Assembly: GCA_041666545.1 (NCBI GenBank)
Contig: JBAYGS010000006.1
Location: 1,154-65,153 of the forward strand
DNA length: 64,000 bases
Reading direction: 5' to 3'
DNA from: Minisyncoccota bacterium
GTDB lineage: Bacteria; Patescibacteriota; Minisyncoccia; Phycocordibacterales; JBAYGS01
The notes under the pieces were generated by a model that made no database searches, was not told the origin of the DNA, and worked only from the letters and a program-made list of their open reading frames with translations. The translations under genes were made by a program, and so were the position numbers. This document shows positions 1 through 64,000 of the stretch, piece after piece (positions within the stretch are counted from its first letter, which is position 1; the number at the start of each line of letters is the position of its first letter).

Positions 1-11
1 AGCGGCTTTCC

Positions 12-707
12 TTAGGCATTATGATGCTTATCAGAAATCTCATGTCGCATCTTTTCCAGATAGCCGGAAGCAGCCTGTTGACCACCGAGACCGAAGGCCA
101 AACCAAAGCCCAAAGCCAAAGCTACAATCACACCAGTAAAGAGAGTTTGAATGAATTGAACAGCGATACCCAATTGGAGCAAAGCAGTCAAAACAGCAAA
201 AATCCAGATGGCCCATCTTGTGACAGCACCGAGGAAATTTGAAGACTTCATTTCGGCAGCCTTAGAAGCGCCGACAACAATCTTCTGCATAACATCAGCA
301 ACAACCACTCCAACCAAAAGAATCAGAACTGCCACGATAACTCGAGGCAAGTAGCCAAGAACATCGTTTAGGAAGGCGTTAACTTGAGTCAAATGAAGAA
401 CGTCAAGAGAGGCAACCAAAAAGACGATAATGAAGAACCACTTGACCAAAGCGCCGATGAAAGCGCCCGAATCCAAATTAAAGCCACCACGGTTGACTAG
501 GGTCTCAAAACCGGCGCTTCGCAAGGCGGTGTCAAGCTTGATCGAGCGAACGATTTGAGCAACAACTTTGCCCAAAAGCACGCCAACCAACCAACCAACG
601 ATGAAAATAATAAGGGCTACGACCAAATTTGGGATAAATTCGGCGACGCCTAGCCAAACATTCTGAAAGGATTGGCCGAGAACATTGCCCCAGGTTTCTA
701 ATATCAT
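12..707 (-). CDS. Integral membrane protein with conserved TM-helix repeats (MscS-related small membrane protein family)
   Basis: 231 aa. Repeated hydrophobic helices with the pattern (IVGWLVGVLLGKVV...IVRSIKLD) typical of the TM_helix repeat family. No other motif. Confidence 0.45.
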   Translation of the reverse strand: MILETWGNVLGQSFQNVWLGVAEFIPNLVVALIIFIVGWLVGVLLGKVVAQIVRSIKLDTALRSAGFETLVNRGGFNLDSGAFIGALVKWFFIIVFLVASLDVLHLTQVNAFLNDVLGYLPRVIVAVLILLVGVVVADVMQKIVVGASKAAEMKSSNFLGAVTRWAIWIFAVLTALLQLGIAVQFIQTLFTGVIVALALGFGLAFGLGGQQAASGYLEKMRHEISDKHHNA

Positions 708-902
708 AATTATTTATTAGTTAATGTCTGCGCATTTATTAAAGGAGCGCAGTTTAGTGTCAAAATTGATAATAATGTGGCCTTTCGGCCTGTCTGCATA
801 ATGATTGGCTTTGAAAATACAAAACCAAACGACCTTTTATGCTTTGTGCAATTATACCATTTTTAAGCCGATTTTTCGGAAATCTGTGGATAAAATAGAC
901 GA

Positions 903-947
903 GAAATGGCCCCAGAATGGCTGCGACAGCCATTCTGGGGCCATTTC
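903..947 (-). terminator. Long perfect hairpin (21-bp stem, GAAATGGCCCCAGAATGGCTG/CAGCCATTCTGGGGCCATTTC) just downstream of the stop of the 956..1585 gene
   Basis: Perfect inverted repeat followed on the minus strand by a T-rich stretch. Confidence 0.5.
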
Positions 948-955
948 TATTAGAA

Positions 956-1585
956 TTACTTGTAATTAACCCCAATATTATCGAGCAAGATCCGGTGCTG
1001 GTAATCAAAAATATCCCTGATTAGCTTGTCGCAGACCCCGATTCGGTACTTAAAGTCGGCCGTCTCCAAGACTGCATATTTAAGCTCCCGACCAATTTCC
1101 GACTCGACTGTTCGCATGGTCTGATCAATTGAGACCCGGTTCAGCCTGTCTCCCACCACCAACAAATCAATCCGGTTGTCATAATCTTGGACAAACACGC
1201 CGGCTACCGCCACCAACTTAATCCGACCGGACTTTTTCAGCCGTTTCAATAGTTGGTTTGAAACCGCCGGCGAAGTATCAAGAAGCAGGTTTTGGAGGGC
1301 GCTCAAATATCTAAATCTTTTGTCCAGAGTAAAGCCGGCCACCTTGCGCCTTTCGCTCTCCTTCTCGCCCTTGCGATTCCGAACTTCAACATCTTTTATA
1401 AAATTAGTCCTTTTCACCAGGCCGGTCTTCTCCAGACCTACAATCTCTGAACGGACAGGGTCCCTGGCCCCTTTCACCCGATGAGTGGCATCTTCCAAGG
1501 TAAAAGCTTCGTCAGGATTAAAGATAAAAAGCCGCATTAACTTGACCTTAATTGTATGACCAAACAGTCTTTCTAGAATTTCCAT
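956..1585 (-). CDS. Hypothetical protein. Possible N-terminal winged-helix plus minimal nucleotidyltransferase-like motif (GVFVQDYDNRIDLLVVGD)
   Basis: 209-aa ORF. hG[GS]...D.D-like motif near residue 135. The start codon abuts MITE copy 1. Confidence 0.4.
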   Translation of the reverse strand: MEILERLFGHTIKVKLMRLFIFNPDEAFTLEDATHRVKGARDPVRSEIVGLEKTGLVKRTNFIKDVEVRNRKGEKESERRKVAGFTLDKRFRYLSALQNLLLDTSPAVSNQLLKRLKKSGRIKLVAVAGVFVQDYDNRIDLLVVGDRLNRVSIDQTMRTVESEIGRELKYAVLETADFKYRIGVCDKLIRDIFDYQHRILLDNIGVNYK

Positions 1586-1779
1586 CCCGTTAGAAATAGG
1601 AAATGCTCAACGAACTCCCTTGTTGAAACATTTTTCTATTTGTTAGATCTAATAATAATTTACGCATATTAGACTTTTTGCGTAGGCATTTCCGTCTAAT
1701 CTCACTGGAACTAAACCCTTTCTCAATCTGACAATTAACCACCAAACTCCCGCCCTTGAAACAAAATATTTCTAACGGG
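1586..1779. mobile_element. MITE-like element copy 1 (194 bp). TIRs are CCCGTTAGAAAT at 1586-1597 and ATTTCTAACGGG at 1768-1779
   Basis: Perfect 12-bp TIRs (14 bp with the flanking AT). Flanking direct repeat TCCAT, which is ATGGA on the coding strand and contains the start codon of the 956..1585 gene. Internal stem AGGAAATGC (1599-1607) pairs with GCATTTCC (1686-1693). Confidence 0.6.
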
Positions 1780-2039
1780 ATCCATCCCAAAAGAATATTT
1801 AGTTGATAAGTATTAACAGTTTTTAAAAAACGAAAACCATAATTCATGCTTTCGACACGAACTTATATAGGCCCATGCGGCAAGGCCTCGGGGTATTAGA
1901 CCTATAGTTTGTCTTCGCTCGGACGCTGTGGACAATCAGAATTGCCCACGCGCTCCTCGCTAGCCAAAATAAAAATGAAACGAGCTGACCCACAAACTGT
2001 TAAGGTTATTGTAGCATCAGCCAAGCTTTTGGCTAAATA

Positions 2040-2067
2040 TTGACAAAATTTTACTGATATGTATTAT
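2040..2067 (+). promoter_or_regulatory. Sigma70-like promoter: TTGACA (2040-2045), 16-nt spacer, TATTAT (2062-2067)
   Basis: Consensus hexamers with 16-bp spacing upstream of the 2089 ATG (MKKIKIV...). Confidence 0.4.
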
Positions 2068-2088
2068 TGGCAACAGAAAGACCGCACC

Positions 2089-2412
2089 ATGAAAAAAATC
2101 AAAATTGTACTACCCCTTTGGGCGTGGGAAGGCATCCTACAGTCCTTCGCCTACGCCACAAAGATTACCCCGCCCAATGAAGAGTTGGACTCGCAGATTT
2201 TGCTCGCTGTCAGTACCGATTTGATGACGGCAATCCGGGAAGCAAAAGAGAAAGGCAACCCCGCAATCGAGCTCACCTACTCCGAACTGGTCTGGCGGAT
2301 TGCTATCGAGGTGATGGAAGTCTGGAATGGCGCCGATGAGGTGGACGCCACCTGCACCCGACGAGCTCTGCTCAAGGATCTGCGGGCGCAGATTAAAAAG
2401 CTCACCGACTAA
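2089..2412 (+). CDS. Hypothetical protein (ORF 2059..2412, start probably at 2089)
   Basis: ORF followed by an intrinsic terminator at 2424-2448. The predicted -10 overlaps the 2059 ATG, so the 2089 start is preferred. Confidence 0.4.
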   Translation: MKKIKIVLPLWAWEGILQSFAYATKITPPNEELDSQILLAVSTDLMTAIREAKEKGNPAIELTYSELVWRIAIEVMEVWNGADEVDATCTRRALLKDLRAQIKKLTD

Positions 2413-2423
2413 TTGAAACCCAA

Positions 2424-2448
2424 CCGAGGCCTCCTGCCTCGGTTTTTT
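2424..2448 (+). terminator. Rho-independent terminator (CCGAGGC-CTCCT-GCCTCGG followed by TTTTTT)
   Basis: GC-rich hairpin followed by a T-run directly after the 2412 stop. Confidence 0.6.
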
Positions 2449-2472
2449 AATGCACCAAAAAATCGCCCGGCT

Positions 2473-2502
2473 AAAACAAAAACTCCCCGCTGGGAGTTTT
2501 TG
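2473..2502 (-). terminator. Terminator for the rplJ-rplL transcript (AAAACTCCC-CGCT-GGGAGTTTT)
   Basis: Hairpin with a T-run on the minus strand, downstream of the rplL stop. Confidence 0.5.
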
Positions 2503-2588
2503 TTCGCCCGAACATTTTGCTTCACAAAATGTTTTAGGGCGATTTTTTGAATTTATTCTTGAATCCTGAATCCAGATTCCTGAATCTA

Positions 2589-2996
2589 CTACTTCAATTC
2601 GACCTTGCCTCCTGCTGCCTCGATATCTTTCTTGATCTTCTCGGCATCCTCCTTCTTGACACCTTCCTTCAACATTTTAGGAGCGGCATCTACCATGTCT
2701 TTAGCCTCTTTCAAACCAAGGCCCAAGACTTCCTTAACAATTTTAATGATGGCAATTTTGTTGGCACCGGCATCTTTGAGCTCAACGTTGAAAGTTGACT
2801 TCTCTTCCGCTGCGGCACCGCCGGCGGCCGGAGCAGCAACAGCAACAGCTGCGGCTGAAACACCGAACTTCTTTTCCAATAATTTGACCAGCTCGTTTAG
2901 ATCAACTACTGACATCTTGTCGATTGACTCAACAATGTCCTTAAACTTACTCGGGACCGCTACCGTAGCTTCAGCATTTTTTGTTTCCTCTAACAT
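2589..2996 (-). CDS. rplL: 50S ribosomal protein L7/L12
   Basis: 135 aa with an Ala-rich hinge ([18 protein letters not shown]) and the conserved C-terminal domain ([24 protein letters not shown]). Confidence 0.95.
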
Positions 2997-3131
2997 AGAA
3001 TTTTTATTAGTCTTTAATAATTCAAAATGGAAAAATCAAAGTGTAAAATGACAATGTAAAGCTAAAAACTAAAGAATTATTATTTTACATTTTGAATTGT
3101 CATTTTGATTTTTGAGATTTACATTTTACAT

Positions 3132-3632
3132 TTAAGCCGCTTTTTTCTTTGCAATTTCACTTAGTGCCATAACAAATCCTTGAATCGGACTGTTGATGAC
3201 GTTAACAAACTGCGCTCGCAGAGTCTGCATACCAGGGATAAGGGCGATGACTTTCATCTCCTCTTGGCCGATGAGCTTTCCCTCAAAAACGCCACCCATA
3301 ATTGAGATGACATCCTTGTGAGTCTTGCTGAATTCGTGAATACCTCGAGCTGGCGAAGTGATATCATCACCTTCTTTGAGATAGGCCAAAGCCATCTCGC
3401 CTTCCAAGGTCGGCAACTCCCCCTGTGTTTTGGTGTGCTCCAAAGCTTTTCGAGTCAAAGTCTTTTTCGCGACCAGATAGTTGACGCCAACTTTTCGCAA
3501 TTCATTGCGCAAAGCGGTGGCGTCAGCGACAGTCAATTTGTGAAAGTTCACAAAGACCACCGTTTTGGCCTCCTTGAAAATCTTTTTGAGACCTTCCAGA
3601 ATTTCACCTTTCTTCTGTTTTGATACTGCCAT
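3132..3632 (-). CDS. rplJ: 50S ribosomal protein L10
   Basis: 166 aa. L10 family signature. Lies immediately upstream of rplL. Confidence 0.95.
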   Translation of the reverse strand: MAVSKQKKGEILEGLKKIFKEAKTVVFVNFHKLTVADATALRNELRKVGVNYLVAKKTLTRKALEHTKTQGELPTLEGEMALAYLKEGDDITSPARGIHEFSKTHKDVISIMGGVFEGKLIGQEEMKVIALIPGMQTLRAQFVNVINSPIQGFVMALSEIAKKKAA

Positions 3633-3637
3633 ATTAA

Positions 3638-3679
3638 TTAGCTGTTAGCTGTTAGCTGTTAGCTGTTAGCTGTTAGCTT
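3638..3679. repeat. Tandem heptamer (TTAGCTG)x6, 8 nt upstream of the rplJ ATG
   Basis: Six perfect 7-bp units seen directly. Confidence 0.9.
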
Positions 3680-3984
3680 TTAGCCGGCAAAATCGCTGAC
3701 AAAAACTAACAAAAATCGACCTGTTAAGGCCGAAACAAAGAGAAACTCAGTTGAGAGTTTAAACCTCGGCAGGAGCTTATCGCTAGTTATAAAGTCTCAA
3801 GTTTATAAAGTTCTTCAAGTCCGAAGCAATTATCCGCGACTTTATGAACTTTTTAACTTGATGAACTTGTAACTAACTCGCCTGCTGTCTTTGGCCTTGT
3901 AAATGAAAGATTATCACAAGGCAGTTTTTTGTCAAACAGTTAAGAACCCTCACGAATAGGGCACACGAATATTAACCCCCTCTT

Positions 3985-4191
3985 TTATTGTTCAAAAAGT
4001 TGATACTGCCCTGCCGACTCAGGATGGCCGGTCTCGTAAATCCCAACAGCAAATACCAACGAAAGGCTCACTAATATAACCAGGGCGAAGCCAAAGAGAA
4101 ATTTGAAAAAGGTTTTGTCGAAGTAGCGCATGGAAAGATAGGTATTATGTATATAGTATAAGGTATATGGTATGAAGAAAAAAGGCCCCAA
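3985..4191 (-). CDS. Small hydrophobic hypothetical protein
   Basis: 68-aa ORF with one TM segment. Weak call. Confidence 0.25.
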   Translation of the reverse strand: MGPFFFIPYTLYYIHNTYLSMRYFDKTFFKFLFGFALVILVSLSLVFAVGIYETGHPESAGQYQLFEQ

Positions 4192-4288
4192 GCTTACGCT
4201 TAGGGCTTGCCTGACTCCGAGGGATTACTTCGCCGCACTAGGAAGAATGACTCAGCATTTTCATTTCGTAAAAATAGCACAGCTATCC

Positions 4289-7249
4289 CTAAAAAACAAT
4301 ATTATCCGCCTCGCTCGTTCCGTTGTCGTGAACATTTGACTCAGAATCAATGATGACTGAATCTTCTGAATCCAACATTACCCCGACTTCATTTCCAGTC
4401 ACTTCGGTATTTGAAATCTTTACCGGTTCATCTGGCCTATAAATATCAACTCCTGACCCATTAGTAAAACCGGAGATTGTTGAATCTTGGATTTCGACCG
4501 TACCTTTGTAAACCGACACCCCATCACTCTCGCCATTTTTCAGCACCGAGTTTTTAACCAGAACATCAGTATTATAGACAGAGATGGCATCCCCGCCAGA
4601 CACACCATCAATTGTCGAGGAAGACATTGTAAATTTACCACCGTAGACACCGACGGCGTCGGTCTGTAAAGTATTACTGATTGTCGAGGATGAGAGAGAA
4701 ATCGAGGCCAAATCATAACCCGAAACGGCTTCCCGCGTAGTACTAGCAAAGTTTAAATTATTGAGGACTGCCACACCGTTGTCATAGACCTCAATACCCG
4801 ACTCGTTATTAGTAAAATCTGTATCACTAATGTCCAAACGAGCGTTTCCGTAAACACTCACCCCTTCGAGATTTTCAAAATTAGCATTTGAAATTGTACT
4901 CGTGCCGATAGCATCCTTAAAATTGAGACTGCCAGCGTGACCACCATCGAATGCCTGAAAGGTTATTTCGTTATCGACCGTACCATTGGCCTGAAGTTGA
5001 CCAAAAAAATCCAGACTGCTTAAAGATTTAAACTTGATGATTGTCCCCGGCTCAATTGACAGCGTACTAGAAGCACTAACTTCTTGTTGATTGGTGACAA
5101 TATAAATGGACTCATCATCGCCGAGAGACAGGTCTGTGAGGATATCCTGGCCCTTATTAATGAGATAATTAACACTATTTCTTTCGCCTGGTGTCCCATT
5201 TATTTCATTGCTATCAGCATCCGAACCGTTCCTGATAAATCCCAAATTGGTACCCCAATTACTCAAGTTCAAACCACTTTCCATTGAGGCAAAACGCTCC
5301 ATGGTCGCTCGAGTGGTACTACTAACATTTGAACCGGCAGCCCAACCTCCGGAAGAAATTGCCGGCGTTTGGTCCAGAGTGGTCGAAGCGTAAGACAGGC
5401 TAAGCTGTTCCCCGTTGTTGCCGAGCGAACCGGTGTAAACTTGGTAGGCCAGAACATCAGTAATTGTATCGTCATTGGTCCGCTCGAAAACCAAATACTC
5501 GCGAGGCCTGATCACACCAGAGAGAGCGATGTGCGGTGTGCCAACAGTAGCCTGAATTTCCCACTGTGACAAATCAATCGTGTGGTCAGTATTGTTTTTA
5601 ATTTCCAGCCACTCATCACTCGCCGACGCCCCAGTGCCCATCCAGGCAATTTCGTTAATAGCAATGGGAATTGTGGCCACCGAAACGGTTTGTGTGCTAG
5701 TAGCGCTCGTTTGATTCAAAGTATCAACGGCCGAAACACCAAAAATGTAATCGCTAAAATCCGGTGCGACAACTTGAACGGCCGTTTCAGTGGTTGTTGA
5801 ATAGACGCCGTTCTGGTCAAGAGCGTAAAATTGGGCACCCTCAACCGGTGCCCAAGAAAACTGCAAGGTTGTGGTTGCCAAAAGACAGCCATCGGTCGCG
5901 AGCGAGGCCAGACATTGCGAACCGGTAAGACCGGGTGCCGGAGGTGGCGGCGAACTTAAATCATCTAACACCTCGGCCTCGACCGGAACCGCAACTGGGG
6001 GAGGTTTAAAAGGAATCCCTCCGCCATACCCGGGAATAATTGTCGGTCCGATAAAAATTAATTTTGGGCTTTCAGGCTCATCTACCAATTCAGAGTTTTG
6101 CTCCGAATCCTCTGGCGCTAAGGCAACGACAACGGGTTGATCCGAATTGGAGGCATTTGGAACCAAGACCCTTTCAGCTAAAATCCTATTCCTTGAATCA
6201 ATTATTGCTTGATCAATTCTCGCTTTATCAATCGCCGAGAGCGCCAATCCCACGTTGCCAGACAAAGCGACGCTGTCGGCTGAGCCGGCAAACACCGAGG
6301 AAATTGTGCTCGCCACAAAGTCTCCAAATTGAGCAAGCGTACTGAAAGTCCAGACCCCGGCCTTAGCAACAGCCAAGCCGCCTTGATAAAGACCGGAGAC
6401 AGTCGCCACCATCACCTTTTCAGTACCACCAAAAATTGGGTCGAAAACCCCGAACGCAACGCCTTTGGCAACCTGCTTGATTGAAAAAGCTGGTGAATCG
6501 ATACAAGGCTTATCGGCAACTTGAGTATCGTTATTTTTAAGCCTATCAAGCGCCTCTCGAATATCGCTCACAACCCGAGCGCCTTGATACTTTAAATAGA
6601 TTTGTGAAAAATCGTGCCGCCAGAATTCGTCTCCTTCGTGCACCGGAATCTCAATGTTGGGTGGTAAAATATTTCTTCCTAGAATCTTCCCGACAATTTT
6701 TGCAATTGCCAGATCATTGGTCGAAGTCAGATATTTTCCGCCTCCTGCCACTCGCCCAGACGGAGTTGCCACCCCGTAAACTCCGAGGGAGCCCTTGGGT
6801 ACTCCACCGGCTTGGTCGGCCACCACATCATAAAAATTGTTGGCATAAAAATTGCCCTGTGAGTGGGCAACAATTAACAGCTTTTGAGTTTGGACTTTCT
6901 CGCTCGCCACCTTCAGCATTTCGATCAAGTCATAGTCAACGACAGTCTCATTATCGTACAATCCTTGCTCAACAGTCTTCGCAAAATCCCCGCCTCCGCC
7001 AAGGTGTGATGGGTTCCAGAGAAAATCGACAACTACTCGCTCATTATTATATTTAGCAGGTAAAAGTTTTTTTAATGCATCTTTATTTTCTCTAGCACTA
7101 ACCTCATTAGTTAGAATCCCGTTTATTGTAAGAATGCTATAACCACTTATTTCACACCCGTCTTCAGCTTGTGCAAAAACTGATGATGAAAAGGCAAAAA
7201 ACAGTACAACCGAGGCAAAAATTACTTTTGTCAAAAAACTGAACATCAT
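4289..7249 (-). CDS. Secreted multidomain protein: alpha/beta-hydrolase (lipase-like AHSQG), lamin-tail domain, right-handed beta-helix (PbH1) repeats
   Basis: Signal peptide (MMFSFLTKVIFASVVLFFAFSSSVFA). IVAHSQGN nucleophile elbow. Pro-rich linker. LTD motif INEIAWMG...DEWLEIKN...DLSQWEI. C-terminal Asn/Gly-rich parallel beta-helix repeats. Confidence 0.7.
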   Translation of the reverse strand: MMFSFLTKVIFASVVLFFAFSSSVFAQAEDGCEISGYSILTINGILTNEVSARENKDALKKLLPAKYNNERVVVDFLWNPSHLGGGGDFAKTVEQGLYDNETVVDYDLIEMLKVASEKVQTQKLLIVAHSQGNFYANNFYDVVADQAGGVPKGSLGVYGVATPSGRVAGGGKYLTSTNDLAIAKIVGKILGRNILPPNIEIPVHEGDEFWRHDFSQIYLKYQGARVVSDIREALDRLKNNDTQVADKPCIDSPAFSIKQVAKGVAFGVFDPIFGGTEKVMVATVSGLYQGGLAVAKAGVWTFSTLAQFGDFVASTISSVFAGSADSVALSGNVGLALSAIDKARIDQAIIDSRNRILAERVLVPNASNSDQPVVVALAPEDSEQNSELVDEPESPKLIFIGPTIIPGYGGGIPFKPPPVAVPVEAEVLDDLSSPPPPAPGLTGSQCLASLATDGCLLATTTLQFSWAPVEGAQFYALDQNGVYSTTTETAVQVVAPDFSDYIFGVSAVDTLNQTSATSTQTVSVATIPIAINEIAWMGTGASASDEWLEIKNNTDHTIDLSQWEIQATVGTPHIALSGVIRPREYLVFERTNDDTITDVLAYQVYTGSLGNNGEQLSLSYASTTLDQTPAISSGGWAAGSNVSSTTRATMERFASMESGLNLSNWGTNLGFIRNGSDADSNEINGTPGERNSVNYLINKGQDILTDLSLGDDESIYIVTNQQEVSASSTLSIEPGTIIKFKSLSSLDFFGQLQANGTVDNEITFQAFDGGHAGSLNFKDAIGTSTISNANFENLEGVSVYGNARLDISDTDFTNNESGIEVYDNGVAVLNNLNFASTTREAVSGYDLASISLSSSTISNTLQTDAVGVYGGKFTMSSSTIDGVSGGDAISVYNTDVLVKNSVLKNGESDGVSVYKGTVEIQDSTISGFTNGSGVDIYRPDEPVKISNTEVTGNEVGVMLDSEDSVIIDSESNVHDNGTSEADNIVF

Positions 7250-7252
7250 ACT

Positions 7253-8338
7253 TTAATTAGGCAGTGTTGCTTTGTCTAGATCACACACTGCATTAGTAGA
7301 TTCCCCAAAACTACCTAATTTTTTATAAAAACTATCTCTTGCTGCCAGTCTAGGCTCAGTATTGAATTGAATCTTTTCAACAAACTTTACATACAAATCA
7401 ATTTTTTCTAAATCAGAATAATCCCTAGACGATTCTGCGGATTTTCTTGGAACTAACTGGTCGGCAAGGCAGGTATCTGCCCTACTTAACTCAGTTATAG
7501 CTTCGGTAACCGTCTCCGTATTAACAATCTCCTGTGTCATCTCCATCTGCAAAGCCAGAGCGTACTGCAAAAGTACTGCCCTAGTCTTAGCCGAATTTGG
7601 GTATTCTTTAAAAATCGCCAGCTCGACATCATCCCTAATCCCATTTTTATTCTCATCAATCCCCGCAATTGTCGCCTGAGCCGCCTCCGCCCCGGGCTCC
7701 GGCGGCAAATTCTTGCCCAACACATCATCAAGTGTCAATTTGGTCGTGTGAATTTTCACCACGGCAGCTTCAGTCCCCGGCCGCTCGAGTTCGGTCTGAA
7801 TGAAGTTAAAAATGCCAGGAGCCACGACTATAATCAAAATAACCCAAGGCCACTTCCAACCCTTTTTCAACATAACGGCGGCCGGGTCTGATTGAGACAA
7901 TTTATTTGCCCAGACTTGGCTACGCAATACGAAATAGAACGGCAAAATGATAACCGAGCTCGGCAGGGCCGATCCGACTCCCCACCAAGCCGGTCGCACC
8001 TCAATTCCATTCTTTTTCAGCTTACCGGCATCTCTCGCCACAAAAATCCCCAGTCCGACCGGAATCAAAATCAAACAAAAAGTGAGAAAGCCGACCGACA
8101 GCCAACCAGAGGAGGAAACCGGCCCGCCCACCAAAAGGGCGTAGTAACCTAAAGGATCAAGCCACTTCACAAAAAGTGCCCCAAGAGCGGCCAGGACTAA
8201 AGAAAAAATAAAAACCGCAAAAGTCGCGGCTAGACCCAAGAACACTTGCCACAAAATTAGAAAAAACTTTTTAACCGGAGGCTTTAAAAAAATATCCTCC
8301 ATACTTAGAAGTTGGCCACGATTAGACAATTGTACCAA
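7253..8338 (-). CDS. Membrane protein of unknown function (4 TM N-terminal region plus soluble C-terminal domain), co-oriented with the 4289..7249 gene
   Basis: 361-aa ORF whose stop lies 4 bp from the next start. Confidence 0.5.
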   Translation of the reverse strand: MVQLSNRGQLLSMEDIFLKPPVKKFFLILWQVFLGLAATFAVFIFSLVLAALGALFVKWLDPLGYYALLVGGPVSSSGWLSVGFLTFCLILIPVGLGIFVARDAGKLKKNGIEVRPAWWGVGSALPSSVIILPFYFVLRSQVWANKLSQSDPAAVMLKKGWKWPWVILIIVVAPGIFNFIQTELERPGTEAAVVKIHTTKLTLDDVLGKNLPPEPGAEAAQATIAGIDENKNGIRDDVELAIFKEYPNSAKTRAVLLQYALALQMEMTQEIVNTETVTEAITELSRADTCLADQLVPRKSAESSRDYSDLEKIDLYVKFVEKIQFNTEPRLAARDSFYKKLGSFGESTNAVCDLDKATLPN

Positions 8339-8368
8339 AGAAAACCCTCCAAACCGCGCAAATCTATG

Positions 8369-9142
8369 CCCTTGTGTGGATAACTTACATAAGACGGTCT
8401 TACGCGTAAGACCGTCTTATGTTATCATCCGAGGATGTTTAGAGACCTCAGTTTTGCCCCTGGAGAATTTTATCATCTATACAACCGCGGAGCTGACAAG
8501 CGTGAAATATTTCTGGAACCTTACGACTACGCCCGATTCACCAAATTTTTATATCTAGCAAATAGTGTCTCCCCTGTTAATTTGCGCGAAACGCCCTCAA
8601 ATGCTTTCAGTTTCGTCAAAAACGATACCCTTGTCGATATTGGCGCTTACTGCCTCATGCCAAACCACTTCCATTTACTCGTCAGAGAAAAGTCTGATGG
8701 AAATATCACAAAATTTATGCGGAAACTTTTGACCTCGCATTCTAAATATTTTAATAAAAAACACAAACGCTCTGGGACACTTTTTGAGGGCCGCTTTAAA
8801 GCCAAGCATGTCAATGGTGATGATTATTTGAAATACCTGCTAGCCTACATCCACCTGAATCCCGTCAAATTAATCGACTCAAAGTGGAAGGAAGACGGAA
8901 TTAAGGATATTGAAAAAGCTAAAAAACACTTAACGAATTACAAACACTCGAGCTACCTGGATTATCTGAATTCAAATCGAGAAGAAGAGAAAATCTTAAA
9001 CAAAAACGGCTTTCCCGAGTATTTTGAAACAGCTAAGGGTTTTCAGTCAATGATTAACAACTGGTTAGACTACAAAAACCTAGATTTTTAGCCGTAGTTG
9101 TCTTGCACAAGGGAGCCCTATGCCATAGGGCTCCCTTGTGTG
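8369..9142 (+). mobile_element. IS200/IS605-family or RAYT-like unit: Y1 HUH transposase gene flanked by perfect palindromes and a 10-bp direct repeat CCCTTGTGTG
   Basis: 34-bp perfect palindrome at 8387-8420 (CATAAGACGGTCTTACG/CGTAAGACCGTCTTATG). 35-bp palindrome at 9106-9140. CCCTTGTGTG at 8369-8378 and again at 9133-9142. Confidence 0.45.
8435..9091 (+). CDS. IS200-like or REP-associated tyrosine transposase (Y1 HUH, COG1943 family)
   Basis: YHLYNRG near the N-terminus. HUH motif in AYCLMPNHFHLLV. Family-typical LFEGRFKAK, YIHLNPVK and SSY near the C-terminus. Confidence 0.8.
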   Translation: MFRDLSFAPGEFYHLYNRGADKREIFLEPYDYARFTKFLYLANSVSPVNLRETPSNAFSFVKNDTLVDIGAYCLMPNHFHLLVREKSDGNITKFMRKLLTSHSKYFNKKHKRSGTLFEGRFKAKHVNGDDYLKYLLAYIHLNPVKLIDSKWKEDGIKDIEKAKKHLTNYKHSSYLDYLNSNREEEKILNKNGFPEYFETAKGFQSMINNWLDYKNLDF

Positions 9143-9757
9143 TTAGATGGATTTGAGGAGATCGAGGAGGGATTGGTCGCCAAGATTTTGAGCAATCCCC
9201 TTTTCAATAATTGCCCGAGCCTTGGCCTTGTCTTTTAAGACTTCGAGATAGAAGTTGGCTGTCTGAAAATACAAATATGACATTGCCGGGTCAAGCTCAA
9301 TAGCCTTTAAATAGTTCGCTTCGGCCTTAATTGGGTCGTTTAGATACATTGAGTACAAGTTTGCCAGATTACCGTAGTAGACAGAGGCGCCCGGGTCTAA
9401 TGCGACAGCGTATTCCCAGGCCTCTTTGGCTCCAACATAATCCTGATTCCCTTTCCGATAAATCCCGAGTGCTAGCCAGCGTTCAGCAAAATTGGGATTA
9501 ACTTTTAAGTCAGCGATGAGCTCTTGGATTTTTTGAGAGTTGGCCGCTTGGATAATCGGGTCAGTGCCGGCCGGAAAGACAACCGGCCGATCAAGGTTTG
9601 GCACCGGCAAGACAACTTTTGACACAGTTGAAGTTGCCACCTCGGAGACCGGCGAAGTTGGAGTTTTACCAACCAAGTTGGTCATAACCAAATAAGCAAT
9701 TAACCCTAACGCCACAACGATGATTAAAATATAAACAATTTTTTTGGTTCTAGTCAT
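9143..9757 (-). CDS. Membrane-anchored TPR-repeat protein
   Basis: N-terminal TM helix. TPR-like repeats (WLALGIYRKGNQDYVGAKEAWEYAVALDP...). Confidence 0.6.
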   Translation of the reverse strand: MTRTKKIVYILIIVVALGLIAYLVMTNLVGKTPTSPVSEVATSTVSKVVLPVPNLDRPVVFPAGTDPIIQAANSQKIQELIADLKVNPNFAERWLALGIYRKGNQDYVGAKEAWEYAVALDPGASVYYGNLANLYSMYLNDPIKAEANYLKAIELDPAMSYLYFQTANFYLEVLKDKAKARAIIEKGIAQNLGDQSLLDLLKSI

Positions 9758-9793
9758 AAGTAGGAAAATATTAACACAAAAGCCGGAAATGCA

Positions 9794-9819
9794 AAAACCA
9801 CCCCTTGCGGGGTGGTTTT
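9794..9819 (-). terminator. Intrinsic terminator of the large surface-protein gene
   Basis: AAAACCACCCC-TTGC-GGGGTGGTTTT. The T-run is on the minus strand. Confidence 0.55.
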
Positions 9820-9863
9820 CGAAACCTTCAACCTATACTTTCGTATAAATTGATCCTAACGGT

Positions 9864-12800
9864 TTAGTTAGCCCGTGTCCAAGTCTGGATTGGGAAGGCG
9901 GTATTGGATGGGAATCCAGGCATACCGTATCCGTTGGTCCAGTCTAGGTTGCTTTGTGTAGCAGCTGTAGCGACAGGGGTTGTGGTCGAGAACGGCGACC
10001 AGACGATGTTATCGGTGTTAGCAGCGCCAAGTTCGACTGAAGTGACCGTACCCATGTTGTTTGCCAACGAAGGGTATGAGGTGTCAGCGAGAAGGGCGAG
10101 GTTAACAGACTCCGACACAGAAGCGGTGTCAGTCGCAGTTGAAGCCTTCAAGATGTAAGTCTTTGAGCTGTTAGCTGGAATGATTTGAGCTTCTGAGGTT
10201 CCACTAGCAGTAATTTCCAAGACATCACCCTCGGTTGAGTTGACAGTGACAGCAGAGGTATTGAAGGCCACTGAATCGCCGTAGAGAGTGAAGCCGTTAA
10301 CATTGCCACCTGTTGTAGCAAGTGAGAATGTGAACTTCTGGAAGACTACTGATCGGCTATTTGGGTTGGTGACAGTGAACTTGTACAGGTCAGCTGAAGC
10401 GGACAATGTGCCACCGTTGCTGGTAACTGTAATGTAAGGCACTGTTCGGAAGATTCTCAAACCATCAGAGGTTTGATCGGAGGTTGTTCCTGAAGAAACA
10501 GTTGAACCTGAATCAACACCAGTACCATAAGTTCCGTTGATACCAACATTCGAGCCATCTACAGATACACCGATGAAAGCACCAGGGGTACCAGTATCAG
10601 GATCTTGAACGCCGAGGTCAGCCGTGACAACGATTCGAACTGAATCACCACCCTTGGTTAGTCTAACCGGGGTTGATAGGGTTGAAGTTGCGTTGTCAGG
10701 ATTACCACCACCGAATTGAGCTTCGCCCAAGTAGTTGGCGGTAGAAACACTACCCTTGTAGAGTTTGACCTTGTTTGAGATATCAGCAGGAGAACTTGAA
10801 GCGGTGTAAGCCAGTTTCAAAGCAATCTGCTTTAGATCGATATCTTCAGTTGCACCGACAAAGTCGAAGCGTCCGATGACAACATCAGAAGCACCGGCTT
10901 GGGCCATCTTGTAGAGCAATGAGGTGTCTTCTGCGACGGTAAAGGTACCGGCGCTAGAACCTGTCATTGTCTGGCCATCAGCAATAGTGATGGTTTCAGC
11001 AATCGTAGCACCCGAGGTGACGCCAGTGACTCCCGTGTAAGAAGACTGGGCGTTGATGCCCCAGATAAAGCTACCTGAAGTGGCTGAAGACGATGAATTA
11101 CATCGCAATGACAAAGTCTTGGCGGTTCCCTTTGGAACAACTAGGCCGTTGCCAGAGAATGTAAAGGTAATGTCACTGTCGTTGCTGGTTGAAGGATCAA
11201 CCGCACTTTGAGTGACAATCGGTGAAGTTAATGACTGACCATCGTACAAATTACAGCTGGTCAAATAAGTAGCGGTAGCACCACCACTCAATGAGAGACC
11301 GATGTTGGTCAATCGAGCATCTTCTCCAGAGTTGGTTGCGTCGAGGATGTATCTAGCATACTCGAACTTCTGAGCACCAGCAACGACTGATCGAGCTGAC
11401 GGCAAAGAAGAAACCGAGATGCTAAGAGCACCTGAACGAACGGTCATCTGGGAACCAGTCAAAGTAGCGTTAGGGGTCGGAGTGATTGAGTTACCAGTGT
11501 TAACGCCTTTAACGGTAGTGAAGGCACTTGATGGGTTAGCTGCGGCAGTGAAGACGGAACCATTCCAAACTCCAGTTGGCAACTTGCCTTTCAAGTAGTA
11601 CTTGTTGGCACCGATTGGGAAGGTGACGGTAGAAGAGAAGGTGACTGTTCGAGCAGTGACCTCATCAACCGGACCGGCCAAAACTGCGCCGTTGGCATCA
11701 ACCAAGGTGACATTGTCTAGCAAACCATCAGTTGAAACTGACGAGTTGGTTCCTGACGAAGTCGCGATAGTGAATACCATAGTCTGAACAGTGATCGGCT
11801 CACCCTTAACCTCGACTGTGAAGCCCGCGATCTTTTGATCCGGAGCGTTGACAGCGATGTTGGTGGCCGGAGCGCCGACAGTATCAACGCTAACAGTCAT
11901 AGTACCGTTAGACATAGTGACCTGGGCAGCATCGTACCAAGGATCTTCAGATGAACTGAAGGCCGCGGTATCAGCAGTAGGAACAGAAGTACCGGTTTGA
12001 GGAGGAGTGACGCCATAACCATAGGTCTCACCCATCAAATCAATATCAGTTCTCTTGGCGATATCGAAGTCGATAGTTCTTGAAGAACCGCCAATGATGT
12101 CACCCTTGATAGAGATATCTTTTGAGAAACCTTTATCAATTAGAATGCCGTTACCAGGGAAGATGGAAGTAAAGTACTTACCATCAGAACTTGAAACTGC
12201 ATCGTAGCTAACACCGTCGACATAAGTCTTTAGGTTGGCCATGTCAGAAGCGGAAGCTGAACCGGTCTGATTCCAGCGAATTGATCGCAAGAAAACCTTC
12301 TCAGCTGAACCAGCAGTAACCTTTACTGAAGAGAAAGTGTACGCAGTGGTACCGATTTCTTTAGTTTGGCTAGTAGTTGGGTCATAACCACCTCGAGTCA
12401 TGGTGACAGTACCGAGGCTCAAAGTAGCGTTGATGGTGTGAGCGGCGCCAGTGATTGGAAGAACTCCAGCGACTGGGGCGTTAGCTGAAACCGAGACGAC
12501 AGTCAAAGAAGCGACTTCACCAGCGTGAACAGTGGCTTGTGCAGCCATGTTACCGCCGATAGTCAAAGTCTTTGAGGTGCCGGCCTTAACAACTACTGGG
12601 CCTGACAAAGTCAATTGATGATTTGAGTTGAAAGTCTTGGCGATTCCAATTTGGGAACCATCCTCGTCAATGAGGACGACTCCGGCAAAGTTGTCATCTT
12701 GTGCCAAGCCTGTTCGCTCAACAGTGACACCGTTAACAGACACATCGCCATCTGCACTGGCAGTCAAAGTCACTTTGGTGAATTTAACGCGAGTTGCATT

Positions 12801-13400
12801 GTAAGGAGCGAGTGAAGCTGACGGCTGAACCGGAGCGGAAACTGTTAGACCTGAACCAACTGGGGCTGTCGGAGTGGTTGGGGTAGTCGGGGTAGTTGGG
12901 ACGGTGGAAACAGGGCCACCCATGGCGTTTACTTTGGCCATCGTGAGAGAGCCGAAGTAACCTACTGCCGGGCTGATACCATTAGCAGCTTGGAATTTAG
13001 CCAAAGCTGCTTTAGTGGCAGGACCGAAGGTTGAAGTCTCATTTCCAGCTGAACCAGCGCCGGAAGCTGCGACTGCGAAACCTTTACCGTTTAGGAATTG
13101 CTGAAGGGCTTTTACATCAGCACCAGTTGAACCTACAGTGAGGCTTCTGGTGAAAGTGTAAGAACCTGCTGACGGAGCTGAAACTGGAGCGCTCCCGGTT
13201 AGGGAAGCTTTGACATTGTTGATGACACTTTGATCAGCACCGAAGCTTGAGAGTAAACCCAAGATTGACTGAACTTGCGCATCAGTAAGCGCACCGGCGC
13301 TTACAGTCTGAACTCCTACTCCTACAAAGAGAGCTAGCGCCAAGGTAACACCTAGGATGCCGGCAAAAATCTTTGCAGATTTAGTTTTTGTAATACTCAT
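9864..13400 (-). CDS. Very large secreted/surface protein with an N-terminal peptidoglycan-binding domain and long Ser/Thr/Gly-rich beta-rich repeats (ORF extends to 13505, probable start MSITKTK at 13400)
   Basis: Signal peptide. PG_binding_1-like segment (GSTGADVKALQQFLNGKGF...ALAKFQAANGI). TPTTPTTPT linker. About 1000 aa of low-complexity S/T/G/V repeats. Confidence 0.7.
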   Translation of the reverse strand: MSITKTKSAKIFAGILGVTLALALFVGVGVQTVSAGALTDAQVQSILGLLSSFGADQSVINNVKASLTGSAPVSAPSAGSYTFTRSLTVGSTGADVKALQQFLNGKGFAVAASGAGSAGNETSTFGPATKAALAKFQAANGISPAVGYFGSLTMAKVNAMGGPVSTVPTTPTTPTTPTAPVGSGLTVSAPVQPSASLAPYNATRVKFTKVTLTASADGDVSVNGVTVERTGLAQDDNFAGVVLIDEDGSQIGIAKTFNSNHQLTLSGPVVVKAGTSKTLTIGGNMAAQATVHAGEVASLTVVSVSANAPVAGVLPITGAAHTINATLSLGTVTMTRGGYDPTTSQTKEIGTTAYTFSSVKVTAGSAEKVFLRSIRWNQTGSASASDMANLKTYVDGVSYDAVSSSDGKYFTSIFPGNGILIDKGFSKDISIKGDIIGGSSRTIDFDIAKRTDIDLMGETYGYGVTPPQTGTSVPTADTAAFSSSEDPWYDAAQVTMSNGTMTVSVDTVGAPATNIAVNAPDQKIAGFTVEVKGEPITVQTMVFTIATSSGTNSSVSTDGLLDNVTLVDANGAVLAGPVDEVTARTVTFSSTVTFPIGANKYYLKGKLPTGVWNGSVFTAAANPSSAFTTVKGVNTGNSITPTPNATLTGSQMTVRSGALSISVSSLPSARSVVAGAQKFEYARYILDATNSGEDARLTNIGLSLSGGATATYLTSCNLYDGQSLTSPIVTQSAVDPSTSNDSDITFTFSGNGLVVPKGTAKTLSLRCNSSSSATSGSFIWGINAQSSYTGVTGVTSGATIAETITIADGQTMTGSSAGTFTVAEDTSLLYKMAQAGASDVVIGRFDFVGATEDIDLKQIALKLAYTASSSPADISNKVKLYKGSVSTANYLGEAQFGGGNPDNATSTLSTPVRLTKGGDSVRIVVTADLGVQDPDTGTPGAFIGVSVDGSNVGINGTYGTGVDSGSTVSSGTTSDQTSDGLRIFRTVPYITVTSNGGTLSASADLYKFTVTNPNSRSVVFQKFTFSLATTGGNVNGFTLYGDSVAFNTSAVTVNSTEGDVLEITASGTSEAQIIPANSSKTYILKASTATDTASVSESVNLALLADTSYPSLANNMGTVTSVELGAANTDNIVWSPFSTTTPVATAATQSNLDWTNGYGMPGFPSNTAFPIQTWTRAN

Positions 13401-14118
13401 AATAATAATTTTCTGATAAATTTTTAAATTTCTAATCTGTGTTCTAATAATCCTTTGGGAAGAAATTATTCTTCGCGGACTCACAACCGTTTCGACTAAA
13501 AACAAATTGCAAACGCGGACGGCAAATTTTCAAAATTAAAAACTTGACGAATTTTTAATCGGAAAAACTTTTCAGATTTTTCCGATCGCATCCAACTATT
13601 CCGGGACCTTTTGTTATCGACACAAGGTCGTCGGACTAGTGACAGAATCCATGGACATTCTTTCGTAAACAGGGTTAACCACTTTGTCGAAGTGGTTCAC
13701 GGAACAAGAAATTTCTGAAGGTCGATATTAAATTTTCAACGACCTGATGAGCACTGAAATAATGGAGTGCTGTTTAAGCAATATGCCAAATTTCGTTGGT
13801 AAATCAATACCAAAGAAATGTCGCCTCACATTGCCTATACAGAATTATAAACTCCACAGGAAATACTGTAAACAAACCGTGTGGATAACTAAAATAAGGG
13901 CTTTTTGGCCCTATCAATTTTCTGGTTATCCGTGGCTCTAATATATACCAAAAGGCCCACTTTAGTCAACCAAAAATGGCCGTATAATCCAATCTCCTTA
14001 AATTATAGAGAAAAACCGGGCAAAATTTAAGAATTCTTCCCCTGTTTCTTTGTACCCAAGATAACCACCGAAAGTGGCAAAATTAAACAAACTGAAAACC
14101 TCTAAGGAAACATAAAGG

Positions 14119-14148
14119 ACAAAAACGAGCCCTTCGGCTCGTTTTTGT
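14119..14148 (-). terminator. Bidirectional-looking intrinsic terminator for the 14171..14974 gene
   Basis: ACAAAAACGAGCC-CTTC-GGCTCGTTTTTGT. Confidence 0.55.
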
Positions 14149-14170
14149 CCTTTATGTCCTTTATAAATTA

Positions 14171-14974
14171 TTAGTCTTTTTGGACCAAGGAATATTTACT
14201 CCAACGTCTCTCGCCCACCTTCTTAAGGACACCTTCGGCCAACATCGCAATTAATTCTCTTTGAATGGTTTTTTCACTACAGTCTTTTATGACACCAGAA
14301 AAATCTTTAATTGTAAGCTCTTTTCCATTTTTTAAAAGTTTAATAATCACCTCCCTGCGACTGTCCTTTTTGACTTGCTTCTCAACTTTCGACACCTCGA
14401 CATTAGAGACAGACCGGATCTGGGCCCGACCCTTTGTCACCCCGCCAACTGCTTCGTCGCTGGTTTTATTTAAGGCTTTGTCCTTTAAATTTGAAAAGCT
14501 ATTACTGTTTAATTGCACCGAGCTCATTTCCGGCGCAGCAAAAAAGTTTTGAGGAAAAATCGGCAAGGCTGGTTTCTCAACATAGTTACGGAGCGCCCCG
14601 AGAAACCCGAAAAATTCATCTCGAATAAGTTCAGTGTTCGAGACCGAAATTAAACCACTAGTCTTCCCTGCCTCTAAAAGAGCCACCAACTCCAAAACCC
14701 CTGAAGACAGATTATCAAGGACAATTTTCCTTTCCGATTCGAGCGAACGGTACATCAAATCCATGCTGTCTTCTAAAAGACGCAAAGCTTGAGACCGAAG
14801 TGCCAAACGCATCGGTTCACCTTCCGGCAAAGTGTCGCTGATGAGATAAGTCCCGGCCACTAACCTTTCTGTCTTTTTATATAAAAAGGCGCTCTCATTG
14901 CCTTTATTAGGCAAAAAGGTCACATAGGAGGAGGGTAAACTTTGTCCTTTATTTGATTGGTTTTGACTGTCCAT
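14171..14974 (-). CDS. Hypothetical protein with a C-terminal winged-helix DNA-binding-like region
   Basis: 267 aa. C-terminus ELTIKDFSGVIKDCSEKTIQRELIAMLAEGVLKKVGERRWSKYSL resembles a wHTH. Confidence 0.4.
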   Translation of the reverse strand: MDSQNQSNKGQSLPSSYVTFLPNKGNESAFLYKKTERLVAGTYLISDTLPEGEPMRLALRSQALRLLEDSMDLMYRSLESERKIVLDNLSSGVLELVALLEAGKTSGLISVSNTELIRDEFFGFLGALRNYVEKPALPIFPQNFFAAPEMSSVQLNSNSFSNLKDKALNKTSDEAVGGVTKGRAQIRSVSNVEVSKVEKQVKKDSRREVIIKLLKNGKELTIKDFSGVIKDCSEKTIQRELIAMLAEGVLKKVGERRWSKYSLVQKD

Positions 14975-15078
14975 TAGAGTGTCCTTTATGGGTGTCTTTT
15001 ACGATTTTGTTAAAAAATTCAAAAAGACATTTTAGGCAGGTCCATTATATAAAAGACAAGATAAAAGGCAAGCAGTTG

Positions 15079-15200
15079 GGAACCCTTACGAATAGGGCAC
15101 ACGAATAAAGTATGCGAATAGCGAAACCACAAATACGCACACACGAATTCAGCTATTCGTGTCATTCGTCCTCATTCGTGTATTGGTGTCGTGTGCCAAA
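15079..15200. promoter_or_regulatory. Divergent promoter region carrying convergent arrays of ACGAAT (x4) and ATTCGT (x3) direct repeats
   Basis: ACGAAT at about 15088, 15102, 15114 and 15153. ATTCGT at about 15165, 15174 and 15183. 40-bp block ATTCGTGTCATTCGTCCTCATTCGTGTATTGGTGTCGTG. Related copies at 3944-3971, 21039-21080 and 21801-21853. Confidence 0.4.
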
Positions 15201-15270
15201 TTATTTTAATGTCAAAATTTTCTACTATCCCTAGCGTGATGCTATAATTGAGCAAACAAATCAAATAATT

Positions 15271-17559
15271 ATGGCAAAAAAGAAAAACAGAGACCGCTCC
15301 GAAAATTCCGAAGGTGGTAGTGGAAAATTTTGGAAATTTAGTGACTTAAAATCTGAAACTAGGCAAGGTGTCTTTGCAATCATCGCCTCAGTTTTTACCT
15401 TATTTTTTATTTTAGCCGCCTTCGACAAGGCCGGCTTTTTGGGTGAAAAGACTTACGGACTACTCCACTACCTTTTAGGAGCCGGCTATTTTCTTTTGCC
15501 GCTTTTGGGGGTAATGCTTGCCATTAGTTTATTCAAATCGCTGGATCGCCACTTTGATTCCCTGCAAGCCATCGGCGCGCTAATCTTTTTCCTCTCCGGT
15601 CTTGGCATTGTCGAATTGGTTGCCCCGGGCAAAGGTGGCGAGGTTGGTTCGCTAATCGCGAGCCCGATTTACAAACTTTTTGATCTGTATGCCGGTTTGA
15701 TTATCTTAGCCGCCCTTTTGGTGATTTCCCTGTTTATAATTTTTGACACTAACCTCCTCACCCACTTCGGCGGGCTCTGGCAGAAACTTTTCAATCGCAA
15801 CAAAAAGGAAAAAGTCAGGGAAATGAAAATTATCGGTGGCGAAAATTTGGAGGACGAAGAAGTCGGGCCGGAATCTGATTCGGATGAAGACGAAGAAAGT
15901 GAAAACGATGAGGATGAAGAAGTGGCCACTCAAATTGAAAAGCCTAAAAAGTTAAAAGTTAAAGGTGGTGAAGAGGCCGATTCGGTCGAAGGTATCGCCC
16001 TTACTCCACGACACATCTCATTCAAAAAATTTGTCCCTATCCCTCTCTCCTTACTTGAAACCGACAAAGGCAAACCGGGGGTCGGTGACATCAAAGCCAA
16101 CGCCAACATCATCAAGCGCACTTTGCAGAACTTCGGCATCACGGTTGAGATGGACGAGATCTCGATTGGCCCGTCGGTCACCCGCTATTCCCTAAAACCA
16201 GCTGAGGGTGTCAAACTCTCCCGTATTGTCGCCTTGAACAACGACCTCTCATTGGCTTTGGCAGCTCACCCAATTCGCATCGAGGCCCCTATCCCGGGCA
16301 AATCTTTGGTTGGCATCGAAATTCCTAACAGTATTAAAAGTACAGTTGGCCTCGCTACCCTACTCTCGAGCCCCGACTTCCAGACCTCCGAAAAACCTTT
16401 GATGGTTTCCTTGGGCAAAGGCATCTCGGGCATTTCGCACTTCGCCAACTTGGCCAAAATGCCTCACCTTTTGATTGCCGGCGCCACCGGCTCCGGTAAA
16501 TCAGTCACCATCCACGCCATCATCACCTCCCTCTTATTCCGAAATTCTCCAGAGAACATGAAGCTCATCTTAATCGACCCGAAACGAGTCGAGCTTACTC
16601 TTTATAACAAAATCCCTCACCTGCTCACTCCAGTCATCACTGACCCAAAAAAGGCAATCTTGGCCCTCAAGTGGGCAGCTAAAGAAATGGACCGACGTTA
16701 TGACATCCTCGAGTCAGAGTCCGTGCGAGACATTGATTCTTACCACAAGACCGTCTTAATGCCGGAAATGAAGAAGCTTGAGAAGCGGGACGGTGAAGTT
16801 GCCGATGGCGAAAAATTGCCCGAACCAATGCCTTACATCGCGATTGTCATCGATGAGTTGGCCGATATTATGACTTCTTATCCACGAGAATTAGAATCGG
16901 CCATTGTCCGTCTTGCCCAGATGAGCCGTGCCGTCGGTATTCACCTGATTCTTTCGACCCAGCGACCATCAGTCAATGTTATTACCGGTCTTATTAAAGC
17001 CAACGTGCCGGCTCGAATCGCCCTCCAAGTTTCGTCCCAAATCGACTCCCGTACCATTCTTGACACCGGTGGTGCCGAAAAACTTTTGGGTGCCGGTGAT
17101 ATGCTTTATCTCTCTGGCGAAATGTCCAAACCCGCCCGAATTCAATCGGCCTTTATCTCTGAAACTGAAGTTAAAAAAGTTGTAAAGTTCTTGGCCCAAA
17201 GCTACGAGACCGAAATTCCTCAAGATATCACTGCAATCCCCGGCCAAGGCAATGGCGATAGTCTGATATTCTCTCAAGTTTCTTTTAACGACGAAGAAGC
17301 CCTTGAAGATGACGACGAACTTTATGAGCAGGCGCGCGAGGAAGTGTTGCACGCCGGCAAGGCTTCGACTTCCTACATTCAGAGAAAATTGCGCGTCGGT
17401 TACGCCAGAGCTGCTCGCTTGATGGACATCTTAGAGGAACGCGGTGTTATCGGACCGGCTGATGGTGCCAAGCCTAGAGAGGTTCTAATCGGCAAATCAG
17501 AGGAAGCCGATTTCGGCAAGACTCCGGAAGACAGCTCGGCCCCAAAAGTAGAAAATTAA
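15271..17559 (+). CDS. ftsK: DNA translocase FtsK/SpoIIIE
   Basis: N-terminal TM region. Acidic linker. Walker A GATGSGKS. C-terminal gamma wHTH domain. Confidence 0.9.
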   Translation: MAKKKNRDRSENSEGGSGKFWKFSDLKSETRQGVFAIIASVFTLFFILAAFDKAGFLGEKTYGLLHYLLGAGYFLLPLLGVMLAISLFKSLDRHFDSLQAIGALIFFLSGLGIVELVAPGKGGEVGSLIASPIYKLFDLYAGLIILAALLVISLFIIFDTNLLTHFGGLWQKLFNRNKKEKVREMKIIGGENLEDEEVGPESDSDEDEESENDEDEEVATQIEKPKKLKVKGGEEADSVEGIALTPRHISFKKFVPIPLSLLETDKGKPGVGDIKANANIIKRTLQNFGITVEMDEISIGPSVTRYSLKPAEGVKLSRIVALNNDLSLALAAHPIRIEAPIPGKSLVGIEIPNSIKSTVGLATLLSSPDFQTSEKPLMVSLGKGISGISHFANLAKMPHLLIAGATGSGKSVTIHAIITSLLFRNSPENMKLILIDPKRVELTLYNKIPHLLTPVITDPKKAILALKWAAKEMDRRYDILESESVRDIDSYHKTVLMPEMKKLEKRDGEVADGEKLPEPMPYIAIVIDELADIMTSYPRELESAIVRLAQMSRAVGIHLILSTQRPSVNVITGLIKANVPARIALQVSSQIDSRTILDTGGAEKLLGAGDMLYLSGEMSKPARIQSAFISETEVKKVVKFLAQSYETEIPQDITAIPGQGNGDSLIFSQVSFNDEEALEDDDELYEQAREEVLHAGKASTSYIQRKLRVGYARAARLMDILEERGVIGPADGAKPREVLIGKSEEADFGKTPEDSSAPKVEN

Positions 17560-17560
17560 T

Positions 17561-17914
17561 ATGGGAACCCCTCGCAAAGCTGCCTTCTACCTCCGAACCG
17601 CCTTAATTACCATCTTTGTTCTATTTATCGCCGGCTATGCCTTCTATCAGTCCAAGAACCTGCGCGAAGGACCTCTACTTATGGTTGATACGCCTTTAAA
17701 CGGATCTTTGGCCACAACCTCCCTAATCACCATTGCCGGCACCGCCAAAAACATCACGGCCATATCTCTAAACGGCCGAGCAATTTATGTCGACGAAACC
17801 GGCCATTTTGATGAAAAATTGCTCCTCTCATACGGCTATAATATAATTACGCTCAGTGCAAAAGATAAGTTTGGCAGAAGTGTCAGTAAGAAATTAGAAT
17901 TGGTTTATAAATAA
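17561..17914 (+). CDS. Small membrane-anchored hypothetical protein
   Basis: 117-aa ORF that starts 2 nt after the ftsK stop and has one TM helix. Confidence 0.4.
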   Translation: MGTPRKAAFYLRTALITIFVLFIAGYAFYQSKNLREGPLLMVDTPLNGSLATTSLITIAGTAKNITAISLNGRAIYVDETGHFDEKLLLSYGYNIITLSAKDKFGRSVSKKLELVYK

Positions 17915-17988
17915 TTATTAATTAATCTAAAATTTTGAATTTTGATTTGTCATTTTACATTTTGAGATTTGAATTTTACATTTAAAAT

Positions 17989-19050
17989 ATGGCCTTCAAG
18001 AAAAAAGTAAAGGAAGCAAAAGTCTCAGGAGCGAACATTGACGATACCTTGGCAGCAATCCGAACGAAATTCGGCGACGACTCAATCATGAAACTTGGCG
18101 AAAGGCCAAAAGTTGATTTAGATGTCATCCCAACCGGTTCAATCGGCTTGGACGCCGCCCTCGGTGTCGGCGGTGTCCCACGCGGCCGAATTATCGAAAT
18201 CTTCGGTCCAGAATCATCCGGCAAAACCACTCTCGCCCTTCATATCGTTGCCGAAGCCCAGAAAAAAGGCGGTATTTGTGCCTACGTTGACGCTGAGCAT
18301 GCCATGGACCCAGAATACTCGCGCAAGCTGGGTGTTAAAATTGATGATCTCCTACTCTCCCAGCCGGATACCGGTGAGCAGGGCCTGGAAATTACTGAAA
18401 GCTTGGTACGCTCCGGAAAAATTGATGTTATTGTCATCGACTCAGTTGCGGCGCTCACCCCGAAGGATGAGATCGAGGGTGATATGGGTCAATCGCATGT
18501 CGGCAAACAGGCCAGGCTAATGTCTCAAGCTCTCCGCAAACTTACCGCCATTGTCGCCCGCTCCAAAACTATCGTCATCTTCATCAATCAAATTCGTATG
18601 CAAATTGGCGTGATGTTCGGTAACCCCGAAACAACTCCTGGTGGCAAAGCTTTGAAATTCTACACTTCGATCCGTCTTGATGTTCGCCGAATTGCCCAAA
18701 TTAAAAAGGGCGAAGAGATTGTCGGTGGCCGAGTTCGAGTTAAGGTCGTTAAAAACAAAGTCGCGGCGCCATTCAAACAGACCGAATTCGATTTGATGTA
18801 CAACGAGGGCATTTCCCGCGAAGGTGAAATTATTGCATTGGGCGAGAAATTCGGCTTGATTAAAAAAGTCGGTCAATCATACAAATATGGCGAGCTCTCG
18901 CTTGGTCGCGGCTATGACGCCACCCGTCAATTCTTGAGAGACAAGGAAAACAAGAAAATCGCCGAAGAAATTTTAAAGCAAATCAAGACAACCCTTAAAG
19001 ATGGCACCGCCATTGCCGGAGCTCCAGAGCCAGACGCTAACGAAGAATAA
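17989..19050 (+). CDS. recA: Recombinase RecA
   Basis: GPESSGKTT Walker A. Full-length RecA-like sequence. Confidence 0.95.
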
Positions 19051-19072
19051 TCCTAGACAAAATTAGACAACT

Positions 19073-19519
19073 ATGAAAAAACATCACTTAATGCCCAACA
19101 CAGGTAGGACATCTAGTCAGATTCTAATGTTATCGGCAGTCATTACCGTCGCCTTACTTTTGATTTTTTTGATCTCTGCCTCCAGAAGCAATCCCTACGC
19201 GGGTCTAGTAATTTTCGCTGCGCTAATTATTGGTCCAGTGTTTATCTTAATTTTTGCCATATTTTCTAGTTCACTCGATAGCCAGAAAACCACACTGAAC
19301 TCATCCCCAAATGGACACAGGTCTGTAAGACAGAAATATCGTTGGACGGCAATCCTCGTGGTAATTAGTTTCCTCGCTAGTACTATATATTGGGCCGATA
19401 GCGAATTTTTACTTTTTCTTCCCCCATTTTTAATTGGCTGGAGCCTAATTGTAGGCTACATAATCGACAGGGTACGCAACCGACAGATAAGAAAGGAGAC
19501 TCCTACCAGCCAAAATTAA
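19073..19519 (+). CDS. Membrane protein of unknown function
   Basis: 148 aa with 3-4 TM helices. Confidence 0.4.
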   Translation: MKKHHLMPNTGRTSSQILMLSAVITVALLLIFLISASRSNPYAGLVIFAALIIGPVFILIFAIFSSSLDSQKTTLNSSPNGHRSVRQKYRWTAILVVISFLASTIYWADSEFLLFLPPFLIGWSLIVGYIIDRVRNRQIRKETPTSQN

Positions 19520-19633
19520 ACTTGCCCTAGAGAAAAGTCTAGGCTAGAATGGCCTTTGTCTATTTGATTTATTATTATCTAAACCCTAAACCTGCCTACC
19601 GGCAGGCAGGCGCTAACCCCTAAACCCTTCCCA

Positions 19634-29285: not shown

Positions 29286-31247
29286 CTACTTACCTACCAC
29301 CGCCTCTGCCTCCTTAAAGAACGGGTCAGTAGCTAGGCGAGTGGTAAAACCCACTTTCGTATCCCCGACCAAACTGCCGGTAAAACTATCGAGCCCGCTC
29401 GAGATAATATCGTCGGTGATTTTGGCCGCATTGCCAATCTGACTGACACTCGGTGTAAAGGCGATTTGAAACGCTACCTGTCTTGATGGCAAACCGAAAC
29501 CTGCACCAGCCGGAACATTGCCGACATTCCAAACCACCTGCCCACCCAATTGGTTAAAGCTGACATCCGAACCGTCCGGATCAACTTTACCGACAAAACG
29601 GACATAGGGCGGCAAAGCTGTCGTCACCTTAACATTGGAAACGGCGTTGGTCGGATTATTCAAAGTCCAGACCACTGTGTAAGTAGTTTCCTGATCGGCC
29701 TTGGGTGGCAACGGCCCGGTGTTAGTAAACGGACCGGAATAATAATATAAATTGGAGATTAAGGCCAAGTTCGAATTCACCCTGACACGCTTGGTCAAAG
29801 ACGAATCAACCGCCTCCGGAACATTGTTCTCGCCACTTCTAAATCCACGAGCCCCGACAATCACAGAAATTTCTGGGTTAATCAAAGGGCTACCAAACGA
29901 GCTCGTCGTCGGTAAGGCAGAAAAACCAAAAGATAAGCGCCCAGTACCGCCCGGTTCAACTGAATTTAATTCGTCGACGGTGCTCGCATCCCAGACAATC
30001 GTGTTGTCACTTGAGCGGTAAAAACCGCGCTCGGCCGAAACGGAACTACGATCCAAAGCCGAGCCGTCCAGCTTTACCGAAATAGCCAGAGCGGTAATTT
30101 TTTCTGAAGTGTTATTTTGCCAGACTAAATCGCCTCTAATCAGCCGTCCAGCTTTAGTGGCATACAAATCGCCGGTTTCGCCGTTTAAGGAGAGGTTGAT
30201 GCCAATGAACGGCTTCTTGATAGCAACCGTCTGTGGCACACTCAAAAATACGGCACCGATGATCTTTTCGTCGGTCAAACTTTGGGCACCAACATCGAAT
30301 CTAAACACCTTCTCCTCTCCATCCTGACCGTCAATCGTGCCACTAAAACTGACAGTACGTTTTGACTGTGGCGCCAGATCTCCCAAGAGCCAAGTATTCT
30401 TTCCATAAGAAGTATCCGGCGAAGCATTCTTATAAGTAAAACCGAATGGGTAATCGGCCGAAAGCATGACACCTCGCAAGGTCTCGGTGCTATTTGAGGC
30501 CACCGTGACTGAGACCGCGACATCTTGTCCAGCATTGGCTTCGGTTAGAGAACTAATCTGAACAGTCACCGGTGCCGAGCTAATCACGATATCATATACT
30601 TTTTCTTTATAGAAGATTGCATTGGAACCAGCCACCCGATATTCAAGAGTGAACTTAATCATCTGCTTCGAATTTTCTTCACCAAAAAGTACCGACTCCA
30701 CACCCTGATTGACAACTTGACCGGCCGAAATGTTGCCGACTGAAATTCTGGCCCGTTTCAGTTCAGTATTCAAATCGTTGGGATTTCTGGCGCCGGAGGG
30801 ATACTCAACAATCAAATCAGCATCCTCGAGAGTGGTGGAATTGTTGTTGCCCATCGATAAGTTCAACGCCAGTTTTTCTCCACCGGCGATTGAGGCCGGC
30901 CCGGCAATATTTAGGTCAATTTTATTGTTCGAGACCACATTGCTACCGCCTGTAAAAACAAAAACTGCCGTAAAAATCGCCACCAAAAAGAAAATTACTG
31001 CTCCAATAAAAATTTTGTAGCTCAAGCTCAAACCGGCTTTCGGAGTCTTCGGTGTTGGCAATTCTGATCCATGCTCCCAGTCACTGCCGACTGTTCGGCC
31101 TTGGCTGGAGCTAGTCATAATTGGTCGGCGTTTAATTGAAAAAGTCTTCTGTTTGCGAGAATAAAGACTCCGCTCCAATTCGTTGATCTGATTCAAACCG
31201 GCAGCCTCCTCGGCACCGTGACTTTTTTCCTCTTTAGCTTCCTTCAT
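29286..31247 (-). CDS. Membrane-anchored protein with a large extracytoplasmic beta-rich domain, function unknown
   Basis: 653 aa. Single TM helix after a roughly 70-aa cytoplasmic N-terminus. Confidence 0.5.
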   Translation of the reverse strand: MKEAKEEKSHGAEEAAGLNQINELERSLYSRKQKTFSIKRRPIMTSSSQGRTVGSDWEHGSELPTPKTPKAGLSLSYKIFIGAVIFFLVAIFTAVFVFTGGSNVVSNNKIDLNIAGPASIAGGEKLALNLSMGNNNSTTLEDADLIVEYPSGARNPNDLNTELKRARISVGNISAGQVVNQGVESVLFGEENSKQMIKFTLEYRVAGSNAIFYKEKVYDIVISSAPVTVQISSLTEANAGQDVAVSVTVASNSTETLRGVMLSADYPFGFTYKNASPDTSYGKNTWLLGDLAPQSKRTVSFSGTIDGQDGEEKVFRFDVGAQSLTDEKIIGAVFLSVPQTVAIKKPFIGINLSLNGETGDLYATKAGRLIRGDLVWQNNTSEKITALAISVKLDGSALDRSSVSAERGFYRSSDNTIVWDASTVDELNSVEPGGTGRLSFGFSALPTTSSFGSPLINPEISVIVGARGFRSGENNVPEAVDSSLTKRVRVNSNLALISNLYYYSGPFTNTGPLPPKADQETTYTVVWTLNNPTNAVSNVKVTTALPPYVRFVGKVDPDGSDVSFNQLGGQVVWNVGNVPAGAGFGLPSRQVAFQIAFTPSVSQIGNAAKITDDIISSGLDSFTGSLVGDTKVGFTTRLATDPFFKEAEAVVGK

Positions 31248-31350
31248 CTTGTTGAAAATTATAGCACGCTTGCAGGCAGATGGTATTCAGCATTTATCAT
31301 TCCCTTTCTCTCTTTCCCATACTTATACCTATACTTTATACCTATACTCT

Positions 31351-31941
31351 CTACAACTGAGTCTCCTGAAGCGACTGGTTAATCATCGAGAGAGCTTGTT
31401 TTTTCCAACTGCCCATTTTAACCAAAACTTCCCCGCTCCAAAACGGTGAAGCTACAAATTCCTCAACTTCCGGCGAACTGCCGAGATAGCCCAAAGAATG
31501 AAGCAGGCGCAAAACCAAAATGTACTCTAAATTTGTCAGCTCGCTTGAATCAAGCGATTGACTTTGGAAAAATTTGACCGTCTCGGATAGATGGTCAAAA
31601 AGTTGCTCATTTTTCTCTTCGCCGTGAAGTAGACGCCGGAGCAAATTAAAAACACGAGCCAGAATTGCCAGAACAGGTTTTTGACCCTTGAATTCAGTGA
31701 ACAGGCTTTGCTCGTGGCCGACATTAGTAATCCGCCAATGTTCTTTGCCTCTGACCAAAGTAATCTCAACCAAATTAAATTCCTGCAATTTATAACGCAG
31801 TTTGGATTTTAAAAACCTGACACCTTGAGCCGAGGCACGGAGTAAACCAAAATCTTTGGTGAAAATCGTGTAAAGCTGATTAGACTCACCGCGGGGTGAA
31901 CTCTTAAGGATAAAAGCCGGAGTGGTGTAAATGGTGTACAT
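31351..31941 (-). CDS. recO: DNA repair protein RecO
   Basis: N-terminal OB region (AFILKSSPRGESNQLYTIFTKDFGLLRASAQGVR) is RecO-like. 196 aa. Confidence 0.6.
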   Translation of the reverse strand: MYTIYTTPAFILKSSPRGESNQLYTIFTKDFGLLRASAQGVRFLKSKLRYKLQEFNLVEITLVRGKEHWRITNVGHEQSLFTEFKGQKPVLAILARVFNLLRRLLHGEEKNEQLFDHLSETVKFFQSQSLDSSELTNLEYILVLRLLHSLGYLGSSPEVEEFVASPFWSGEVLVKMGSWKKQALSMINQSLQETQL

Positions 31942-32014
31942 GGAGAAGTGAGTAGTGGGTAGTGAGTAGTTTGTAGAAAGAGAAGAGAAGAGGAAAAAGA
32001 AATCGAAAAGACAT

Positions 32015-32572
32015 TTAAATTTTCAACATCGGCAACAATGCCTCAAGAACAATTGGCAGACTTTTATAGCCATCTTCGGAACCGAAGTGTCCGGCGCCCT
32101 TAATCATAATTTTCTTGGCGCCGAGATCGCGGGCAAATTTCAAACTTTCGGCCAGAGTCACCACTTCATCATTGTCGGAAAAGATATTGATAATTTTTTT
32201 GGCATGACTTTTGGCTTTTTTTAGATCAAGTGGCAAAGAAACAAATTCCGACACCTCAGGAATACCGATATCGCCGGAAAAACCGCCAACAAAAATACAA
32301 CCGCCGATTTTGACCTTAGGATTAAGAGTCTCCAGCAATCTCAAAACCGCATTACAGCCCAAACTGTGAGCTACAAAAAAGGTCTCTTCGTCGGCTTTAC
32401 CTACATAATCCTTCAGATATGAGAGCCACCCCTTAACCTTAGGTGCGGCCGGATTTGGTAGATACGGCGCCTCAACTTCAATGTATTTAGCCTTGAGCTC
32501 GGCAATTAGCCACGGAAACCAGTTGTTGTGAGGGTGACCATCCCAGCCGTGGATTAGAAAGACTTTTGTCAT
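32015..32572 (-). CDS. RBBP9/YdeN-like serine hydrolase (alpha/beta fold)
   Basis: N-terminal FLIHGWDGHP. Nucleophile elbow FVAHSLGC. About 185 aa, typical of PF06821. Confidence 0.7.
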   Translation of the reverse strand: MTKVFLIHGWDGHPHNNWFPWLIAELKAKYIEVEAPYLPNPAAPKVKGWLSYLKDYVGKADEETFFVAHSLGCNAVLRLLETLNPKVKIGGCIFVGGFSGDIGIPEVSEFVSLPLDLKKAKSHAKKIINIFSDNDEVVTLAESLKFARDLGAKKIMIKGAGHFGSEDGYKSLPIVLEALLPMLKI

Positions 32573-32586
32573 TCCTCCAGTATACT

Positions 32587-32658
32587 CGCCCGCCGTTTGA
32601 GAGACAAACGGCGGGCGGGCAAAAGAAAATCCCCGGTCTGCGTAAGCAAACCGGGGAT
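32587..32658 (-). terminator. Two tandem GC-rich hairpins downstream of the 32666..33244 gene
   Basis: CGCCCGCCGTTTG/CAAACGGCGGGCG and ATCCCCGGT/ACCGGGGAT. A T-rich stretch follows on the minus strand. Confidence 0.5.
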
Positions 32659-32665
32659 CAAAGGA

Positions 32666-33244
32666 CTAGCTCTTCAAAAAACTGGTGTTCACCGCAACCC
32701 TAGCACTGTGAATTCCCCATTCTAATTTCTGATTTTGCTTACACCAACTCAATCCATCATATCCAAGGTAACAGACAGAGTTATAACCATGTGAACCCCA
32801 GATGGAGCAAAAAATGGTATTTGGAAAAACTATTCTAGATACATTTTTAGGCAAATATTTCCAATTCTCCCACTTTGCGTAAAAATCGAACATGCAGGCG
32901 TTCATCGCGCCGGGAAGTTTTTGTCCTCTGGCAATGAGCTCCCTGACATTATTATGTGGAACCTCGCCACCATCGAACACATCGACTGTCGCAAGTCTTG
33001 ACGGGTCAACTACTCCACCCGGAATGTGCTGGACGATCGGATTCTCCTGATCAGCCCAGCTGGGAATCCTTGGGGCAATATCGCAATTGACCATACCACG
33101 CGCGGTTTCCTTTAATTTTTCCAACCTCTTTAGGATAACACCAGGATTAGTGGTACCTCCCAAAAAATCAGACCGCAGTTGTCTTTCAAGCGAAGCATAA
33201 GCTTTAATTTGCTCATCCGTCGGCTCATGTCTTGGGTCATCCAT
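32666..33244 (-). CDS. Hypothetical Cys-rich protein
   Basis: 192-aa ORF. No motif recognised. Confidence 0.4.
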   Translation of the reverse strand: MDDPRHEPTDEQIKAYASLERQLRSDFLGGTTNPGVILKRLEKLKETARGMVNCDIAPRIPSWADQENPIVQHIPGGVVDPSRLATVDVFDGGEVPHNNVRELIARGQKLPGAMNACMFDFYAKWENWKYLPKNVSRIVFPNTIFCSIWGSHGYNSVCYLGYDGLSWCKQNQKLEWGIHSARVAVNTSFLKS

Positions 33245-33381
33245 AATAAACTCCTTTCATTGGAATTTTAAGAAGTAACATCTATTTTGATAATGCACCC
33301 AAAAACACCATCTGTCAAGGATTTAACCAGCCATATTTATAGCCATACTTTACCACCCTACATAGGTCTGGCCTATGTAGC

Positions 33382-36300
33382 TTAGATATCGAGTCGGAAG
33401 ACGAGGCCATCCACCACAGTTTCGATTCCTTCGGAGAGAACTGGAACAAAATTTAATTTAGTGGCGGTCGTTGAAGTTATTTCTTTTTCATATTTTTTAA
33501 GAAAAGTCTGACCGGCTTCGCTGGTAGCAACTGAAAGATTTTTTATCTCGCCAGGATTAAGATTCTTTTGCTTTCTTAGTTCTTGAACCGCCCGGACAAA
33601 ATCGCGCACACTGCCCTCCTCCTTAAGCTCCGCTGTAATGTTGGTATCGAGCTCCACCGTATCATGGCCGGTCTCCCCCCAAACTACCGCTTTCACATTC
33701 ACCTCATCGGCAATAAGCGCGAGCATTTCCGGCTTATCTTTAATCTTCGAACTATGAATATCGAAAGTCAGCTTCGCCAAAGGTTGGCGAACCTTCAAGT
33801 TGGCTTTGGCCCGAGCTTCTAAGCCGAGTGAAACCACCTTTCTCACCTCCTGCATCCCTTCCAAAACTTCCGAACTTCCCGACTTCTTAACTTCTAAACT
33901 AGCCTCCGGCCATTTCTCCAAATGAACACTCTGAAAATCATTCAAACCTTTAACATTGTCGTACAAGTATTCCGCAAAGAACGGGGCAACTGGAGCCAAG
34001 AGCTTGGCAAACTGTGCTAGCACAAATCTGGTCGCCGCCAGGGCTGATTGTTTATCAACCTCATTGGCGCCTTTAAATCTATCTCGCGAACGCCTCAAAT
34101 ACCAAGTGGACAGATCCTCTACAAAATCTCCGATTGGTCTAACCACCTTATCCAACTCATAGCCTTCAAAGGCTTCGGTCATGTTGTCGGTTGTTTCGGT
34201 TAATCGCGCCAAAATCCAACGGTCCAAAACATTGGTAGAAGTTGGTAGTGAGGAGTGAGTAGTAAGTAGTGAGGAAGAGTACAGAAGATAAAATTGGAGA
34301 ACATTGTCGAGACGGTTAAAAACTTTTTTCAAAACTTCATCAACTCCTTTTTCAGAAAAACAAAGATCTTGAGCCTTAACCACCGGCGAAGCCAAAAGGT
34401 AATAACGCAAAGCATCCATGCCGTATTTATCCACCACTTCCATTGGATCAGGATAATTGCGCAGACGCTTGGACATCTTCTGACCGTCTTCAGCCAAAAC
34501 AATCCCGTTTACAATCACATTTTCATAAGGTGACCGCCCAAAAAGCGCCACACCTAAAATGAGCATGGTGTAAAACCAGCCCCGAGTTTGGTCTTGACCC
34601 TCGGCAATAAAGTTGGCCGGAAAATTCTTTTGCCTTTTCAGAAAGCCACCCGGACTGAACCGGCTTTTATCGAAAGGATAATGAACCGAAGCAAATGGCA
34701 TCGAGCCGGATTCGTACCAACAGTCAAAAACCTCCGGCACCCGTTTCAGAGTCCCGCCACAAGAGCATTGGGTTTTGACACCATCGATAAAAGGCCGGTG
34801 CAAATCGATTTCAAATTCCTCGTTTCTAGGCAAAATGCGCAAGGTCACCTCTTTGACTTCGGCATTTTTTAGAAACAAATCCGGTCCATGAAAAGCGACC
34901 GCGTCTCCACGATTAAGTCCAAGGGCGGCCACTCCGATGAGCCAGGCAGGAGTATCGTGCGTCACGATTAAAATCGTTTTGCCTTCATACTTATTTTCCA
35001 ACTCAAAAAGTCTCCGCCCAACTCGCTTCCTAACATCGGCCTCACTCTCCCCACCCCCCGGCCGTTCGTCAAAGCGCGCTTGCGGGCTTTTAAAGAAGGC
35101 ATGATATTCAGAAATGGATTTTTTTTCAAAAACACCGAAAGAAATTTCGTGAAAACTTTCATCGACAATCACCGCTGTCTCCGGTAAATTCAGAACTTTT
35201 CGGACAATTTCCGCCGTTTCCTTGGTCCGGTTTAAAGGTGAGGTGATAACCAAATCAATCTTTTGACCCTTCAAGGCTTCGGCCGACTCAAACGCCTCTT
35301 TGACGCCAAGTTTAGTGAGACCATTACAATCAAGCAGAGAACAGACAACCCCGCCAACATTTGAGGTTGACTCGCCGTGACGCATTACTAGAAATTTGTT
35401 GCGCGGTTTCGCCTCGAGTTTCTCCAGGTCAGCCAGACTACCAACCACCTCAAGCCGAGCGCACTTGTCACAGCGCCAGACCGGCAAGGGCGCGCCCCAG
35501 AAGCGGGAGCGAGAAATTGCCCAATCGCGTGCGCCTTCGAGCCATTTTCCGAAGCGACCATCTTTCACATCTTCAGGCACCCAACTGATTCCTTGGTTTG
35601 CCTTGATCAATTTATCTTTGAGAGCGGTAACTTTTACAAACCAAGATGAAGTCGCGTAGTTGATAAGCGGAGTGTCACAGCGCCAACAAAAAGGATAACT
35701 GTGGGTGAATTTTTCTTTAGCAAAAAGCTTGCCGGCATGCGCTAGCCACTTAATTATCTCGACATCAGTTTTGGTCGGATCTTCCTTTGGTTTAACCGAA
35801 AGGCCGAGGAAATCTTTGACCTCCGGTTTGAAAACGCCATTGGTGCCAACATGCTGAACAAAAGGCAAGCTAAATTTAAGTGACAACTGATAGTCGTCCT
35901 CACCGAAGGCCGGGGCAATGTGAACAATGCCGGTGCCATCTTCGGTCGTCACAAAATCCGCCGGATAAATTTTCCAACCGTTTTCGCGATTCTTTAATTT
36001 TGAATCTTTGGCGTAATAATCAAAAAGTTGTTCATACTCAAGACCAATAAGCTCGTCCCCTTTTATAGTCTGAAGGACTCGAAAAGTTTGACCTTTAAAA
36101 ACTTCCGGCAATCTGGCGCTTGATACGATATATCGTATGTTTTCGAGCTCAACCAGAGAGTATTCAATACTCGGATTTACCGCAAGCGCCGTATTCCCCG
36201 GCAAAGTCCAAGGGGTCGTAGTCCAGGCCAATATATAAGTTGGGAGCCCCGACGCTTGCCGCAAGGTCGGGGTCCCGACTCGGGCGTCGGAATTTAGAAG

Positions 36301-36939
36301 TTTAAACTTAGCAGTCACAGATAAATCAGTCGTATCCTTGTAGCCTTGAGTCACTTCAAAGTTTGAAAGTGTCGTCTCACAATGAGGACAAAGGTGCATC
36401 GACTTAAAACCTTCATAAATCAGACCTTTATCATAAAGAGTTTTGAATGACCACCAGACCGATTCAGTATAACTGGTATCCATTGTCCGATAATCCGCTT
36501 CCATGTCTACCCACCGACCAAGACGAGGCACAATTTTCCGCCAATCGCCGGCGTAGCGCATCACCGATTCGGCTGAAGCGCGATTAAATTTGTCCATGCC
36601 GTAATTTTCAATATCTTTTTTTGAAGATAGGCCCAGCTCTTTCTCCACCAAGTTTTCTACCGGCAGACCGTGGCAATCCCAACCCCAACGCCTAGGCACA
36701 TGAAAACCCCTCATTGTTTTATAACGAGGAATGGCATCTTTAATCAAACTGGCCAAGATGTGGCCGTAGTGGGGCAAGCCGTTGGCAAAAGGTGGACCAT
36801 CATAAAAGACAAACTCTTTGCCACCTTCAGTTTGTTTTAAGGATTTCTCAAAAATTTTCTCTTTTTCCCAAAAAGCTAAGATTTTTTCTTCTCTTTCAGC
36901 CACTTTGTTCTTAGCGATTTTCTGCTGATTTTCTTCCAT
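33382..36939 (-). CDS. ileS: Isoleucyl-tRNA synthetase (type 2) carrying an embedded histidine-phosphatase (PGAM-like) domain of about 200 aa inside the catalytic domain
   Basis: HYGH and KMSKR class-I motifs, plus CP1/editing, Zn and anticodon-binding regions. Between WRCDKCARLEVVGS and EIDLHRPFID lies an insert with LVMRHGESTSN, ITSPLNRTKETAEIV and ILIVTHDTP, which are hallmarks of histidine phosphatase branch 1. Confidence 0.85.
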   Translation of the reverse strand: MEENQQKIAKNKVAEREEKILAFWEKEKIFEKSLKQTEGGKEFVFYDGPPFANGLPHYGHILASLIKDAIPRYKTMRGFHVPRRWGWDCHGLPVENLVEKELGLSSKKDIENYGMDKFNRASAESVMRYAGDWRKIVPRLGRWVDMEADYRTMDTSYTESVWWSFKTLYDKGLIYEGFKSMHLCPHCETTLSNFEVTQGYKDTTDLSVTAKFKLLNSDARVGTPTLRQASGLPTYILAWTTTPWTLPGNTALAVNPSIEYSLVELENIRYIVSSARLPEVFKGQTFRVLQTIKGDELIGLEYEQLFDYYAKDSKLKNRENGWKIYPADFVTTEDGTGIVHIAPAFGEDDYQLSLKFSLPFVQHVGTNGVFKPEVKDFLGLSVKPKEDPTKTDVEIIKWLAHAGKLFAKEKFTHSYPFCWRCDTPLINYATSSWFVKVTALKDKLIKANQGISWVPEDVKDGRFGKWLEGARDWAISRSRFWGAPLPVWRCDKCARLEVVGSLADLEKLEAKPRNKFLVMRHGESTSNVGGVVCSLLDCNGLTKLGVKEAFESAEALKGQKIDLVITSPLNRTKETAEIVRKVLNLPETAVIVDESFHEISFGVFEKKSISEYHAFFKSPQARFDERPGGGESEADVRKRVGRRLFELENKYEGKTILIVTHDTPAWLIGVAALGLNRGDAVAFHGPDLFLKNAEVKEVTLRILPRNEEFEIDLHRPFIDGVKTQCSCGGTLKRVPEVFDCWYESGSMPFASVHYPFDKSRFSPGGFLKRQKNFPANFIAEGQDQTRGWFYTMLILGVALFGRSPYENVIVNGIVLAEDGQKMSKRLRNYPDPMEVVDKYGMDALRYYLLASPVVKAQDLCFSEKGVDEVLKKVFNRLDNVLQFYLLYSSSLLTTHSSLPTSTNVLDRWILARLTETTDNMTEAFEGYELDKVVRPIGDFVEDLSTWYLRRSRDRFKGANEVDKQSALAATRFVLAQFAKLLAPVAPFFAEYLYDNVKGLNDFQSVHLEKWPEASLEVKKSGSSEVLEGMQEVRKVVSLGLEARAKANLKVRQPLAKLTFDIHSSKIKDKPEMLALIADEVNVKAVVWGETGHDTVELDTNITAELKEEGSVRDFVRAVQELRKQKNLNPGEIKNLSVATSEAGQTFLKKYEKEITSTTATKLNFVPVLSEGIETVVDGLVFRLDI

Positions 36940-36975
36940 ATTTCGCTATTTTAGCATTTTTTGAACATTAAAAAA

Positions 36976-37013
36976 GCCCCGCTTTCTCCGGTGTAAAGGG
37001 AGAAAAGCGGGGC
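36976..37013 (-). terminator. Classic rho-independent terminator of the 37025..37597 gene
   Basis: GCCCCGCTTTCTCC-loop-GGAGAAAAGCGGGGC followed by TTTTTT on the minus strand. Confidence 0.65.
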
Positions 37014-37024
37014 CGGGCCGGGCT

Positions 37025-37597
37025 CTAAGCAAGCATGCGCTCCTGCTTCCGCCACCGCGAGAGGCGGTACTTGGCGGCATCGAAAAACTCACGCTGATTA
37101 TCCACCTGAAAGCCCTTGGACAGGAGGCTGTGCATCTCCTCGATTTTAAAGCTGGCCCTGGTCCTGCCACGAAAGTCGTGACAAGGCAAAGAAACCAGCT
37201 CTTCGATCTCGAAGGCGAGCCGATGCAAGACGCGCTGTTTCAACATTTCGAACTGCCAGTCCGAAATCGGCGCGACTGGCAGGATGGTGTTGAACAGCCT
37301 TTCGAACCGAGTCTTGTATATCCGAAACTCGGCCACAAACTCCTCGCCCTCCGGCCCTAGCTTATTCACGGTGAGAAAGTAGAGTGTCCGCGAAGTGGCA
37401 ATGGCTACCAATCCAAGCACCGTTTGCCAACTCCAGCCAGTGCCCTGTGTGATCATGGTACTCACCACCAGGACTACAGCCATGAGGGCCAGAGTGTTCC
37501 AGATCACCCCCTCCTGGACAATCTTAATCATCACGAGAGCCTGCTCGAGCGTCAGCCCGTAGCATTTAGCGAATTTTTCAAGAACTGTTTTTTTCAT
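37025..37597 (-). CDS. Hypothetical membrane protein (2 TM plus cytoplasmic domain, possibly bPH-like), strongly GC-rich
   Basis: 190-aa ORF with its own terminator. GC content visibly well above that of its neighbours. Confidence 0.45.
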   Translation of the reverse strand: MKKTVLEKFAKCYGLTLEQALVMIKIVQEGVIWNTLALMAVVLVVSTMITQGTGWSWQTVLGLVAIATSRTLYFLTVNKLGPEGEEFVAEFRIYKTRFERLFNTILPVAPISDWQFEMLKQRVLHRLAFEIEELVSLPCHDFRGRTRASFKIEEMHSLLSKGFQVDNQREFFDAAKYRLSRWRKQERMLA

Positions 37598-37758
37598 GGG
37601 ATGCCTTTCTTTTTTTCTTTTTTTAGGTTAGGGATTTCTACCTGCATTATATCATAGTTAGGCCTTATTTGTCAAGTATTCGGCCCTATCCCCTTTGCTG
37701 ACAACTCTCTTGACCTGCGACTTAGAGTTGATACACTCTAGAAAGAGAAAGGGAAAAT

Positions 37759-38016
37759 ATGCCCAAATTCGGCAATTTGAGAACTCAAAAAGCACTCGCC
37801 ACAGGAAAGGTCAACCTTCTCGTCCTCGACTACCAACCAATCAGTGACTGGTTGAAACATGTCGAGGCAAAGTATGGCAAACCGGTAGCAGAACTCTGCG
37901 AGAAGAAAATCAGCGCTCTCGGTCTTCGAAAGACTGATTGCGTAAACCAACTGCCCCGCGACCACCTCAAAATCATCGGGAAAGCGCGCCAGGAGCTGGC
38001 GCCGACCACACCTTAA
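37759..38016 (+). CDS. Small hypothetical protein
   Basis: 85-aa ORF followed by a plus-strand terminator at 38029-38058. Confidence 0.35.
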   Translation: MPKFGNLRTQKALATGKVNLLVLDYQPISDWLKHVEAKYGKPVAELCEKKISALGLRKTDCVNQLPRDHLKIIGKARQELAPTTP

Positions 38017-38028
38017 CCGTTGCAACCT

Positions 38029-38058
38029 AAATCGGAGCCCCGTGGCTCCGATTTTTAT
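38029..38058 (+). terminator. Rho-independent terminator
   Basis: AAATCGGAGCC-CCGT-GGCTCCGATTT followed by TTATATTT. Confidence 0.55.
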
Positions 38059-38083
38059 ATTTGCCAATCAAGAAGTCATGGTC

Positions 38084-38341
38084 CTATCGATGAGCCCAGT
38101 TATAGACACAGGCAAAAACCCAACCGAAAATGTAGCCGACAATAGCCGTGACAATTACAAGACCGATTGCCAGACCGAAATTAAAATCTCCGACTGTAAA
38201 TGGATTGGCCAACATGTGGAGCTTGAAAACGAAGTTTAGCCAAGCCTCGGCAAGGCCAAGGCCGACCATAATTGACCAGACGATGTGAATAATTCCAACG
38301 AAACTGCCAAGGGCGATTCCAATTTTATTTTTATTTAACAT
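38084..38341 (-). CDS. Small 2-TM membrane protein
   Basis: 85-aa hydrophobic ORF. Confidence 0.35.
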   Translation of the reverse strand: MLNKNKIGIALGSFVGIIHIVWSIMVGLGLAEAWLNFVFKLHMLANPFTVGDFNFGLAIGLVIVTAIVGYIFGWVFACVYNWAHR

Positions 38342-38442
38342 TTGATTTATTGTTTGATTGATTGATAAACTCGACCTTTAAAAACTTTCGAAATTTTTGA
38401 TTATTGTTTCTTGGTTATTGGTTATCACCCAAGGGTTCTTAA

Positions 38443-40149
38443 CTACATTACTTCTGGTGATTTGATACCCAATAGATACAGACCGTTTTTCATGACTTGA
38501 GAAAAAGCCCTAACCAATACTAGTCGGTAATATTCACCTTCACCCGAACCGATGATTTTTGTATTCGCATAAAAACTATTAAAAGCGCCTGCAATTTCAA
38601 TCAGATAAGTAGCAATATGATGGGGTGAGAACTCCTGTTGCGCCCTTTCAACAACCTCTGGGAAACGAATCAGGTGTCGCTCTAAAACTCCCACCTCATT
38701 ACAAGGTCCGGCCTTGTCGTACAAGGCCGGACCTTGTAATTTCGCCTTGCGTAAAACCGACTGGGCGCGGGCATAGGAATACTGCAGGTACGGACCGGAG
38801 TCACCCTCAAAAGAAATAGACTTTTCTAAATCAAAGATGATATCGCCACCGATGGCTTGCCTCAAAATCGAGTATTTAATCGCCCCAACCGACACCTCGT
38901 TGGCAATCCGATTCTTTTCTTCGGTCACGAGTTCCCTTTCGGCAATTTTCTCGTGGACCATTGATTCAACTCCCAGAAGTAGCGACTCCCCCGTAATCAC
39001 ATCGCCGGTTCGAGAAGACATCTTACCGGTTGGTAGCCGGAGCATGCCATGAGAGAGATGCTTGGTTTTCCTGGCTAATTCTGGAAAAACTAAACTCATC
39101 GCGCAGAGTAAGACTTTAAAATATTCTTTGATCTCATTTCCGGTCACCACTACCGAAATGTCATAAGAATATTTGTCGTGTTTAACCTTAGACAAACCCA
39201 ACTCTTTCGCTTCATAGGTTGGCAAACCTTCCTTGTTCAGAAAAACTCTGGTATGCAGACCATGGTCTTCTCCTTTGAAAATCACTGCGCCATCACTTTT
39301 TTCAAAAACCCCGTGAGGCAGAAATTCTTCGACAACTTGTTTGCCGATTGGCCCAACTTCGCTTTCGAAGAAATAAAAATCAAATTTGGTTCCGAGCTTA
39401 TGATATATCGTCTCAAAATAATCCAGACTCGCTTTCCTACCCCAATCAAAAAGCTGGTTGATTTTCTCATCACTTCGTTCGTAAACTTTCTTATTCAAAT
39501 CTTGAATCTCCTTCTTGGCTTTCTCACTGTCATCTTTAGCGCCAAAGGCGTAACAGGAACCCAGAAAAGCGACCTGTTCGGAAGGATTATTACTCTTCGC
39601 CTCCGCCAATTCTTTGGCTTTGTGCTCCATTCCCCAAATCGCTTTGGCTACATGGAGACCTACATCACCTTGGTAATTGGCTCTTTTGACTTCAGCACCG
39701 GTATATTCAAAAAGCCTGGCGATTGACTCACCGATTGAATTCGACATCAGGTGACCGATATGAAATTGCTTAAAAGGATTAGGGTCGGTATATTCCACGA
39801 TAACTTTTTTGCCCTTGAGAGATTGGTTTCGGCCAAAATTGCCGTCTTCGACAATTTTGGCCATCTCTTCACCCAAAAATTTTGCTGACAATTTAAAATT
39901 GATGAAGCCAGGGCCAGCCACAGAAATTGACTCAATCTCTTTTAGTTGTCTTTGGGAAATTTCTTTAATAATCAGTTCGGCCAATTCGCGGGGATTCTTG
40001 CCCACCTTCTTAGCACAAGCTAAAGCCACATTAGTCGAAAAATCTCCGTGCGACAAATCAGCCGGATGTTCCAAAACTATTTCCGGAGCTTCAATTTTTA
40101 GATTACCGAGGGCTCCGATAACCGCCTTTTTTAGTTCATTCTGTACCAC
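38443..40149 (-). CDS. argS: Arginyl-tRNA synthetase
   Basis: Class-I HIGH-region HIGH (PFKQFHIGHLMS). DALR anticodon-binding domain. C-terminal ...PEVM. Confidence 0.9.
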   Translation of the reverse strand: MVQNELKKAVIGALGNLKIEAPEIVLEHPADLSHGDFSTNVALACAKKVGKNPRELAELIIKEISQRQLKEIESISVAGPGFINFKLSAKFLGEEMAKIVEDGNFGRNQSLKGKKVIVEYTDPNPFKQFHIGHLMSNSIGESIARLFEYTGAEVKRANYQGDVGLHVAKAIWGMEHKAKELAEAKSNNPSEQVAFLGSCYAFGAKDDSEKAKKEIQDLNKKVYERSDEKINQLFDWGRKASLDYFETIYHKLGTKFDFYFFESEVGPIGKQVVEEFLPHGVFEKSDGAVIFKGEDHGLHTRVFLNKEGLPTYEAKELGLSKVKHDKYSYDISVVVTGNEIKEYFKVLLCAMSLVFPELARKTKHLSHGMLRLPTGKMSSRTGDVITGESLLLGVESMVHEKIAERELVTEEKNRIANEVSVGAIKYSILRQAIGGDIIFDLEKSISFEGDSGPYLQYSYARAQSVLRKAKLQGPALYDKAGPCNEVGVLERHLIRFPEVVERAQQEFSPHHIATYLIEIAGAFNSFYANTKIIGSGEGEYYRLVLVRAFSQVMKNGLYLLGIKSPEVM

Positions 40150-40206
40150 AGGCTAATTCTAGCAAATTAACGAAAAAAGCTCACTCTTGAGCCTTTTCCG
40201 TCGAAA

Positions 40207-41436
40207 TTATTTTCCTCTCAAAACCTGATCAATTTTTTGGGCAATTTTGATGAAATCCTTCTCATTTCTGCCTCTGGTAGTTTCGGCTGGTGTCCCCAAT
40301 CTGATCCCTGACGGATCAAAAGGTGACCTTGTCTCACCAGGAATTGTATTTTTGTTGCAAATAATCCTGGCTTTTTCCAATTTAGCCTCGGCCTCTTTAC
40401 CAGGAATACCGCTACCACCTTTCGGAGCCGTCCAAGTGTCAACCAAAATAAGATGAGAATCGGTGCCACCGGAAATAATGTGCCAACCGAGACGCTTGAG
40501 CTCACCCGCCAAAGCCTTGGCGTTCTTTACGACTTGTTTGGCATATTTTTTGAAAGCCGGACTCATAGCCTCTTTCAAGGCGACCGCTACACCAGCCACT
40601 TGGTTTTCGTGAGGCCCACCCTGAATCCCTGGGAAAACTGCCTTGTCGATTAAATCAGAAATGCTCACCAATTTACCTTTAGAATTTTCAACCGTTTTGC
40701 CCTTACGAGAAAAAATAATCGCCGCTCGAGGACCTCTTAGGGTCTTGTGAGTCGTGGTTGTCACCACATCGGCATAAGGAAAGGGCGACGGATAGGCACC
40801 ACCGGCAACCAAGCCAGCAAAGTGCGACATGTCTACCATAAGATACGAGCCGGAGACATCGGCAATTTCTCGCAACTTTTTGAAATCAACAATTCGCGGG
40901 TAGGCAGTAAAACCGCCGACAATAATTTTTGGTTTTTCGGCCAAGGCCAATTTTTCCAGAGCCGGATAGTCGATAACTTCAGTTTTCTCATTTACTCCGT
41001 AAGAAACTGACTGCCAGAACTTGCCGGTAATCGAAACGGCCTGTCCGTGAGTTAGGTGGCCGCCATGAGTCAAAGACATGCCCATAATTTTCTCGCCTTT
41101 TGGTACCAGCGCCAAATAAACCGCCAGATTGGCCGGTGAGCCGGAGAGCGGCTGAACATTGGCGCTCCATTCGGCCTGATCCAGTTTGAAAAGTTTAAGC
41201 GCCCTTTTTTGGCAAAGCAGCTCAACCTTATCAATCACAGTTTGACCGCCATAGTAGCGTTTGCCGGGATACCCTTCGGAATATTTATTATTGAGCTCTG
41301 AACCTAGTGCCGTTAAAACATCCTTGGAAACATAGTTCTCTGATGGGATGAGGTTAATCACCTGCTTCTGCCTCACTCGCTCGGCCTTTATTAATTTCTC
41401 AATTTCTTTGTCCTTCATATCTTGAAATATTAGCAC
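40207..41436 (-). CDS. glyA: Serine hydroxymethyltransferase
   Basis: TTTTHKTLRGPR PLP-lysine motif. 409 aa. Confidence 0.95.
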   Translation of the reverse strand: MLIFQDMKDKEIEKLIKAERVRQKQVINLIPSENYVSKDVLTALGSELNNKYSEGYPGKRYYGGQTVIDKVELLCQKRALKLFKLDQAEWSANVQPLSGSPANLAVYLALVPKGEKIMGMSLTHGGHLTHGQAVSITGKFWQSVSYGVNEKTEVIDYPALEKLALAEKPKIIVGGFTAYPRIVDFKKLREIADVSGSYLMVDMSHFAGLVAGGAYPSPFPYADVVTTTTHKTLRGPRAAIIFSRKGKTVENSKGKLVSISDLIDKAVFPGIQGGPHENQVAGVAVALKEAMSPAFKKYAKQVVKNAKALAGELKRLGWHIISGGTDSHLILVDTWTAPKGGSGIPGKEAEAKLEKARIICNKNTIPGETRSPFDPSGIRLGTPAETTRGRNEKDFIKIAQKIDQVLRGK

Positions 41437-41584
41437 ATTTTAAATTGGAAACGCAGGCTTGCAAAAGCCAAAATTCGGGTGCTAACTTGAGCACGAATTG
41501 GTGTGTGGGTAAACATTGTGGCCGGTCTCAAATCCTAATACAATTAGTTCCACATTAACCCCTCAAAAAATATGAAAATGAAAT

Positions 41585-41699
41585 CCCGTTAGAGATAGGC
41601 CACCAAGATGGCCGTGCCTGACGGAAAATTCACAAGGAATTATCGAACCAAAATTTTATCACCTAATCACCAATTATGAACAAAAAAATCTCTAACGGG
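41585..41699. mobile_element. MITE-like element copy 3 (115 bp, short form). TIRs are CCCGTTAGAGAT at 41585-41596 and ATCTCTAACGGG at 41688-41699
   Basis: Perfect TIRs. 7-bp flanking direct repeat ATGAAAT (41578-41584 and 41700-41706), which contains the thyA start codon. Internal GGCCA-CCAAGA-TGGCC hairpin. Confidence 0.6.
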
Positions 41700-42614
41700 A
41701 TGAAATCCTTAAGCGAGCGAACAGCCGATAGTCAGTATCAAGATTTGATGCGCAGCGTCTTAAAAAATGGTACCCGAACCCAAAGCCAGCAGGGTGTCGA
41801 CGCCATGACACTGATTGCCCCGATGTCACTCCATTTTAAACTGGCCAACGGTTTTCCGATTCTCAACGAACGCAGTCTTAATCCTAAACGAGCCTCCGAT
41901 TCCAAAAGTGTGGCCGTTTGGCAACAAGCCATTGGAGAGATTTTGGGATTTATAAACGGAGCTCGGACTCAAGCCAAGCTAGAGAAATTCGGCTGTCACT
42001 GGTGGCGCCATTGGGTGACCAAAGAAAAGTGCGAGAAGCGAGGCTTCGAGGAAGGCGATTTGGGCGATGGCTCCTACGGCGCCGCTTTTCATGACTTCCC
42101 AACTGTCGAGGGTGGTACCTACAATCAGTTCAAAAACATTATCGAACAAATCAAGGAGTATCCGCACTTGCGGACACATTTTATTTCCCCGTGGATTCCG
42201 CAATATACGATTCGAGGAAATGGTAAAAGGCAACGGGTTGTGGTGGCGCCTTGTCACGGCTGGATCCATATCAGAATTATCGACAACAAATTGACCCTGC
42301 ACATGTTTCAAAGGTCTTGCGACATCCCGCTCGGCTTACCGCAAAATTTAATTCAATATGCCGCCCTCACAATGGCCATCGCTCAAATCACCGGCTTTGA
42401 AGCCTATGAATATATTCACAGCTTCTCTGATGCCCATATTTATGTCGACCAAATTCCGGCTGTGGAGGAAATGTTAGCCCGCGAGCCAAAGAGGCTGGCA
42501 ACAATGTCCATTGACCCAAACATTAAGGACCTGTTCGATTTTCGGATTGAGCACTTTACCCTATCTGACTACGATCCGCACCCGGCCATTAAAGGTATTC
42601 CGGTGGCGATTTAA
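41700..42614 (+). CDS. thyA: Thymidylate synthase (ThyA-type). The start is placed at 41700, not 41676
   Basis: Catalytic APCHGW. DIPLGLPQNLIQYAALTMAIAQ. The ORF-track start at 41676 reads through the MITE TIR. Confidence 0.85.
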   Translation: MKSLSERTADSQYQDLMRSVLKNGTRTQSQQGVDAMTLIAPMSLHFKLANGFPILNERSLNPKRASDSKSVAVWQQAIGEILGFINGARTQAKLEKFGCHWWRHWVTKEKCEKRGFEEGDLGDGSYGAAFHDFPTVEGGTYNQFKNIIEQIKEYPHLRTHFISPWIPQYTIRGNGKRQRVVVAPCHGWIHIRIIDNKLTLHMFQRSCDIPLGLPQNLIQYAALTMAIAQITGFEAYEYIHSFSDAHIYVDQIPAVEEMLAREPKRLATMSIDPNIKDLFDFRIEHFTLSDYDPHPAIKGIPVAI

Positions 42615-42626
42615 ATTTATAAATTA

Positions 42627-43127
42627 TTGATAACAGATAAAATTATGAATGAGCAATTTCCACAACCTGCCAGCCAACCCGCTCAAGAACAGGAACAACT
42701 TGGACAAACTCTTAAAAAATTAGCCGAGGCTACTGAAGACGCCCACCGAGAAGCCCATCTGGACAAAGCCAATTTACTGAGAAACCTAGACGAAGCTTGG
42801 AAGGAAATTATGGATGTTAACGGGATGACTCTTGAGGCCGCTCACCACAATGTGCTAGTTAGAGATGGAGCCAAACAATATGGCGACGAATGGGTTAAAA
42901 TGTTGCTGGCTGACGCCAAGGCCACTTCTGGTGCAGAAAGACTGCGCAGTGTTAAGGCCCTAAACACTTTAAGACTGGTAGTCGGTGAATCGGAGTTTGA
43001 CGCTCACCTAAAAGTCAATCTGAGTAATCGTGAGACAGTCGGAGAACTTTGGCGCCAAGCCGAAGAAGAAACTGGCACCGGCGGTAAAATCCGAACCTTC
43101 ATTAATTTTCTGCTAGGCAAACAATGA
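42627..43127 (+). CDS. Hypothetical protein translationally coupled between thyA and folA
   Basis: 166-aa ORF. Its stop overlaps the folA ATG (ATGA). Confidence 0.45.
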   Translation: MITDKIMNEQFPQPASQPAQEQEQLGQTLKKLAEATEDAHREAHLDKANLLRNLDEAWKEIMDVNGMTLEAAHHNVLVRDGAKQYGDEWVKMLLADAKATSGAERLRSVKALNTLRLVVGESEFDAHLKVNLSNRETVGELWRQAEEETGTGGKIRTFINFLLGKQ

Positions 43128-43624
43128 TTTCAATTTATGTCGCCATGACAAGAAATCGGGTAATTGGCAGAAACAACGAACTGCCTTGGCGCATTTCGGC
43201 TGATTTAAAAAGACTCTCCCAAACCACTCGAGGTCACAAAATAATTATGGGCCGGAAAACCCACGAATCAATCCTGAAACGATTAGGAAAACCCTTACCA
43301 GAGAGACAAACTATTGTCATCACTCGACAGAAGGATTATGAGGTTCCGGAAGACTGCATCGTGACCGATTCTATCCAAAAGGCCGTCGCACTGGTCTCAC
43401 CAAGCGAAGAGGCCTTTGTTTTTGGCGGAGCAGAAATATATAATTTAGCCATCCCCTATACTGATAAACTTTACTTAACTAAAGTCGAAGCCGAAGTCGA
43501 AGGCGATGCTTACTTCCCGGAGCTGAACTGGGCCGACTGGGAGCTGACCTCAACCGAACCACACCAAAAAGACGAGAAGAACGAATTTAATTATACTTTT
43601 GAAATCTATGAGCGACGCCGCTAA
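43124..43624 (+). CDS. folA: Dihydrofolate reductase
   Basis: IYVAMTRNRVIGRNNELPW N-terminus. GRKTHESI. Confidence 0.85.
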   Translation: MISIYVAMTRNRVIGRNNELPWRISADLKRLSQTTRGHKIIMGRKTHESILKRLGKPLPERQTIVITRQKDYEVPEDCIVTDSIQKAVALVSPSEEAFVFGGAEIYNLAIPYTDKLYLTKVEAEVEGDAYFPELNWADWELTSTEPHQKDEKNEFNYTFEIYERRR

Positions 43625-44096
43625 CAACAACCGATTTATCAATATGAAGCTGATCAGAAGAGACGACCAGCGAGAAGTCATGGAAGAGATCATGAAAAAT
43701 GATCACTGTCCTTTCTGTCGAGAAAATTTGGATAAATATCACAAACGACCGATTATTAAAGAGGGCGAGTTCTGGGTCCTGACCGAAAACCAGTGGCCCT
43801 ACGAGAAAACTAAGCATCAGCTCTTGGCAATCTACCAAAGGCACATTGAACATTTATCCGAGATGGACACTGAAGCCGGCGCCGAGCTAATCGAAATGTT
43901 CAAAGACGAGGCTAAAAAAAGAAAAATGGAAGGTGGCGGTATCGCTATTCGTTTTGGCGTATCCGAACACGGCAACTTCGGCAACACCGTCTTACACATC
44001 CACGCCCACCTGATTGAACCGGATATCAAAGCCCTTGGGCCGGAGGAATCCTGGAAATTTAAATTCGGTCAACCAAAAAATTATCGAAAAGATTGA
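43599..44096 (+). CDS. HIT-family (histidine triad) hydrolase. The start may be the downstream Met at 43644
   Basis: CPFC and a histidine triad HIHAHLI. The ORF overlaps the folA 3' end by 26 nt. Confidence 0.7.
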   Translation: MKSMSDAANNNRFINMKLIRRDDQREVMEEIMKNDHCPFCRENLDKYHKRPIIKEGEFWVLTENQWPYEKTKHQLLAIYQRHIEHLSEMDTEAGAELIEMFKDEAKKRKMEGGGIAIRFGVSEHGNFGNTVLHIHAHLIEPDIKALGPEESWKFKFGQPKNYRKD

Positions 44097-44150
44097 CAAC
44101 AGTCCTCTGCTGAGTAGGATTGGGCAAGAACAATCAACCGAAAGGTTCAT

Positions 44151-44762
44151 ATGTCCCTTGACCTGTCCTTACTCGATGACCCGACTATTGGTTCACTTGG
44201 CGACTGCCGCACTCTTGAATATTATCAGGAGCTGCGTCAAAAAATCCTCAAAGGCGAGTGTCCTTTTTGCGAATTGGACACCGCGCGAAATCCAGTTCTT
44301 CTGGCGGTTGGTAATTGGCGCCTGTGGAAAAATCCTTTCCCCTACAAGCATTCCAAGCATCACTTGGTCATTGCGCACCAGAGCCATCAAGCCGATGTCG
44401 ACAACCTAGCACCTGAGGACTGGAGCGCTTTTGGATCACTTTGCCGCTGGGCGATACATCGGTTCCAAATCCCCGGCGGTGGCATCGCCATGCGATTCGG
44501 AGATGCCAACTACAACGCGAGCACGATTCGTCATCTGCATGCCCACATCCAAGTACCTGACAGGACCGGCAATGTCCGGGCCACCTTTGCCAAGGACCCG
44601 ACTCAGATTGCAACCTGCCGGGAACGAGCAGTGATCTTTGAGAAACTGACTCAAGGTTTTCCCATCGAACAGCTTGCCGCCTCCGAGTGCCTTCTGATCG
44701 AAGGTCGCCTCCCTGCCGAAATGGCTGAACGGCTTGAACAAAGAATTAAAGCGCTACCCTAA
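44151..44762 (+). CDS. HIT-family hydrolase paralog (GC-rich)
   Basis: CPFC and HLHAHIQV. Noticeably higher GC than the first HIT gene. Confidence 0.7.
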   Translation: MSLDLSLLDDPTIGSLGDCRTLEYYQELRQKILKGECPFCELDTARNPVLLAVGNWRLWKNPFPYKHSKHHLVIAHQSHQADVDNLAPEDWSAFGSLCRWAIHRFQIPGGGIAMRFGDANYNASTIRHLHAHIQVPDRTGNVRATFAKDPTQIATCRERAVIFEKLTQGFPIEQLAASECLLIEGRLPAEMAERLEQRIKALP

Positions 44763-44796
44763 AGTCCAACTGCAAACTTCCCGAGTGGGAAGTTTT

Positions 44797-45654
44797 TTAC
44801 TTTTCGCTTTCGACGTAAATTATTTCCACACCTTTAGATTTTAAAATTTTTTCTTGGTCCAAGATGCTATAACCGCCGGCATAAAAAAGTCGTTTGATGC
44901 CAGCAAAAGCAATCTGCTTGGCGCAAACCGGGCAAGGGAAAATCGTCACATACAAGTCAGCTCCTTTAAGCGATACCCCGTCTCTGGCCGCCTCGGCAAT
45001 GAGTTTTGCTTCGCTGTGAATCGCAGTTGAGTACTCGATTCCTACGCCTTTATGTAAGGTTGTTCGAGGGTCGCCATTTGCATATGGGGAATGCTGTGAT
45101 GGTAGATGCTCATTGTGGGCAACTGCAATAATTTTACCGTCTCGCACGATGGCTCCGCCGATGTGTCGCCAGAAATCCGAGCTTTTTTCGGCTTCGATTT
45201 TTAATTTTCCAATCACTTCCCTATCAAAATCAGCTTGGGAAATTTTCTGATCAGCCTCAACCGGTTTCTCTTCCATAGTCTTATGCTTGTCTAAGCGCAA
45301 AAAAACCGAATCAAAAATAACTTCCTGGCCTGACAAAAATTCTTTAGCCACTCTTCTACAAACGTCCTCAGCGGGTAGCACGAAGATGGCTTCATTAGCT
45401 TTGCTAGCTTGAATTAGCTTGATTAGCTTATCCTTTTCCAAAATTTCTACTTCCGGCTTAAAACCTAAACCCTTAATTGCTTCAACCATTAAAATCGGAT
45501 TAAGTTCGCGAATCTCTTTCCTTAAATAATCCTCAAGGGCAATCAGATCTTTGCCTAAAATATAAAAAATCTCGGCATCCTGATGCTTTTCAAAGAAACG
45601 CCGGTAGCCTTCGTGCAAAACCGGCACATAAGCGATTACCGCCTTTTTCATCAT
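44797..45654 (-). CDS. dCMP/cytidine deaminase-family protein with an N-terminal extension of about 140 aa
   Basis: Zinc motifs HSEAKLI and PCPVCAKQI in the C-terminal half. Confidence 0.7.
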   Translation of the reverse strand: MMKKAVIAYVPVLHEGYRRFFEKHQDAEIFYILGKDLIALEDYLRKEIRELNPILMVEAIKGLGFKPEVEILEKDKLIKLIQASKANEAIFVLPAEDVCRRVAKEFLSGQEVIFDSVFLRLDKHKTMEEKPVEADQKISQADFDREVIGKLKIEAEKSSDFWRHIGGAIVRDGKIIAVAHNEHLPSQHSPYANGDPRTTLHKGVGIEYSTAIHSEAKLIAEAARDGVSLKGADLYVTIFPCPVCAKQIAFAGIKRLFYAGGYSILDQEKILKSKGVEIIYVESEK

Positions 45655-46289
45655 TTTTTCTTAGCCTTCTTTTTTTGCCCGGCCCGATCTTTTATTTCCT
45701 CCAAAACTTCTTCGATCACCGTCATAATCCGAGGAGTCAGAGCCTGACCAAGATTTTTGGCAGTGGAAATCTGCAAGCGCCTGATTTTAGCACTAGTCGA
45801 GGTGGTAGCGCGCGGCTCTAGAACCACGACCTCCCCACAATACTTCTCAAGCTCTTTAATCTCTTGCGACGAATAGGTTTCTTTGGTGGCCACTAAAACA
45901 TCCGGCCGAATGTTTTTAGTGAGAGACCATTTGATTTTGGATAATGGTTTTAAAACCACAATATCAACCGGCCGAAGATGGGCCACCATCTCAAGTCTCT
46001 CTTCTTGAGGCACAACTGGTCGCTCCGGACCTTTGCTCGCGCGGACTTTTTCGTCGCTATCAACTCCAACAATCAGCAAATCTCCTTGTTTCTTCGCCTC
46101 CTCAAAATACCTCGCATGCCCGATGTGTACCATGTCATAAGTTCCTTGGGTGAGCACAATTTTAAGACCCAAACCTTTGCAGTGATCGACAACTTTTTTT
46201 AATTTTTTATGATCGGAAAAATAGCGGTGGTTAAAGTTTGAGCCCATGCCGAAAATCCCTTTATTGACCGTCAAATTGGCTTCTGTCAT
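45651..46289 (-). CDS. Cytidylyltransferase-like nucleotidyltransferase (TagD/RfaE-domII/ECT family)
   Basis: TQGTYDMVHIGHARYF (HxGH). ISTAKI-like C-terminal motif. Confidence 0.6.
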   Translation of the reverse strand: MTEANLTVNKGIFGMGSNFNHRYFSDHKKLKKVVDHCKGLGLKIVLTQGTYDMVHIGHARYFEEAKKQGDLLIVGVDSDEKVRASKGPERPVVPQEERLEMVAHLRPVDIVVLKPLSKIKWSLTKNIRPDVLVATKETYSSQEIKELEKYCGEVVVLEPRATTSTSAKIRRLQISTAKNLGQALTPRIMTVIEEVLEEIKDRAGQKKKAKKK

Positions 46290-46395
46290 ACCCAGAGCAT
46301 AGCAAAATTGGCGGGCGTGAACAAATCTTGCGGAAATTCAAAAACCGTTCGCTATTGCGAACGGTTTTTGAATTTTAATTTTAGCTGAATCCTTT

Positions 46396-46821
46396 TTAGC
46401 GGACCACTTCCACACCCATAGAACGACAAGAGCCTTCGATAATCTTCATGGCACCGGCCAAATCTTTCGCGTTTAAGTCAGCCATTTTCATTTCAGCAAT
46501 CTCCTTAATTTTGGCTTTGGTAATTGTGCCGATTTTGGAAAGATTAGGTTTACCCGAACCTTTTTCCTTGCCAATCGCTTTCAAAATCAGACTGGAGGCC
46601 GGAGAGGTTTTGAGAACGAAGCTATAAGTTCGGTCCTCGTAGACTGCAATCTCAACCGGAACTTGGTCGCCCATTCGATCCTTCGAAGCGGCGTTAAACT
46701 TGGTGACAAAATCGCCGATGTTGATACCAGCCTGGCCGAGTGCGGGACCGACTGGCGGTGCCGGATTGGCTTTGCCTCCAGGAATTACCAATTTGAGTTT
46801 TTTAATTATTTTTTTAGCCAT
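46396..46821 (-). CDS. rplK: 50S ribosomal protein L11
   Basis: [22 protein letters not shown]. 141 aa. Confidence 0.95.
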
Positions 46822-46957
46822 ATTGATTTAAGTTACAATAACCAAGATACAATAACCAAATGGGGCGCAATAATCAAGTTCCAACCTGCAGACCCTGATT
46901 TGGTTATTATGATTTGAAATTTGTTTGGTGTTTGTTTCTTGGTGTTTGGTTATTTTA

Positions 46958-47503
46958 CTAAATTTTCTTAATCTGCAAGAAGTCGAGCTCAACGGGAGTT
47001 TCGCGACCAAACATGGAAACCAAGACTTTGACTTTGCCCCTGGCCTCATCAATTTCACTCACCTTACCTTCCAAATCTTTAAATGGACCGTCGGCAATAA
47101 TAATCGCATCATCAATTGAAAGATCGATGTTGTGCTTAACGACATCAGTATTCATTCGGCGGAACAATTCGTCGACTTCCTTCTTTTCAAGTGGCACAGG
47201 ATAAACTCCGGAACCGACGAAGCCGGTCACGCGCGGCGTGTTGCGAACAACATACCATGAATCATCGGTGACAATCATATCCACCAGGATGTAGCCGGGA
47301 TAAATCTTTTCATCTTCCTCGACTCGCTTACCGCCTTTGATTTTAATTTTCTTTTCGGTTGGCACCAAGACATTAAAAATTCGGTCTTCCATACCCAGAG
47401 ATTCGATACGCTGTTTGAGATTTCTCGCCACTGCATTTTCGTAGCCAGCATAAGTGTGGATGGCGTACCAACTTCTTTCACCTGTTTGTAATTGTTTTGC
47501 CAT
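46958..47503 (-). CDS. nusG: Transcription termination/antitermination factor NusG
   Basis: NGN domain (WYAIHTYAGYENAV). C-terminal KOW. Confidence 0.9.
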   Translation of the reverse strand: MAKQLQTGERSWYAIHTYAGYENAVARNLKQRIESLGMEDRIFNVLVPTEKKIKIKGGKRVEEDEKIYPGYILVDMIVTDDSWYVVRNTPRVTGFVGSGVYPVPLEKKEVDELFRRMNTDVVKHNIDLSIDDAIIIADGPFKDLEGKVSEIDEARGKVKVLVSMFGRETPVELDFLQIKKI

Positions 47504-47521
47504 AGATTACTTTTTAATTAA

Positions 47522-47704
47522 TTAACGAATCAAAAGTCTAGCCAGACCGGAAGAAAAGATAAAATCAAAAACACCGAGCAAGATCGCAACCAGCGCGGAA
47601 ATCGCGATTACCACAATCGTAAAAGTAATAGCCTGCTTTCGGGTCGGCCAGGCCACATGCTTCATTTCACCTCTGGTCTCTTTAATGTAGTTTAGAAATC
47701 CCAT
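47522..47704 (-). CDS. secE: Preprotein translocase subunit SecE
   Basis: 60 aa with a single TM helix. Lies immediately upstream of nusG. Confidence 0.75.
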   Translation of the reverse strand: MGFLNYIKETRGEMKHVAWPTRKQAITFTIVVIAISALVAILLGVFDFIFSSGLARLLIR

Positions 47705-47828
47705 AAGTTTTAATTATAATTGATTTTAGTTTACCCGCACACGCTTAAGTTTAAAAAACTGCCCCGAGAGGTCAGTACTAAGATATTACTCCTATTCGTC
47801 AAAAAAGTCAAATCCAAGAAATTAAATA

Positions 47829-47855
47829 CCGGCAGGAGATTTTGTCCCCTGCCGG
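47829..47855 (-). terminator. Intrinsic terminator of the 47917..48414 gene
   Basis: CCGGCAGG-loop-CCTGCCGG with a T-rich tract on the minus strand. Confidence 0.5.
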
Positions 47856-47916
47856 TCGTGGCCGCTATACAGCCAAGCTGCCGGGCATTCGGCGAACTGT
47901 AAAGCGGACCTGTAGT

Positions 47917-48414
47917 CTAAACCAAACCAGCCCCGCCGTCAAGCCGGAGGTCAATCATTGCCTCACTTTCGTCTGATTTCGAGGCAAATCTGGGCCAGAC
48001 CGCACCTTTGGGCTGAACCAGAACCCCCCAGCGAATCAACCGCCGGATAATCTTGTCCAGGGCCGCCATTTGCCATTCATTGCTACCGTCCAGAACAGCG
48101 ATTGTCCCCGGCTTCAAGTGACAAAAGCGCCGGAGTCTAGCGCCAATCCTGAAAAATTCAACTGGCAATCTTTTTCCGAACCGCTCCTTGTCACCGGCAG
48201 AATGGGAACGCTGTTTCAGGCCCCAAGTCTGATTCTTCAGTCGCAAAGTGATGTCCTTGGGGCAAGTATTCAACCAGGTAATTTCGCCCATTTCGGTTAT
48301 CTCAACAAAAATCAGATTGCGCAATTTCGGCTGACCCTTCGAGATGAACTTTTCACACTTGGCTTCCGTCATAATCCCCTCCGGTTGATGGTTGTGGTCG
48401 GTTTTCGAGCCCAA
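47917..48414 (-). CDS. Hypothetical protein, GC-rich
   Basis: 165-aa ORF with elevated GC and no motif assigned. Confidence 0.35.
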   Translation of the reverse strand: MGSKTDHNHQPEGIMTEAKCEKFISKGQPKLRNLIFVEITEMGEITWLNTCPKDITLRLKNQTWGLKQRSHSAGDKERFGKRLPVEFFRIGARLRRFCHLKPGTIAVLDGSNEWQMAALDKIIRRLIRWGVLVQPKGAVWPRFASKSDESEAMIDLRLDGGAGLV

Positions 48415-48451
48415 AGCTCGCCTTAAAGAACTATCGGCAGTCTAGCAATAC

Positions 48452-48479
48452 AAAAAGCCGGCTGCAAGGCCGGCTTTTT
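48452..48479 (-). terminator. Terminator of the 48497..49294 gene
   Basis: AAAAAGCCGGC-TGCAA-GCCGGCTTTTT. Confidence 0.55.
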
Positions 48480-48496
48480 GATCTACTTTTTCTTGA

Positions 48497-49294
48497 CTAG
48501 CGGATCTCGTAAGTAATCATCACATTAGAGGTGATGGTATTTTTCCCAACCGGGACAGAGGGGGCCGACACGACATCGCCACCCATACCCATAGCCTCAC
48601 TTTTGCTGTAGTAAATCGGGTAATTGCCACCCTCAGAGAAGTTAACAATTCTCACTAGACGGACCCCCAACTCATCGGCCAACTTGTCAGCCTGAACCTT
48701 GGCGTCAGTAATAGCTTTGGTGCGAGCTTCCAACTTCAAGGTATCTTCCTTATCCACTTTGAAGGTAAGCCCGCTTACATTCTGAACACCGAGACCGCCA
48801 AGACCACTTAGGATTTTGCCGGCATTAGCAATCTCCTTAATTTTTACCTCAAAGCCTTGGCTGACTTCATAACCACTCAAGACTTGTCGGCCGTAAATGT
48901 TCACATCCGATTTAACATAATCGTACCGAGGTGAAATGCTGTAATAAGTTGTTTTAATGTCCGACTCTTCAATCCCTGATTTTTTCAGAAAGTCGACAGC
49001 CGAATTTCCAAGTTTGGTCGCATCTTTTTGAGCATCCGAGACATTCATTTTAAGTCCGGTGACTGAAAAAGAAACTGACGCTGTATCCGGAATCGCCACA
49101 ACCTCGCCTTTGCCATTTACAGTAATCGTGGTTTGGGCTGGCACTTCGCGACCGATATAACCATAACTTTTAATCTCACTTACCGTTTTAGCCAACAAGA
49201 AAAGCGCGAGCAAAATCAGAGCCGTAGCCACCGCTTTTTTAACGCAGCCATGACCAGAAACGCAACACATTTTTTGATTATCTTTATTATCCAT
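48497..49294 (-). CDS. SIMPL/DUF541-like periplasmic protein
   Basis: N-terminal TM helix. About 230-aa domain with a SIMPL-like pattern (ITVNGKGEV...PDTA...YSISPRYDY). Confidence 0.5.
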   Translation of the reverse strand: MDNKDNQKMCCVSGHGCVKKAVATALILLALFLLAKTVSEIKSYGYIGREVPAQTTITVNGKGEVVAIPDTASVSFSVTGLKMNVSDAQKDATKLGNSAVDFLKKSGIEESDIKTTYYSISPRYDYVKSDVNIYGRQVLSGYEVSQGFEVKIKEIANAGKILSGLGGLGVQNVSGLTFKVDKEDTLKLEARTKAITDAKVQADKLADELGVRLVRIVNFSEGGNYPIYYSKSEAMGMGGDVVSAPSVPVGKNTITSNVMITYEIR

Positions 49295-49331
49295 ATGATT
49301 AAATTAGCTATTAATATTTTTGATTCTTAGA

Positions 49332-50210
49332 TTATACCTGGCGGACAGAATTTTGCATCTTGTAGGCCATTAGTAAATTTTCAAACAATGCTGCCACAGT
49401 CATTGGCCCAACCCCGCCGGGCACGGGTGAGATGGCGGAAACCAGACCCTCCGCCTGTTTAAAATCAACATCACCAACCAACTTGGCCCCGGAAATTTCT
49501 TCAGCCAATTTATCGCCAGAGACTGAATTAACGCCGACATCAACTACGACCTGACCTTTTCGCAAATAACTCGCGTCAACCCTTTGAGCTTTGCCAATTG
49601 CCACGACCAGAATATCCGCCCAACTTGTCACCTCCTTAGGTTTTTCGGTTTGAGTATGCACAACTTTTACCTCCGCACCTTTAAGCGCGAGCAACTTAGC
49701 AGTCGGGCCGCCAACCAAGGCCGAACGCCCCATGACGGTCACTCTCTTGCCGACAACTGAAATTTGGTAGTACTCCAATAACTCAAAAATTCCTCTGGCT
49801 GTGGCAGGGATTAATCTCGGCTGACCATCGGCTAAAAATTTTTGATTCGAGGTTGTCAGGCCATCAACATCTTTTAACGGGTCGATTGTGTCGATGACTT
49901 CCTGCCGATTTAAACTCGAAGGTAGCGGGATTTGGATAATGACGCCGTGGACCGTCCGATCGGAATTTAAACTCCTAATTTTGGCAATGATTTCTGACTG
50001 AACCGCCGATTCAGGAAAATTAAAAATTTTGACTCGCGCTCCAATTTTCTCACCAAAAATTTTTTTCTGCTTGATGTAAGCGGTCGAGCGAGAATCATTA
50101 CCAACCTGAAGAATCGCCAACAGCGGTTTGTCAGCAAGTTTTTCAATTTCTTCGGTCAAACTGAGAGCAATTTGATCGCGAACCGTTCGGCCATAAAGTA
50201 TCTTTGGCAT
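49332..50210 (-). CDS. folD: Bifunctional methylene-THF dehydrogenase/methenyl-THF cyclohydrolase
   Basis: Full-length FolD-like sequence with the NADP Rossmann region GRSALVGGP. Confidence 0.9.
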   Translation of the reverse strand: MPKILYGRTVRDQIALSLTEEIEKLADKPLLAILQVGNDSRSTAYIKQKKIFGEKIGARVKIFNFPESAVQSEIIAKIRSLNSDRTVHGVIIQIPLPSSLNRQEVIDTIDPLKDVDGLTTSNQKFLADGQPRLIPATARGIFELLEYYQISVVGKRVTVMGRSALVGGPTAKLLALKGAEVKVVHTQTEKPKEVTSWADILVVAIGKAQRVDASYLRKGQVVVDVGVNSVSGDKLAEEISGAKLVGDVDFKQAEGLVSAISPVPGGVGPMTVAALFENLLMAYKMQNSVRQV

Positions 50211-50225
50211 ACCGGCTATTATAGC

Positions 50226-50738
50226 CTAAGACCGAAAAAGATTAACCGTTCGGGAAATTTCTTCACAGATACCGTCAATACATTGGTATTCCTTAACCTC
50301 GTCCTCGTTTACCCATGCAAACTCTGTAAAACCACCTTTTTCCGGGACAACTTCCCCGCCCCTATATTTAGCAGCAAATTTTACCAAAACTACCGGGGTT
50401 TCATCCGGCCGAATAAAAGCGACGCTGTTTGAGTAATGAAGTTCTTTTTCGATTTCTACTCCGGCTTCTTCGAGCGATTCACGCGCCAGCAAATCTTCAA
50501 CGGAATTTTCAAAATCCAAAACCTCGCCATTTAATCTGGTCGGCTTACCAATCGGCAAATCACGCCACTCTAATTTGCCACCCGGCACTCCCCAGCGACC
50601 CGGGTGGACTTTTTCCCTCTCATCCCTCTTCAAGATCAAGCAACGTCCATCGCTCTCGCGATAAATAACCACATTCGCGACAAAATAAAAGAGTTTGTCC
50701 TTCTTGGCGTTATCCAAACTGATTTTTGAAGCCAGCAT
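50226..50738 (-). CDS. NUDIX hydrolase
   Basis: Nudix box GGKLEW...RESLEEAGVEI. Confidence 0.7.
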   Translation of the reverse strand: MLASKISLDNAKKDKLFYFVANVVIYRESDGRCLILKRDEREKVHPGRWGVPGGKLEWRDLPIGKPTRLNGEVLDFENSVEDLLARESLEEAGVEIEKELHYSNSVAFIRPDETPVVLVKFAAKYRGGEVVPEKGGFTEFAWVNEDEVKEYQCIDGICEEISRTVNLFRS

Positions 50739-50739
50739 T

Positions 50740-51291
50740 TTAATTCGTTTTTAGAAATTTGGCTAAAACCGGGCCGACCAACTTAACCATAATATAGGCT
50801 GTGATAATGCCTAAAATTGCCCCAGCCAAAATGTCCGAGGGATAATGGACTCCGGCCGCGATTCGAGCAACACCAATAACCGCCGCCAAGACAAAAAGCC
50901 AGTTGCCGGCGCGTGGGTTGTAAAAATAGACAGCCGCCGCCAGAGCGAAAAAGAAGATAGTGTGACCAGACGGAAAAGAATAGGAACTCTCAGAAAACAA
51001 CTTAGATACGCTGTGATATACAAACGGCCGTGGTCGATGATAAAAGAGTCGAATTATTTCCGCCACCCCGAAACGAGCGACCAAACCGCTAAATAAGGCC
51101 ATCGTCCCAACCTGTAGACGCAAGCCCACTTCAGCCTTTGAACGCCAGAGCCAAAACAAAAGGCCGGCCACAACAAAGTAAGGCAGATAGTTGGCCAGAA
51201 AAACTATCACACCATCAGCCACCGACCCCATACCGGCAGATCCGTTTAAGGCGCTAAAAACTTTTAAATCGAAGTTGTAAATAGTTTGCAC
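50740..51291 (-). CDS. PAP2-family membrane phosphatase
   Basis: KxxxxxxRP (YHRPRP). PSGH. SRxxxxxHxxxD-like (VHYPSDILAG). Confidence 0.85.
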   Translation of the reverse strand: MQTIYNFDLKVFSALNGSAGMGSVADGVIVFLANYLPYFVVAGLLFWLWRSKAEVGLRLQVGTMALFSGLVARFGVAEIIRLFYHRPRPFVYHSVSKLFSESSYSFPSGHTIFFFALAAAVYFYNPRAGNWLFVLAAVIGVARIAAGVHYPSDILAGAILGIITAYIMVKLVGPVLAKFLKTN

Positions 51292-51332
51292 CTGAAAATT
51301 ATAGCAACAAAATCTGGACTTGCCGAGACAGC

Positions 51333-52391
51333 TCAGCTAGCAATTACCTTAAACTTAATTCTCCTTAAAATTTGCCCGGATTCCGTTTCCACATTGACCC
51401 GCCAAAGTCCAGGTGCCAGACCGGACTTGACTGAATAAGTTCGGTAGCCGCCTTCCCGACCGCCACTAATTGAAAGTGGCACTTTGTCTGCCGAAACCCA
51501 AACTCCATCTGTTTCGTCGTAATATTGCCAAATATGAAAAATTTTTAGGGAAAAATCTGTCGGAGCAAAAATAGCACTAAAAGCATATGCGGAGTCGGCC
51601 GGACTTAAATGAATTGGTTGGTATGGTCTAAACCAATCCGACAGTCCCCAAGAAGTCTTGGTTTCAAAACCCAGAGAGTAACTGCCGTCTTGATTTTTGG
51701 AGACAGAATGATAGACACCTGAATCCTTAACGGTGAGCGGGATTGGCGGAATGGTGTTGGTAAAATAAAGTACATTGATGGTGAAAAAAATTCCACCGAT
51801 GGTCCAAATCAGTTTTCGCCGATTTTCTTCAAGCCGAATCGGTATTAACAAGTGCAACAGCTTGATAAACAAATAAACGGCAACCAGACTGACAAAGCCA
51901 CTAAGAATGAAGGTTCCGGTGTTAATTCTTTTAACTAAAATCGGCACGAGAAAAATCAGATACGAAAACAGCACAAAATAAAACATTCCTACCTGTAGTT
52001 GGAGCCTGGCATACTTTGCTTTAAGTAGCTCATTGCCAAAAAGTTGCGCGACCAGAAGCAGAAGAAACGGCCAGCTTTGAACAAAATCGGCGCTACGAGA
52101 GTAAAAAACCAGAAAGCCACTCCAAAGTCCGCCAATTGCAAACTGCATCGCAATCAAGAAAAATGGATGGAGACCAGAAAGCAATTTTTTGCCCCAGTTT
52201 TTTTCTTCTGCAATGTTGAGGAGCAAGATTGATATGGTTATCACCATCAAGTAAGCCAGAAAAGCCAGATTCTCGGCATAGCGGTCAATCCGCTTAAGCG
52301 TCAGGTTATCAATAACAAAGCCCGCTACCATCGCGAGCGAAGATAGACCTCTTTCGTGTCGAAAAAAGAAATTTTTAATTTTTTGCCACAT
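51333..52391 (-). CDS. Polytopic membrane protein with a C-terminal extracytoplasmic domain
   Basis: 352 aa. Overlaps the upstream C39-like gene by 17 nt. Confidence 0.45.
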   Translation of the reverse strand: MWQKIKNFFFRHERGLSSLAMVAGFVIDNLTLKRIDRYAENLAFLAYLMVITISILLLNIAEEKNWGKKLLSGLHPFFLIAMQFAIGGLWSGFLVFYSRSADFVQSWPFLLLLVAQLFGNELLKAKYARLQLQVGMFYFVLFSYLIFLVPILVKRINTGTFILSGFVSLVAVYLFIKLLHLLIPIRLEENRRKLIWTIGGIFFTINVLYFTNTIPPIPLTVKDSGVYHSVSKNQDGSYSLGFETKTSWGLSDWFRPYQPIHLSPADSAYAFSAIFAPTDFSLKIFHIWQYYDETDGVWVSADKVPLSISGGREGGYRTYSVKSGLAPGLWRVNVETESGQILRRIKFKVIAS

Positions 52392-52848
52392 GTTGAAAAT
52401 GCTTTGGCAAAATTGCCATTAGCCAATGAGTCGAGGTGCCGGCACCATTGATCCAGCGCTTTTCAAAAGCCTCGATTGTGAGTTTGAACCCCTTTCCGTC
52501 CCAAGGATCATTCAAAAAAATATGGCCAACCTCACAGCCTATAACTACCGCATAGTGGCCCTCATTGCTTTCAGGCTCCAGAAAATTAACAATCACGGGA
52601 ATATTTTTAGATAAAAACTCCTTAAGGTCATCGTGACTAGCGAAATCGGCTTCGTGAACATGAAAACCATCCTTTCTGACAAAATCAATCATTGCTTGAT
52701 GAGAAGTCCCAAAATCTTTGTTTGAACCAAGAACTTCCGCTAGATGTTTTTCACTATAAATCTCGCCATAAAATCGCAAAACCATCTGCAAAGCTGCCGC
52801 CCCGCAGGAATAATTGTTATCTTGCTTGAAATACGGGACTTTGAGCAT
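52375..52848 (-). CDS. Standalone peptidase C39-like (papain-fold Cys peptidase) domain protein
   Basis: YFKQDNNYSCGAAALQMVLRFYG (catalytic Cys). Downstream His in EGHYAVVIG. Confidence 0.7.
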   Translation of the reverse strand: MLKVPYFKQDNNYSCGAAALQMVLRFYGEIYSEKHLAEVLGSNKDFGTSHQAMIDFVRKDGFHVHEADFASHDDLKEFLSKNIPVIVNFLEPESNEGHYAVVIGCEVGHIFLNDPWDGKGFKLTIEAFEKRWINGAGTSTHWLMAILPKHFQHVAKN

Positions 52849-52853
52849 TCAAA

Positions 52854-53270
52854 TTACTGGCTAAGACCCGTACTAGTCCTTTCCTTAAAATTATCGACCG
52901 AGAAACCGCCTGCTCCTTGCAAGAAGATAACCAGAGTGGCGATAGACAGCCCAAAATCTCTAATACCCAAGGCATTCCAACCAATCGTGAAAGTTATTCC
53001 GAACAAATGAAGCGCCAGAAGCAGAGCCACTGGCCGAGTGTAGGTACCGAGAATTAAAAGAACCGCTCCGACAATCTCAAACCACCCATTGAGTAAAACA
53101 AATTTGACGGCCGAGATTGGCGCGATTGAAATAAAACTGGGTAAAAAGGAAGTCCACTGAGTCGGGTTTGCCAACTGGCTGAAGCCGAACCACAGGAAAA
53201 CAATGGCTAAGCCGAAGCGCAAAATTACCGGCCCAGCTTTCTCCAAATTTTCAAATTTATTTGACTCCAT
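52854..53270 (-). CDS. DoxX-family membrane protein
   Basis: 138 aa with 4 TM helices. N-terminal region family-like (ILRFGLAIVFLWFG). Confidence 0.75.
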   Translation of the reverse strand: MESNKFENLEKAGPVILRFGLAIVFLWFGFSQLANPTQWTSFLPSFISIAPISAVKFVLLNGWFEIVGAVLLILGTYTRPVALLLALHLFGITFTIGWNALGIRDFGLSIATLVIFLQGAGGFSVDNFKERTSTGLSQ

Positions 53271-53280
53271 TGAAGTTTAG

Positions 53281-53694
53281 TTAATTTTTAAGAACGCCGA
53301 TTTTAAAACTTACGAGCTCCTCTGCCGGCTTGCTCTGCCCGCCGTGTTGGTTGTCAAAAGCGCTGGAACCATCAACCCCGCAAAGCGACAAAATTGCATC
53401 AGAACCTCCTGGGTGCCGTTCAATAAAAGATGTCACATCATAAACTCCCCCAGCAATAGCCACCCAGCAGCTTGCGCCGGAATTATGCCTCGCGACTTCC
53501 GCCAAAGTGTAGCCACCGGCAGAAATCGCACCTGAACCATCGCTAACAGTTCGGGTCGCCCCACCAGTGCCCATGCCCGAACCAAAAGCGTCGAGATTGG
53601 GCTTAGTCGCTTCCGACTTGATTACAATAACTAGACTGCCGATTACAAAAATGGCCAAGGCCAAAAAACCAATAGTCTTTTTAAAACAGGTCAT
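53281..53694 (-). CDS. Membrane-anchored cytochrome b5-like heme-binding domain protein
   Basis: YTLAEVARHNSGASCWVAIAGGVYDVTSFIERHPGG (HPGG motif). Confidence 0.6.
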   Translation of the reverse strand: MTCFKKTIGFLALAIFVIGSLVIVIKSEATKPNLDAFGSGMGTGGATRTVSDGSGAISAGGYTLAEVARHNSGASCWVAIAGGVYDVTSFIERHPGGSDAILSLCGVDGSSAFDNQHGGQSKPAEELVSFKIGVLKN

Positions 53695-53742
53695 AATTAA
53701 AATTGCGAACTAAGAATAACTAAAAAATTAATAAGGCCGGCG

Positions 53743-54141
53743 TCAGATTTTTGGCAAAATCCAACGACTGGAGATAGTATAAGACAAAAATCCCAATAGC
53801 CCTAGTTGAACTGCCGGAGTCAGGCCGACATTTAAAATTGGCACTATCGGCATCAGATCAGTGTAAGCCCAGCGGCCGGTGGCAAGAGCAAATTTTTCTA
53901 TTAGAACCGCCAAGATTAGACCCGGAATCGCAACCCCAAAACCGGCATGCTTAACTTTTGGATAAAAGATAAAAGGCCAGCAGATTATCGAGATAAAAAT
54001 TGCATCAAACAGCGTGGCCCGGAGCAAAATAAACTCGGTTATTGCCCCACCCTGATAATTGGCATACAAGAAAGCGTGCCAATTTTCCCAAATCAAATTT
54101 AAAATAAATCCCAGGACAAAAATTGCTAACAATTTTTTCAC
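53743..54141 (-). CDS. Membrane protein of unknown function
   Basis: 132 aa with 4 TM helices. Confidence 0.4.
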   Translation of the reverse strand: MKKLLAIFVLGFILNLIWENWHAFLYANYQGGAITEFILLRATLFDAIFISIICWPFIFYPKVKHAGFGVAIPGLILAVLIEKFALATGRWAYTDLMPIVPILNVGLTPAVQLGLLGFLSYTISSRWILPKI

Positions 54142-54154
54142 GGTATTACCTTAA

Positions 54155-54553
54155 CTAATTGCTAAAGTTAATCTCAAAAGGATACATGCCCATACCGCAA
54201 CTGCCCTGGAGACGGCCGGCTGATTGCAGACCCAAATCAATATCGGTTGAACCGCTTGTTGCCAGGAATTGGCTAATTTTTAAGCTCGGGATAATCACAG
54301 AAGCGGAACAGTCAAAAGTCCCGTTGGTATTGAAACGCAAAATCGTCGGTAGCCCAGCTTTAGCGTTACTAATTCTTGGCTGATAACCTCCCTTGGCGCG
54401 AATCTGGACAATTTGCACTCCATTTTCAATCGACACATTATTGGCTGGCAGACCGTTCTCCAGACTGCCATTTGAATTATTTTTGGCCAACGCAAAAGCA
54501 CCGATGATAAGAAGAACGGCAATTGAAATTGAAATGACTGTTGATTTCATCAT
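54155..54553 (-). CDS. Secreted cupredoxin-like domain protein (CGMGM-type, PF13473-like)
   Basis: Signal/TM helix. C-terminal ...GSCGMGMYPFEINF motif typical of the copper-locus cupredoxin-like family. Confidence 0.6.
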   Translation of the reverse strand: MMKSTVISISIAVLLIIGAFALAKNNSNGSLENGLPANNVSIENGVQIVQIRAKGGYQPRISNAKAGLPTILRFNTNGTFDCSASVIIPSLKISQFLATSGSTDIDLGLQSAGRLQGSCGMGMYPFEINFSN

Positions 54554-54554
54554 G

Positions 54555-54806
54555 TTAGAGACCGGAAACGCCTAACCTCTGTCTCAGGTAGCGCTTGCCC
54601 ATCCCAGATTTTAAAAATAATTCTCTCGCCTTGGCACGACTTTCATCAAGACAAGCTTCATAATATAACAATTCAAACGGAAGTCTGCTTTTTGTATAAT
54701 TTGAGCGTCCGGTATTATGTTGGTTAAGGCGTTTCCGAAGGTCACCGGTTGAACCCGTATAAAATGTACCGTCCTTCAAGCTTTTAATAAAATATGTGTA
54801 ATACAT
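54555..54806 (-). CDS. GIY-YIG nuclease-domain protein (start probably at MYYTYF, 54806)
   Basis: MYYTYFIKSLKDGTFYTGSTGDLRKRLNQHN is a canonical GIY-YIG core. The 54875 start would read through the MITE TIR. Confidence 0.75.
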   Translation of the reverse strand: MYYTYFIKSLKDGTFYTGSTGDLRKRLNQHNTGRSNYTKSRLPFELLYYEACLDESRAKARELFLKSGMGKRYLRQRLGVSGL

Positions 54807-54833
54807 AACCTTGCGGTCTCTAACAGGATTAAT

Positions 54834-54950
54834 CCCGTTAGAAATATTTTGTTGTGTTATGCGGCTCATCATCAATGTAATTTATTTAGCTAATATAGTT
54901 ACTTATATCTAATCAATCTGGCCATTTACTAATGGCCAATTTCTAACGGG
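54834..54950. mobile_element. MITE-like element copy 4 (117 bp, short form). TIRs are CCCGTTAGAAAT at 54834-54845 and ATTTCTAACGGG at 54939-54950
   Basis: Perfect TIRs. TGGCCATT-AGTA-AATGGCCA internal hairpin. No flanking duplication. A degenerate extra TIR TCTCTAACAGG lies at 54818-54828. Confidence 0.55.
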
Positions 54951-54951
54951 A

Positions 54952-55986
54952 CTAAAAGTTAAAAATTGGCGGGATTAAACCGACCACCACTAAACTGTTA
55001 ATCAGGTTAAATATAGCAAACAAAATCACGACCAGGCCAGCAGACTTAAAAAATATCCCTGACTTGGAGCTATTCTTGATGCTAAATGAACTAAAACTCA
55101 AAATTGCGAGAACTGGTAGAGTACCCAAGGCAAAGGAAAGCATGGTGAGCGCGCCAGATAGAAAATTTCCGGTTGAAAGCGCAAAAATCTGCATCGATTG
55201 GGTAAAACCGCACGGCAAAAAGAAAGTGGCGATACCGACCAGAGCCGGCGTCAGGGTGTGATTAATTTTCGCCACACCTAAAGCATGCTTAGAGATAAAT
55301 TTTGGCGCGGTCAGCTGAAACCTTTTGGCGAAATGAAAGGTATCGAGTAAATTAATACCGAGCACGAGCATCACCAAGCCAATAATTAAATTCAGAACAA
55401 AGGTGGCCGAGGTACTCAGGGTAAAAGCCGAACCAATGGCCCCGATTACTCCTCCAAGAATAAAGAAGGAAATTATTCTTCCGAGATGAAATAAAATTTG
55501 CGGTCGAACTTTATCCCCTTCTTTGGCAAAAGTAGCCGACATTGAGAGAACTAACCCACCAACCACCGCCATACAACTTGAAAGTGAGGCGATGACCCCG
55601 ATAACAAAAGCCGTGCCGAAAGACACTTTGCTCGCACTCACCAAATTCACAATTCCCATTTTTTGCAGAGCCACAAAAAGCACTGCGAAGCCCAAAGCTA
55701 CCGGAACTGCGATTTTAAAATCACCCCAATCGCCAGTCTTGGTTTGTTTCTCAACTGACAAGCTGTAACCTCGGGGAGCCAAGATTTTGGAAAGCTCTTC
55801 GGTAATGACCGCTTCGGCTTTATCGCCAAAATCACCAACAACCTCAACAGTAAAATGCTTGAGGTCAGCTTTTACTTTTGAAATATTGGGCAAATCATTA
55901 AGCTCACCCTCAATTAAAAGCACGCAAGATGCGCAGTGCATGCCATTAACGTGAAAATTGTAAATTTGTGATGCCATAAAACACAA
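54952..55986 (-). CDS. HMA (heavy-metal-associated) domain fused to a DsbD_2/CcdA-like polytopic membrane domain
   Basis: GMHCASC metal-binding motif. TM Cys motifs SSCMAVVGG and FLPCGFTQ. Confidence 0.6.
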   Translation of the reverse strand: MCFMASQIYNFHVNGMHCASCVLLIEGELNDLPNISKVKADLKHFTVEVVGDFGDKAEAVITEELSKILAPRGYSLSVEKQTKTGDWGDFKIAVPVALGFAVLFVALQKMGIVNLVSASKVSFGTAFVIGVIASLSSCMAVVGGLVLSMSATFAKEGDKVRPQILFHLGRIISFFILGGVIGAIGSAFTLSTSATFVLNLIIGLVMLVLGINLLDTFHFAKRFQLTAPKFISKHALGVAKINHTLTPALVGIATFFLPCGFTQSMQIFALSTGNFLSGALTMLSFALGTLPVLAILSFSSFSIKNSSKSGIFFKSAGLVVILFAIFNLINSLVVVGLIPPIFNF

Positions 55987-56008
55987 CCATTATACAGGAA
56001 ACTTACTG

Positions 56009-56042
56009 TCTGACTACTTTAACGGCTCATATGGTGTATATG
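56009..56042. promoter_or_regulatory. 14-bp-stem perfect palindrome (TTAACGGCTCATAT-GGTGT-ATATGAGCCGTTAA) between two minus-strand genes
   Basis: Seen directly. No T-run follows, so it is not a classic terminator. Confidence 0.4.
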
Positions 56043-56076
56043 AGCCGTTAACCACAACTGAGAGCTGCCTAGGTCT

Positions 56077-56343
56077 CTACTCCCCTCTCAAACTGGAGTT
56101 GTGCATCCAGACCATATAGGAACCGAAAATCCAAGCGAAGACCAAGACGTAGACCGCCCCGAGAACAATACTTCCCCAACTGCCCCAGACAAAACCAGGC
56201 AAGGTTTCAAAAAGTTGGCGATGAAGCTCCGTCCCGACCGCTGTCCGCCAAGGCAAGTAACCACCCAAAAGGCAGAGAACATAAATCACCTCGACTCCCA
56301 AAATACACTTCCAAATGTAAGACTTCAGTGATAATTTTCCCAT
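56077..56343 (-). CDS. Small membrane protein
   Basis: 88 aa with 2 TM helices. Confidence 0.3.
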   Translation of the reverse strand: MGKLSLKSYIWKCILGVEVIYVLCLLGGYLPWRTAVGTELHRQLFETLPGFVWGSWGSIVLGAVYVLVFAWIFGSYMVWMHNSSLRGE

Positions 56344-56409
56344 TTTTTAATATTAAGCTGATAATACCGATAAAATCCCCACACGTTTACCGTGCGAGGA
56401 TTTTAGAAA

Positions 56410-56658
56410 TTACTCCAAATCTTTCCTCCTGGCCTCGAATTCCGCCTTGTCGATCTCACCCTTGGCATAACGCTCTTTGAGAATATCAAGCGCCTTTTTA
56501 CTGCCACTTGAACTACCGCCGTTATTCTTGCCTGAAACTTCCTTGACCGCCCAGACAATCAAAAAAAATATCGCCACCCAGAAAATAATCATCATAAAAC
56601 CCCCGAGAAATCCCATACCTCCGCCATAAAACCCATCGCCAAAATAATATCCCATCAT
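56410..56658 (-). CDS. SHOCT-domain small membrane protein
   Basis: Gly-rich N-terminus and a TM helix. C-terminus ALDILKERYAKGEIDKAEFEARRKDL matches SHOCT. Confidence 0.6.
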   Translation of the reverse strand: MMGYYFGDGFYGGGMGFLGGFMMIIFWVAIFFLIVWAVKEVSGKNNGGSSSGSKKALDILKERYAKGEIDKAEFEARRKDLE

Positions 56659-56698
56659 ATTTTTATTTAACTAGTAATTTTTGATAATTATACACCAA

Positions 56699-57691
56699 CT
56701 AAATCCCGCAGCCACTCGACTGGCGAGATGGTGTCACCTGAGCTGCAGGAGCACTCACACCCGCACCAACACCGCAACCACTTCCGCCTCCAGAACTTGA
56801 GGGCGCACTCGCTTGTGCGGCAATCTTGTCATAGCCCGAAGCGCTGGAATAATTGAGCCCCAGAATTTCTTGCGGATTAACTTTCGACCAATCAACACCT
56901 TTGTTCTTCAGGTGTGTGGCAATCGTCAGATAATTATCCGGAAACCAGTAGGAATTGACCGAGAGCGCCGTCCGCCACATCTCCTCTTCACCGACACCTT
57001 GCGATGCCATTAACTCCAAGAGTCCGAGCATCGCCATCCCGTGATTGCAATCCGGGAAATGAGTTGAATTGTTGCAACACGGGCGGTAAATCCCCCGCGA
57101 AACCTTATCAACCAACGCTTGCTGTTCCGGCGTCAGACTAAAGAACAGGTGCCGACTGTAATGATCCATCGGGTTGCCTAAGGCCACCGTCCAACCGCCG
57201 GTTGAAGCAAAATTTCCCGCGCCACCGTAAGCCGGATAGGTCATTTCGCCAGAATCGAGAATCGGATTTTTGCTGGCAAGACCAAGCGCCCAGAAAAGAT
57301 TTAAGAGGTAACCAGCATTATCTTGAGTAATCTTTAATTTCCCCGAACTCTGACCGGAAAGCATTTTTTCATACTCGGCCGGGAAACCGCCCCCGCGCGC
57401 CCGATAAAGCGCCCGGAATTTTTCGCCATCAATCGCCCCGACACTCGTAAGTTTCGCCCCCAAATCGTCCCAAACAACCGGCAGCTCGACCCCTGCTTCA
57501 GGCAGGACTTGGGCTTCGAGCACCGAAACTGTGCGAGCAGTTTCGGTGCTCTCCCCTTCAGTTGACTGGCTGGGAGAAGTCGCCACCGGCTCGGCCGTGT
57601 AGATAATCGCCCCGCCGACAATTATCGCCGAAAGCAAGATACAGACGCCGAGAAAATCTCTAGGACTTTGCTTCTGTTGATTATTTTCCAT
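56699..57691 (-). CDS. Exported hypothetical protein with a Cys/His/Met-rich motif (CCNNSTHFPDCNHGM)
   Basis: 330 aa with an N-terminal TM anchor. Confidence 0.4.
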   Translation of the reverse strand: MENNQQKQSPRDFLGVCILLSAIIVGGAIIYTAEPVATSPSQSTEGESTETARTVSVLEAQVLPEAGVELPVVWDDLGAKLTSVGAIDGEKFRALYRARGGGFPAEYEKMLSGQSSGKLKITQDNAGYLLNLFWALGLASKNPILDSGEMTYPAYGGAGNFASTGGWTVALGNPMDHYSRHLFFSLTPEQQALVDKVSRGIYRPCCNNSTHFPDCNHGMAMLGLLELMASQGVGEEEMWRTALSVNSYWFPDNYLTIATHLKNKGVDWSKVNPQEILGLNYSSASGYDKIAAQASAPSSSGGGSGCGVGAGVSAPAAQVTPSRQSSGCGI

Positions 57692-57694
57692 AAG

Positions 57695-58066
57695 TTAGCA
57701 ACAATTTTTTAATTTCTCTTCAATGTCCTGCCGGCTTTCGCGAGTTACTTGAACATCAGACCGACCTTTGAAACCAAACCAGAGCAAAAGATACCCAACA
57801 ATCGCCAATCCGAAATATAGCCAGGCAAAATTGAGTAAAGCGATCATCGCCGCGAAACCAAACGGAATAGATATTAATTTCCACCACATTTCTCGATCGC
57901 TAATTTTCCGACTCAAGGTATAGGAGATACCGACCGCACTTCCACCCATCAGCATCGCAATAAACGGCTCGCTGACCGGATAGTCAAACCCCTTCAGAAA
58001 AAGAAGTGTGAGCCAAGTCAGACTGACGAGCGCGCAAATTGGACAGATTTTTTTTAGAATTTGCAT
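57695..58066 (-). CDS. Membrane protein with CPIC motif
   Basis: 123 aa with 3 TM helices. Confidence 0.35.
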   Translation of the reverse strand: MQILKKICPICALVSLTWLTLLFLKGFDYPVSEPFIAMLMGGSAVGISYTLSRKISDREMWWKLISIPFGFAAMIALLNFAWLYFGLAIVGYLLLWFGFKGRSDVQVTRESRQDIEEKLKNCC

Positions 58067-58067
58067 A

Positions 58068-58847
58068 TTAGATGAATAAGATTAAAAGACCGATAATCAA
58101 CATCGCCAAGCCTGCCCAAAGATGAACATCTTGTAGTTGCGTCCTCCGCCAGTCTTTGACTTTATCAATCAAGATTGGACTGGAAGCGATAATCAACACC
58201 GCGACCAAAGGCACAATCAAAATCAGATTGTAGAGCAAGAGATAGCCAAAACCGGAAAAGTAAGTCAGCGAATCATGAAGCAAACCGATAACCATTAGGT
58301 ACGGCCCGCCCATGCAAGGAAATTGGCAGAGCCCAACAAGAATTCCCAGACCAAACGCCGCCGGCAAGGAAGCGACGTTGATGAGCCGGCTCATTGCCCC
58401 GTGCGCCGAATCAGGGATTTTCAAGCGAATCGGAAACTTCGGGAAAATCGCGCCGAGCAAATTCAAAAGGCCGAAAGCGATTAACATCCCCGCCCCTAAC
58501 TTCCCCATAAAGTGGGGCACGCTGAAGATATGGAGCACTTGCAGAAGCCCGATGCCAATTGCGAAATACGCCGCGAAAATTCCGAAGATATAGAGTCCGC
58601 CAATTTGTAGAATTTTCTTGCGTGTGAGTTGCAGACCGAATAGAAATGCGATCGTAATCAAAAGAATCGAGAACGAACATGGATGCACGCTGTCTAAGAG
58701 TGCCGAGAAGAAAACCAGAGGCAAAAGCCAAACCCCGCCCTGACTCACACTCCATAGGAACGACGAAAAGCCCGGGCTGAATTTCAGAATAACAACTCCG
58801 ATGATTGCGAGCAGGACTATTCCAATTGTAATTTTAAGTTTTTTCAC
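58068..58847 (-). CDS. DsbD/CcdA-like thiol-disulfide transmembrane protein (GTG start)
   Basis: TM Cys motifs SVHPCSFS and LCQFPCMGGPY. Polytopic. Confidence 0.55.
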   Translation of the reverse strand: MKKLKITIGIVLLAIIGVVILKFSPGFSSFLWSVSQGGVWLLPLVFFSALLDSVHPCSFSILLITIAFLFGLQLTRKKILQIGGLYIFGIFAAYFAIGIGLLQVLHIFSVPHFMGKLGAGMLIAFGLLNLLGAIFPKFPIRLKIPDSAHGAMSRLINVASLPAAFGLGILVGLCQFPCMGGPYLMVIGLLHDSLTYFSGFGYLLLYNLILIVPLVAVLIIASSPILIDKVKDWRRTQLQDVHLWAGLAMLIIGLLILFI

Positions 58848-58896
58848 AGAATTTTTTATTTTTAATTTTCATTTTTAGATTTCAATTTTTCATTTT

Positions 58897-59502
58897 CTAT
58901 GGCTTAACTAGCGCCTTGATTTCCAACTGGATCGCATTCCCTGCCTCATCCTCCAAATTAATAAACCGACCAATCACCCCGACTCCGGCCGGACCGTGAG
59001 CATTTGGGTCATAAATCGCCCGAATAACGCGACTCTCCCCCGCCTTAATGATTTCATTGGCCGGCGGAACATAACCCATTCCCGGCATACCGAAAGGCCC
59101 CTTGGTACTGCCGTCTTCTCTAATCAATATAGCTTTAGTACACATGCAGGAAGTCGTGACCTTTTTGAGATTAATGTCGTTGGCAGTTGGATTGGTAATC
59201 GTAAAATCCTTTTCCACATTTCCATCTTTCATCGAGATCGTGCCGAAATCATAGAAGATCTCCGGAGCATAGAGCGTACTAGTAGCTGTATCGTACCCGA
59301 TGGCAGGATGAAAACTTGGGTCAACATCCCCCACTGATGCAGTATTGGTATTTCCGGTATTTTTTACATTCTTCGGATAGCCCCATACCAGAATAAATAC
59401 CAGAATCAATAACGTGAGAACCGCAATAATCACTATTTTTAATTTCATAATTGAATAATTAGAGAAACATAATTTAATAACAAATAGCAACAAGCCCGCC
59501 AA
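58897..59502 (-). CDS. DUF1573-domain protein
   Basis: YDFGTI...FTITNPTANDINLKKVTTSCMCT resembles the DUF1573 signature (SCGCT). Confidence 0.6.
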   Translation of the reverse strand: MAGLLLFVIKLCFSNYSIMKLKIVIIAVLTLLILVFILVWGYPKNVKNTGNTNTASVGDVDPSFHPAIGYDTATSTLYAPEIFYDFGTISMKDGNVEKDFTITNPTANDINLKKVTTSCMCTKAILIREDGSTKGPFGMPGMGYVPPANEIIKAGESRVIRAIYDPNAHGPAGVGVIGRFINLEDEAGNAIQLEIKALVKP

Positions 59503-59553
59503 AAATGAGCGGGCGCGCCGAAAAACGAAAAACCCCTCGTTTTTCGGCGCTAA

Positions 59554-59976
59554 CTAAAAAGCCGGACTATTCTCGAGAAGCGAGAGCCAGCGAATTATTT
59601 TCCTTTGAGCGGCAACCCTAGGCGGACAATCGGCAAAACTTCTGGCTAAAACCAGATTAGGCGAACTGAAAATTGTCGCTTGACGAATTATCAAAAGGGC
59701 CAAGACCAAAAGCGCAAAGAGGAACGCGAACACACTAAACAAACTGGAACCCACCGGCACATTAATAAATGCCAGATAGGCGGAGATATGATGAGCGACC
59801 AGCGCCAAAGCATTTTGCGGGCAAAGCGACACTTCACCGGTAGCGAACAAACAGCCGTTTCCTCCTTCGCCGACGCCCTGATGCATCATTACCGAAAAAC
59901 TCAAAACCGCAACCGCCATAAAAGCAATTAAAACCAGAATGGATAAGACTTTTTGCGATTTAATCGAAGCTGTCAT
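59554..59976 (-). CDS. Membrane protein of unknown function
   Basis: 140 aa with 3 TM helices. Lies immediately downstream of copA. Confidence 0.4.
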   Translation of the reverse strand: MTASIKSQKVLSILVLIAFMAVAVLSFSVMMHQGVGEGGNGCLFATGEVSLCPQNALALVAHHISAYLAFINVPVGSSLFSVFAFLFALLVLALLIIRQATIFSSPNLVLARSFADCPPRVAAQRKIIRWLSLLENSPAF

Positions 59977-59985
59977 AATTCTATT

Positions 59986-62214
59986 CTACACCTTTTTAGC
60001 ATTTAGTCTAAGAGAATTCACCACCACCGAAACACTCGAAAGCGCCATCGCCAAACTGGCGAAAATCGGGTTCATCAGAATACCAAAGACAGGATAAAGC
60101 GCACCCATCGCGACCGGAATCAAAATCACATTGTAGCCGAAAGCCCAAAACAAATTCTGCTTGATGGTCCGCATCGTCGCCTTGGAAAGCGCGATGGTCG
60201 AAGCGATGGAGCGGATGTCTTTGTTGATAAGAGTAATATCGGCCGCCTCGATCGCCACATCCGTCCCGCTTCCCATCGCGATACCGACATCGGCGGCGGC
60301 AAGAGCCGGCGCGTCATTGATGCCGTCGCCAATCATCGCCACTTTTCGGCCAGCCATTTGGAGTTTGCGAATTTCACTTTCTTTATCCCCCGGCAAAACT
60401 TCGGCTAAAATTTCTGTAATGCCAAGCGCTCCGCCAATCGCCTTGGCGGTTCGCGGATTATCTCCGGTAATCATCACCACTTTCAAACCCAGCTTTTGGA
60501 GCGCCATTACTCCGGCCTTGGCCGAATCTTTGGCCGTATCGGCAACCGCGATAAGCGCCAAAAGTTCCCGTCCGCGCGAGAGGAACATCACGGTCTTGCC
60601 TTCGTCCTCCAGTTTCACTACATCTTTTTCGTGTTCGGCGAGTGAAATTCCTCTCGCCGTCAGCAAACGCCGGTTACCAAAAGCAAACTCCTGACTTTCA
60701 ATCTCACCAACAATCCCCTGCCCGGGCACCGCTTGGAATTTCTCAACCTTAAGCAAACCGAGTTTTTGTTCCTCACTGCCTTTCAAAATCGCTTCGGCGA
60801 GTGAATGCTCCGACCCTTTTTCAAGCGAAGCGGCAAAAGTCAGCGCCCGCTTGGAATCAAGTCCGCCAAAAGCGACAACCTCGGCGAGTTTCGGTGTCCC
60901 ATTAGTCAAAGTGCCGGTCTTGTCAAAAACCACCGTGTCAATTTTGTGCGCCAACTCCAAACTTTCCGCATCCTTAATCAAAATCCCGTGAGTCGCGCCT
61001 TTGCCGGTGCCGACCATAATCGCCGTCGGAGTTGCGAGCCCCATCGCGCACGGGCAAGCAATAATCAAAACCGCAATTAAATTGAGAAGCGCGTAAGTCA
61101 CGGCCGGCGACGGTCCCCAGACATACCAAACGACAAAAGTCAGAACCGCGAGCATCATCACAATCGGCACAAAATATGACGACACCAAATCAGCCAGCCG
61201 TTGGATTGGCGCTTTCGAGCCTTGAGCTTCTTCCACCAATTTAATAATTTGCGCCAAGAGAGTGTCCTTCCCAACCTTATCAGCCCGAAAAGTAAAAGTG
61301 CCGGTTTTGTTTAAAGTCGCGCCAAAAACTTTATCCCCCGTCGCTTTGTCCGCCGGCAAGGATTCGCCGGTCACCATTGATTCGTCAACCGAAGAAGCCC
61401 CCTCGACAATCACGCCGTCAACCGGAATTTTCTCGCCGGGCCTGACTCGCACCAAATCACCAACTATCACCTGCTCAATCGGCAAATCAATCTCTTTTCC
61501 ATCACGCAGAACCCGCGCGGTTTTGGCCTGAAGTCCAATCAGTTTGCGAATTGCCTCTCCCGTCCCCAATTTCGCCCGTTCCTCAAAATATCGCCCGAGC
61601 AAAATCAACCCGATAATCACGACCGCCACATCAAAATACGGTTCGGGCTTGATGCCAAGCGCCAAAACCGTCTCGGGAAAAACCGTAATAAAAGCCGAGT
61701 AAAGAAACGCCACCGTCGTGCCAATCATGACCAAAGTATCCATATTAGCAGTACGGTGTTTAAGCGCCGGCCAAGCCGCCCGATAGAAAATCGAGCCGAT
61801 CCAAAACTGAACCGGCAGAGCCAGAATAAGTTGCAGCCAGAAATTTTTGAGAATCGCAGGCGCCGTCTCCATCAAACCGGGGAAACTTCCCCAAACAATC
61901 AAAGCGCCCAAAACCAAACTGAAAATCACTTTGTTTCGCAAAACTTTGAGATTTTTAAGCCGCCGGACTTTCGCCTCGTCTTCGGTTTCAATTTCCTGAC
62001 TCAAGCGAGCTTGGTAACCGGCACCCTCAACGGCCTTGCCGATGATTTCATCAGTCACCCTTTCGGACTCAAACTCCACCGTGGCCTTGTTCGTGGCGAG
62101 ATTGACCGCGGCCCTCTTCACCCCGGGGACTTTTTGCAGCGACTGTTCAATCAACATCACGCACGAAGCGCAATGCATCCCCTTAATCGCAAAAGTTTTT
62201 TTAGTTGTTTCCAT
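59986..62214 (-). CDS. copA: Copper-translocating P1B-type ATPase
   Basis: N-terminal HMA (GMHCASC). CPC ([12 protein letters not shown]). [15 protein letters not shown]. Confidence 0.95.
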
Positions 62215-62266
62215 ATTTTCAGCAAGGTTCGACCTTGAATCTTCAAAAAGGTCGAACCTTAAATTT

Positions 62267-62632
62267 TTAAGCTACGACTACGATTTTCCCGTGATACATA
62301 TTCATCGCGCAGGAATATCGATACTCACCGACTTTAGTTGGTTTAATCTCGATTGAGACAGTTTGGTTCAGGGGTAGCTCGCGCTTGATTTTGAAGTCTG
62401 GTATCACCACCTCGGAAAGACACTCGGTCGGGTCGGTTCGTTTGAAATTAAGCGTGGTCGTCTGATTAACCGGAATCGAAATCACTTCCGGCGTGTAACC
62501 GCCGAACACAGAAATGTCCGCCGAATTACCTAAAACTTTGACCGCCTTACCTTTTTTCATTAAGAAAAACCAATATATAAAGCCGATAGCAATTAGACCG
62601 GCGATTATCACAATTATTTTATCCGGAGTCAT
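62267..62632 (-). CDS. Cupredoxin-like domain protein (CAMNM-type)
   Basis: N-terminal TM helix. C-terminal [16 protein letters not shown]. Confidence 0.65.
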
Positions 62633-62637
62633 AAAAA

Positions 62638-62895
62638 TTATTTACGTTTTAAATTATACACTTTCAAAATCTCCTTTACAGCCTTTTTGTCTTTCCCGTT
62701 CTTTATTTGATCTATCAAACAACTGCCCAGATGACTTTCCATCAAGGCATCCTCGACGCCGGAGAGTGCCTGTTTTACGGCCGAAGTTTGGGTAATCACA
62801 TCAATACAATACTTGTCATTTTCAAGCATACTCTGTAATCCCCTCACCTGCCCCTCAATAATTTTTAATCTTTTTACTAGCTTAGCTTTGTCCAT
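62638..62895 (-). CDS. csoR: CsoR/RcnR-family copper-sensing transcriptional repressor
   Basis: LKIIEGQVRGLQSMLENDKYCIDVITQTSAV...HLGSC (C-H-C metal ligands). True start is the internal Met at 62895. The upstream part of ORF 62638..63096 overlaps the RT gene. Confidence 0.8.
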   Translation of the reverse strand: MDKAKLVKRLKIIEGQVRGLQSMLENDKYCIDVITQTSAVKQALSGVEDALMESHLGSCLIDQIKNGKDKKAVKEILKVYNLKRK

Positions 62896-62903
62896 GCAGA
62901 CAG

Positions 62904-62926
62904 TATATACCCCTAGGGGGTATATA
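62904..62926. promoter_or_regulatory. CsoR-type operator: GC-tract pseudo-palindrome TATATACCCCTAGGGGGTATATA, 8 nt upstream of the csoR ATG
   Basis: Matches the known CsoR operator architecture (ATACCC-N-GGGGGTAT). Confidence 0.6.
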
Positions 62927-62927
62927 G

Positions 62928-63938
62928 TCAAGTAGCTATGCCGGCCAAGAACTTTCTCAGCTTCCATGTATTCCCATGCCCCAACAATCCCAAATAAGAT
63001 TGCCGAGTTTCCGGCTTGTCGCTCAGAACCGACTTCTTGAACATTCTTCGCTTCGTCGCCGTCCGCAAAACCCGATGGTCGGGGAAATTCACCCAACCGA
63101 GAAAATCAACTCCTGAAACCAGAGTTTTGATACTGACTTTGTCCGGATGAAGTTCAAGCTTTAACCTCTCTCGCAGGAATAGTACGATATATCGTAACAT
63201 TGTTTCCAGTTTGCCTTTGTCCGAATCAAGAACCACAAAATCATCAGCGTAGCGGATATAATATTTCACTTTCAGTTTATGCTTCACAAACTGGTCAAAT
63301 TCGTTCATATAAATGTTCACCCAAAGTTGCGAAGTAAGATTACCCAAGGGTAGACCTTTTTTAATCTCAGCCATGGCGTAGATTGGACTTTCGGTTTGGA
63401 AACTCTCGATGACTCGTTCCAAAAGCCCGAGAGTGTCACGGTCACAAATTTGTTTCGCCAAAATCCTGAGTAAAACCTCGTGGTCAATTGAGGCAAAAAA
63501 CTTTCGGACATCGCACTTCAAAACCCAGCAAGTCCGACTGTTGTTTCTCGAGACTTTTCGACCAAAATCTCTAAACCGATTTATCGCTCGATGTGTTCCC
63601 TTGAAATTCCGGCAAGAGTAGGAATCATGGATAAACTTTTTATCGAAATAAGGATACAAAATCCGATAGATAGCGTGGTGCAATAATCTATCTCGCACTG
63701 TTGCCTTGTGAATATTACGCGGTTTCGGGTCAGCAATTTTGAAATGTTTGTATGGCCCGTGTCGGTATGTCTTGGTTCGCAAGTCCTCATGTAGACAAAA
63801 AATATTTTTGGAAAGATTCAGGGAAAATTCAGCAACATCATTTTTGTTTTTCCTGCCACGCACAAATTCACGCCATGCACCAAATAAATTTTCCATAGAT
63901 ATGATATCGTTATAGCCATGATTCATGCTCCCCATCAT
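62928..63938 (-). CDS. Reverse transcriptase of the diversity-generating retroelement (DGR) type
   Basis: RT motifs 1-7 are present. YIRYADDFVV (YADD). Motif 4 reads GLPLGNLTSQLWVNIY, with the DGR-typical [ILV]GxxxSQ in place of the group-II QGxxxSP. The size (336 aa) fits DGR or retron RTs. Confidence 0.75.
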   Translation of the reverse strand: MMGSMNHGYNDIISMENLFGAWREFVRGRKNKNDVAEFSLNLSKNIFCLHEDLRTKTYRHGPYKHFKIADPKPRNIHKATVRDRLLHHAIYRILYPYFDKKFIHDSYSCRNFKGTHRAINRFRDFGRKVSRNNSRTCWVLKCDVRKFFASIDHEVLLRILAKQICDRDTLGLLERVIESFQTESPIYAMAEIKKGLPLGNLTSQLWVNIYMNEFDQFVKHKLKVKYYIRYADDFVVLDSDKGKLETMLRYIVLFLRERLKLELHPDKVSIKTLVSGVDFLGWVNFPDHRVLRTATKRRMFKKSVLSDKPETRQSYLGLLGHGNTWKLRKFLAGIAT

Positions 63939-64000
63939 ATTACCCCCCCCCGAGAATTACCACAGGTAATTCTCAAACTGAAAGAAACTTATCGTGTCTG

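Follow-up and report, generated by a model that had tools for sequence, protein, structure and literature searches.

Miniature elements at start codons in a Paceibacterota genome as very probable deletion derivatives of a family of small GIY-YIG elements

The nearest published parallel to the elements described here is the Ssn/NTS system, in which single-domain GIY-YIG proteins of about 94 amino acids cut single-stranded DNA beside a hairpin repeat; copies of this repeat border the nuclease gene itself and are dispersed across the genome (Chenal et al. 2025; PMC11893778). The authors of that study noted the insertion sequence-like layout of the NTS-ssnA-NTS unit and proposed that it had been domesticated. 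Duplications, empty sites and a target rule are not among the features they reported; the genomes analysed were RefSeq reference and representative ones, with Patescibacteria unmentioned in the text (PMC11893778). The elements described here resemble this system in that a single-domain GIY-YIG protein of about 90 amino acids (83 to 95 in this case) is encoded by a gene flanked by its own repeat, and in that the repeat, scattered near genes, contains a hairpin with a short conserved 5' flank. They differ from it by true inverted termini (TIRs), target duplications, empty sites and miniature derivatives, by insertion at start codons with a translational overlap with the host gene, by their occurrence in a CPR lineage that was unsampled in the Ssn study, and by a nuclease whose nearest solved or annotated relatives are of the UPF0213/YazA type. 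The SRM pattern HGTCWYN(0-2)YYVSBRHN(0-5)WNVSBRGN(0-2)RNCYNB has no match in the five elements of the window, one match elsewhere in the window and five in 1.34 Mb of related loci. We treat the relation to Ssn as one of working alike rather than of membership.

The closest proteins in both sequence and structure are the stand-alone Slx1-like/UPF0213 proteins (BH0048, EF2693, YazA), which are minimal GIY-YIG domains; a phylogenomic study of 2006 assigns 1zg2 and 1ywl to a bacterial Slx1-like group of stand-alone minimal domains (PMC1564403). In the literature searched, no link between UPF0213-type proteins and inverted repeats or mobility was described. In the REP/REPIN-RAYT and IS200/IS605 systems, as here, short palindromic non-autonomous elements accompany a small gene that has the same repeats on both sides, and recognition is likely to take place at a subterminal hairpin, a feature suggestive of a single-strand mechanism. 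Those systems depend on HUH (Y1) enzymes, however, and have neither a target duplication nor long TIRs, whereas here the only open reading frame (ORF) is of the GIY-YIG type, the termini are 13 nt long and 4 to 6 nt are duplicated. Free-standing GIY-YIG homing endonuclease genes (T4 Seg, I-TevI family) have the catalytic fold, the selfish character and the position beside host genes in common with our elements, but they possess a separate DNA-binding domain, lack inverted termini, target duplications and ORF-less derivatives, and spread by homologous repair at one cognate site. Correia (CREE), RUP, ERIC and BOX elements are alike in size, in having two size classes and in being gene-proximal and co-transcribed, with inverted termini that form a long RNA stem. 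Correia elements have termini of about 26 bp and a TA duplication, and we know of no cognate nuclease of this kind for them. An earlier note on the DNA studied here had pointed to the Correia elements. This is a resemblance only, and membership of that group is not supported, given termini of 13 nt, an ATGNN duplication and the lack of sequence similarity; none of these repeat families is known to be restricted to start codons. Thus Correia, REP/RAYT, IS200/IS605 and the homing endonucleases each share some features and fail defining ones. A literature search, in which the Ssn study and the phylogenomic study of 2006 were the sole sources of relevance, yielded no description of a GIY-YIG start-codon element of this kind, and the large family of minimal start-codon-targeting elements reported here is apparently undescribed.

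The window, by which we mean the whole stretch of 64,000 nt that was analysed, comes from a MAG of Candidatus Paceibacterota (CPR). It is cellular and not viral, since it carries rplL/rplJ, efp, rpsF-ssb-rpsR, argS, glyA and thyA; a phage origin was considered and rejected on the basis of these ribosomal protein and tRNA synthetase genes and of zero matches in a phage collection. Searches of Rfam and for tRNAs found no known RNA families or tRNAs. Four repeats with exact CCCG...CGGG cores are present, in two size classes of 194/188 bp and 115/117 bp, as the earlier note had described. All four end in perfect 12-nt cores, CCCGTTAGARAT and its complement, within the CCCG...CGGG limits, and the 14-mer ATCCCGTTAGARAT occurs ten times in the window at two mismatches or fewer, against 1.05 expected (none of 100 shuffles reached 10).

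Copy 1 (1586-1779, minus strand) has a core of 194 bp, and its stem-proximal terminus abuts the ATG (1585-1583) of the gene at 956-1585, on the minus strand. An outer T at 1780 is followed by the upstream duplicate ATGGA (1785-1781), matching the host ATGGA at 1585-1581; the stem arms lie at 1599-1606 and 1686-1693. Copy 2 (21546-21733, minus strand, 188 bp) is located between rpsF and ssb and abuts the ATG (21545-21543) of ssb (21081-21545, minus strand), with an upstream duplicate ATGTA plus T at 21739-21734 and stem arms at 21559-21566 and 21639-21646. Copy 3 (41585-41699, minus strand, 115 bp) is oriented opposite to its host gene thyA, of which the ATG lies at 41700 on the plus strand; its upstream duplicate is ATGAAA plus T (41578-41584) and its subterminal hairpin lies at about 41598-41614. 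Copy 4 (54834-54950, plus strand, 117 bp) has no start codon at either edge and is situated directly upstream of a GIY-YIG element. It is flanked by TTAA/T...A/CTAA, an imperfect 4-nt duplication, and has hairpin arms at 54919-54926 and 54931-54938. Its orientation is inverted relative to copies 1 to 3, a point that the earlier note did not make. With perfect termini of 12-14 nt, a length of 115-194 bp and nothing coding beyond incidental upstream ORFs (uORFs), the window copies have the makeup of miniature mobile elements (MITEs). The tiny uORFs noticed before do exist and encode MDPVRNILFQGREFGG in copy 1, MYPVRDVLLSF in copy 2 and MKSR* in copy 3. The window copies are older than the near-identical ones found within other single genomes: internal identity amounts to 64% between copies 1 and 2 and to 62% between copies 3 and 4. 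This age is a point against the explanation, as activity in this genome may lie in the past.

A degenerate terminus adjoining copy 4 led to a fifth, ORF-bearing element at 54551-54827 on the minus strand, absent from the list in the earlier note. Its diverged termini, CCTGTTAGAGACCG ... CGGTCTCTAACATG, show two to three mismatches to those of the MITEs, and a long-range stem is formed by GGAAACGCC/GGCGTTTCC. The 83-aa nuclease ORF (54555-54806, minus strand) is bracketed by ATCCTGTTAGAGACCG ... CGGTCTCTAACATG and ends within the right terminus at a TAA stop (54557-54555); in the source record the gene is called as 104 aa. The element abuts the ATG of a cupredoxin-like gene (54155-54550/54553). 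At the left junction, ATTAAT is found, probably a mutated ATGAAT, so that ATT stands in place of the captured ATG. This nuclease copy may not be the cognate or active partner of the MITEs in the window.

An ORF-bearing partner with shared termini is present both in the window and in every homologue locus examined, and a comparison of about 200 related loci revealed one anatomy throughout: 13-nt termini (TCCCGTTAGAGAT...A), TACG and a covarying stem beside one terminus, and a target duplication of 4-6 nt, usually ATGNN. In the first homologue loci that were fetched, the next gene begins exactly 5 nt past the nuclease ORF in every case, with a junction of the form ...cttcctATCTCTAA/CGGG/ATG, and CCCGTTAGAGAT is found 5-9 nt upstream of the ATG of the ORF. 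The stem-proximal end is laid out as TACG-stem-CTATCTCTAACGGG/ATG. Among 80 further genome loci, two ORF endings occur. In type A, a TAA stop lies inside the terminus, 4 nt before the host ATG (TAAcgggATG), while in type B the ORF runs on across the terminus and stops at a TGA sharing bases with the host start (GGGATGA). A scan for terminus pairs delivered 77 ORF-bearing units of 273-285 bp and 42 ORF-less units in size classes of 57-77, 95-120 and 188-194 bp. The ORF is intact in about 97% of the TIR-bounded full-size units.

The base 5' of CCCG is a T in all 95 elements that abut a start codon, and the terminus is therefore the 13-nt TCCCGTTAGAGAT, with an outer T...A belonging to the element. 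The complementary A at the far end is the A of the host ATG, and the A of the element together with the duplicated TG rebuilds the start codon. This has a bearing on the flanking duplications. The strings ATGGA(T), ATGTAT and ATGAAAT had been read correctly in the window, but not their lengths of 5, 6 and 7 bp, since the outer T is part of the element. Variation in length does exist, to a lesser degree than had been thought: excluding the outer T, 45 elements have a duplication of 5 nt, 8 elements one of 4 nt and 11 elements one of 6 nt, and in 31 it is diverged, with similar values in an independent metagenome sample. Left duplicates that are diverged or absent, in about a third of the cases, count against an explanation by mobile elements. 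In a symmetric reading, a T...A element duplicates 4 nt (range 3-5) starting with TG. The few insertions at sites other than ATG have the same geometry (TTCA, TTCCA, CTAA).

Besides the termini, a cis-acting module is conserved. In elements of 115-120 bp, among them window copies 3 and 4, a 7-bp hairpin ends 1 nt from the inner edge of one terminus and is preceded by (T)ACG. Pairing is maintained in 96.8% of the cells of the alignment, six of the seven pairs change on both sides, none of 500 shuffles matches this, and slid-register controls collapse. What is a short hairpin in these MITEs takes the form of a long-range stem in full elements, where it spans the ORF: TACG-GAAGCGCC, within the codons of the catalytic DLRKRL motif, pairs with GGCGCTTCC adjoining the right terminus. 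This stem covaries across 76 elements (GGAAGCGCC/GGCGCTTCC, GGAAACGCT/AGCGTTTCC, GGAAACGTT/AACGTTTCC and others), and synonymous-site diversity is 0.028 in the codons of stem and terminus versus 0.353 elsewhere (p = 5e-6). Copies 1 and 2 carry the long-range stem with a loop of about 75 nt, and its arms covary between them, as the earlier note had proposed (GGAAATGC/GCATTTCC versus GGAAGTGC/GCACTTCC); furthermore, both copies keep the 3' end of the nuclease ORF, oriented as in full elements. Since the ORF-less elements keep both termini, TACG and the stem, they are internal-deletion derivatives of full elements. We consider it very probable that the repeats are non-autonomous MITEs derived in this way from start-codon-inserting GIY-YIG elements of 273-285 bp, which are widespread in Patescibacteria/CPR.

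The preference for start codons is pronounced. An ATG followed by an ORF of at least 50 codons is abutted by 61 of the 77 full elements and by 26 of the 42 ORF-less pairs, compared to 0.7% of random positions. In the metagenome sample, chosen solely by the 17-mer of the right end and containing 121 unique ends (31 full, 85 ORF-less), an ATG follows 79 of the 121 right ends, and an ATG with an ORF follows 75 of the 86 that have the outer T. The question raised by the earlier note, whether the elements insert by an unusual mechanism or selection acts at initiation sites, was the right one and is partly resolved. It could be imagined that no active targeting is involved, and that a preference for a short sequence (ATGRA) combined with the removal of intragenic insertions leaves mostly start codons. 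Indeed, most duplications are ATGAA, ATGGA or ATGCA, insertions outside ATG have similar T-initial and A-final duplications (TTCA, TTCCA, CTAA, TAAA), and in ordinary genes, too, the second codon most often begins with A or G. By a crude count, ATGRA pentamers number 376 at called starts versus 755 in non-coding DNA, from which such a preference with intragenic purging predicts 33% at start codons, against the 87% observed (75/86, p = 4e-25). Furthermore, ORF-less copies, which need no expression, also sit on start codons. As the sole explanation it is rejected on these numbers, and we regard an account of this kind as unlikely. Either the insertion mechanism senses another feature of start sites, for example promoter-open DNA at a leaderless +1, or selection removes other intergenic insertions.

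Several comparisons bear on mobility. Occupied and empty orthologues are both present in 32 host-gene groups. In one clean pair, with 98% identical host proteins, locus L033 is empty (AAAAATACAA/ATGAGCC) and L025 is occupied (AAAAATACAA[ATCAG-T-CCCG..117 bp..CGAG]ATGAGCC); in another, L071 reads TATAATGGGCCCT/ATGGAAACA and L056 contains [ATGGA-T-CCCG...CGGG] at the same point. Aligning empty with occupied alleles in this way confirms the target duplication. The site of copy 1 is empty in five relatives, with host protein identities of 91, 85, 81, 80 and 62%, while in L003, a distant orthologue of the same gene (37% identity), a full nuclease element occupies the identical nucleotide position and is likewise flanked by an ATGGA duplication. 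Within single genomes, different start codons are occupied by ORF-less copies with 94-100% internal identity, each with a site-matched duplication. Nuclease elements differ in position between close relatives and have several copies per genome. The sequence evidence supports the view that the four repeats are real miniature mobile elements. Together with the TIRs, the duplications, the multiple copies without ORF and the ORF-bearing partner, the empty sites bear out the earlier description of a MITE-like family placed on start codons, and the idea that precise excision would restore an intact start fits these comparisons as well. The spacing of about 20 kb between copies 1, 2 and 3, which had seemed curious, is a coincidence; it is without support because the positions are set by the starts of host genes, because elements 4 and 5 break the period and because five close relatives have nothing inserted at the site of copy 1.

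The same loci can be read in terms of a homing endonuclease that cuts empty alleles, which are then filled by homologous copying, with ORF-less copies mostly as products of decay in situ and new sites arising, rarely, through ATGRA microhomology repair that mimics a duplication. The same start codons are occupied in distant lineages, a PrgI-like gene at no fewer than 9 loci and the copy-1 gene both in the window and in L003, and what copies 1 and 2 retain of the ORF, its 3' end in the orientation of full elements, would suit decay in situ. The variation in duplication length, with a displaced 12-nt duplication in L055, and the frequent difference between left and right duplicates, which is natural if the left copy is donor-derived, also agree with such a process. 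However, homing does not readily account for nearly identical MITEs at different genes of one genome, each with a duplication that matches its own site, nor for a MITE facing an empty site between L025 and L033 with their 98% identical host proteins. Copy 3 has an ATG duplication in spite of its opposite orientation, the nuclease is without a DNA-binding domain of the kind found in homing enzymes, and conserved termini and a stem are needless for pure homing. Homing therefore seems distinctly unlikely to us as the origin of the elements.

The nuclease itself is a compact protein. Its ORF matches PF01541 (E = 2.7e-16; 60 bits versus a cutoff of 22.6). Its 406 homologues are 83-95 aa long, and almost all of them belong to Paceibacterota, Nomurabacteria or further CPR groups; the organism labels of some bins (Saccharibacteria, Planctomycetes, Clostridia) are given as deposited and may reflect binning noise. 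At 50% identity, 4,290 clusters reach E <= 1e-10, and a search for plasmid relatives gave only Firmicute YazA-type matches. The catalytic-motif residues Y3, Y5, Y16-T17-G18, R26, H30 and E50 are invariant across 33 homologues. An AF2 model (pLDDT 91) predicts a single domain and no extra DNA-binding domain, and its Foldseek/PDB neighbours are, in order, UPF0213 (1zg2, 1ywl), the structure-specific endonuclease SLX1 (TM 0.65-0.73) and the catalytic domain of I-TevI, the closest solved match being 1zg2 (E = 3e-11). The median dN/dS of 0.11 indicates purifying selection.

To our knowledge, no GIY-YIG transposase has been described, and we know of no strand-transfer activity for a lone 83-aa GIY-YIG domain. 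It is conceivable, then, that an unrelated transposase elsewhere mobilises the elements and that the GIY-YIG gene is a passenger or a domesticated regulator of transformation of the Ssn type; the Ssn authors proposed domestication of the NTS-ssnA-NTS unit (PMC11893778), and the 64-kb window contains one diverged nuclease copy versus four MITEs. Against this, an element of 276 bp leaves no room for another gene, the ORF extends into the right terminus, and the codons of the catalytic motif contain the cis stem. The low dN/dS and the intact state of the ORF in almost all full-size units, as well as positions that vary among close relatives with several copies per genome, are likewise at odds with a passenger, and we hold this explanation to be improbable. 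That the repeats are instead a vertically inherited regulatory leader or structured RNA, as their gene-proximal placement, strong predicted RNA structure (z = -2.8, -4.1) and covarying hairpin might suggest, is already refuted by empty orthologous sites with clean boundaries, and with unrelated host genes, both orientations, target duplications and no matching Rfam family it is hardly credible. A conserved leader lacking empty sites, which the earlier note had named as grounds for dropping its reading, is not what the loci show.

The preferred reading, that of mobile GIY-YIG elements with MITE derivatives, can be formulated as a mechanism. Comparison of loci shows that an element inserts immediately 5' of the ATG of a gene and duplicates 4-6 nt beginning with the start codon, and that its right end rebuilds the host ATG together with the duplicated TG. 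The mobilising enzyme would be the nuclease, which would recognise the stem and the terminus and, like the Ssn nucleases, would probably act on single-stranded DNA. For their own transcription and translation, full elements would use the promoter (often a leaderless one) and the start codon of the host gene, whose translation would be kept up by termination-reinitiation coupling. What the sequences establish is the anatomy and the target rule, together with the duplications and empty sites, the origin of the MITEs from full elements, the cis stem and the selection on the nuclease; association with the termini, purifying selection and the overlap with the cis-elements point to the GIY-YIG nuclease as the putative mobilising enzyme. 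Taken as a whole, the scheme would make these elements, of about 276 bp, minimal autonomous transposons of a new class, in which an 83-aa GIY-YIG transposase would act on a hairpin and a terminus, probably in single-stranded DNA, integrate specifically at the starts of transcription and translation of often leaderless genes, hijack the promoter and start codon of the host gene and keep that gene expressed through a rebuilt ATG and stop-start coupling. We put this wider proposal forward tentatively, as a serious candidate that could well prove wrong.

With regard to expression, Shine-Dalgarno-like motifs precede just 9% of 755 control starts in these genomes, and many genes look leaderless. The motif TANNNT, often as TGcTAnnnT, is present 6-7 nt upstream of the ATG at 34 of 69 element targets versus 22% of control starts. 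Leaderless promoter geometry in only about half of the targets, and the operon-internal position of ssb, count against the explanation. After insertion, the duplicated ATG occupies the old start position. In 11 full elements the nuclease frame is open from the captured ATG as far as a TGA that shares bases with the host ATG, and in four loci (L081, L085, L090, L099) the nuclease has no internal methionine, so that only the captured host ATG can start it there. Since stop and start keep an invariant spacing (TAAcgggATG or ATGA), termination-reinitiation probably couples the nuclease to the host gene. In ORF-less copies the uORF from the duplicated ATG stops inside the element in 23 of 33 cases, and coupling thus fails to explain translation of the host gene at these copies. 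RNA folds of copies 1 and 2 are strongly structured (the z values given above), with paired termini predicted to sequester the host AUG, which is a point against the explanation; one may speculate that processing of the stem yields a short-leader mRNA at ORF-less copies. The right terminus was also considered as a leaderless promoter for the host gene and discarded by eye, TATCTC with a 7-nt spacer being devoid of the invariant final T of the -10 box.

Known transposase folds comprise DDE, HUH, the serine and tyrosine recombinases and Cas1, and if the nuclease mobilises the element, GIY-YIG would join them. If this is true, the element, with about 276 bp, would be by far the smallest self-sufficient mobile element; the smallest insertion sequences known to us measure roughly 700 bp. 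Nor do we know of another element that lands on a start codon, rebuilds the ATG and couples its own stop to the host start. The target rule illustrates how a parasite can lodge, with little harm, in those nucleotides of a gene that are most sensitive. Furthermore, the duplications, empty sites and deletion derivatives provide comparative evidence for the idea, raised for Ssn/NTS, of small units of a GIY-YIG gene and repeats that are mobile or once were. A compact nuclease with a defined substrate of hairpin and terminus could serve as a tool, as has been argued for Ssn. For the annotation of CPR genomes, it is relevant that the elements create spurious N-terminal extensions or fusions: gene callers often report MNPVRD... 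extensions on them, and thyA in the window is called with 312 aa. Finally, a second subfamily exists, with an outer C...G and longer termini (TTCAC-CCCG...), which is situated away from start codons.

Among the related loci fetched for comparison, the element most often occupies the start codon of a PrgI-like gene (L013, L014, L016, L031, L040, L053, L070, L074 and L082). This gene heads a type IV secretion or conjugation-like cluster, with TraC-like and TraG-like genes and a T4SS pilin gene, and its use as a target could provide the element with a route of horizontal spread.

Insertion at start codons affects the annotation of the host genes. In copy 3, the ORF-less element that abuts thyA, an internal ATG lies in frame with thyA (window 41676-41702), and because of it ORF callers lengthen ThyA by 8 residues (MNKKISNG). 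Judging from the duplication, the original start is at 41700. The representative search also returned several long 'fusion' proteins containing the nuclease domain, for example of 600-655 aa, which may be read-through artefacts similar to the ThyA extension, or real fusions. In the window and loci L025-L104, Shine-Dalgarno usage is very low (about 9% of long-ORF starts). About 22% of starts have a positioned -10 box 6-7 nt 5' of the ATG, and this implies that leaderless mRNAs are widespread in these CPR genomes. About 100-160 nt upstream of the orthologues of the copy-1 host gene (L224-L230), an extended -10 (GTGCTACAATGG) is conserved, and after it, between rplL and the MEILE.. gene, comes a stretch of about 100 nt that is conserved too. 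This stretch is possibly a small RNA or leader; an Rfam search with its counterpart in the window (about 1790-2050) gave no match.

Elements of 66-69 bp with main-family termini, whose interior contains two GC-rich hairpins, are found at L013 18443, L070 2149, 9757 and 18252, L075 18616, L089 502, L097 7720 and L098 16312, and a further MITE subfamily ends in ...GATCGCGATCTGCTTCTAACGGG|ATG (L013, L016, L036, L040, L061, L070). A subfamily with outer C...G has the extended termini TTCAC-CCCGTTAGAG...CTCTAACGGG-GTGAA (L054, L075, L084, L093, L103, L115, L116, L139, L145, L179, L219), and its insertions are not at start codons. Several of its members are in bins labelled as non-CPR phyla, and the nuclease gene of L084 is surrounded by five ORF-less copies in tandem. 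Finally, L016 carries a second, different small GIY-YIG gene (1150-1422; 90 aa, weak T5orf172 match) within an inverted repeat, CCCCGTAGTAGATTT / AAATTCACTACAGGG, related to the main-family termini yet distinct, and an ORF-less element at about 1449-1579 that begins ATGGAT|CCCGTAG and precedes the following gene. These appear to belong to a sister family that shares the habit of the main one.

The window contains other repeats as well. A 47-nt repeat (TATTCGTGTCATTCGTCCTnATTCGTGTATTGGTGTCGTG...), composed of CACGAAT-like sub-repeats, is present at 15154-15200, 21039-21085 and 21812-21858 in copies 87-94% identical. It lies immediately 3' of the stop codons of rpsF and ssb and at one further site; in loci L014, L056 and L091, also from Paceibacterota, similar runs (ATTCGTAATTCGTAATT) lie ahead of start codons. 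AT-rich, ~10-nt-periodic intergenic repeats (ATTTTACATTTTGAATTGTCATTTTGA...) occur in direct and inverted copies at 3019-3135, 17919-18005 and 58831-58904, where they adjoin ribosomal-protein genes, and a tandem array of seven TTAGCTG units spans 3638-3686.

What the first reader, a model, noticed from the sequence alone, without database searches (positions are those of the whole stretch)
34816..35406. Histidine-phosphatase (RHG) domain embedded in the catalytic core of IleRS
- A contiguous, well-formed PGAM-type histidine phosphatase module of about 195 aa (roughly residues 512-708) sits inside IleRS.
- Its motifs are LVMRHGESTSN, ITSPLNRTKETAEIV and ILIVTHD.
- It lies between the conserved WRCDKC...EVVGS segment and the DLHRPFID / CSCGG zinc segment. 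Type-2 IleRS normally has only a short connector there.
- The module is in-frame and flanked by intact synthetase motifs, so it is not an assembly chimera.
- I do not recall such an architecture in an aminoacyl-tRNA synthetase.
- It could add a phosphatase activity (for example on a nucleotide or on the 2',3'-cyclic / 3'-phospho tRNA end), or it could act as a regulatory module.
Basis: partly seen in the sequence, partly recalled or inferred. Interest (0 to 1): 0.7.

Follow-up and report, generated by a model that had tools for sequence, protein, structure and literature searches.

The report
Histidine phosphatase nested inside IleRS
The isoleucyl-tRNA synthetase of this ultra-small (Patescibacteria/CPR) bacterium carries a complete, apparently active phosphatase enzyme spliced into one of its surface loops; hundreds of related genomes share this, relatives keep the same phosphatase as a separate gene just upstream of the synthetase gene, and no paper found here describes it.

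Summary
The ORF at window 33382-36939 (-) encodes a 1185-aa type-2 IleRS. Residues ~512-700 (nt 34840-35406) form a complete branch-1 histidine phosphatase (Pfam His_Phos_1, E=2.7e-32). It sits in the CP3 zinc-knuckle hairpin, where ordinary IleRS2 has 7-8 residues.

It is neither a chimera nor a one-off:
- More than 150 representatives of 50%-identity clusters match flank, insert and flank in one stretch.
- One exact-motif scan found relatives in 459 GTDB species genomes. The best 80 are all Patescibacteria, and 79 of them embed the module in an IleRS ORF.
- The phosphatase catalytic residues (R520, H521, R571, E598, H661) are invariant or nearly so, although the domain averages only ~30% identity. 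The IleRS synthetic and editing motifs are intact.
- AlphaFold models are confident (pLDDT 90 full length, 94 insert). The nearest folds are small-molecule phosphatases (GpgP, PspA, CobC, PhoE).

New finding: in sister lineages the same phosphatase is a free ~190-aa gene lying 2-5 bp upstream of an insert-less ileS (argS–HP–ileS–x–recO). The window has the same synteny, but with the phosphatase inside ileS. Other relatives carry it at other IleRS sites or in 2-3 copies.

The substrate is unknown. The best reading is an active accessory phosphomonoesterase functionally tied to IleRS. I found no publication describing it.

The parts
33382..36939 (-). ileS ORF, 1185 aa: type-2 IleRS with a nested phosphatase
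   Evidence: (TIGR00392 891 bits). The model superposes on IleRS2 structures (TM normalised to target 0.83-0.85).
34840..35406 (-). Complete His_Phos_1 (branch-1 histidine phosphatase) domain, residues 512-700, nested in CP3
   Evidence: E=2.7e-32. (insert model pLDDT 93.6, pTM 0.90). (Foldseek top hits GpgP, PspA, CobC, PhoE). (aligns end to end with free ~190-aa phosphatases).
35374..35382 (-). RHG motif (R520, H521, G522); H521 is the predicted phospho-accepting nucleophile
   Evidence: for the coordinates. R520 and H521 are invariant in 55/55 and 68/68 sequences.
35227..35229 (-). R571, second phosphate-binding arginine (SPLNRTKETAEI motif)
   Evidence: 54/55 and 68/68.
35146..35148 (-). 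E598, predicted general acid/base
   Evidence: 51 E plus 4 D out of 55; 68/68.
34957..34959 (-). H661, second catalytic histidine (ILIVTHD)
   Evidence: 55/55 and 68/68.
35461..35478 (-). WRCDKC: first half of the CP3 zinc knuckle, just upstream of the insert
   Evidence: The cysteines are kept in ~39-43 of 55 family members. [quoted passage not shown]
34753..34806 (-). DLHRPFID...CSCGG: IleRS segment and second half of the CP3 zinc knuckle, just downstream of the insert
   Evidence: H714 is invariant and P716 is 54/55.
36760..36771 (-). HYGH: the class-I HIGH signature
34465..34479 (-). KMSKR: the class-I KMSKS signature
35920..36222 (-). CP1 editing-domain signatures TTTPWT (36205-36222) and GTGIVH (35920-35937)
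   Evidence: Invariant or nearly so in the family.
38443..40149 (-). argS, the upstream gene of the conserved block argS–(HP)–ileS–x–recO
   Evidence: argS lies upstream on the same strand in 47 of the 60 GTDB loci with enough upstream DNA and in 5 free-phosphatase loci.
37025..37597 (-). 190-aa ORF with no family, occupying the slot where relatives have the free phosphatase gene; not homologous to it
   Evidence: no Pfam hit. (hhalign probability 0.2% against the phosphatase profile).
31351..31941 (-). recO, the downstream member of the conserved block
   Evidence: recO was found in 64 of 80 GTDB loci.

Best explanation
This is a bifunctional enzyme. An otherwise ordinary type-2 isoleucyl-tRNA synthetase carries a complete PhoE/CobC-class histidine phosphatase nested in the hairpin of its CP3 zinc-knuckle subdomain.

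Shown:
- The domain is whole and confidently folded.
- Its catalytic set (R520, H521, R571, E598, H661) is fixed across a family in which the rest of the domain has drifted to ~30% identity.
- The synthetase's HIGH, KMSKS and editing motifs and its overall fold are intact.
- The same phosphatase exists in sister Patescibacteria as a free ~190-aa gene 2-5 bp upstream of an insert-less ileS, in the same argS–ileS–recO block. The two forms are mutually exclusive at the locus.
- Other relatives carry the domain at other IleRS positions or in 2-3 copies.

Inferred:
- The module is an active phosphomonoesterase that works through a phospho-His521 intermediate.
- It is functionally tied to IleRS. It is the covalent version of a two-gene module, giving 1:1 dosage and co-localisation.
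- It does not take part in the aminoacylation chemistry itself.
- Because its closest relatives are all small-molecule phosphatases and it also works as a free protein, its substrate is most likely a small phosphomonoester, plausibly a nucleotide-type one, generated or needed where tRNA-Ile is charged. The exact substrate is not known.
For: Domain identity and boundaries.

Insertion point is a short linker in normal IleRS2: 8c8u; L085 orthologue, 56% and 44% identical on either side, ~7 residues in between.

CP3 nomenclature and variability: PMC7191050.

Family size:
- 201 representatives at E<=1e-30.
- All but a handful of the best 150 match the query across flank, insert and flank; most do so over the whole 1-281, and the rest are N-terminally truncated fragments.

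Taxonomy:
- 459 GTDB species genomes hold a relative.
- The best 80 are all Patescibacteria.
- In 79 of 80 the module is embedded in an IleRS ORF.

Catalytic residues invariant: 55 sequences and 68 sequences.

The insert evolves faster than the core (0.305 against 0.44-0.50 mean pairwise identity) but co-diverges with it (Mantel r=0.61, 0 of 2000 permutations).

Structure:
- Full-length pLDDT 90, pTM 0.85, with linkers at pLDDT 88-94.
- Insert pLDDT 93.6.
- IleRS body TM 0.83-0.85 to solved IleRS2.

Nearest relatives: PhoE, PspA and CobC by sequence; GpgP, PspA, HFP, CobC and PhoE by fold.

Free gene next to ileS: 5 of 7 look-ups.

The window has the same synteny.

No second free copy in any of the 80 insert-bearing loci.

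The free proteins align end to end with the insert.

Alternative sites and multiple copies.
Against: - No activity, substrate or phenotype was or could be measured.
- Functional coupling is inferred only from fusion plus neighbourhood. Because the free gene lies next to ileS, recombination into ileS is mechanically favoured whatever the function, and housekeeping synteny is generally conserved in these genomes.
- Variable insertion sites argue against a geometry-dependent role at the synthetic site.
- No model coordinates were available, so the distance and orientation of the phosphatase pocket relative to the aminoacylation site, the editing site or the tRNA path are unknown.
- The papers I read assign no tRNA contact to CP3.
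- None of the NCBIfam equivalog cut-offs (CobC, PspA, dPGM, SixA, RNase H/acid phosphatase) is reached, so no substrate can be transferred by homology.
Confidence: 0.5

Rival explanations
1. tRNA-end repair or quality-control phosphatase. The module removes a 2'/3'-phosphate (or the opened product of a 2',3'-cyclic phosphate, or a pyrophosphate) from the 3'-terminal ribose of tRNA-Ile. IleRS supplies the tRNA binding, so the phosphatase acts as a third catalytic site on the synthetase.
For: - The module shows persistent and repeated physical linkage to IleRS in particular. It occurs at three or more insertion sites and in 2-3 copies, and as an operon partner with a 2-5 bp gap.
- It is rigidly packed on CP3 of the domain that handles the acceptor end (linker pLDDT 88-94).
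- The best NCBIfam hit, although far below its cut-off, is the RNase H/acid phosphatase fusion family.
- Precedent recalled from memory, not tested here: the HD domain of the E. coli CCA-adding enzyme has phosphatase and 2',3'-cyclic phosphodiesterase activities.
Against: - All close sequence and fold relatives act on small molecules, and no protein- or RNA-directed histidine phosphatase appears among the top hits.
- The embedded domains are charge-neutral (median pI 6.4).
- The apparent basic charge of the free forms is explained by low-GC, lysine-rich proteomes.
- The insertion sites differ, so no fixed geometry towards the CCA end is conserved.
- No reason is known why only tRNA-Ile would need this.
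- The papers I read report no CP3-tRNA contact.
Confidence: 0.2
2. Hitch-hiker. An independent housekeeping phosphatase with no functional connection to IleRS was captured into permissive surface loops of the neighbouring, highly expressed essential gene during genome streamlining, and is kept because the cell needs the phosphatase anyway.
For: - The free gene lies directly next to ileS, which makes local recombination into ileS likely.
- CP3 is a hypervariable subdomain with a different topology in each solved IleRS.
- The same IleRS family also tolerates unrelated modules, namely GNAT and a P-loop kinase-like domain, at several loops.
- The phosphatase class is the broad-specificity PhoE type.
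- The insert evolves faster than the host.
Against: - A simple read-through fusion of two genes 2-5 bp apart would give an N-terminal fusion, not a precise internal nesting. None of the sequences examined shows an N-terminal fusion.
- Independent nesting at several sites, and in 2-3 copies of the same domain within IleRS, is hard to explain neutrally.
- The linkage, as either an adjacent gene or an insert, is retained over deep divergence (IleRS cores down to ~40% identity) with mutually exclusive distribution.
Confidence: 0.2
3. Protein phosphatase. The module reverses phosphorylation of IleRS itself, or of a neighbouring translation factor such as ArgRS, for example phosphorylation by HipA-type toxin kinases that target the KMSKS-loop serine of class-I synthetases.
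For: - The histidine phosphatase superfamily includes protein phosphatases (SixA, PGAM5, Sts-1; general knowledge).
- The module is linked genetically to two class-I synthetase genes.
- A weak SixA match exists (32.9 bits).
Against: - The SixA score is below its cut-off (74.5).
- The domain retains the cap subdomain typical of small-molecule enzymes, and its best relatives are PhoE, PspA and CobC.
- No kinase partner was seen in the conserved block.
Confidence: 0.06
4. Non-catalytic role. The domain serves as a phospho-ligand sensor, a dimerisation module or a structural buttress for CP3, without turnover.
For: - Related phosphatases such as GpgP and PspA are dimers (general knowledge), so the insert could dimerise IleRS.
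- The module packs rigidly against CP3.
Against: All five catalytic residues are invariant over ~120 sequences while the surfaces drift. That is the signature of selection for catalysis.
Confidence: 0.03
5. Artefact. The insert is an assembly chimera, an intein or a mis-called frame.
For: None found.
Against: - There is one uninterrupted frame with uniform composition.
- The same architecture occurs in hundreds of independent assemblies from several sources.
- No Hint or intein domain is present.
- The full-length model is confident.
Confidence: 0.01

Closest known systems
Type-2 IleRS (Priestia megaterium IleRS2, PDB 8c8u; Thermus thermophilus IleRS, 1ile)
   Same: The order of catalytic, CP1 editing, CP2, CP3, anticodon-binding and type-2 C-terminal domains is the same. 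HIGH and KMSKS are present. The CP3 zinc knuckle (CxxC...CxC) matches that of the T. thermophilus enzyme. E=2e-222 to 8c8u, and TM 0.83-0.85.
   Different: About 190 extra residues forming a whole enzyme domain replace a ~8-residue turn inside CP3.
Broad-specificity and small-molecule branch-1 histidine phosphatases: PhoE (1ebb/1h2e), PspA (4ij5), CobC (6nru/6e4b), GpgP Rv2419c (4pz9)
   Same: Same fold and size. Same catalytic residues (RHG, second Arg, Glu, second His). Profile E=2e-31 to PhoE. Foldseek E~1e-13 with TM ~0.7.
   Different: Those are free-standing proteins. This one is nested in a synthetase, or, in relatives, is encoded 2-5 bp upstream of ileS. No equivalog cut-off is reached, so the substrate cannot be inferred.
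NCBIfam NF040702, 'isoleucine--tRNA ligase, N-acetyltransferase domain-containing'
   Same: A curated precedent for an IleRS that carries an extra enzyme domain. One relative here (P0158) has both GNAT and His_Phos inserts.
   Different: The window protein has no GNAT domain and scores 370 bits against a cut-off of 1999. The NCBIfam scan returned no model specific to a His_Phos-containing IleRS.
Rv2228c-type bifunctional RNase H/acid phosphatase (NCBIfam PRK07238)
   Same: A nucleic-acid enzyme joined to a CobC/PhoE-like histidine phosphatase. It is the best NCBIfam match for the insert (81 bits).
   Different: That is an end-to-end fusion with a different partner, not a nested insertion. The score is far below its cut-off of 326.
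E. coli CCA-adding enzyme with HD-domain phosphatase / 2',3'-cyclic phosphodiesterase (recalled from memory, not tested)
   Same: A tRNA 3'-end enzyme that carries its own phosphohydrolase domain. This is the functional analogy behind the tRNA-end rival.
   Different: The fold is unrelated (HD versus histidine phosphatase) and the arrangement is terminal rather than nested. The analogy is a lead only.

Membership tests
Isoleucyl-tRNA synthetase, type 2 (TIGR00392 ileS) | Profile score above the curated cut-off | tested here: met
   891.1 bits against a cut-off of 621.4.
Isoleucyl-tRNA synthetase, type 2 (TIGR00392 ileS) | Class-I HIGH and KMSKS signatures | tested here: met
   HYGH at 57-60 and KMSKR at 821-825.
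Isoleucyl-tRNA synthetase, type 2 (TIGR00392 ileS) | CP1 editing domain with the T-rich and GTG(I/V)VH motifs | tested here: met
   TTTPWT at 240-245 and GTGIVH at 335-340, invariant or nearly so in the family.
Isoleucyl-tRNA synthetase, type 2 (TIGR00392 ileS) | Type-2 C-terminal organisation, with closest structures being IleRS2 or eukaryote-like IleRS | tested here: met
   DUF5915. Best PDB matches are 8c8u, 9w01, 1ile and 7d5c. TM 0.83-0.85.
Isoleucyl-tRNA synthetase, type 2 (TIGR00392 ileS) | Isoleucylation of tRNA-Ile | not testable with these tools
   Needs an enzyme assay.
Histidine phosphatase superfamily branch 1 (Pfam PF00300) | Profile score above the gathering threshold | tested here: met
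   112.5 bits against 21.7, E=2.7e-32, profile positions 2-171 of 194.
Histidine phosphatase superfamily branch 1 (Pfam PF00300) | Catalytic core: RHG nucleophilic His, two Arg, a Glu and a second His | tested here: met
   R520, H521, R571, E598 and H661 are present and conserved in 55 and 68 relatives.
Histidine phosphatase superfamily branch 1 (Pfam PF00300) | Alpha/beta fold of the superfamily | tested here: met
   Insert model pLDDT 93.6. Foldseek probability 1.00 and TM ~0.7 to GpgP, PspA, CobC and PhoE.
Histidine phosphatase superfamily branch 1 (Pfam PF00300) | Phosphomonoesterase activity through a phospho-histidine intermediate | not testable with these tools
   Needs an assay, with H521A as control.
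Cofactor-dependent phosphoglycerate mutase (dPGM; NF038349, TIGR01258, NF010713) | Score above the curated cut-off and a full-length match | tested here: not met
   73.8 against 225, 26.6 against 81.7 and 23.5 against 305. Most PDB dPGM chains match only over about the first 100 profile positions.
Alpha-ribazole phosphatase CobC (TIGR03162) | Score above the curated cut-off | tested here: not met
   71 bits against 162.9.
Phosphoserine phosphatase PspA (NF045917) | Score above the curated cut-off | tested here: not met
   61.1 bits against 350.
Phosphohistidine phosphatase SixA (TIGR00249) | Score above the curated cut-off | tested here: not met
   32.9 bits against 74.5, matching the N-terminal 70 residues only.
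GNAT-containing IleRS (NF040702) | Score above the cut-off and presence of a GNAT domain | tested here: not met
   369.8 bits against 1999. No acetyltransferase domain in the Pfam scan.
Mupirocin-resistance IleRS MupA/MupB (NF000257/NF000258) | Score above the curated cut-off | tested here: not met
   714 and 754 bits against 1900.
Intein / Hint domain | A Hint-fold domain in the inserted interval | tested here: not met
   The Pfam scan finds only His_Phos_1 in residues 505-712. The insert aligns end to end with free phosphatases.

The most novel reading that the evidence does not exclude
The phosphatase is a third catalytic site of IleRS that acts on the tRNA, or on a synthetase-bound nucleotide. 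One example would be removing a blocking 2'/3'-phosphate or pyrophosphate from the 3'-terminal adenosine of tRNA-Ile. In that case Patescibacteria would have a phosphate-removal step built into tRNA charging, encoded either as a CP3 insert or as a partner protein translated together with IleRS.
Probability: 0.2. Interest if true: 0.85.

Novelty: new variant of a known kind. Interest (0 to 1): 0.62.

Why it matters
Aminoacyl-tRNA synthetases are among the best-studied enzymes, and bacterial ones are regarded as architecturally conservative. Here an essential synthetase carries a complete second enzyme in a surface loop of its catalytic domain, across a very large and poorly understood bacterial radiation.

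The same phosphatase alternates between three forms: a partner gene, a CP3 insert and inserts at other sites. That gives Rosetta-stone evidence for an unrecognised link between a phosphomonoesterase and Ile-tRNA synthesis, or at the least a clear natural example of repeated domain nesting into an essential enzyme.

It is directly testable because the domain is small, soluble-looking and has an obvious knockout mutation (H521A).

It also matters in practice. Gene callers and annotators label these proteins simply 'IleRS' or 'class I tRNA ligase family protein', so metabolic reconstructions of CPR genomes would miss a phosphatase hidden inside ileS.

Tried and rejected
I replaced it with A3, built from members that share RTKETAEI. 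The count of 459 species is therefore a motif-restricted lower bound.
- The AFDB50 fold search, meant to find catalogued UniProt entries with this architecture, was unavailable.
- Model coordinates are not exposed, so I could not measure the distance from the phosphatase pocket to the synthetic site, the editing site or the tRNA path.
- Insert-versus-core distance correlation on the 50%-identity representatives was weak (r=0.14) because the distances are saturated. Repeated on GTDB loci that include closer relatives, it was clear (r=0.61).
- Charge as a clue to an RNA substrate: the free, ileS-adjacent phosphatases have pI ~10 and net charge +15 to +25, against pI 6.4 for the embedded ones. 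But those genomes are 27-39% GC and their neighbouring proteins are basic too. I rejected this as evidence.
- The 190-aa ORF between argS and ileS in the window is not a decayed phosphatase.
- No direct or inverted repeats bracket the insert, and its GC content shows no anomaly. There is no sign of a recent mobile insertion.
- The P-loop insert of P0181 and the GNAT inserts of P0158 gave only weak, generic matches (APS, shikimate and homoserine kinases, Pnkp1; RimI, MshD), so no common functional theme could be extracted.
- The direction of change (adjacent gene to insert, or the reverse) could not be resolved. At least 3 state changes are needed on the core NJ tree (50 of 50 bootstraps), but free phosphatases resemble each other more than they resemble any embedded copy.
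- Seven literature searches and four papers read found no description of this architecture.
- My first guess that L001 uses code 25 (TGA=Gly) was wrong. The TGA positions align to Trp columns.
Full report
**1. Observation**

The minus-strand ORF at window 33382-36939 encodes a 1185-aa protein. Pfam finds four things:
- tRNA-synt_1 (E=7.4e-136), split into two stretches
- His_Phos_1 at residues 517-685 (E=2.7e-32, 112.5 bits against a gathering score of 21.7)
- Anticodon_1
- DUF5915

NCBIfam's ileS equivalog is passed (891 bits against 621).

**2. Where the insert sits**

- The closest solved structure, Priestia megaterium IleRS2 (8c8u, E=2e-222), aligns to residues 12-507 and 710-1109. Only ~8 of its own residues lie between those blocks.
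- The insert lies between the two halves of a CxxC...CxC zinc knuckle (WRCDKC at 488-493, CSCGG at 725-729).
- PMC7191050 names this element the CP3 subdomain. It is zinc-binding in Thermus thermophilus IleRS and has a different topology in each solved IleRS. It is a peripheral, variable part of the connective polypeptide, not the catalytic core proper.
- The folded phosphatase ends near residue 700. The following ILPRNEEFEIDLHRP belongs to IleRS, because a relative with no insert at this site keeps LPRNDAGEVDLHRP (P0153).

**3. Is it a functional enzyme domain?**

I aligned 55 full-length family members that are only ~40% identical to the window protein. The phosphatase catalytic residues are fixed:

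| Residue | Conservation |
|---|---|
| R520 | 55/55 |
| H521 | 55/55 |
| R571 | 54/55 |
| E598 | 51 E + 4 D |
| H661 | 55/55 |

- A second, independent set of 68 sequences from GTDB genomes gives 68/68 for all five.
- The domain as a whole evolves faster than its host. Mean pairwise identity is 0.305, against 0.44-0.50 for the synthetase core. This fits selection on catalysis with relaxed surfaces.
- The synthetase's own HIGH (HYGH), KMSKS (KMSKR) and editing motifs (TTTPWT, GTGIVH) are conserved too.
- AlphaFold2 models are confident. The full-length model has pLDDT 90 and pTM 0.85, the insert is a separate alpha/beta lobe, and both linkers are at pLDDT 88-94. The insert alone has pLDDT 93.6 and pTM 0.90.
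- The synthetase body superposes on solved type-2 IleRSs with TM 0.83-0.85, normalised to the target.
- The insert's nearest relatives are small-molecule phosphatases:
  - By sequence profile: PhoE (E~2e-31), PspA and CobC.
  - By fold: GpgP Rv2419c, PspA, a riboflavin-pathway HFP, CobC and PhoE.
- No NCBIfam equivalog cut-off is reached (CobC, PspA, dPGM, SixA, RNase H/acid phosphatase), so homology assigns no substrate.

**4. Distribution**

- An exhaustive HMMER search of 1.84 billion cluster representatives found 201 hits at E<=1e-30.
  - All but a handful of the best 150 span flank, insert and flank.
  - Many of these are full length, at 1100-1270 aa.
- A GTDB scan restricted to the exact peptide RTKETAEI found relatives in 459 species genomes.
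  - The best 80 are all Patescibacteria. They are labelled Taylor-, Yonath-, Nomura- and Campbellbacteria, Paceibacterota, Minisyncoccia and 'Saccharibacteria'.
  - In 79 of the 80 the module lies inside an IleRS-length ORF.
- The window's own protein is not in these collections. The best matches are 51% identity over the insert region and 65% over the IleRS core.
- Insert and core distances co-vary (Mantel r=0.61, 0 of 2000 permutations), as expected for long vertical co-inheritance.
- One lineage (L001) encodes the same architecture with ten in-frame TGA codons. Nine of them align to conserved Trp columns.

**5. The new piece: a free-standing equivalent next to ileS**

- A profile of the insert alone retrieves many ~190-aa stand-alone histidine phosphatases that score as well as the embedded copies.
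- For five of the seven I looked up, which are the better-scoring ones, the gene order is AA_kinase – argS – His_Phos – (in one case a small ORF) – ileS – x – recO. The gaps are 2-5 bp.
- The downstream gene is an IleRS orthologue. It is 56% and 44% identical to the window's enzyme on either side of the insertion point, with ~7 residues in place of 204.
- The window has the same block: SHMT – argS – 190-aa ORF – ileS::His_Phos – x – Ser_hydrolase – recO – DUF11. Its argS–ileS spacer ORF is unrelated to the phosphatase.
- Among the 80 insert-bearing GTDB loci:
  - None has a second, free copy within ±4 kb.
  - argS is upstream on the same strand in 47 of the 60 loci with enough upstream DNA.
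- The free proteins align end to end with the insert, from NKY(F/Y)xxRHG to the last strand.
- The phosphatase is therefore either a tightly coupled partner gene or a nested domain, but not both.
- On a core-only NJ tree, at least three changes of state are required (50 of 50 bootstraps). The direction is unresolved, because free phosphatases resemble each other more than they resemble any embedded copy.

**6. Variants**

Relatives also show the following:
- The domain between the catalytic and anticodon-binding domains, with no CP3 insert (P0153).
- Two copies (P0111).
- Two complete copies plus the start of a third, at yet other positions (P0151).
- Combination with two GNAT inserts (P0158).
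- Combination with a P-loop kinase-like insert (P0181).

NCBIfam already curates a GNAT-containing IleRS (NF040702). Embedded enzyme domains in IleRS are therefore a known kind of thing, but the NCBIfam scan returned no model specific to the phosphatase variant.

**7. Mechanism**

Shown: two intact catalytic machineries in one chain, a rigidly attached complete phosphatase domain, and genetic linkage to ileS in both forms.

Inferred: the module is an active phosphomonoesterase (phospho-His521 intermediate) that is functionally associated with IleRS.

- Its relatives act on small molecules, it also operates as a free protein, and its position on IleRS varies. I therefore favour a small, probably nucleotide-type phosphomonoester as substrate (confidence ~0.5 for the whole statement).
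- The rivals are:
  - a tRNA 3'-end phosphatase (0.2)
  - a functionally unrelated hitch-hiker captured from the neighbouring gene (0.2)
  - a protein phosphatase acting on the synthetase (0.06)
  - a non-catalytic role (0.03)
  - an artefact (0.01)
- I could not measure the geometry between the phosphatase pocket and the tRNA path, because model coordinates are not exposed.
- The structural papers I read assign no tRNA contact to CP3.
- A charge argument for RNA binding failed its control.

**8. Novelty**

- Seven full-text searches found no description of a histidine phosphatase in or next to IleRS.
- Four papers were also read, with the same result. They include a 2026 survey of 96,219 IleRS sequences and the AARS Online catalogue paper.
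- The sequences themselves are public and are annotated simply as IleRS or 'class I tRNA ligase family protein'.

I classify this as a new variant of a known kind: a synthetase with an accreted enzyme domain. It is real, widespread and uncharacterised.

**9. Loose parallel**

The CobC-family histidine phosphatase gene of E. coli lies in the leuS–lptE–holA–nadD–cobC–rsfS–rlmH cluster. This shows only that such genes can sit among translation genes elsewhere. It is not evidence of shared function.

Noticed in passing
L001:4423-8013 (NCBI GCA_027024305.1, contig JALVSO010000054.1); also L002: The insert-bearing ileS of this genome has 10 in-frame TGA codons and no other stop. Nine of the ten align to invariant or near-invariant Trp columns. 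The genome therefore appears to read TGA as Trp (code-4-like), not as Gly as in the code-25 Gracilibacteria and Absconditabacteria. Gene callers split the gene into 5 ORFs.
   Followed up: partly
Proteins P0153, P0111, P0151 (from; Pfam): The same histidine phosphatase domain is nested at other IleRS positions. These include the segment between the catalytic and anticodon-binding domains and the segment just before ADFIAEGxDQTRGW. It also occurs in multiple copies per protein: two in P0111, and two plus the start of a third in P0151.
   Followed up: partly
Proteins P0158 and P0181: Some insert-bearing IleRSs carry further enzyme-like modules. P0158 has two GNAT acetyltransferase inserts. P0181 has a P-loop kinase-like insert (AAA_18/AAA_33, with weak matches to APS, shikimate and homoserine kinases and Pnkp1). 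Their roles are unknown.
   Followed up: partly
window 37025-37597 (-): A 190-aa ORF with predicted hydrophobic stretches and no Pfam family sits between argS and ileS, in the slot where relatives have the ~190-aa free phosphatase gene. It is not homologous to the phosphatase (hhalign probability 0.2%).
   Followed up: yes
window 1-64000: The whole 64 kb contains no tRNA gene (ARAGORN) and no Rfam family at gathering threshold. Three class-I synthetase genes lie within 15 kb of each other: argS 38443-40149, ileS 33382-36939 and metG 25218-26687, all on the minus strand.
   Followed up: no
window 4289-7249 (-) and 9864-13505 (-): Two very large ORFs (986 and 1213 aa) have only small recognisable parts. 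The first has Beta_helix and a Lamin Tail Domain; the second has a peptidoglycan-binding domain. They are probably surface or cell-envelope proteins, which is typical of episymbiotic CPR bacteria.
   Followed up: no
window 34588-34872 (+) and 35396-35659 (+): Two ORFs of 87-94 aa lie on the opposite strand inside ileS, and both overlap the insert region. They have TTG starts and odd composition, and are most likely spurious shadows of the ileS frame.
   Followed up: no
L091:4576-5292: In one free-phosphatase lineage an extra 238-aa acidic ORF with no Pfam family is wedged between the phosphatase gene and ileS.
   Followed up: no
L092 (E. coli K-12 NC_000913.3, 666500-674500): The E. coli CobC-family histidine phosphatase gene lies in the leuS–lptE–holA–nadD–cobC–rsfS–rlmH cluster, among translation-related genes. 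This is a loose parallel to the ileS linkage seen here.
   Followed up: partly

Follow-up and report, generated by a model that had tools for sequence, protein, structure and literature searches.

The closest described relatives of the element reported here are the DGR of Bordetella phage BPP-1, whose parts lie in the order mtd-avd-TR-brt, and those DGRs of CPR bacteria that have architecture B3, a group also reportedly treated by Paul et al. 2017. In architecture B3, or TR-(avd)-RT, the template repeat (TR) lies upstream of the reverse transcriptase (RT) gene on the same strand, with avd between the two on the opposite strand; in the survey of Wu et al. 2018 (PMC5758913), 90% of the DGRs from CPR bacteria are arranged in this way. 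DGRs reach their greatest abundance in the uncultured CPR bacteria.

Two further kinds of system are relevant to the locus. Contingency loci include the poly-G/C tracts of Neisseria pilC and hmbR, the poly-G genes of Campylobacter, the poly-C tract of the Bordetella fim promoter, and the (TA)n repeat in the divergent promoter of Haemophilus hif. Programmed frameshift and transcriptional-slippage sites include dnaX, the A-runs of IS elements and the +1 shifts of tRNA-Pro at CCC-C; (TC)n repeats are poor substrates for slippage by RNA polymerase or the ribosome. The stretch of 64,000 nucleotides analysed here (the window) ends within a DGR, and comparison with related loci suggests that a run of C residues near the start of its avd gene is probably a conserved, slippage-prone gate on Avd.

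A complete DGR at the end of the window

The last 11 kb of the window recur without a single difference in a public contig, L081, which carries avd, TR and a target gene bearing the variable repeat (VR), all within about 1.5 kb past position 64000. The DGR in which the window ends is complete and is ordered target(VR) - TR - (avd, inverted) - RT; its parts are as follows.

62928..63938, minus strand: DGR reverse transcriptase gene, 336 aa, from the open reading frame listing, a match to RVT_1 and bRT as best PDB relative
63327..63347, minus strand: RT motif 4, LGNLTSQ, of the DGR type [I/L]GxxxSQ, aa 198-204, aligning with IGSLTSQ of bRT
63240..63251, minus strand: RT catalytic motif YADD, aa 230-233, aligning with YMDD of bRT
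63918..64000, plus strand: the initial 83 nt of avd, an inverted gene for 129 aa that runs on to an extrapolated 64307
L081 9452-9569, extrapolated 64328-64445: TR, 118 nt, outside the window
L081 8980-9097, extrapolated 64800-64917: VR, 118 nt, outside the window
L081 8415-9143: target gene, 242 codons, about 0.9 kb past the window

TR, whose adenines are AAC-rich, and VR differ at 18 of their 118 nt, and all 18 mismatches fall at TR adenines. A reading of the window made from its sequence alone (the sequence-only reading) had detected no TR/VR pair and had proposed that one would be found past 64000, as it was. Within the window, self-BLAST returned no adenine-biased repeat pair, and the true TR reaches a best score of 39/87 non-A positions, which is chance level; the C-terminus of a giant surface protein, which that reading had considered as a remote target and found unconvincing, can be set aside on the same grounds. 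The expectation that the rest of the cassette lies just beyond the window was correct for TR and the target, both within about 1.5 kb, but only in part for avd, which begins inside it at 63918(+).

VR occupies codons 189-228 of the 242-codon target open reading frame, that is, its 3′ end. The target protein has no Pfam match, and no recognisable Mtd or C-type lectin signature was found by Pfam or fold search; the fold search relied on an AlphaFold model of a 57%-identical homologue and was uninformative at the low confidence of that model (pLDDT 60.8). A GC-rich hairpin of 14 pairs followed by a T-run, 69 nt past the end of VR (L081 9166-9197), looks like the terminator of the target gene. GC-rich inverted repeats after VR are given for only 34% of DGRs in PMC5758913. 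The NCBI copy of the target protein from this strain is truncated inside VR, at a contig end, which is only a hint of VR diversification in this strain. An Rfam match to RT-9 upstream of TR (26.6 bits, E 0.23) did not recur in 17 and 10 related loci and was discarded as chance.

The RT open reading frame matches Pfam RVT_1 (E 4.4e-24), and its best solved relative in a PDB search is 8ub7_A (E 4.3e-40), ahead of group II intron RTs (3.6e-26). Over the aligned part, 8ub7_A and the brt protein of Bordetella phage BPP-1 are 100% identical. Among phages, the relatives of this RT come from classical DGR carriers such as BPP-1, VP585 and ANMV-1. Both motifs from which the sequence-only reading had recognised a DGR-type RT are in place, and the 62 nt that it counted between the start of the open reading frame and 64000 are correct. 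Public gene calls begin the RT later, at 63896, giving a protein of 322 aa to which the public entry P0001 is 100% identical; an exact look-up of the 336-aa version in public data gave no match. The start at 63938 is nevertheless favoured from the sequence, since it places His at position 7, as in relatives.

It is hardly conceivable that this RT belongs to another class of retroelement (a retron, a group II intron or an Abi/DRT defence RT) and merely resembles a DGR RT: some sources label its relatives 'retron-type' or 'group II intron RT' and it has weak NCBIfam and PADLOC matches to non-DGR RT models, but the NCBIfam matches all fall below curated cut-offs (group II model TIGR04416, 152.8 bits against 300; Drt3a, 74 against 200; Retron St85, 47.5 against 235), an Rfam search around the gene found no group II intron or retron RNA, the best structural relative is bRT, ahead of the group II RTs, and the adenine-specific TR/VR pair beside an avd gene is diagnostic of a DGR and already refutes any other class.

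Related loci share this organisation. The same adenine-specific TR/VR pair in the same layout was found in 61 of 83 related loci, and the inverted-avd TR-(avd)-RT layout in every related locus with enough sequence; avd is inverted next to RT in 77/83, the other 6 being contigs cut close upstream of RT. The hosts of the relatives are Patescibacteria / Candidatus Paceibacterota. One relative is represented by ten assemblies with identical RT, among which there are at least 6 VR alleles that differ at adenine-rich TR positions.

The avd gene and the tract within its leader

On L081 avd occupies 9590-9979(-) and is annotated as PF22296 bAvd. An hmmscan returned bAvd at E 1.6e-11 and 45.1 bits, against a Pfam cut-off of 40, and a sequence search of Avd against the PDB gave no match. 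The part of the gene inside the window translates to MIHAPHHITPPRELPQVILKLKETYRV. Gene callers missed avd in several assemblies. The junction between avd and RT contains the following features.

63918..63920, plus strand: the ATG at which avd starts, exactly antisense to the His7 codon (CAT) of RT
63902..63910, plus strand: TGaTATCGT, which resembles an extended -10 element, lies within RT codons 10-13 and precedes the avd ATG by 7 nt
63943..63951, no strand assigned: C9 homopolymer, read as G9 in the sense of RT, within the avd codons for T-P-P-R
63952..63974, no strand assigned: perfect hairpin abutting the tract, 10-bp stem and 3-nt loop, encoding avd E-L-P-Q-V-I-L
63937..63942, minus strand: TAATAT, a hexamer resembling a -10 box that immediately follows the G-run in the sense of RT

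The 5′ ends of avd and RT overlap by 21 nt. CAT is found at RT residue 7 in 55/81 relatives, and in tract-less relatives from IMG/VR avd is read in frame from the same ATG. As a candidate promoter, the element TGaTATCGT could give rise to a leaderless avd mRNA; the motif is complete in 24/81 loci, the window included, and the RT codons that overlap it are biased, with ATC as the codon for Ile12 in 75% against a background of 28%, and 40 GAT codons for Asp11, where GAC is not among the top five codons and the background of GAT is 62%. The hexamer TAATAT is, likewise from sequence, a candidate promoter element for RT.

Because the inverted avd gene begins inside the window, the C9 run and the hairpin belong to its 5′ coding leader. 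The sequence-only reading had taken both for the upstream region of RT, and this does not hold, as both fall within the first 20 codons of avd. The run is real but lies two bases to the left of the 63945-63953 given in that reading; it begins 25 nt after the avd ATG and is in frame with it. The hairpin, GAGAATTACC-ACA-GGTAATTCTC, was described exactly, with arms at 63952-63961 and 63965-63974 and a predicted RNA folding energy of -12.7 kcal/mol.

Judged from the window alone the C9 run is not striking, about 0.5 C/G runs of 9 or more being expected per window in a first-order Markov simulation. Some 20 distinct perfect hairpins with stems of at least 10 bp are present in the window, against about 0.5 by chance, and hairpins are therefore common in it. 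The significance of the tract rests on its conservation in relatives and not on window statistics. Hairpins near the tract are also enriched in relatives (MFE <= -6 in 44%, against 19% in controls), and there are compensatory changes in the hairpin between two loci, L069 and L081. A role for the hairpin as universal partner of the tract was rejected; though enriched, it is found in fewer than half of the loci.

Conservation, length and frame of the tract in relatives

The tract was counted in 75 relatives with upstream DNA and its frame in the 52 loci that have both the conserved ATG and a tract; both counts take in related loci and ignore the kinship between them. All 75 relatives carry either a C6-13 run or, in four cases, a (TC)n repeat at the avd-RT junction. 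In these four loci (TC)n replaces the run; it is the repeat nature and not the encoded peptide that is conserved. There are 69 G/C runs of at least 8 at the junction, and the other 1.15 Mb contain 11. No fixed motifs flank the tract beyond its boundary bases, and in more distant relatives of the same gene layout the tract is absent.

The frame that begins at the conserved ATG is open up to the tract in 52/52 loci, where about 22 stops would be expected, whereas the other two frames are open in 7/52 and 18/52. The ATG and the avd core share a frame in only 8/52 loci, offsets 1 and 2 accounting for 24/52 and 20/52. A canonical in-frame avd start is lacking in 27/75 loci; even so, essentially every locus, these 27 without exception, retains an intact avd core open reading frame of 113-134 codons. 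In-frame states make up 15%, where random drift would give one third. To account for this scarcity something more must be assumed, for instance selection for 'off' or a bias towards expansion. An in-frame TTG, GTG or ATG lies within 21 nt past the tract in 35 loci.

Tract length changes over very short evolutionary distances. Assemblies with 0 differences over 990 nt of RT carry tracts of G9, G11 and G12, another comparison of identical RT DNA gives G10 against G6, and length varies inside a clade of just 2-3% divergence. In the VR-variable lineage the tract is G10 in nine of the ten assemblies and G8TG, of equal total length, in the tenth, and by the present reading it is out of frame in all ten. 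Short-read assemblies can misstate homopolymer length, and some of the substitutions near the tract resemble sequencing noise. The C9 tract of the window is an uninterrupted repeat of the length (about 8 or more for G/C) and the position (5′ coding region or promoter) typical of switching simple repeats; frame-changing length polymorphism among otherwise identical genomes is found in the relatives, and this strain has G9 in all three of its assemblies.

A slippage-prone gate on Avd

In the favoured reading, RT and the pentamer-forming helper Avd would copy TR RNA into cDNA, template adenines would be mis-copied in the process, and the cDNA would then replace VR in the 242-aa target gene. The C-run would separate the avd start codon from the avd core, and Avd, hence mutagenesis, would be available only when the length of the tract puts the ATG and the core in frame or, by an alternative route, when polymerase or ribosome slips on the tract. 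A tract length of 9, as in this genome, is in frame and would leave the element 'on'. On the other strand the G-run abuts TAATAT 4 nt before the RT start (G9-TAATATG), so tract length may also tune transcription of RT. Control of the Avd level by the frame state is inferred, as are the promoters for RT and avd and the level, DNA, RNA or ribosome, at which any switching would occur. The 'off' state would not be absolute, because the lineage with active VR is out of frame in all ten assemblies, and for this lineage either slippage at the RNA level or rare 'on' cells must be invoked. For the 35 loci with a start codon shortly past the tract the frame argument could be moot, if that codon is the real one.

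A stronger version of the gate, which is tentative and more doubtful than not, would place the DGR under a stochastic, heritable repeat switch in which one tract sets both the frame of Avd and the spacing of the RT promoter, mostly off and with rare bursts. Such a regulatory layer would have arisen within the Patescibacteria clade, since distant relatives with the same layout have no tract, and it would have arisen at least twice with different repeats.

Alternatively, the tract could be a constitutive recoding site and not a heritable switch, with RNA polymerase slipping on the C/G run or tRNA-Pro shifting at CCC-C, aided by the hairpin, to yield a fixed small fraction of Avd at any DNA length and so act as a throttle that keeps Avd low. 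This is a serious contender, if an unlikely one. It would accommodate the DGR activity of the lineage with ten out-of-frame assemblies, the frequency of both offsets, and the stable consensus length of the tract in most lineages, and in about one third of loci the avd mRNA has a stable hairpin immediately 3′ of the run, which is the classical layout of a frameshift stimulator. The occurrence of both offsets also means, however, that no single programmed direction of shift fits, and a site of that kind is ruled out; moreover, the hairpin is missing in more than half of the loci, the (TC)n variants are good substrates for replication slippage but poor ones for slippage by polymerase or ribosome, and length differences exist at the DNA level between otherwise identical sequences.

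It is also rather improbable that the G-run serves RT, as promoter spacer or upstream part or as a G-rich ribosome-binding leader, with avd starting past the tract and its frame incidental. TAnnnT directly follows the G-run in 21/75 loci, against a background of 1.5% per position, with the RT start codon 7 nt past the hexamer in 11 of these 21; the distance from tract to RT start has a mode of 13 nt, the run in the window lies close to the RT ATG, and on the avd side a TTG follows shortly past the tract in 31 loci. Against such a role, the hexamer is present in only 28% of loci, the distance between tract and RT start ranges from 2 to 52 nt while the tract follows the avd N-terminus instead, the L081-type group has no possible avd start past the tract, and the leader open in 52/52 loci is left unexplained. 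Shine-Dalgarno sequences are scarce in this genome (2 to 4 of 29 genes), and this, together with the variable spacing, makes it unlikely that the G-run is one. A role of the G-run for RT and a switch on avd are not mutually exclusive.

A tract with no function of its own, whether a remnant coding for poly-proline or a mutational hotspot inherited by the clade, with length differences that are assembly errors, is highly improbable: a lone C9 run is not unexpected in 64 kb, the counts are inflated by the relatedness of the loci and single-base oddities lie beside the run in some assemblies, but uninterrupted runs persist across RTs that are 60-70% identical while the flanks diverge up to 30%, a different repeat, (TC)n, stands at the same spot in one sub-clade, the other 1.15 Mb taken together hold about 6-fold fewer such runs, and consensus length differences of 2-4 nt are unlikely as base-calling noise.

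Implications

If the tract does gate Avd, it would provide a marker, readable from sequence, of whether a DGR is on or off in metagenomes, would explain how cells avoid the continuous self-mutagenesis of a beneficial variant, and would wire two mechanisms of hypermutation in series. Were the repeat switch true, diversification would be off in most of these ultra-small cells, and rare slippage would lead to bursts of variation in the target protein. Annotators should be aware that avd in this clade often looks frameshifted or gets missed. If the tract is irrelevant, the locus is one more well-formed B3-type DGR of CPR bacteria.

Comparison with known systems

The cassette itself has an already published layout (B3) and is of the ordinary type for these bacteria. 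It shares with CPR DGRs of this architecture an identical gene order and orientation and a host among the Patescibacteria / Candidatus Paceibacterota, and does not differ from them in composition; its small, domain-less target is comparable to the unclassified VR classes described in PMC5758913. The searchable text of that paper does not mention a conserved tract, whether of C/G or of (TC)n, where avd and RT meet, and a full-text literature search, which did not cover Paul et al. 2017 and one 2026 preprint, returned no description of such a tract in the context of DGRs or Avd.

Like the DGR of phage BPP-1, the element has an Avd helper and an RT of some 330 aa in which the motifs [I/L]GxxxSQ and YxDD occur. 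In both, TR is some 120 nt long and its adenines are AAC-rich, and VR lies at the 3′ end of the target open reading frame. The element also has a stem-loop just downstream of TR (L081 9581-9603), where the bRT RNA has an Avd-binding stem-loop at the corresponding place (bioRxiv 10.1101/2023.10.23.563531). In contrast to BPP-1, avd is inverted and lies between TR and RT, so that the RNA 3′ of TR is antisense to avd; the element is chromosomal, as judged from neighbouring genes, and not phage-borne; no Mtd or C-type lectin signature was recognised in the target by Pfam or in the low-confidence fold model; and the avd leader contains a homopolymer tract.

This tract resembles programmed frameshift and transcriptional-slippage sites in that many loci have a stable mRNA hairpin after the slippery homopolymer and in that an out-of-frame state of the DNA is compatible with an active element. 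It differs from them in that the direction of the required shift is inconstant, the run consists of C/G and not A/U, and some loci have a dinucleotide repeat. With contingency loci it shares a simple repeat, either 8-13 G/C without interruption or a dinucleotide, between start codon and functional part of the gene, in a divergent promoter region, a length that varies among near-identical genomes, and many genomes sampled out of frame with the downstream open reading frame still intact. The gene that would be gated here, in a switch proposed from sequence comparison, encodes no surface antigen but part of a second, targeted hypermutation machine.

The DGR cassette at the window edge

The reverse transcriptase (RT) gene at the window edge is almost certainly part of a bona fide diversity-generating retroelement (DGR). 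The sequence-only reading had called the RT DGR-type and reported the motifs LGNLTSQ and YADD, both of which were located, and had counted 62 nt from the RT start to the window end, which is correct. The exact 336-aa product had no public record in a look-up of the full-length protein; a public copy with a later start (P0001, 322 aa) is 100% identical to it. Among solved structures the closest is 8ub7_A (E 4.3e-40), whose aligned part matches brt of Bordetella phage BPP-1 at 100% identity; group II intron RTs rank behind it, at 3.6e-26 and lower. Phage relatives include those of BPP-1-like phages, Vibrio phage VP585, ANMV-1, and Faecalibacterium and crAss-like phages, which are DGR carriers. 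A group II, retron or defence RT was rejected because the NCBIfam models all score far under their cut-offs; with bRT as the nearest solved structure, the DGR-type assignment holds. An Rfam search of the surroundings found no intron or retron RNA near the RT.

Features of the cassette and its neighbours (window coordinates unless marked L081)
59986-62214, minus: CopA-type ATPase gene, after the cupredoxin gene
62267-62632, minus: cupredoxin gene, after the CsoR-family gene
62638-62895, minus: CsoR-family repressor gene (Pfam Trns_repr_metal)
62928-63938, minus: RT open reading frame, 336 aa (Pfam RVT_1, E 4.4e-24)
63240-63251, minus: RT motif YADD, aa 230-233
63327-63347, minus: RT motif LGNLTSQ, aa 198-204
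63902-63910, plus: candidate avd promoter TGaTATCnT-N7-ATG (ATG at 63918)
63918-63920, plus: avd start ATG, opposite RT residue His7 (CAT)
63918-64307 (L081 9590-9979), plus, opposite to RT: avd, bAvd family (PF22296, 45.1 bits, cut-off 40)
63937-63942, RT strand: candidate RT promoter hexamer TAATAT
63943-63951: C9 run, C on the avd strand and G on the RT-sense strand
63952-63974: hairpin, 10-bp stem, 3-nt loop
64328-64445, extrapolated (L081 9452-9569): template repeat (TR), 118 nt, with adenine-specific mismatches
64800-64917, extrapolated (L081 8980-9097): variable repeat (VR), codons 189-228 of the target
L081 8415-9143: target open reading frame, 242 codons, carrying the VR
L081 9581-9603: stem-loop, 10 pairs, 12 nt after the TR
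L081 9166-9197: GC-rich hairpin with T-run, after the target gene

P0001 is present on three public contigs, among them ENA k141_931567 (178.5 kb; L081), whose reverse complement is identical to the last 11,000 window bases and which is therefore the same DNA; window coordinates are 73897 minus L081 coordinates. The remainder of the cassette had been presumed to lie just beyond the window. This proved right for the TR, the target and the bulk of the helper gene avd, and wrong for the avd start, which by the coordinate conversion falls inside the window at 63918. The avd gene is divergent from RT and overlaps its first 21 nt. Looking past coordinate 64000, as had been advised, revealed a 118-nt direct repeat pair upstream of avd with 18 differences, 18/18 of them at adenines of the copy at L081 9452 (31 A in 118 nt), which is therefore the TR. 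Self-comparison of the window found no adenine-biased repeat pair within it, in agreement with the sequence-only reading. That reading had also judged the giant surface protein unconvincing as a remote target; a window scan with the TR, adenines ignored, gave a best match of 39/87 against 87/87 for the true VR, which rules the protein out. Together, the RT relationships, the TR/VR pair and Avd establish membership of the DGR family. The L081 stem-loop occupies the position of the Avd-binding stem-loop that DGR RNAs commonly carry just after the TR (bioRxiv 10.1101/2023.10.23.563531).

A weak Rfam match to the RT-9 RNA motif (L081 9246-9359, extrapolated window 64538-64651, minus; 26.6 bits, gathering score 46.1) lies in the spacer between target gene and TR, and did not recur in related loci. 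At L081 1878-2040, ~8 kb past the window end, are two adjacent tRNA-like 76-nt direct repeats that are 75% alike. The perfect palindrome TATATACCCC-TAG-GGGGTATATA (62904-62926) occupies the 32 nt that separate the RT stop (62928) from the start of the CsoR-family gene, and looks like a candidate CsoR operator of the copper operon, with no connection to the DGR. In the output of one gene caller the CsoR gene reaches back into RT, probably wrongly. Elsewhere in the window, a 39-47-nt sequence occurs in three direct copies with 0-3 mismatches (15154-15200, 21039-21085, 21813-21853).

Relatives and activity of the element

RT homologues with 60-70% identity number in the thousands, and almost all come from MAGs of Patescibacteria. 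An adenine-specific TR/VR pair was found in 61 of 83 related loci, with the TR ending ~400 nt before RT and the VR ~450 nt upstream of the TR, and avd is inverted between TR and RT in all 77 loci with upstream sequence. By its gene order, the window DGR is of the CPR-type B3 architecture, 'TR-(avd)-RT', published in 2018 (PMC5758913), so that the cassette as such is of an already known kind. The family is active: in ten independent assemblies that share an identical RT (P0100), differences are almost confined to the VR, of which there are at least six alleles. The target protein family comprises 622 homologues and had no Pfam domain in a Pfam search; the structure model of a 57%-identical homologue is poor (pLDDT 60.8). 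The NCBI target copy of the window strain (P0121) ends at ...AVRVRW, at an assembly break inside the VR, and one relative's contig (L106) ends within the G-run; it is at precisely these two hypervariable sites that assemblies tend to break.

A conserved tract at the avd-RT junction

The C9 run reported before RT exists, two bases to the left of where it had been placed, and the hairpin GAGAATTACC-ACA-GGTAATTCTC is present as described. Judged from the window alone, neither is statistically remarkable: ~0.5 C/G runs of at least 9 are expected per Markov-simulated window, and the window holds some twenty distinct perfect hairpins (stems of at least 10 bp, loops of 3-8 nt), against ~0.5 expected by chance. 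These inverted repeats (sites include 912-938, 2476-2503, 8391-8418, 9110-9136, 14120-14147, 20679-20706 and 46341-46368) are probably intrinsic terminators.

Comparison with relatives, whose avd-RT junctions were aligned on the RT N-terminus, places a G-run on the RT-sense strand in 75/75 loci with enough upstream DNA, counting four that carry (GA)n/(TC)n of 17-23 nt in its position. Tract length is 6-13 nt, most commonly 9 (24 loci) or 10 (21 loci). Across 1.15 Mb of related loci, G/C runs of at least 8 number 69 at the junction and 11 everywhere else; the latter (8-12 nt; L011 19277, L020 13053, L040 12781 and eight more) might be signs of further genes under slippage control or of second DGR copies. 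No flanking motif stands at a fixed distance from the tract in related loci, boundary bases excepted, and between 2 and 52 nt separate the tract from the RT start; it follows the avd N-terminus instead. More distant IMG/VR relatives (49-56% RT identity) lack the tract despite the same inverted-avd layout; it is therefore an addition within the Patescibacteria clade, outside the core DGR mechanism. No description of the conserved tract was found in the searched literature, from which Paul et al. 2017 and one 2026 preprint are excluded.

A hairpin beside the tract is enriched (MFE <= -6 kcal/mol in 44% of loci vs 19% of controls, p ~2e-8) and shows compensatory changes (GAGAATTACC/GGTAATTCTC vs GAGAAGCACC/GGTGCTTCTC); fewer than half of the loci carry it. 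It would act as an accessory to the tract, for instance by stimulating a frameshift or a pause.

The avd start codon and reading frame

The codon opposite RT His7 (CAT) is ATG on the avd strand in 52 loci, and its frame is open as far as the tract in all 52, the other two frames being open in 7 and 18. Given how often the relevant codons occur in the remainder of the RT genes, ~22 stops would be expected in this stretch (P(0) ~1e-10, kinship of loci ignored). In tract-less relatives avd reads through uninterrupted from the same ATG, which, with the open leader, identifies it as the avd start. We conclude that the tract is part of a short N-terminal leader preceding avd helix 1, the Pfam bAvd model being matched from residue 29 onwards.

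Only 8/52 loci have this ATG and the avd core in the same frame (offset 1 in 24, offset 2 in 20), and a tract length of 9 or 12 would put 29/52 in frame; the window tract, of length 9, is in frame (MIHAPHHITPPRELPQVILKLKETYRV...). An in-frame ATG/GTG/TTG lies upstream of the tract in 24/75 loci, another 24 have their only possible start within 21 nt after it (mostly TTG), and 27 have none. The core reading frame after the tract (113-134 codons) is intact in essentially every locus, and in each of the 27 'startless' ones. At L107-L109 and L115, where the tract is out of frame, gene callers left avd uncalled or called only fragments; avd is likely under-annotated in this clade.

Tract length variation

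Tract length in independent assemblies with identical RT DNA (assembled sequences only)
P0026 lineage: G9, G11, G11, G12, G12; RT identical over 990 nt, left flank with at most 4 differences
P0028 lineage: G10 in three, G6 in one
P0100 lineage: G10 in nine, G8TG in one
P0013 lineage: G8 in 3/3
P0081 lineage: G10 in 3/3
Window strain: G9 in 3/3

The G12 copies of the P0026 lineage reflect a T-to-G change beside a G11 run, total length being that of G11+T. Eight loci were added by scanning metagenomes with the hairpin and flanks that the window's sub-group carries; tract length in the sub-group is 9, 10 or 11, and a G10 sequence is nested within a G11 clade at 2-3% flank divergence. In these assemblies the tract appears as the most variable site outside the VR, and part of the variation may be sequencing noise.

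Candidate promoters and the RT start

The putative avd promoter is supported by codon bias in RT: Ile12 is ATC in 75% (28% background) and Asp11 is always GAT. On the RT strand, TAnnnT directly follows the G-run in 21/75 loci, with the RT start 7 nt later in 11 of the 21. These patterns suggest back-to-back promoters and leaderless or short-leader mRNAs for avd and RT; were the promoters real, the tract would also sit in the RT promoter spacer. Of 29 genes called on L081 (window 53000-64000 and beyond), only 2 to 4 are preceded by a Shine-Dalgarno-like motif, a rarity that fits leaderless starts; the DGR target gene (AGGAG) is among the few. In 20 relatives (e.g. L026, L029, L073, L078) there is no in-frame ATG/GTG/TTG between the tract and the conserved RT N-terminus, and the RT frame is open through the G-run, so the tract may also lie inside the RT reading frame there. 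At L041, where the tract length is 9, RT and avd each have an upstream ATG in frame.

A proposed gate on Avd

Conservation of the tract for poly-proline coding, G-quadruplex potential or ribosome binding is opposed by its replacement with (TC)n, and ribosome binding also by the rare use of Shine-Dalgarno sequences in the genome. That (TC)n stands in place of poly-C shows instead that repetitiveness is the conserved property. With moderate confidence, we favour reading the tract as a gate, prone to slippage, that stands between the start codon of avd and its core. Replication slippage would generate heritable on/off states of avd, in the manner of classical contingency loci, and slippage of RNA polymerase or the ribosome on the same run could add a low constitutive level of Avd. 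The P0100 lineage suggests such a component, since its VR turns over although all ten assemblies are out of frame, with the same total tract length. The tract would offer a testable handle on the regulation of DGR mutagenesis in CPR bacteria. It is like simple-repeat contingency loci in every sequence-level criterion tested.
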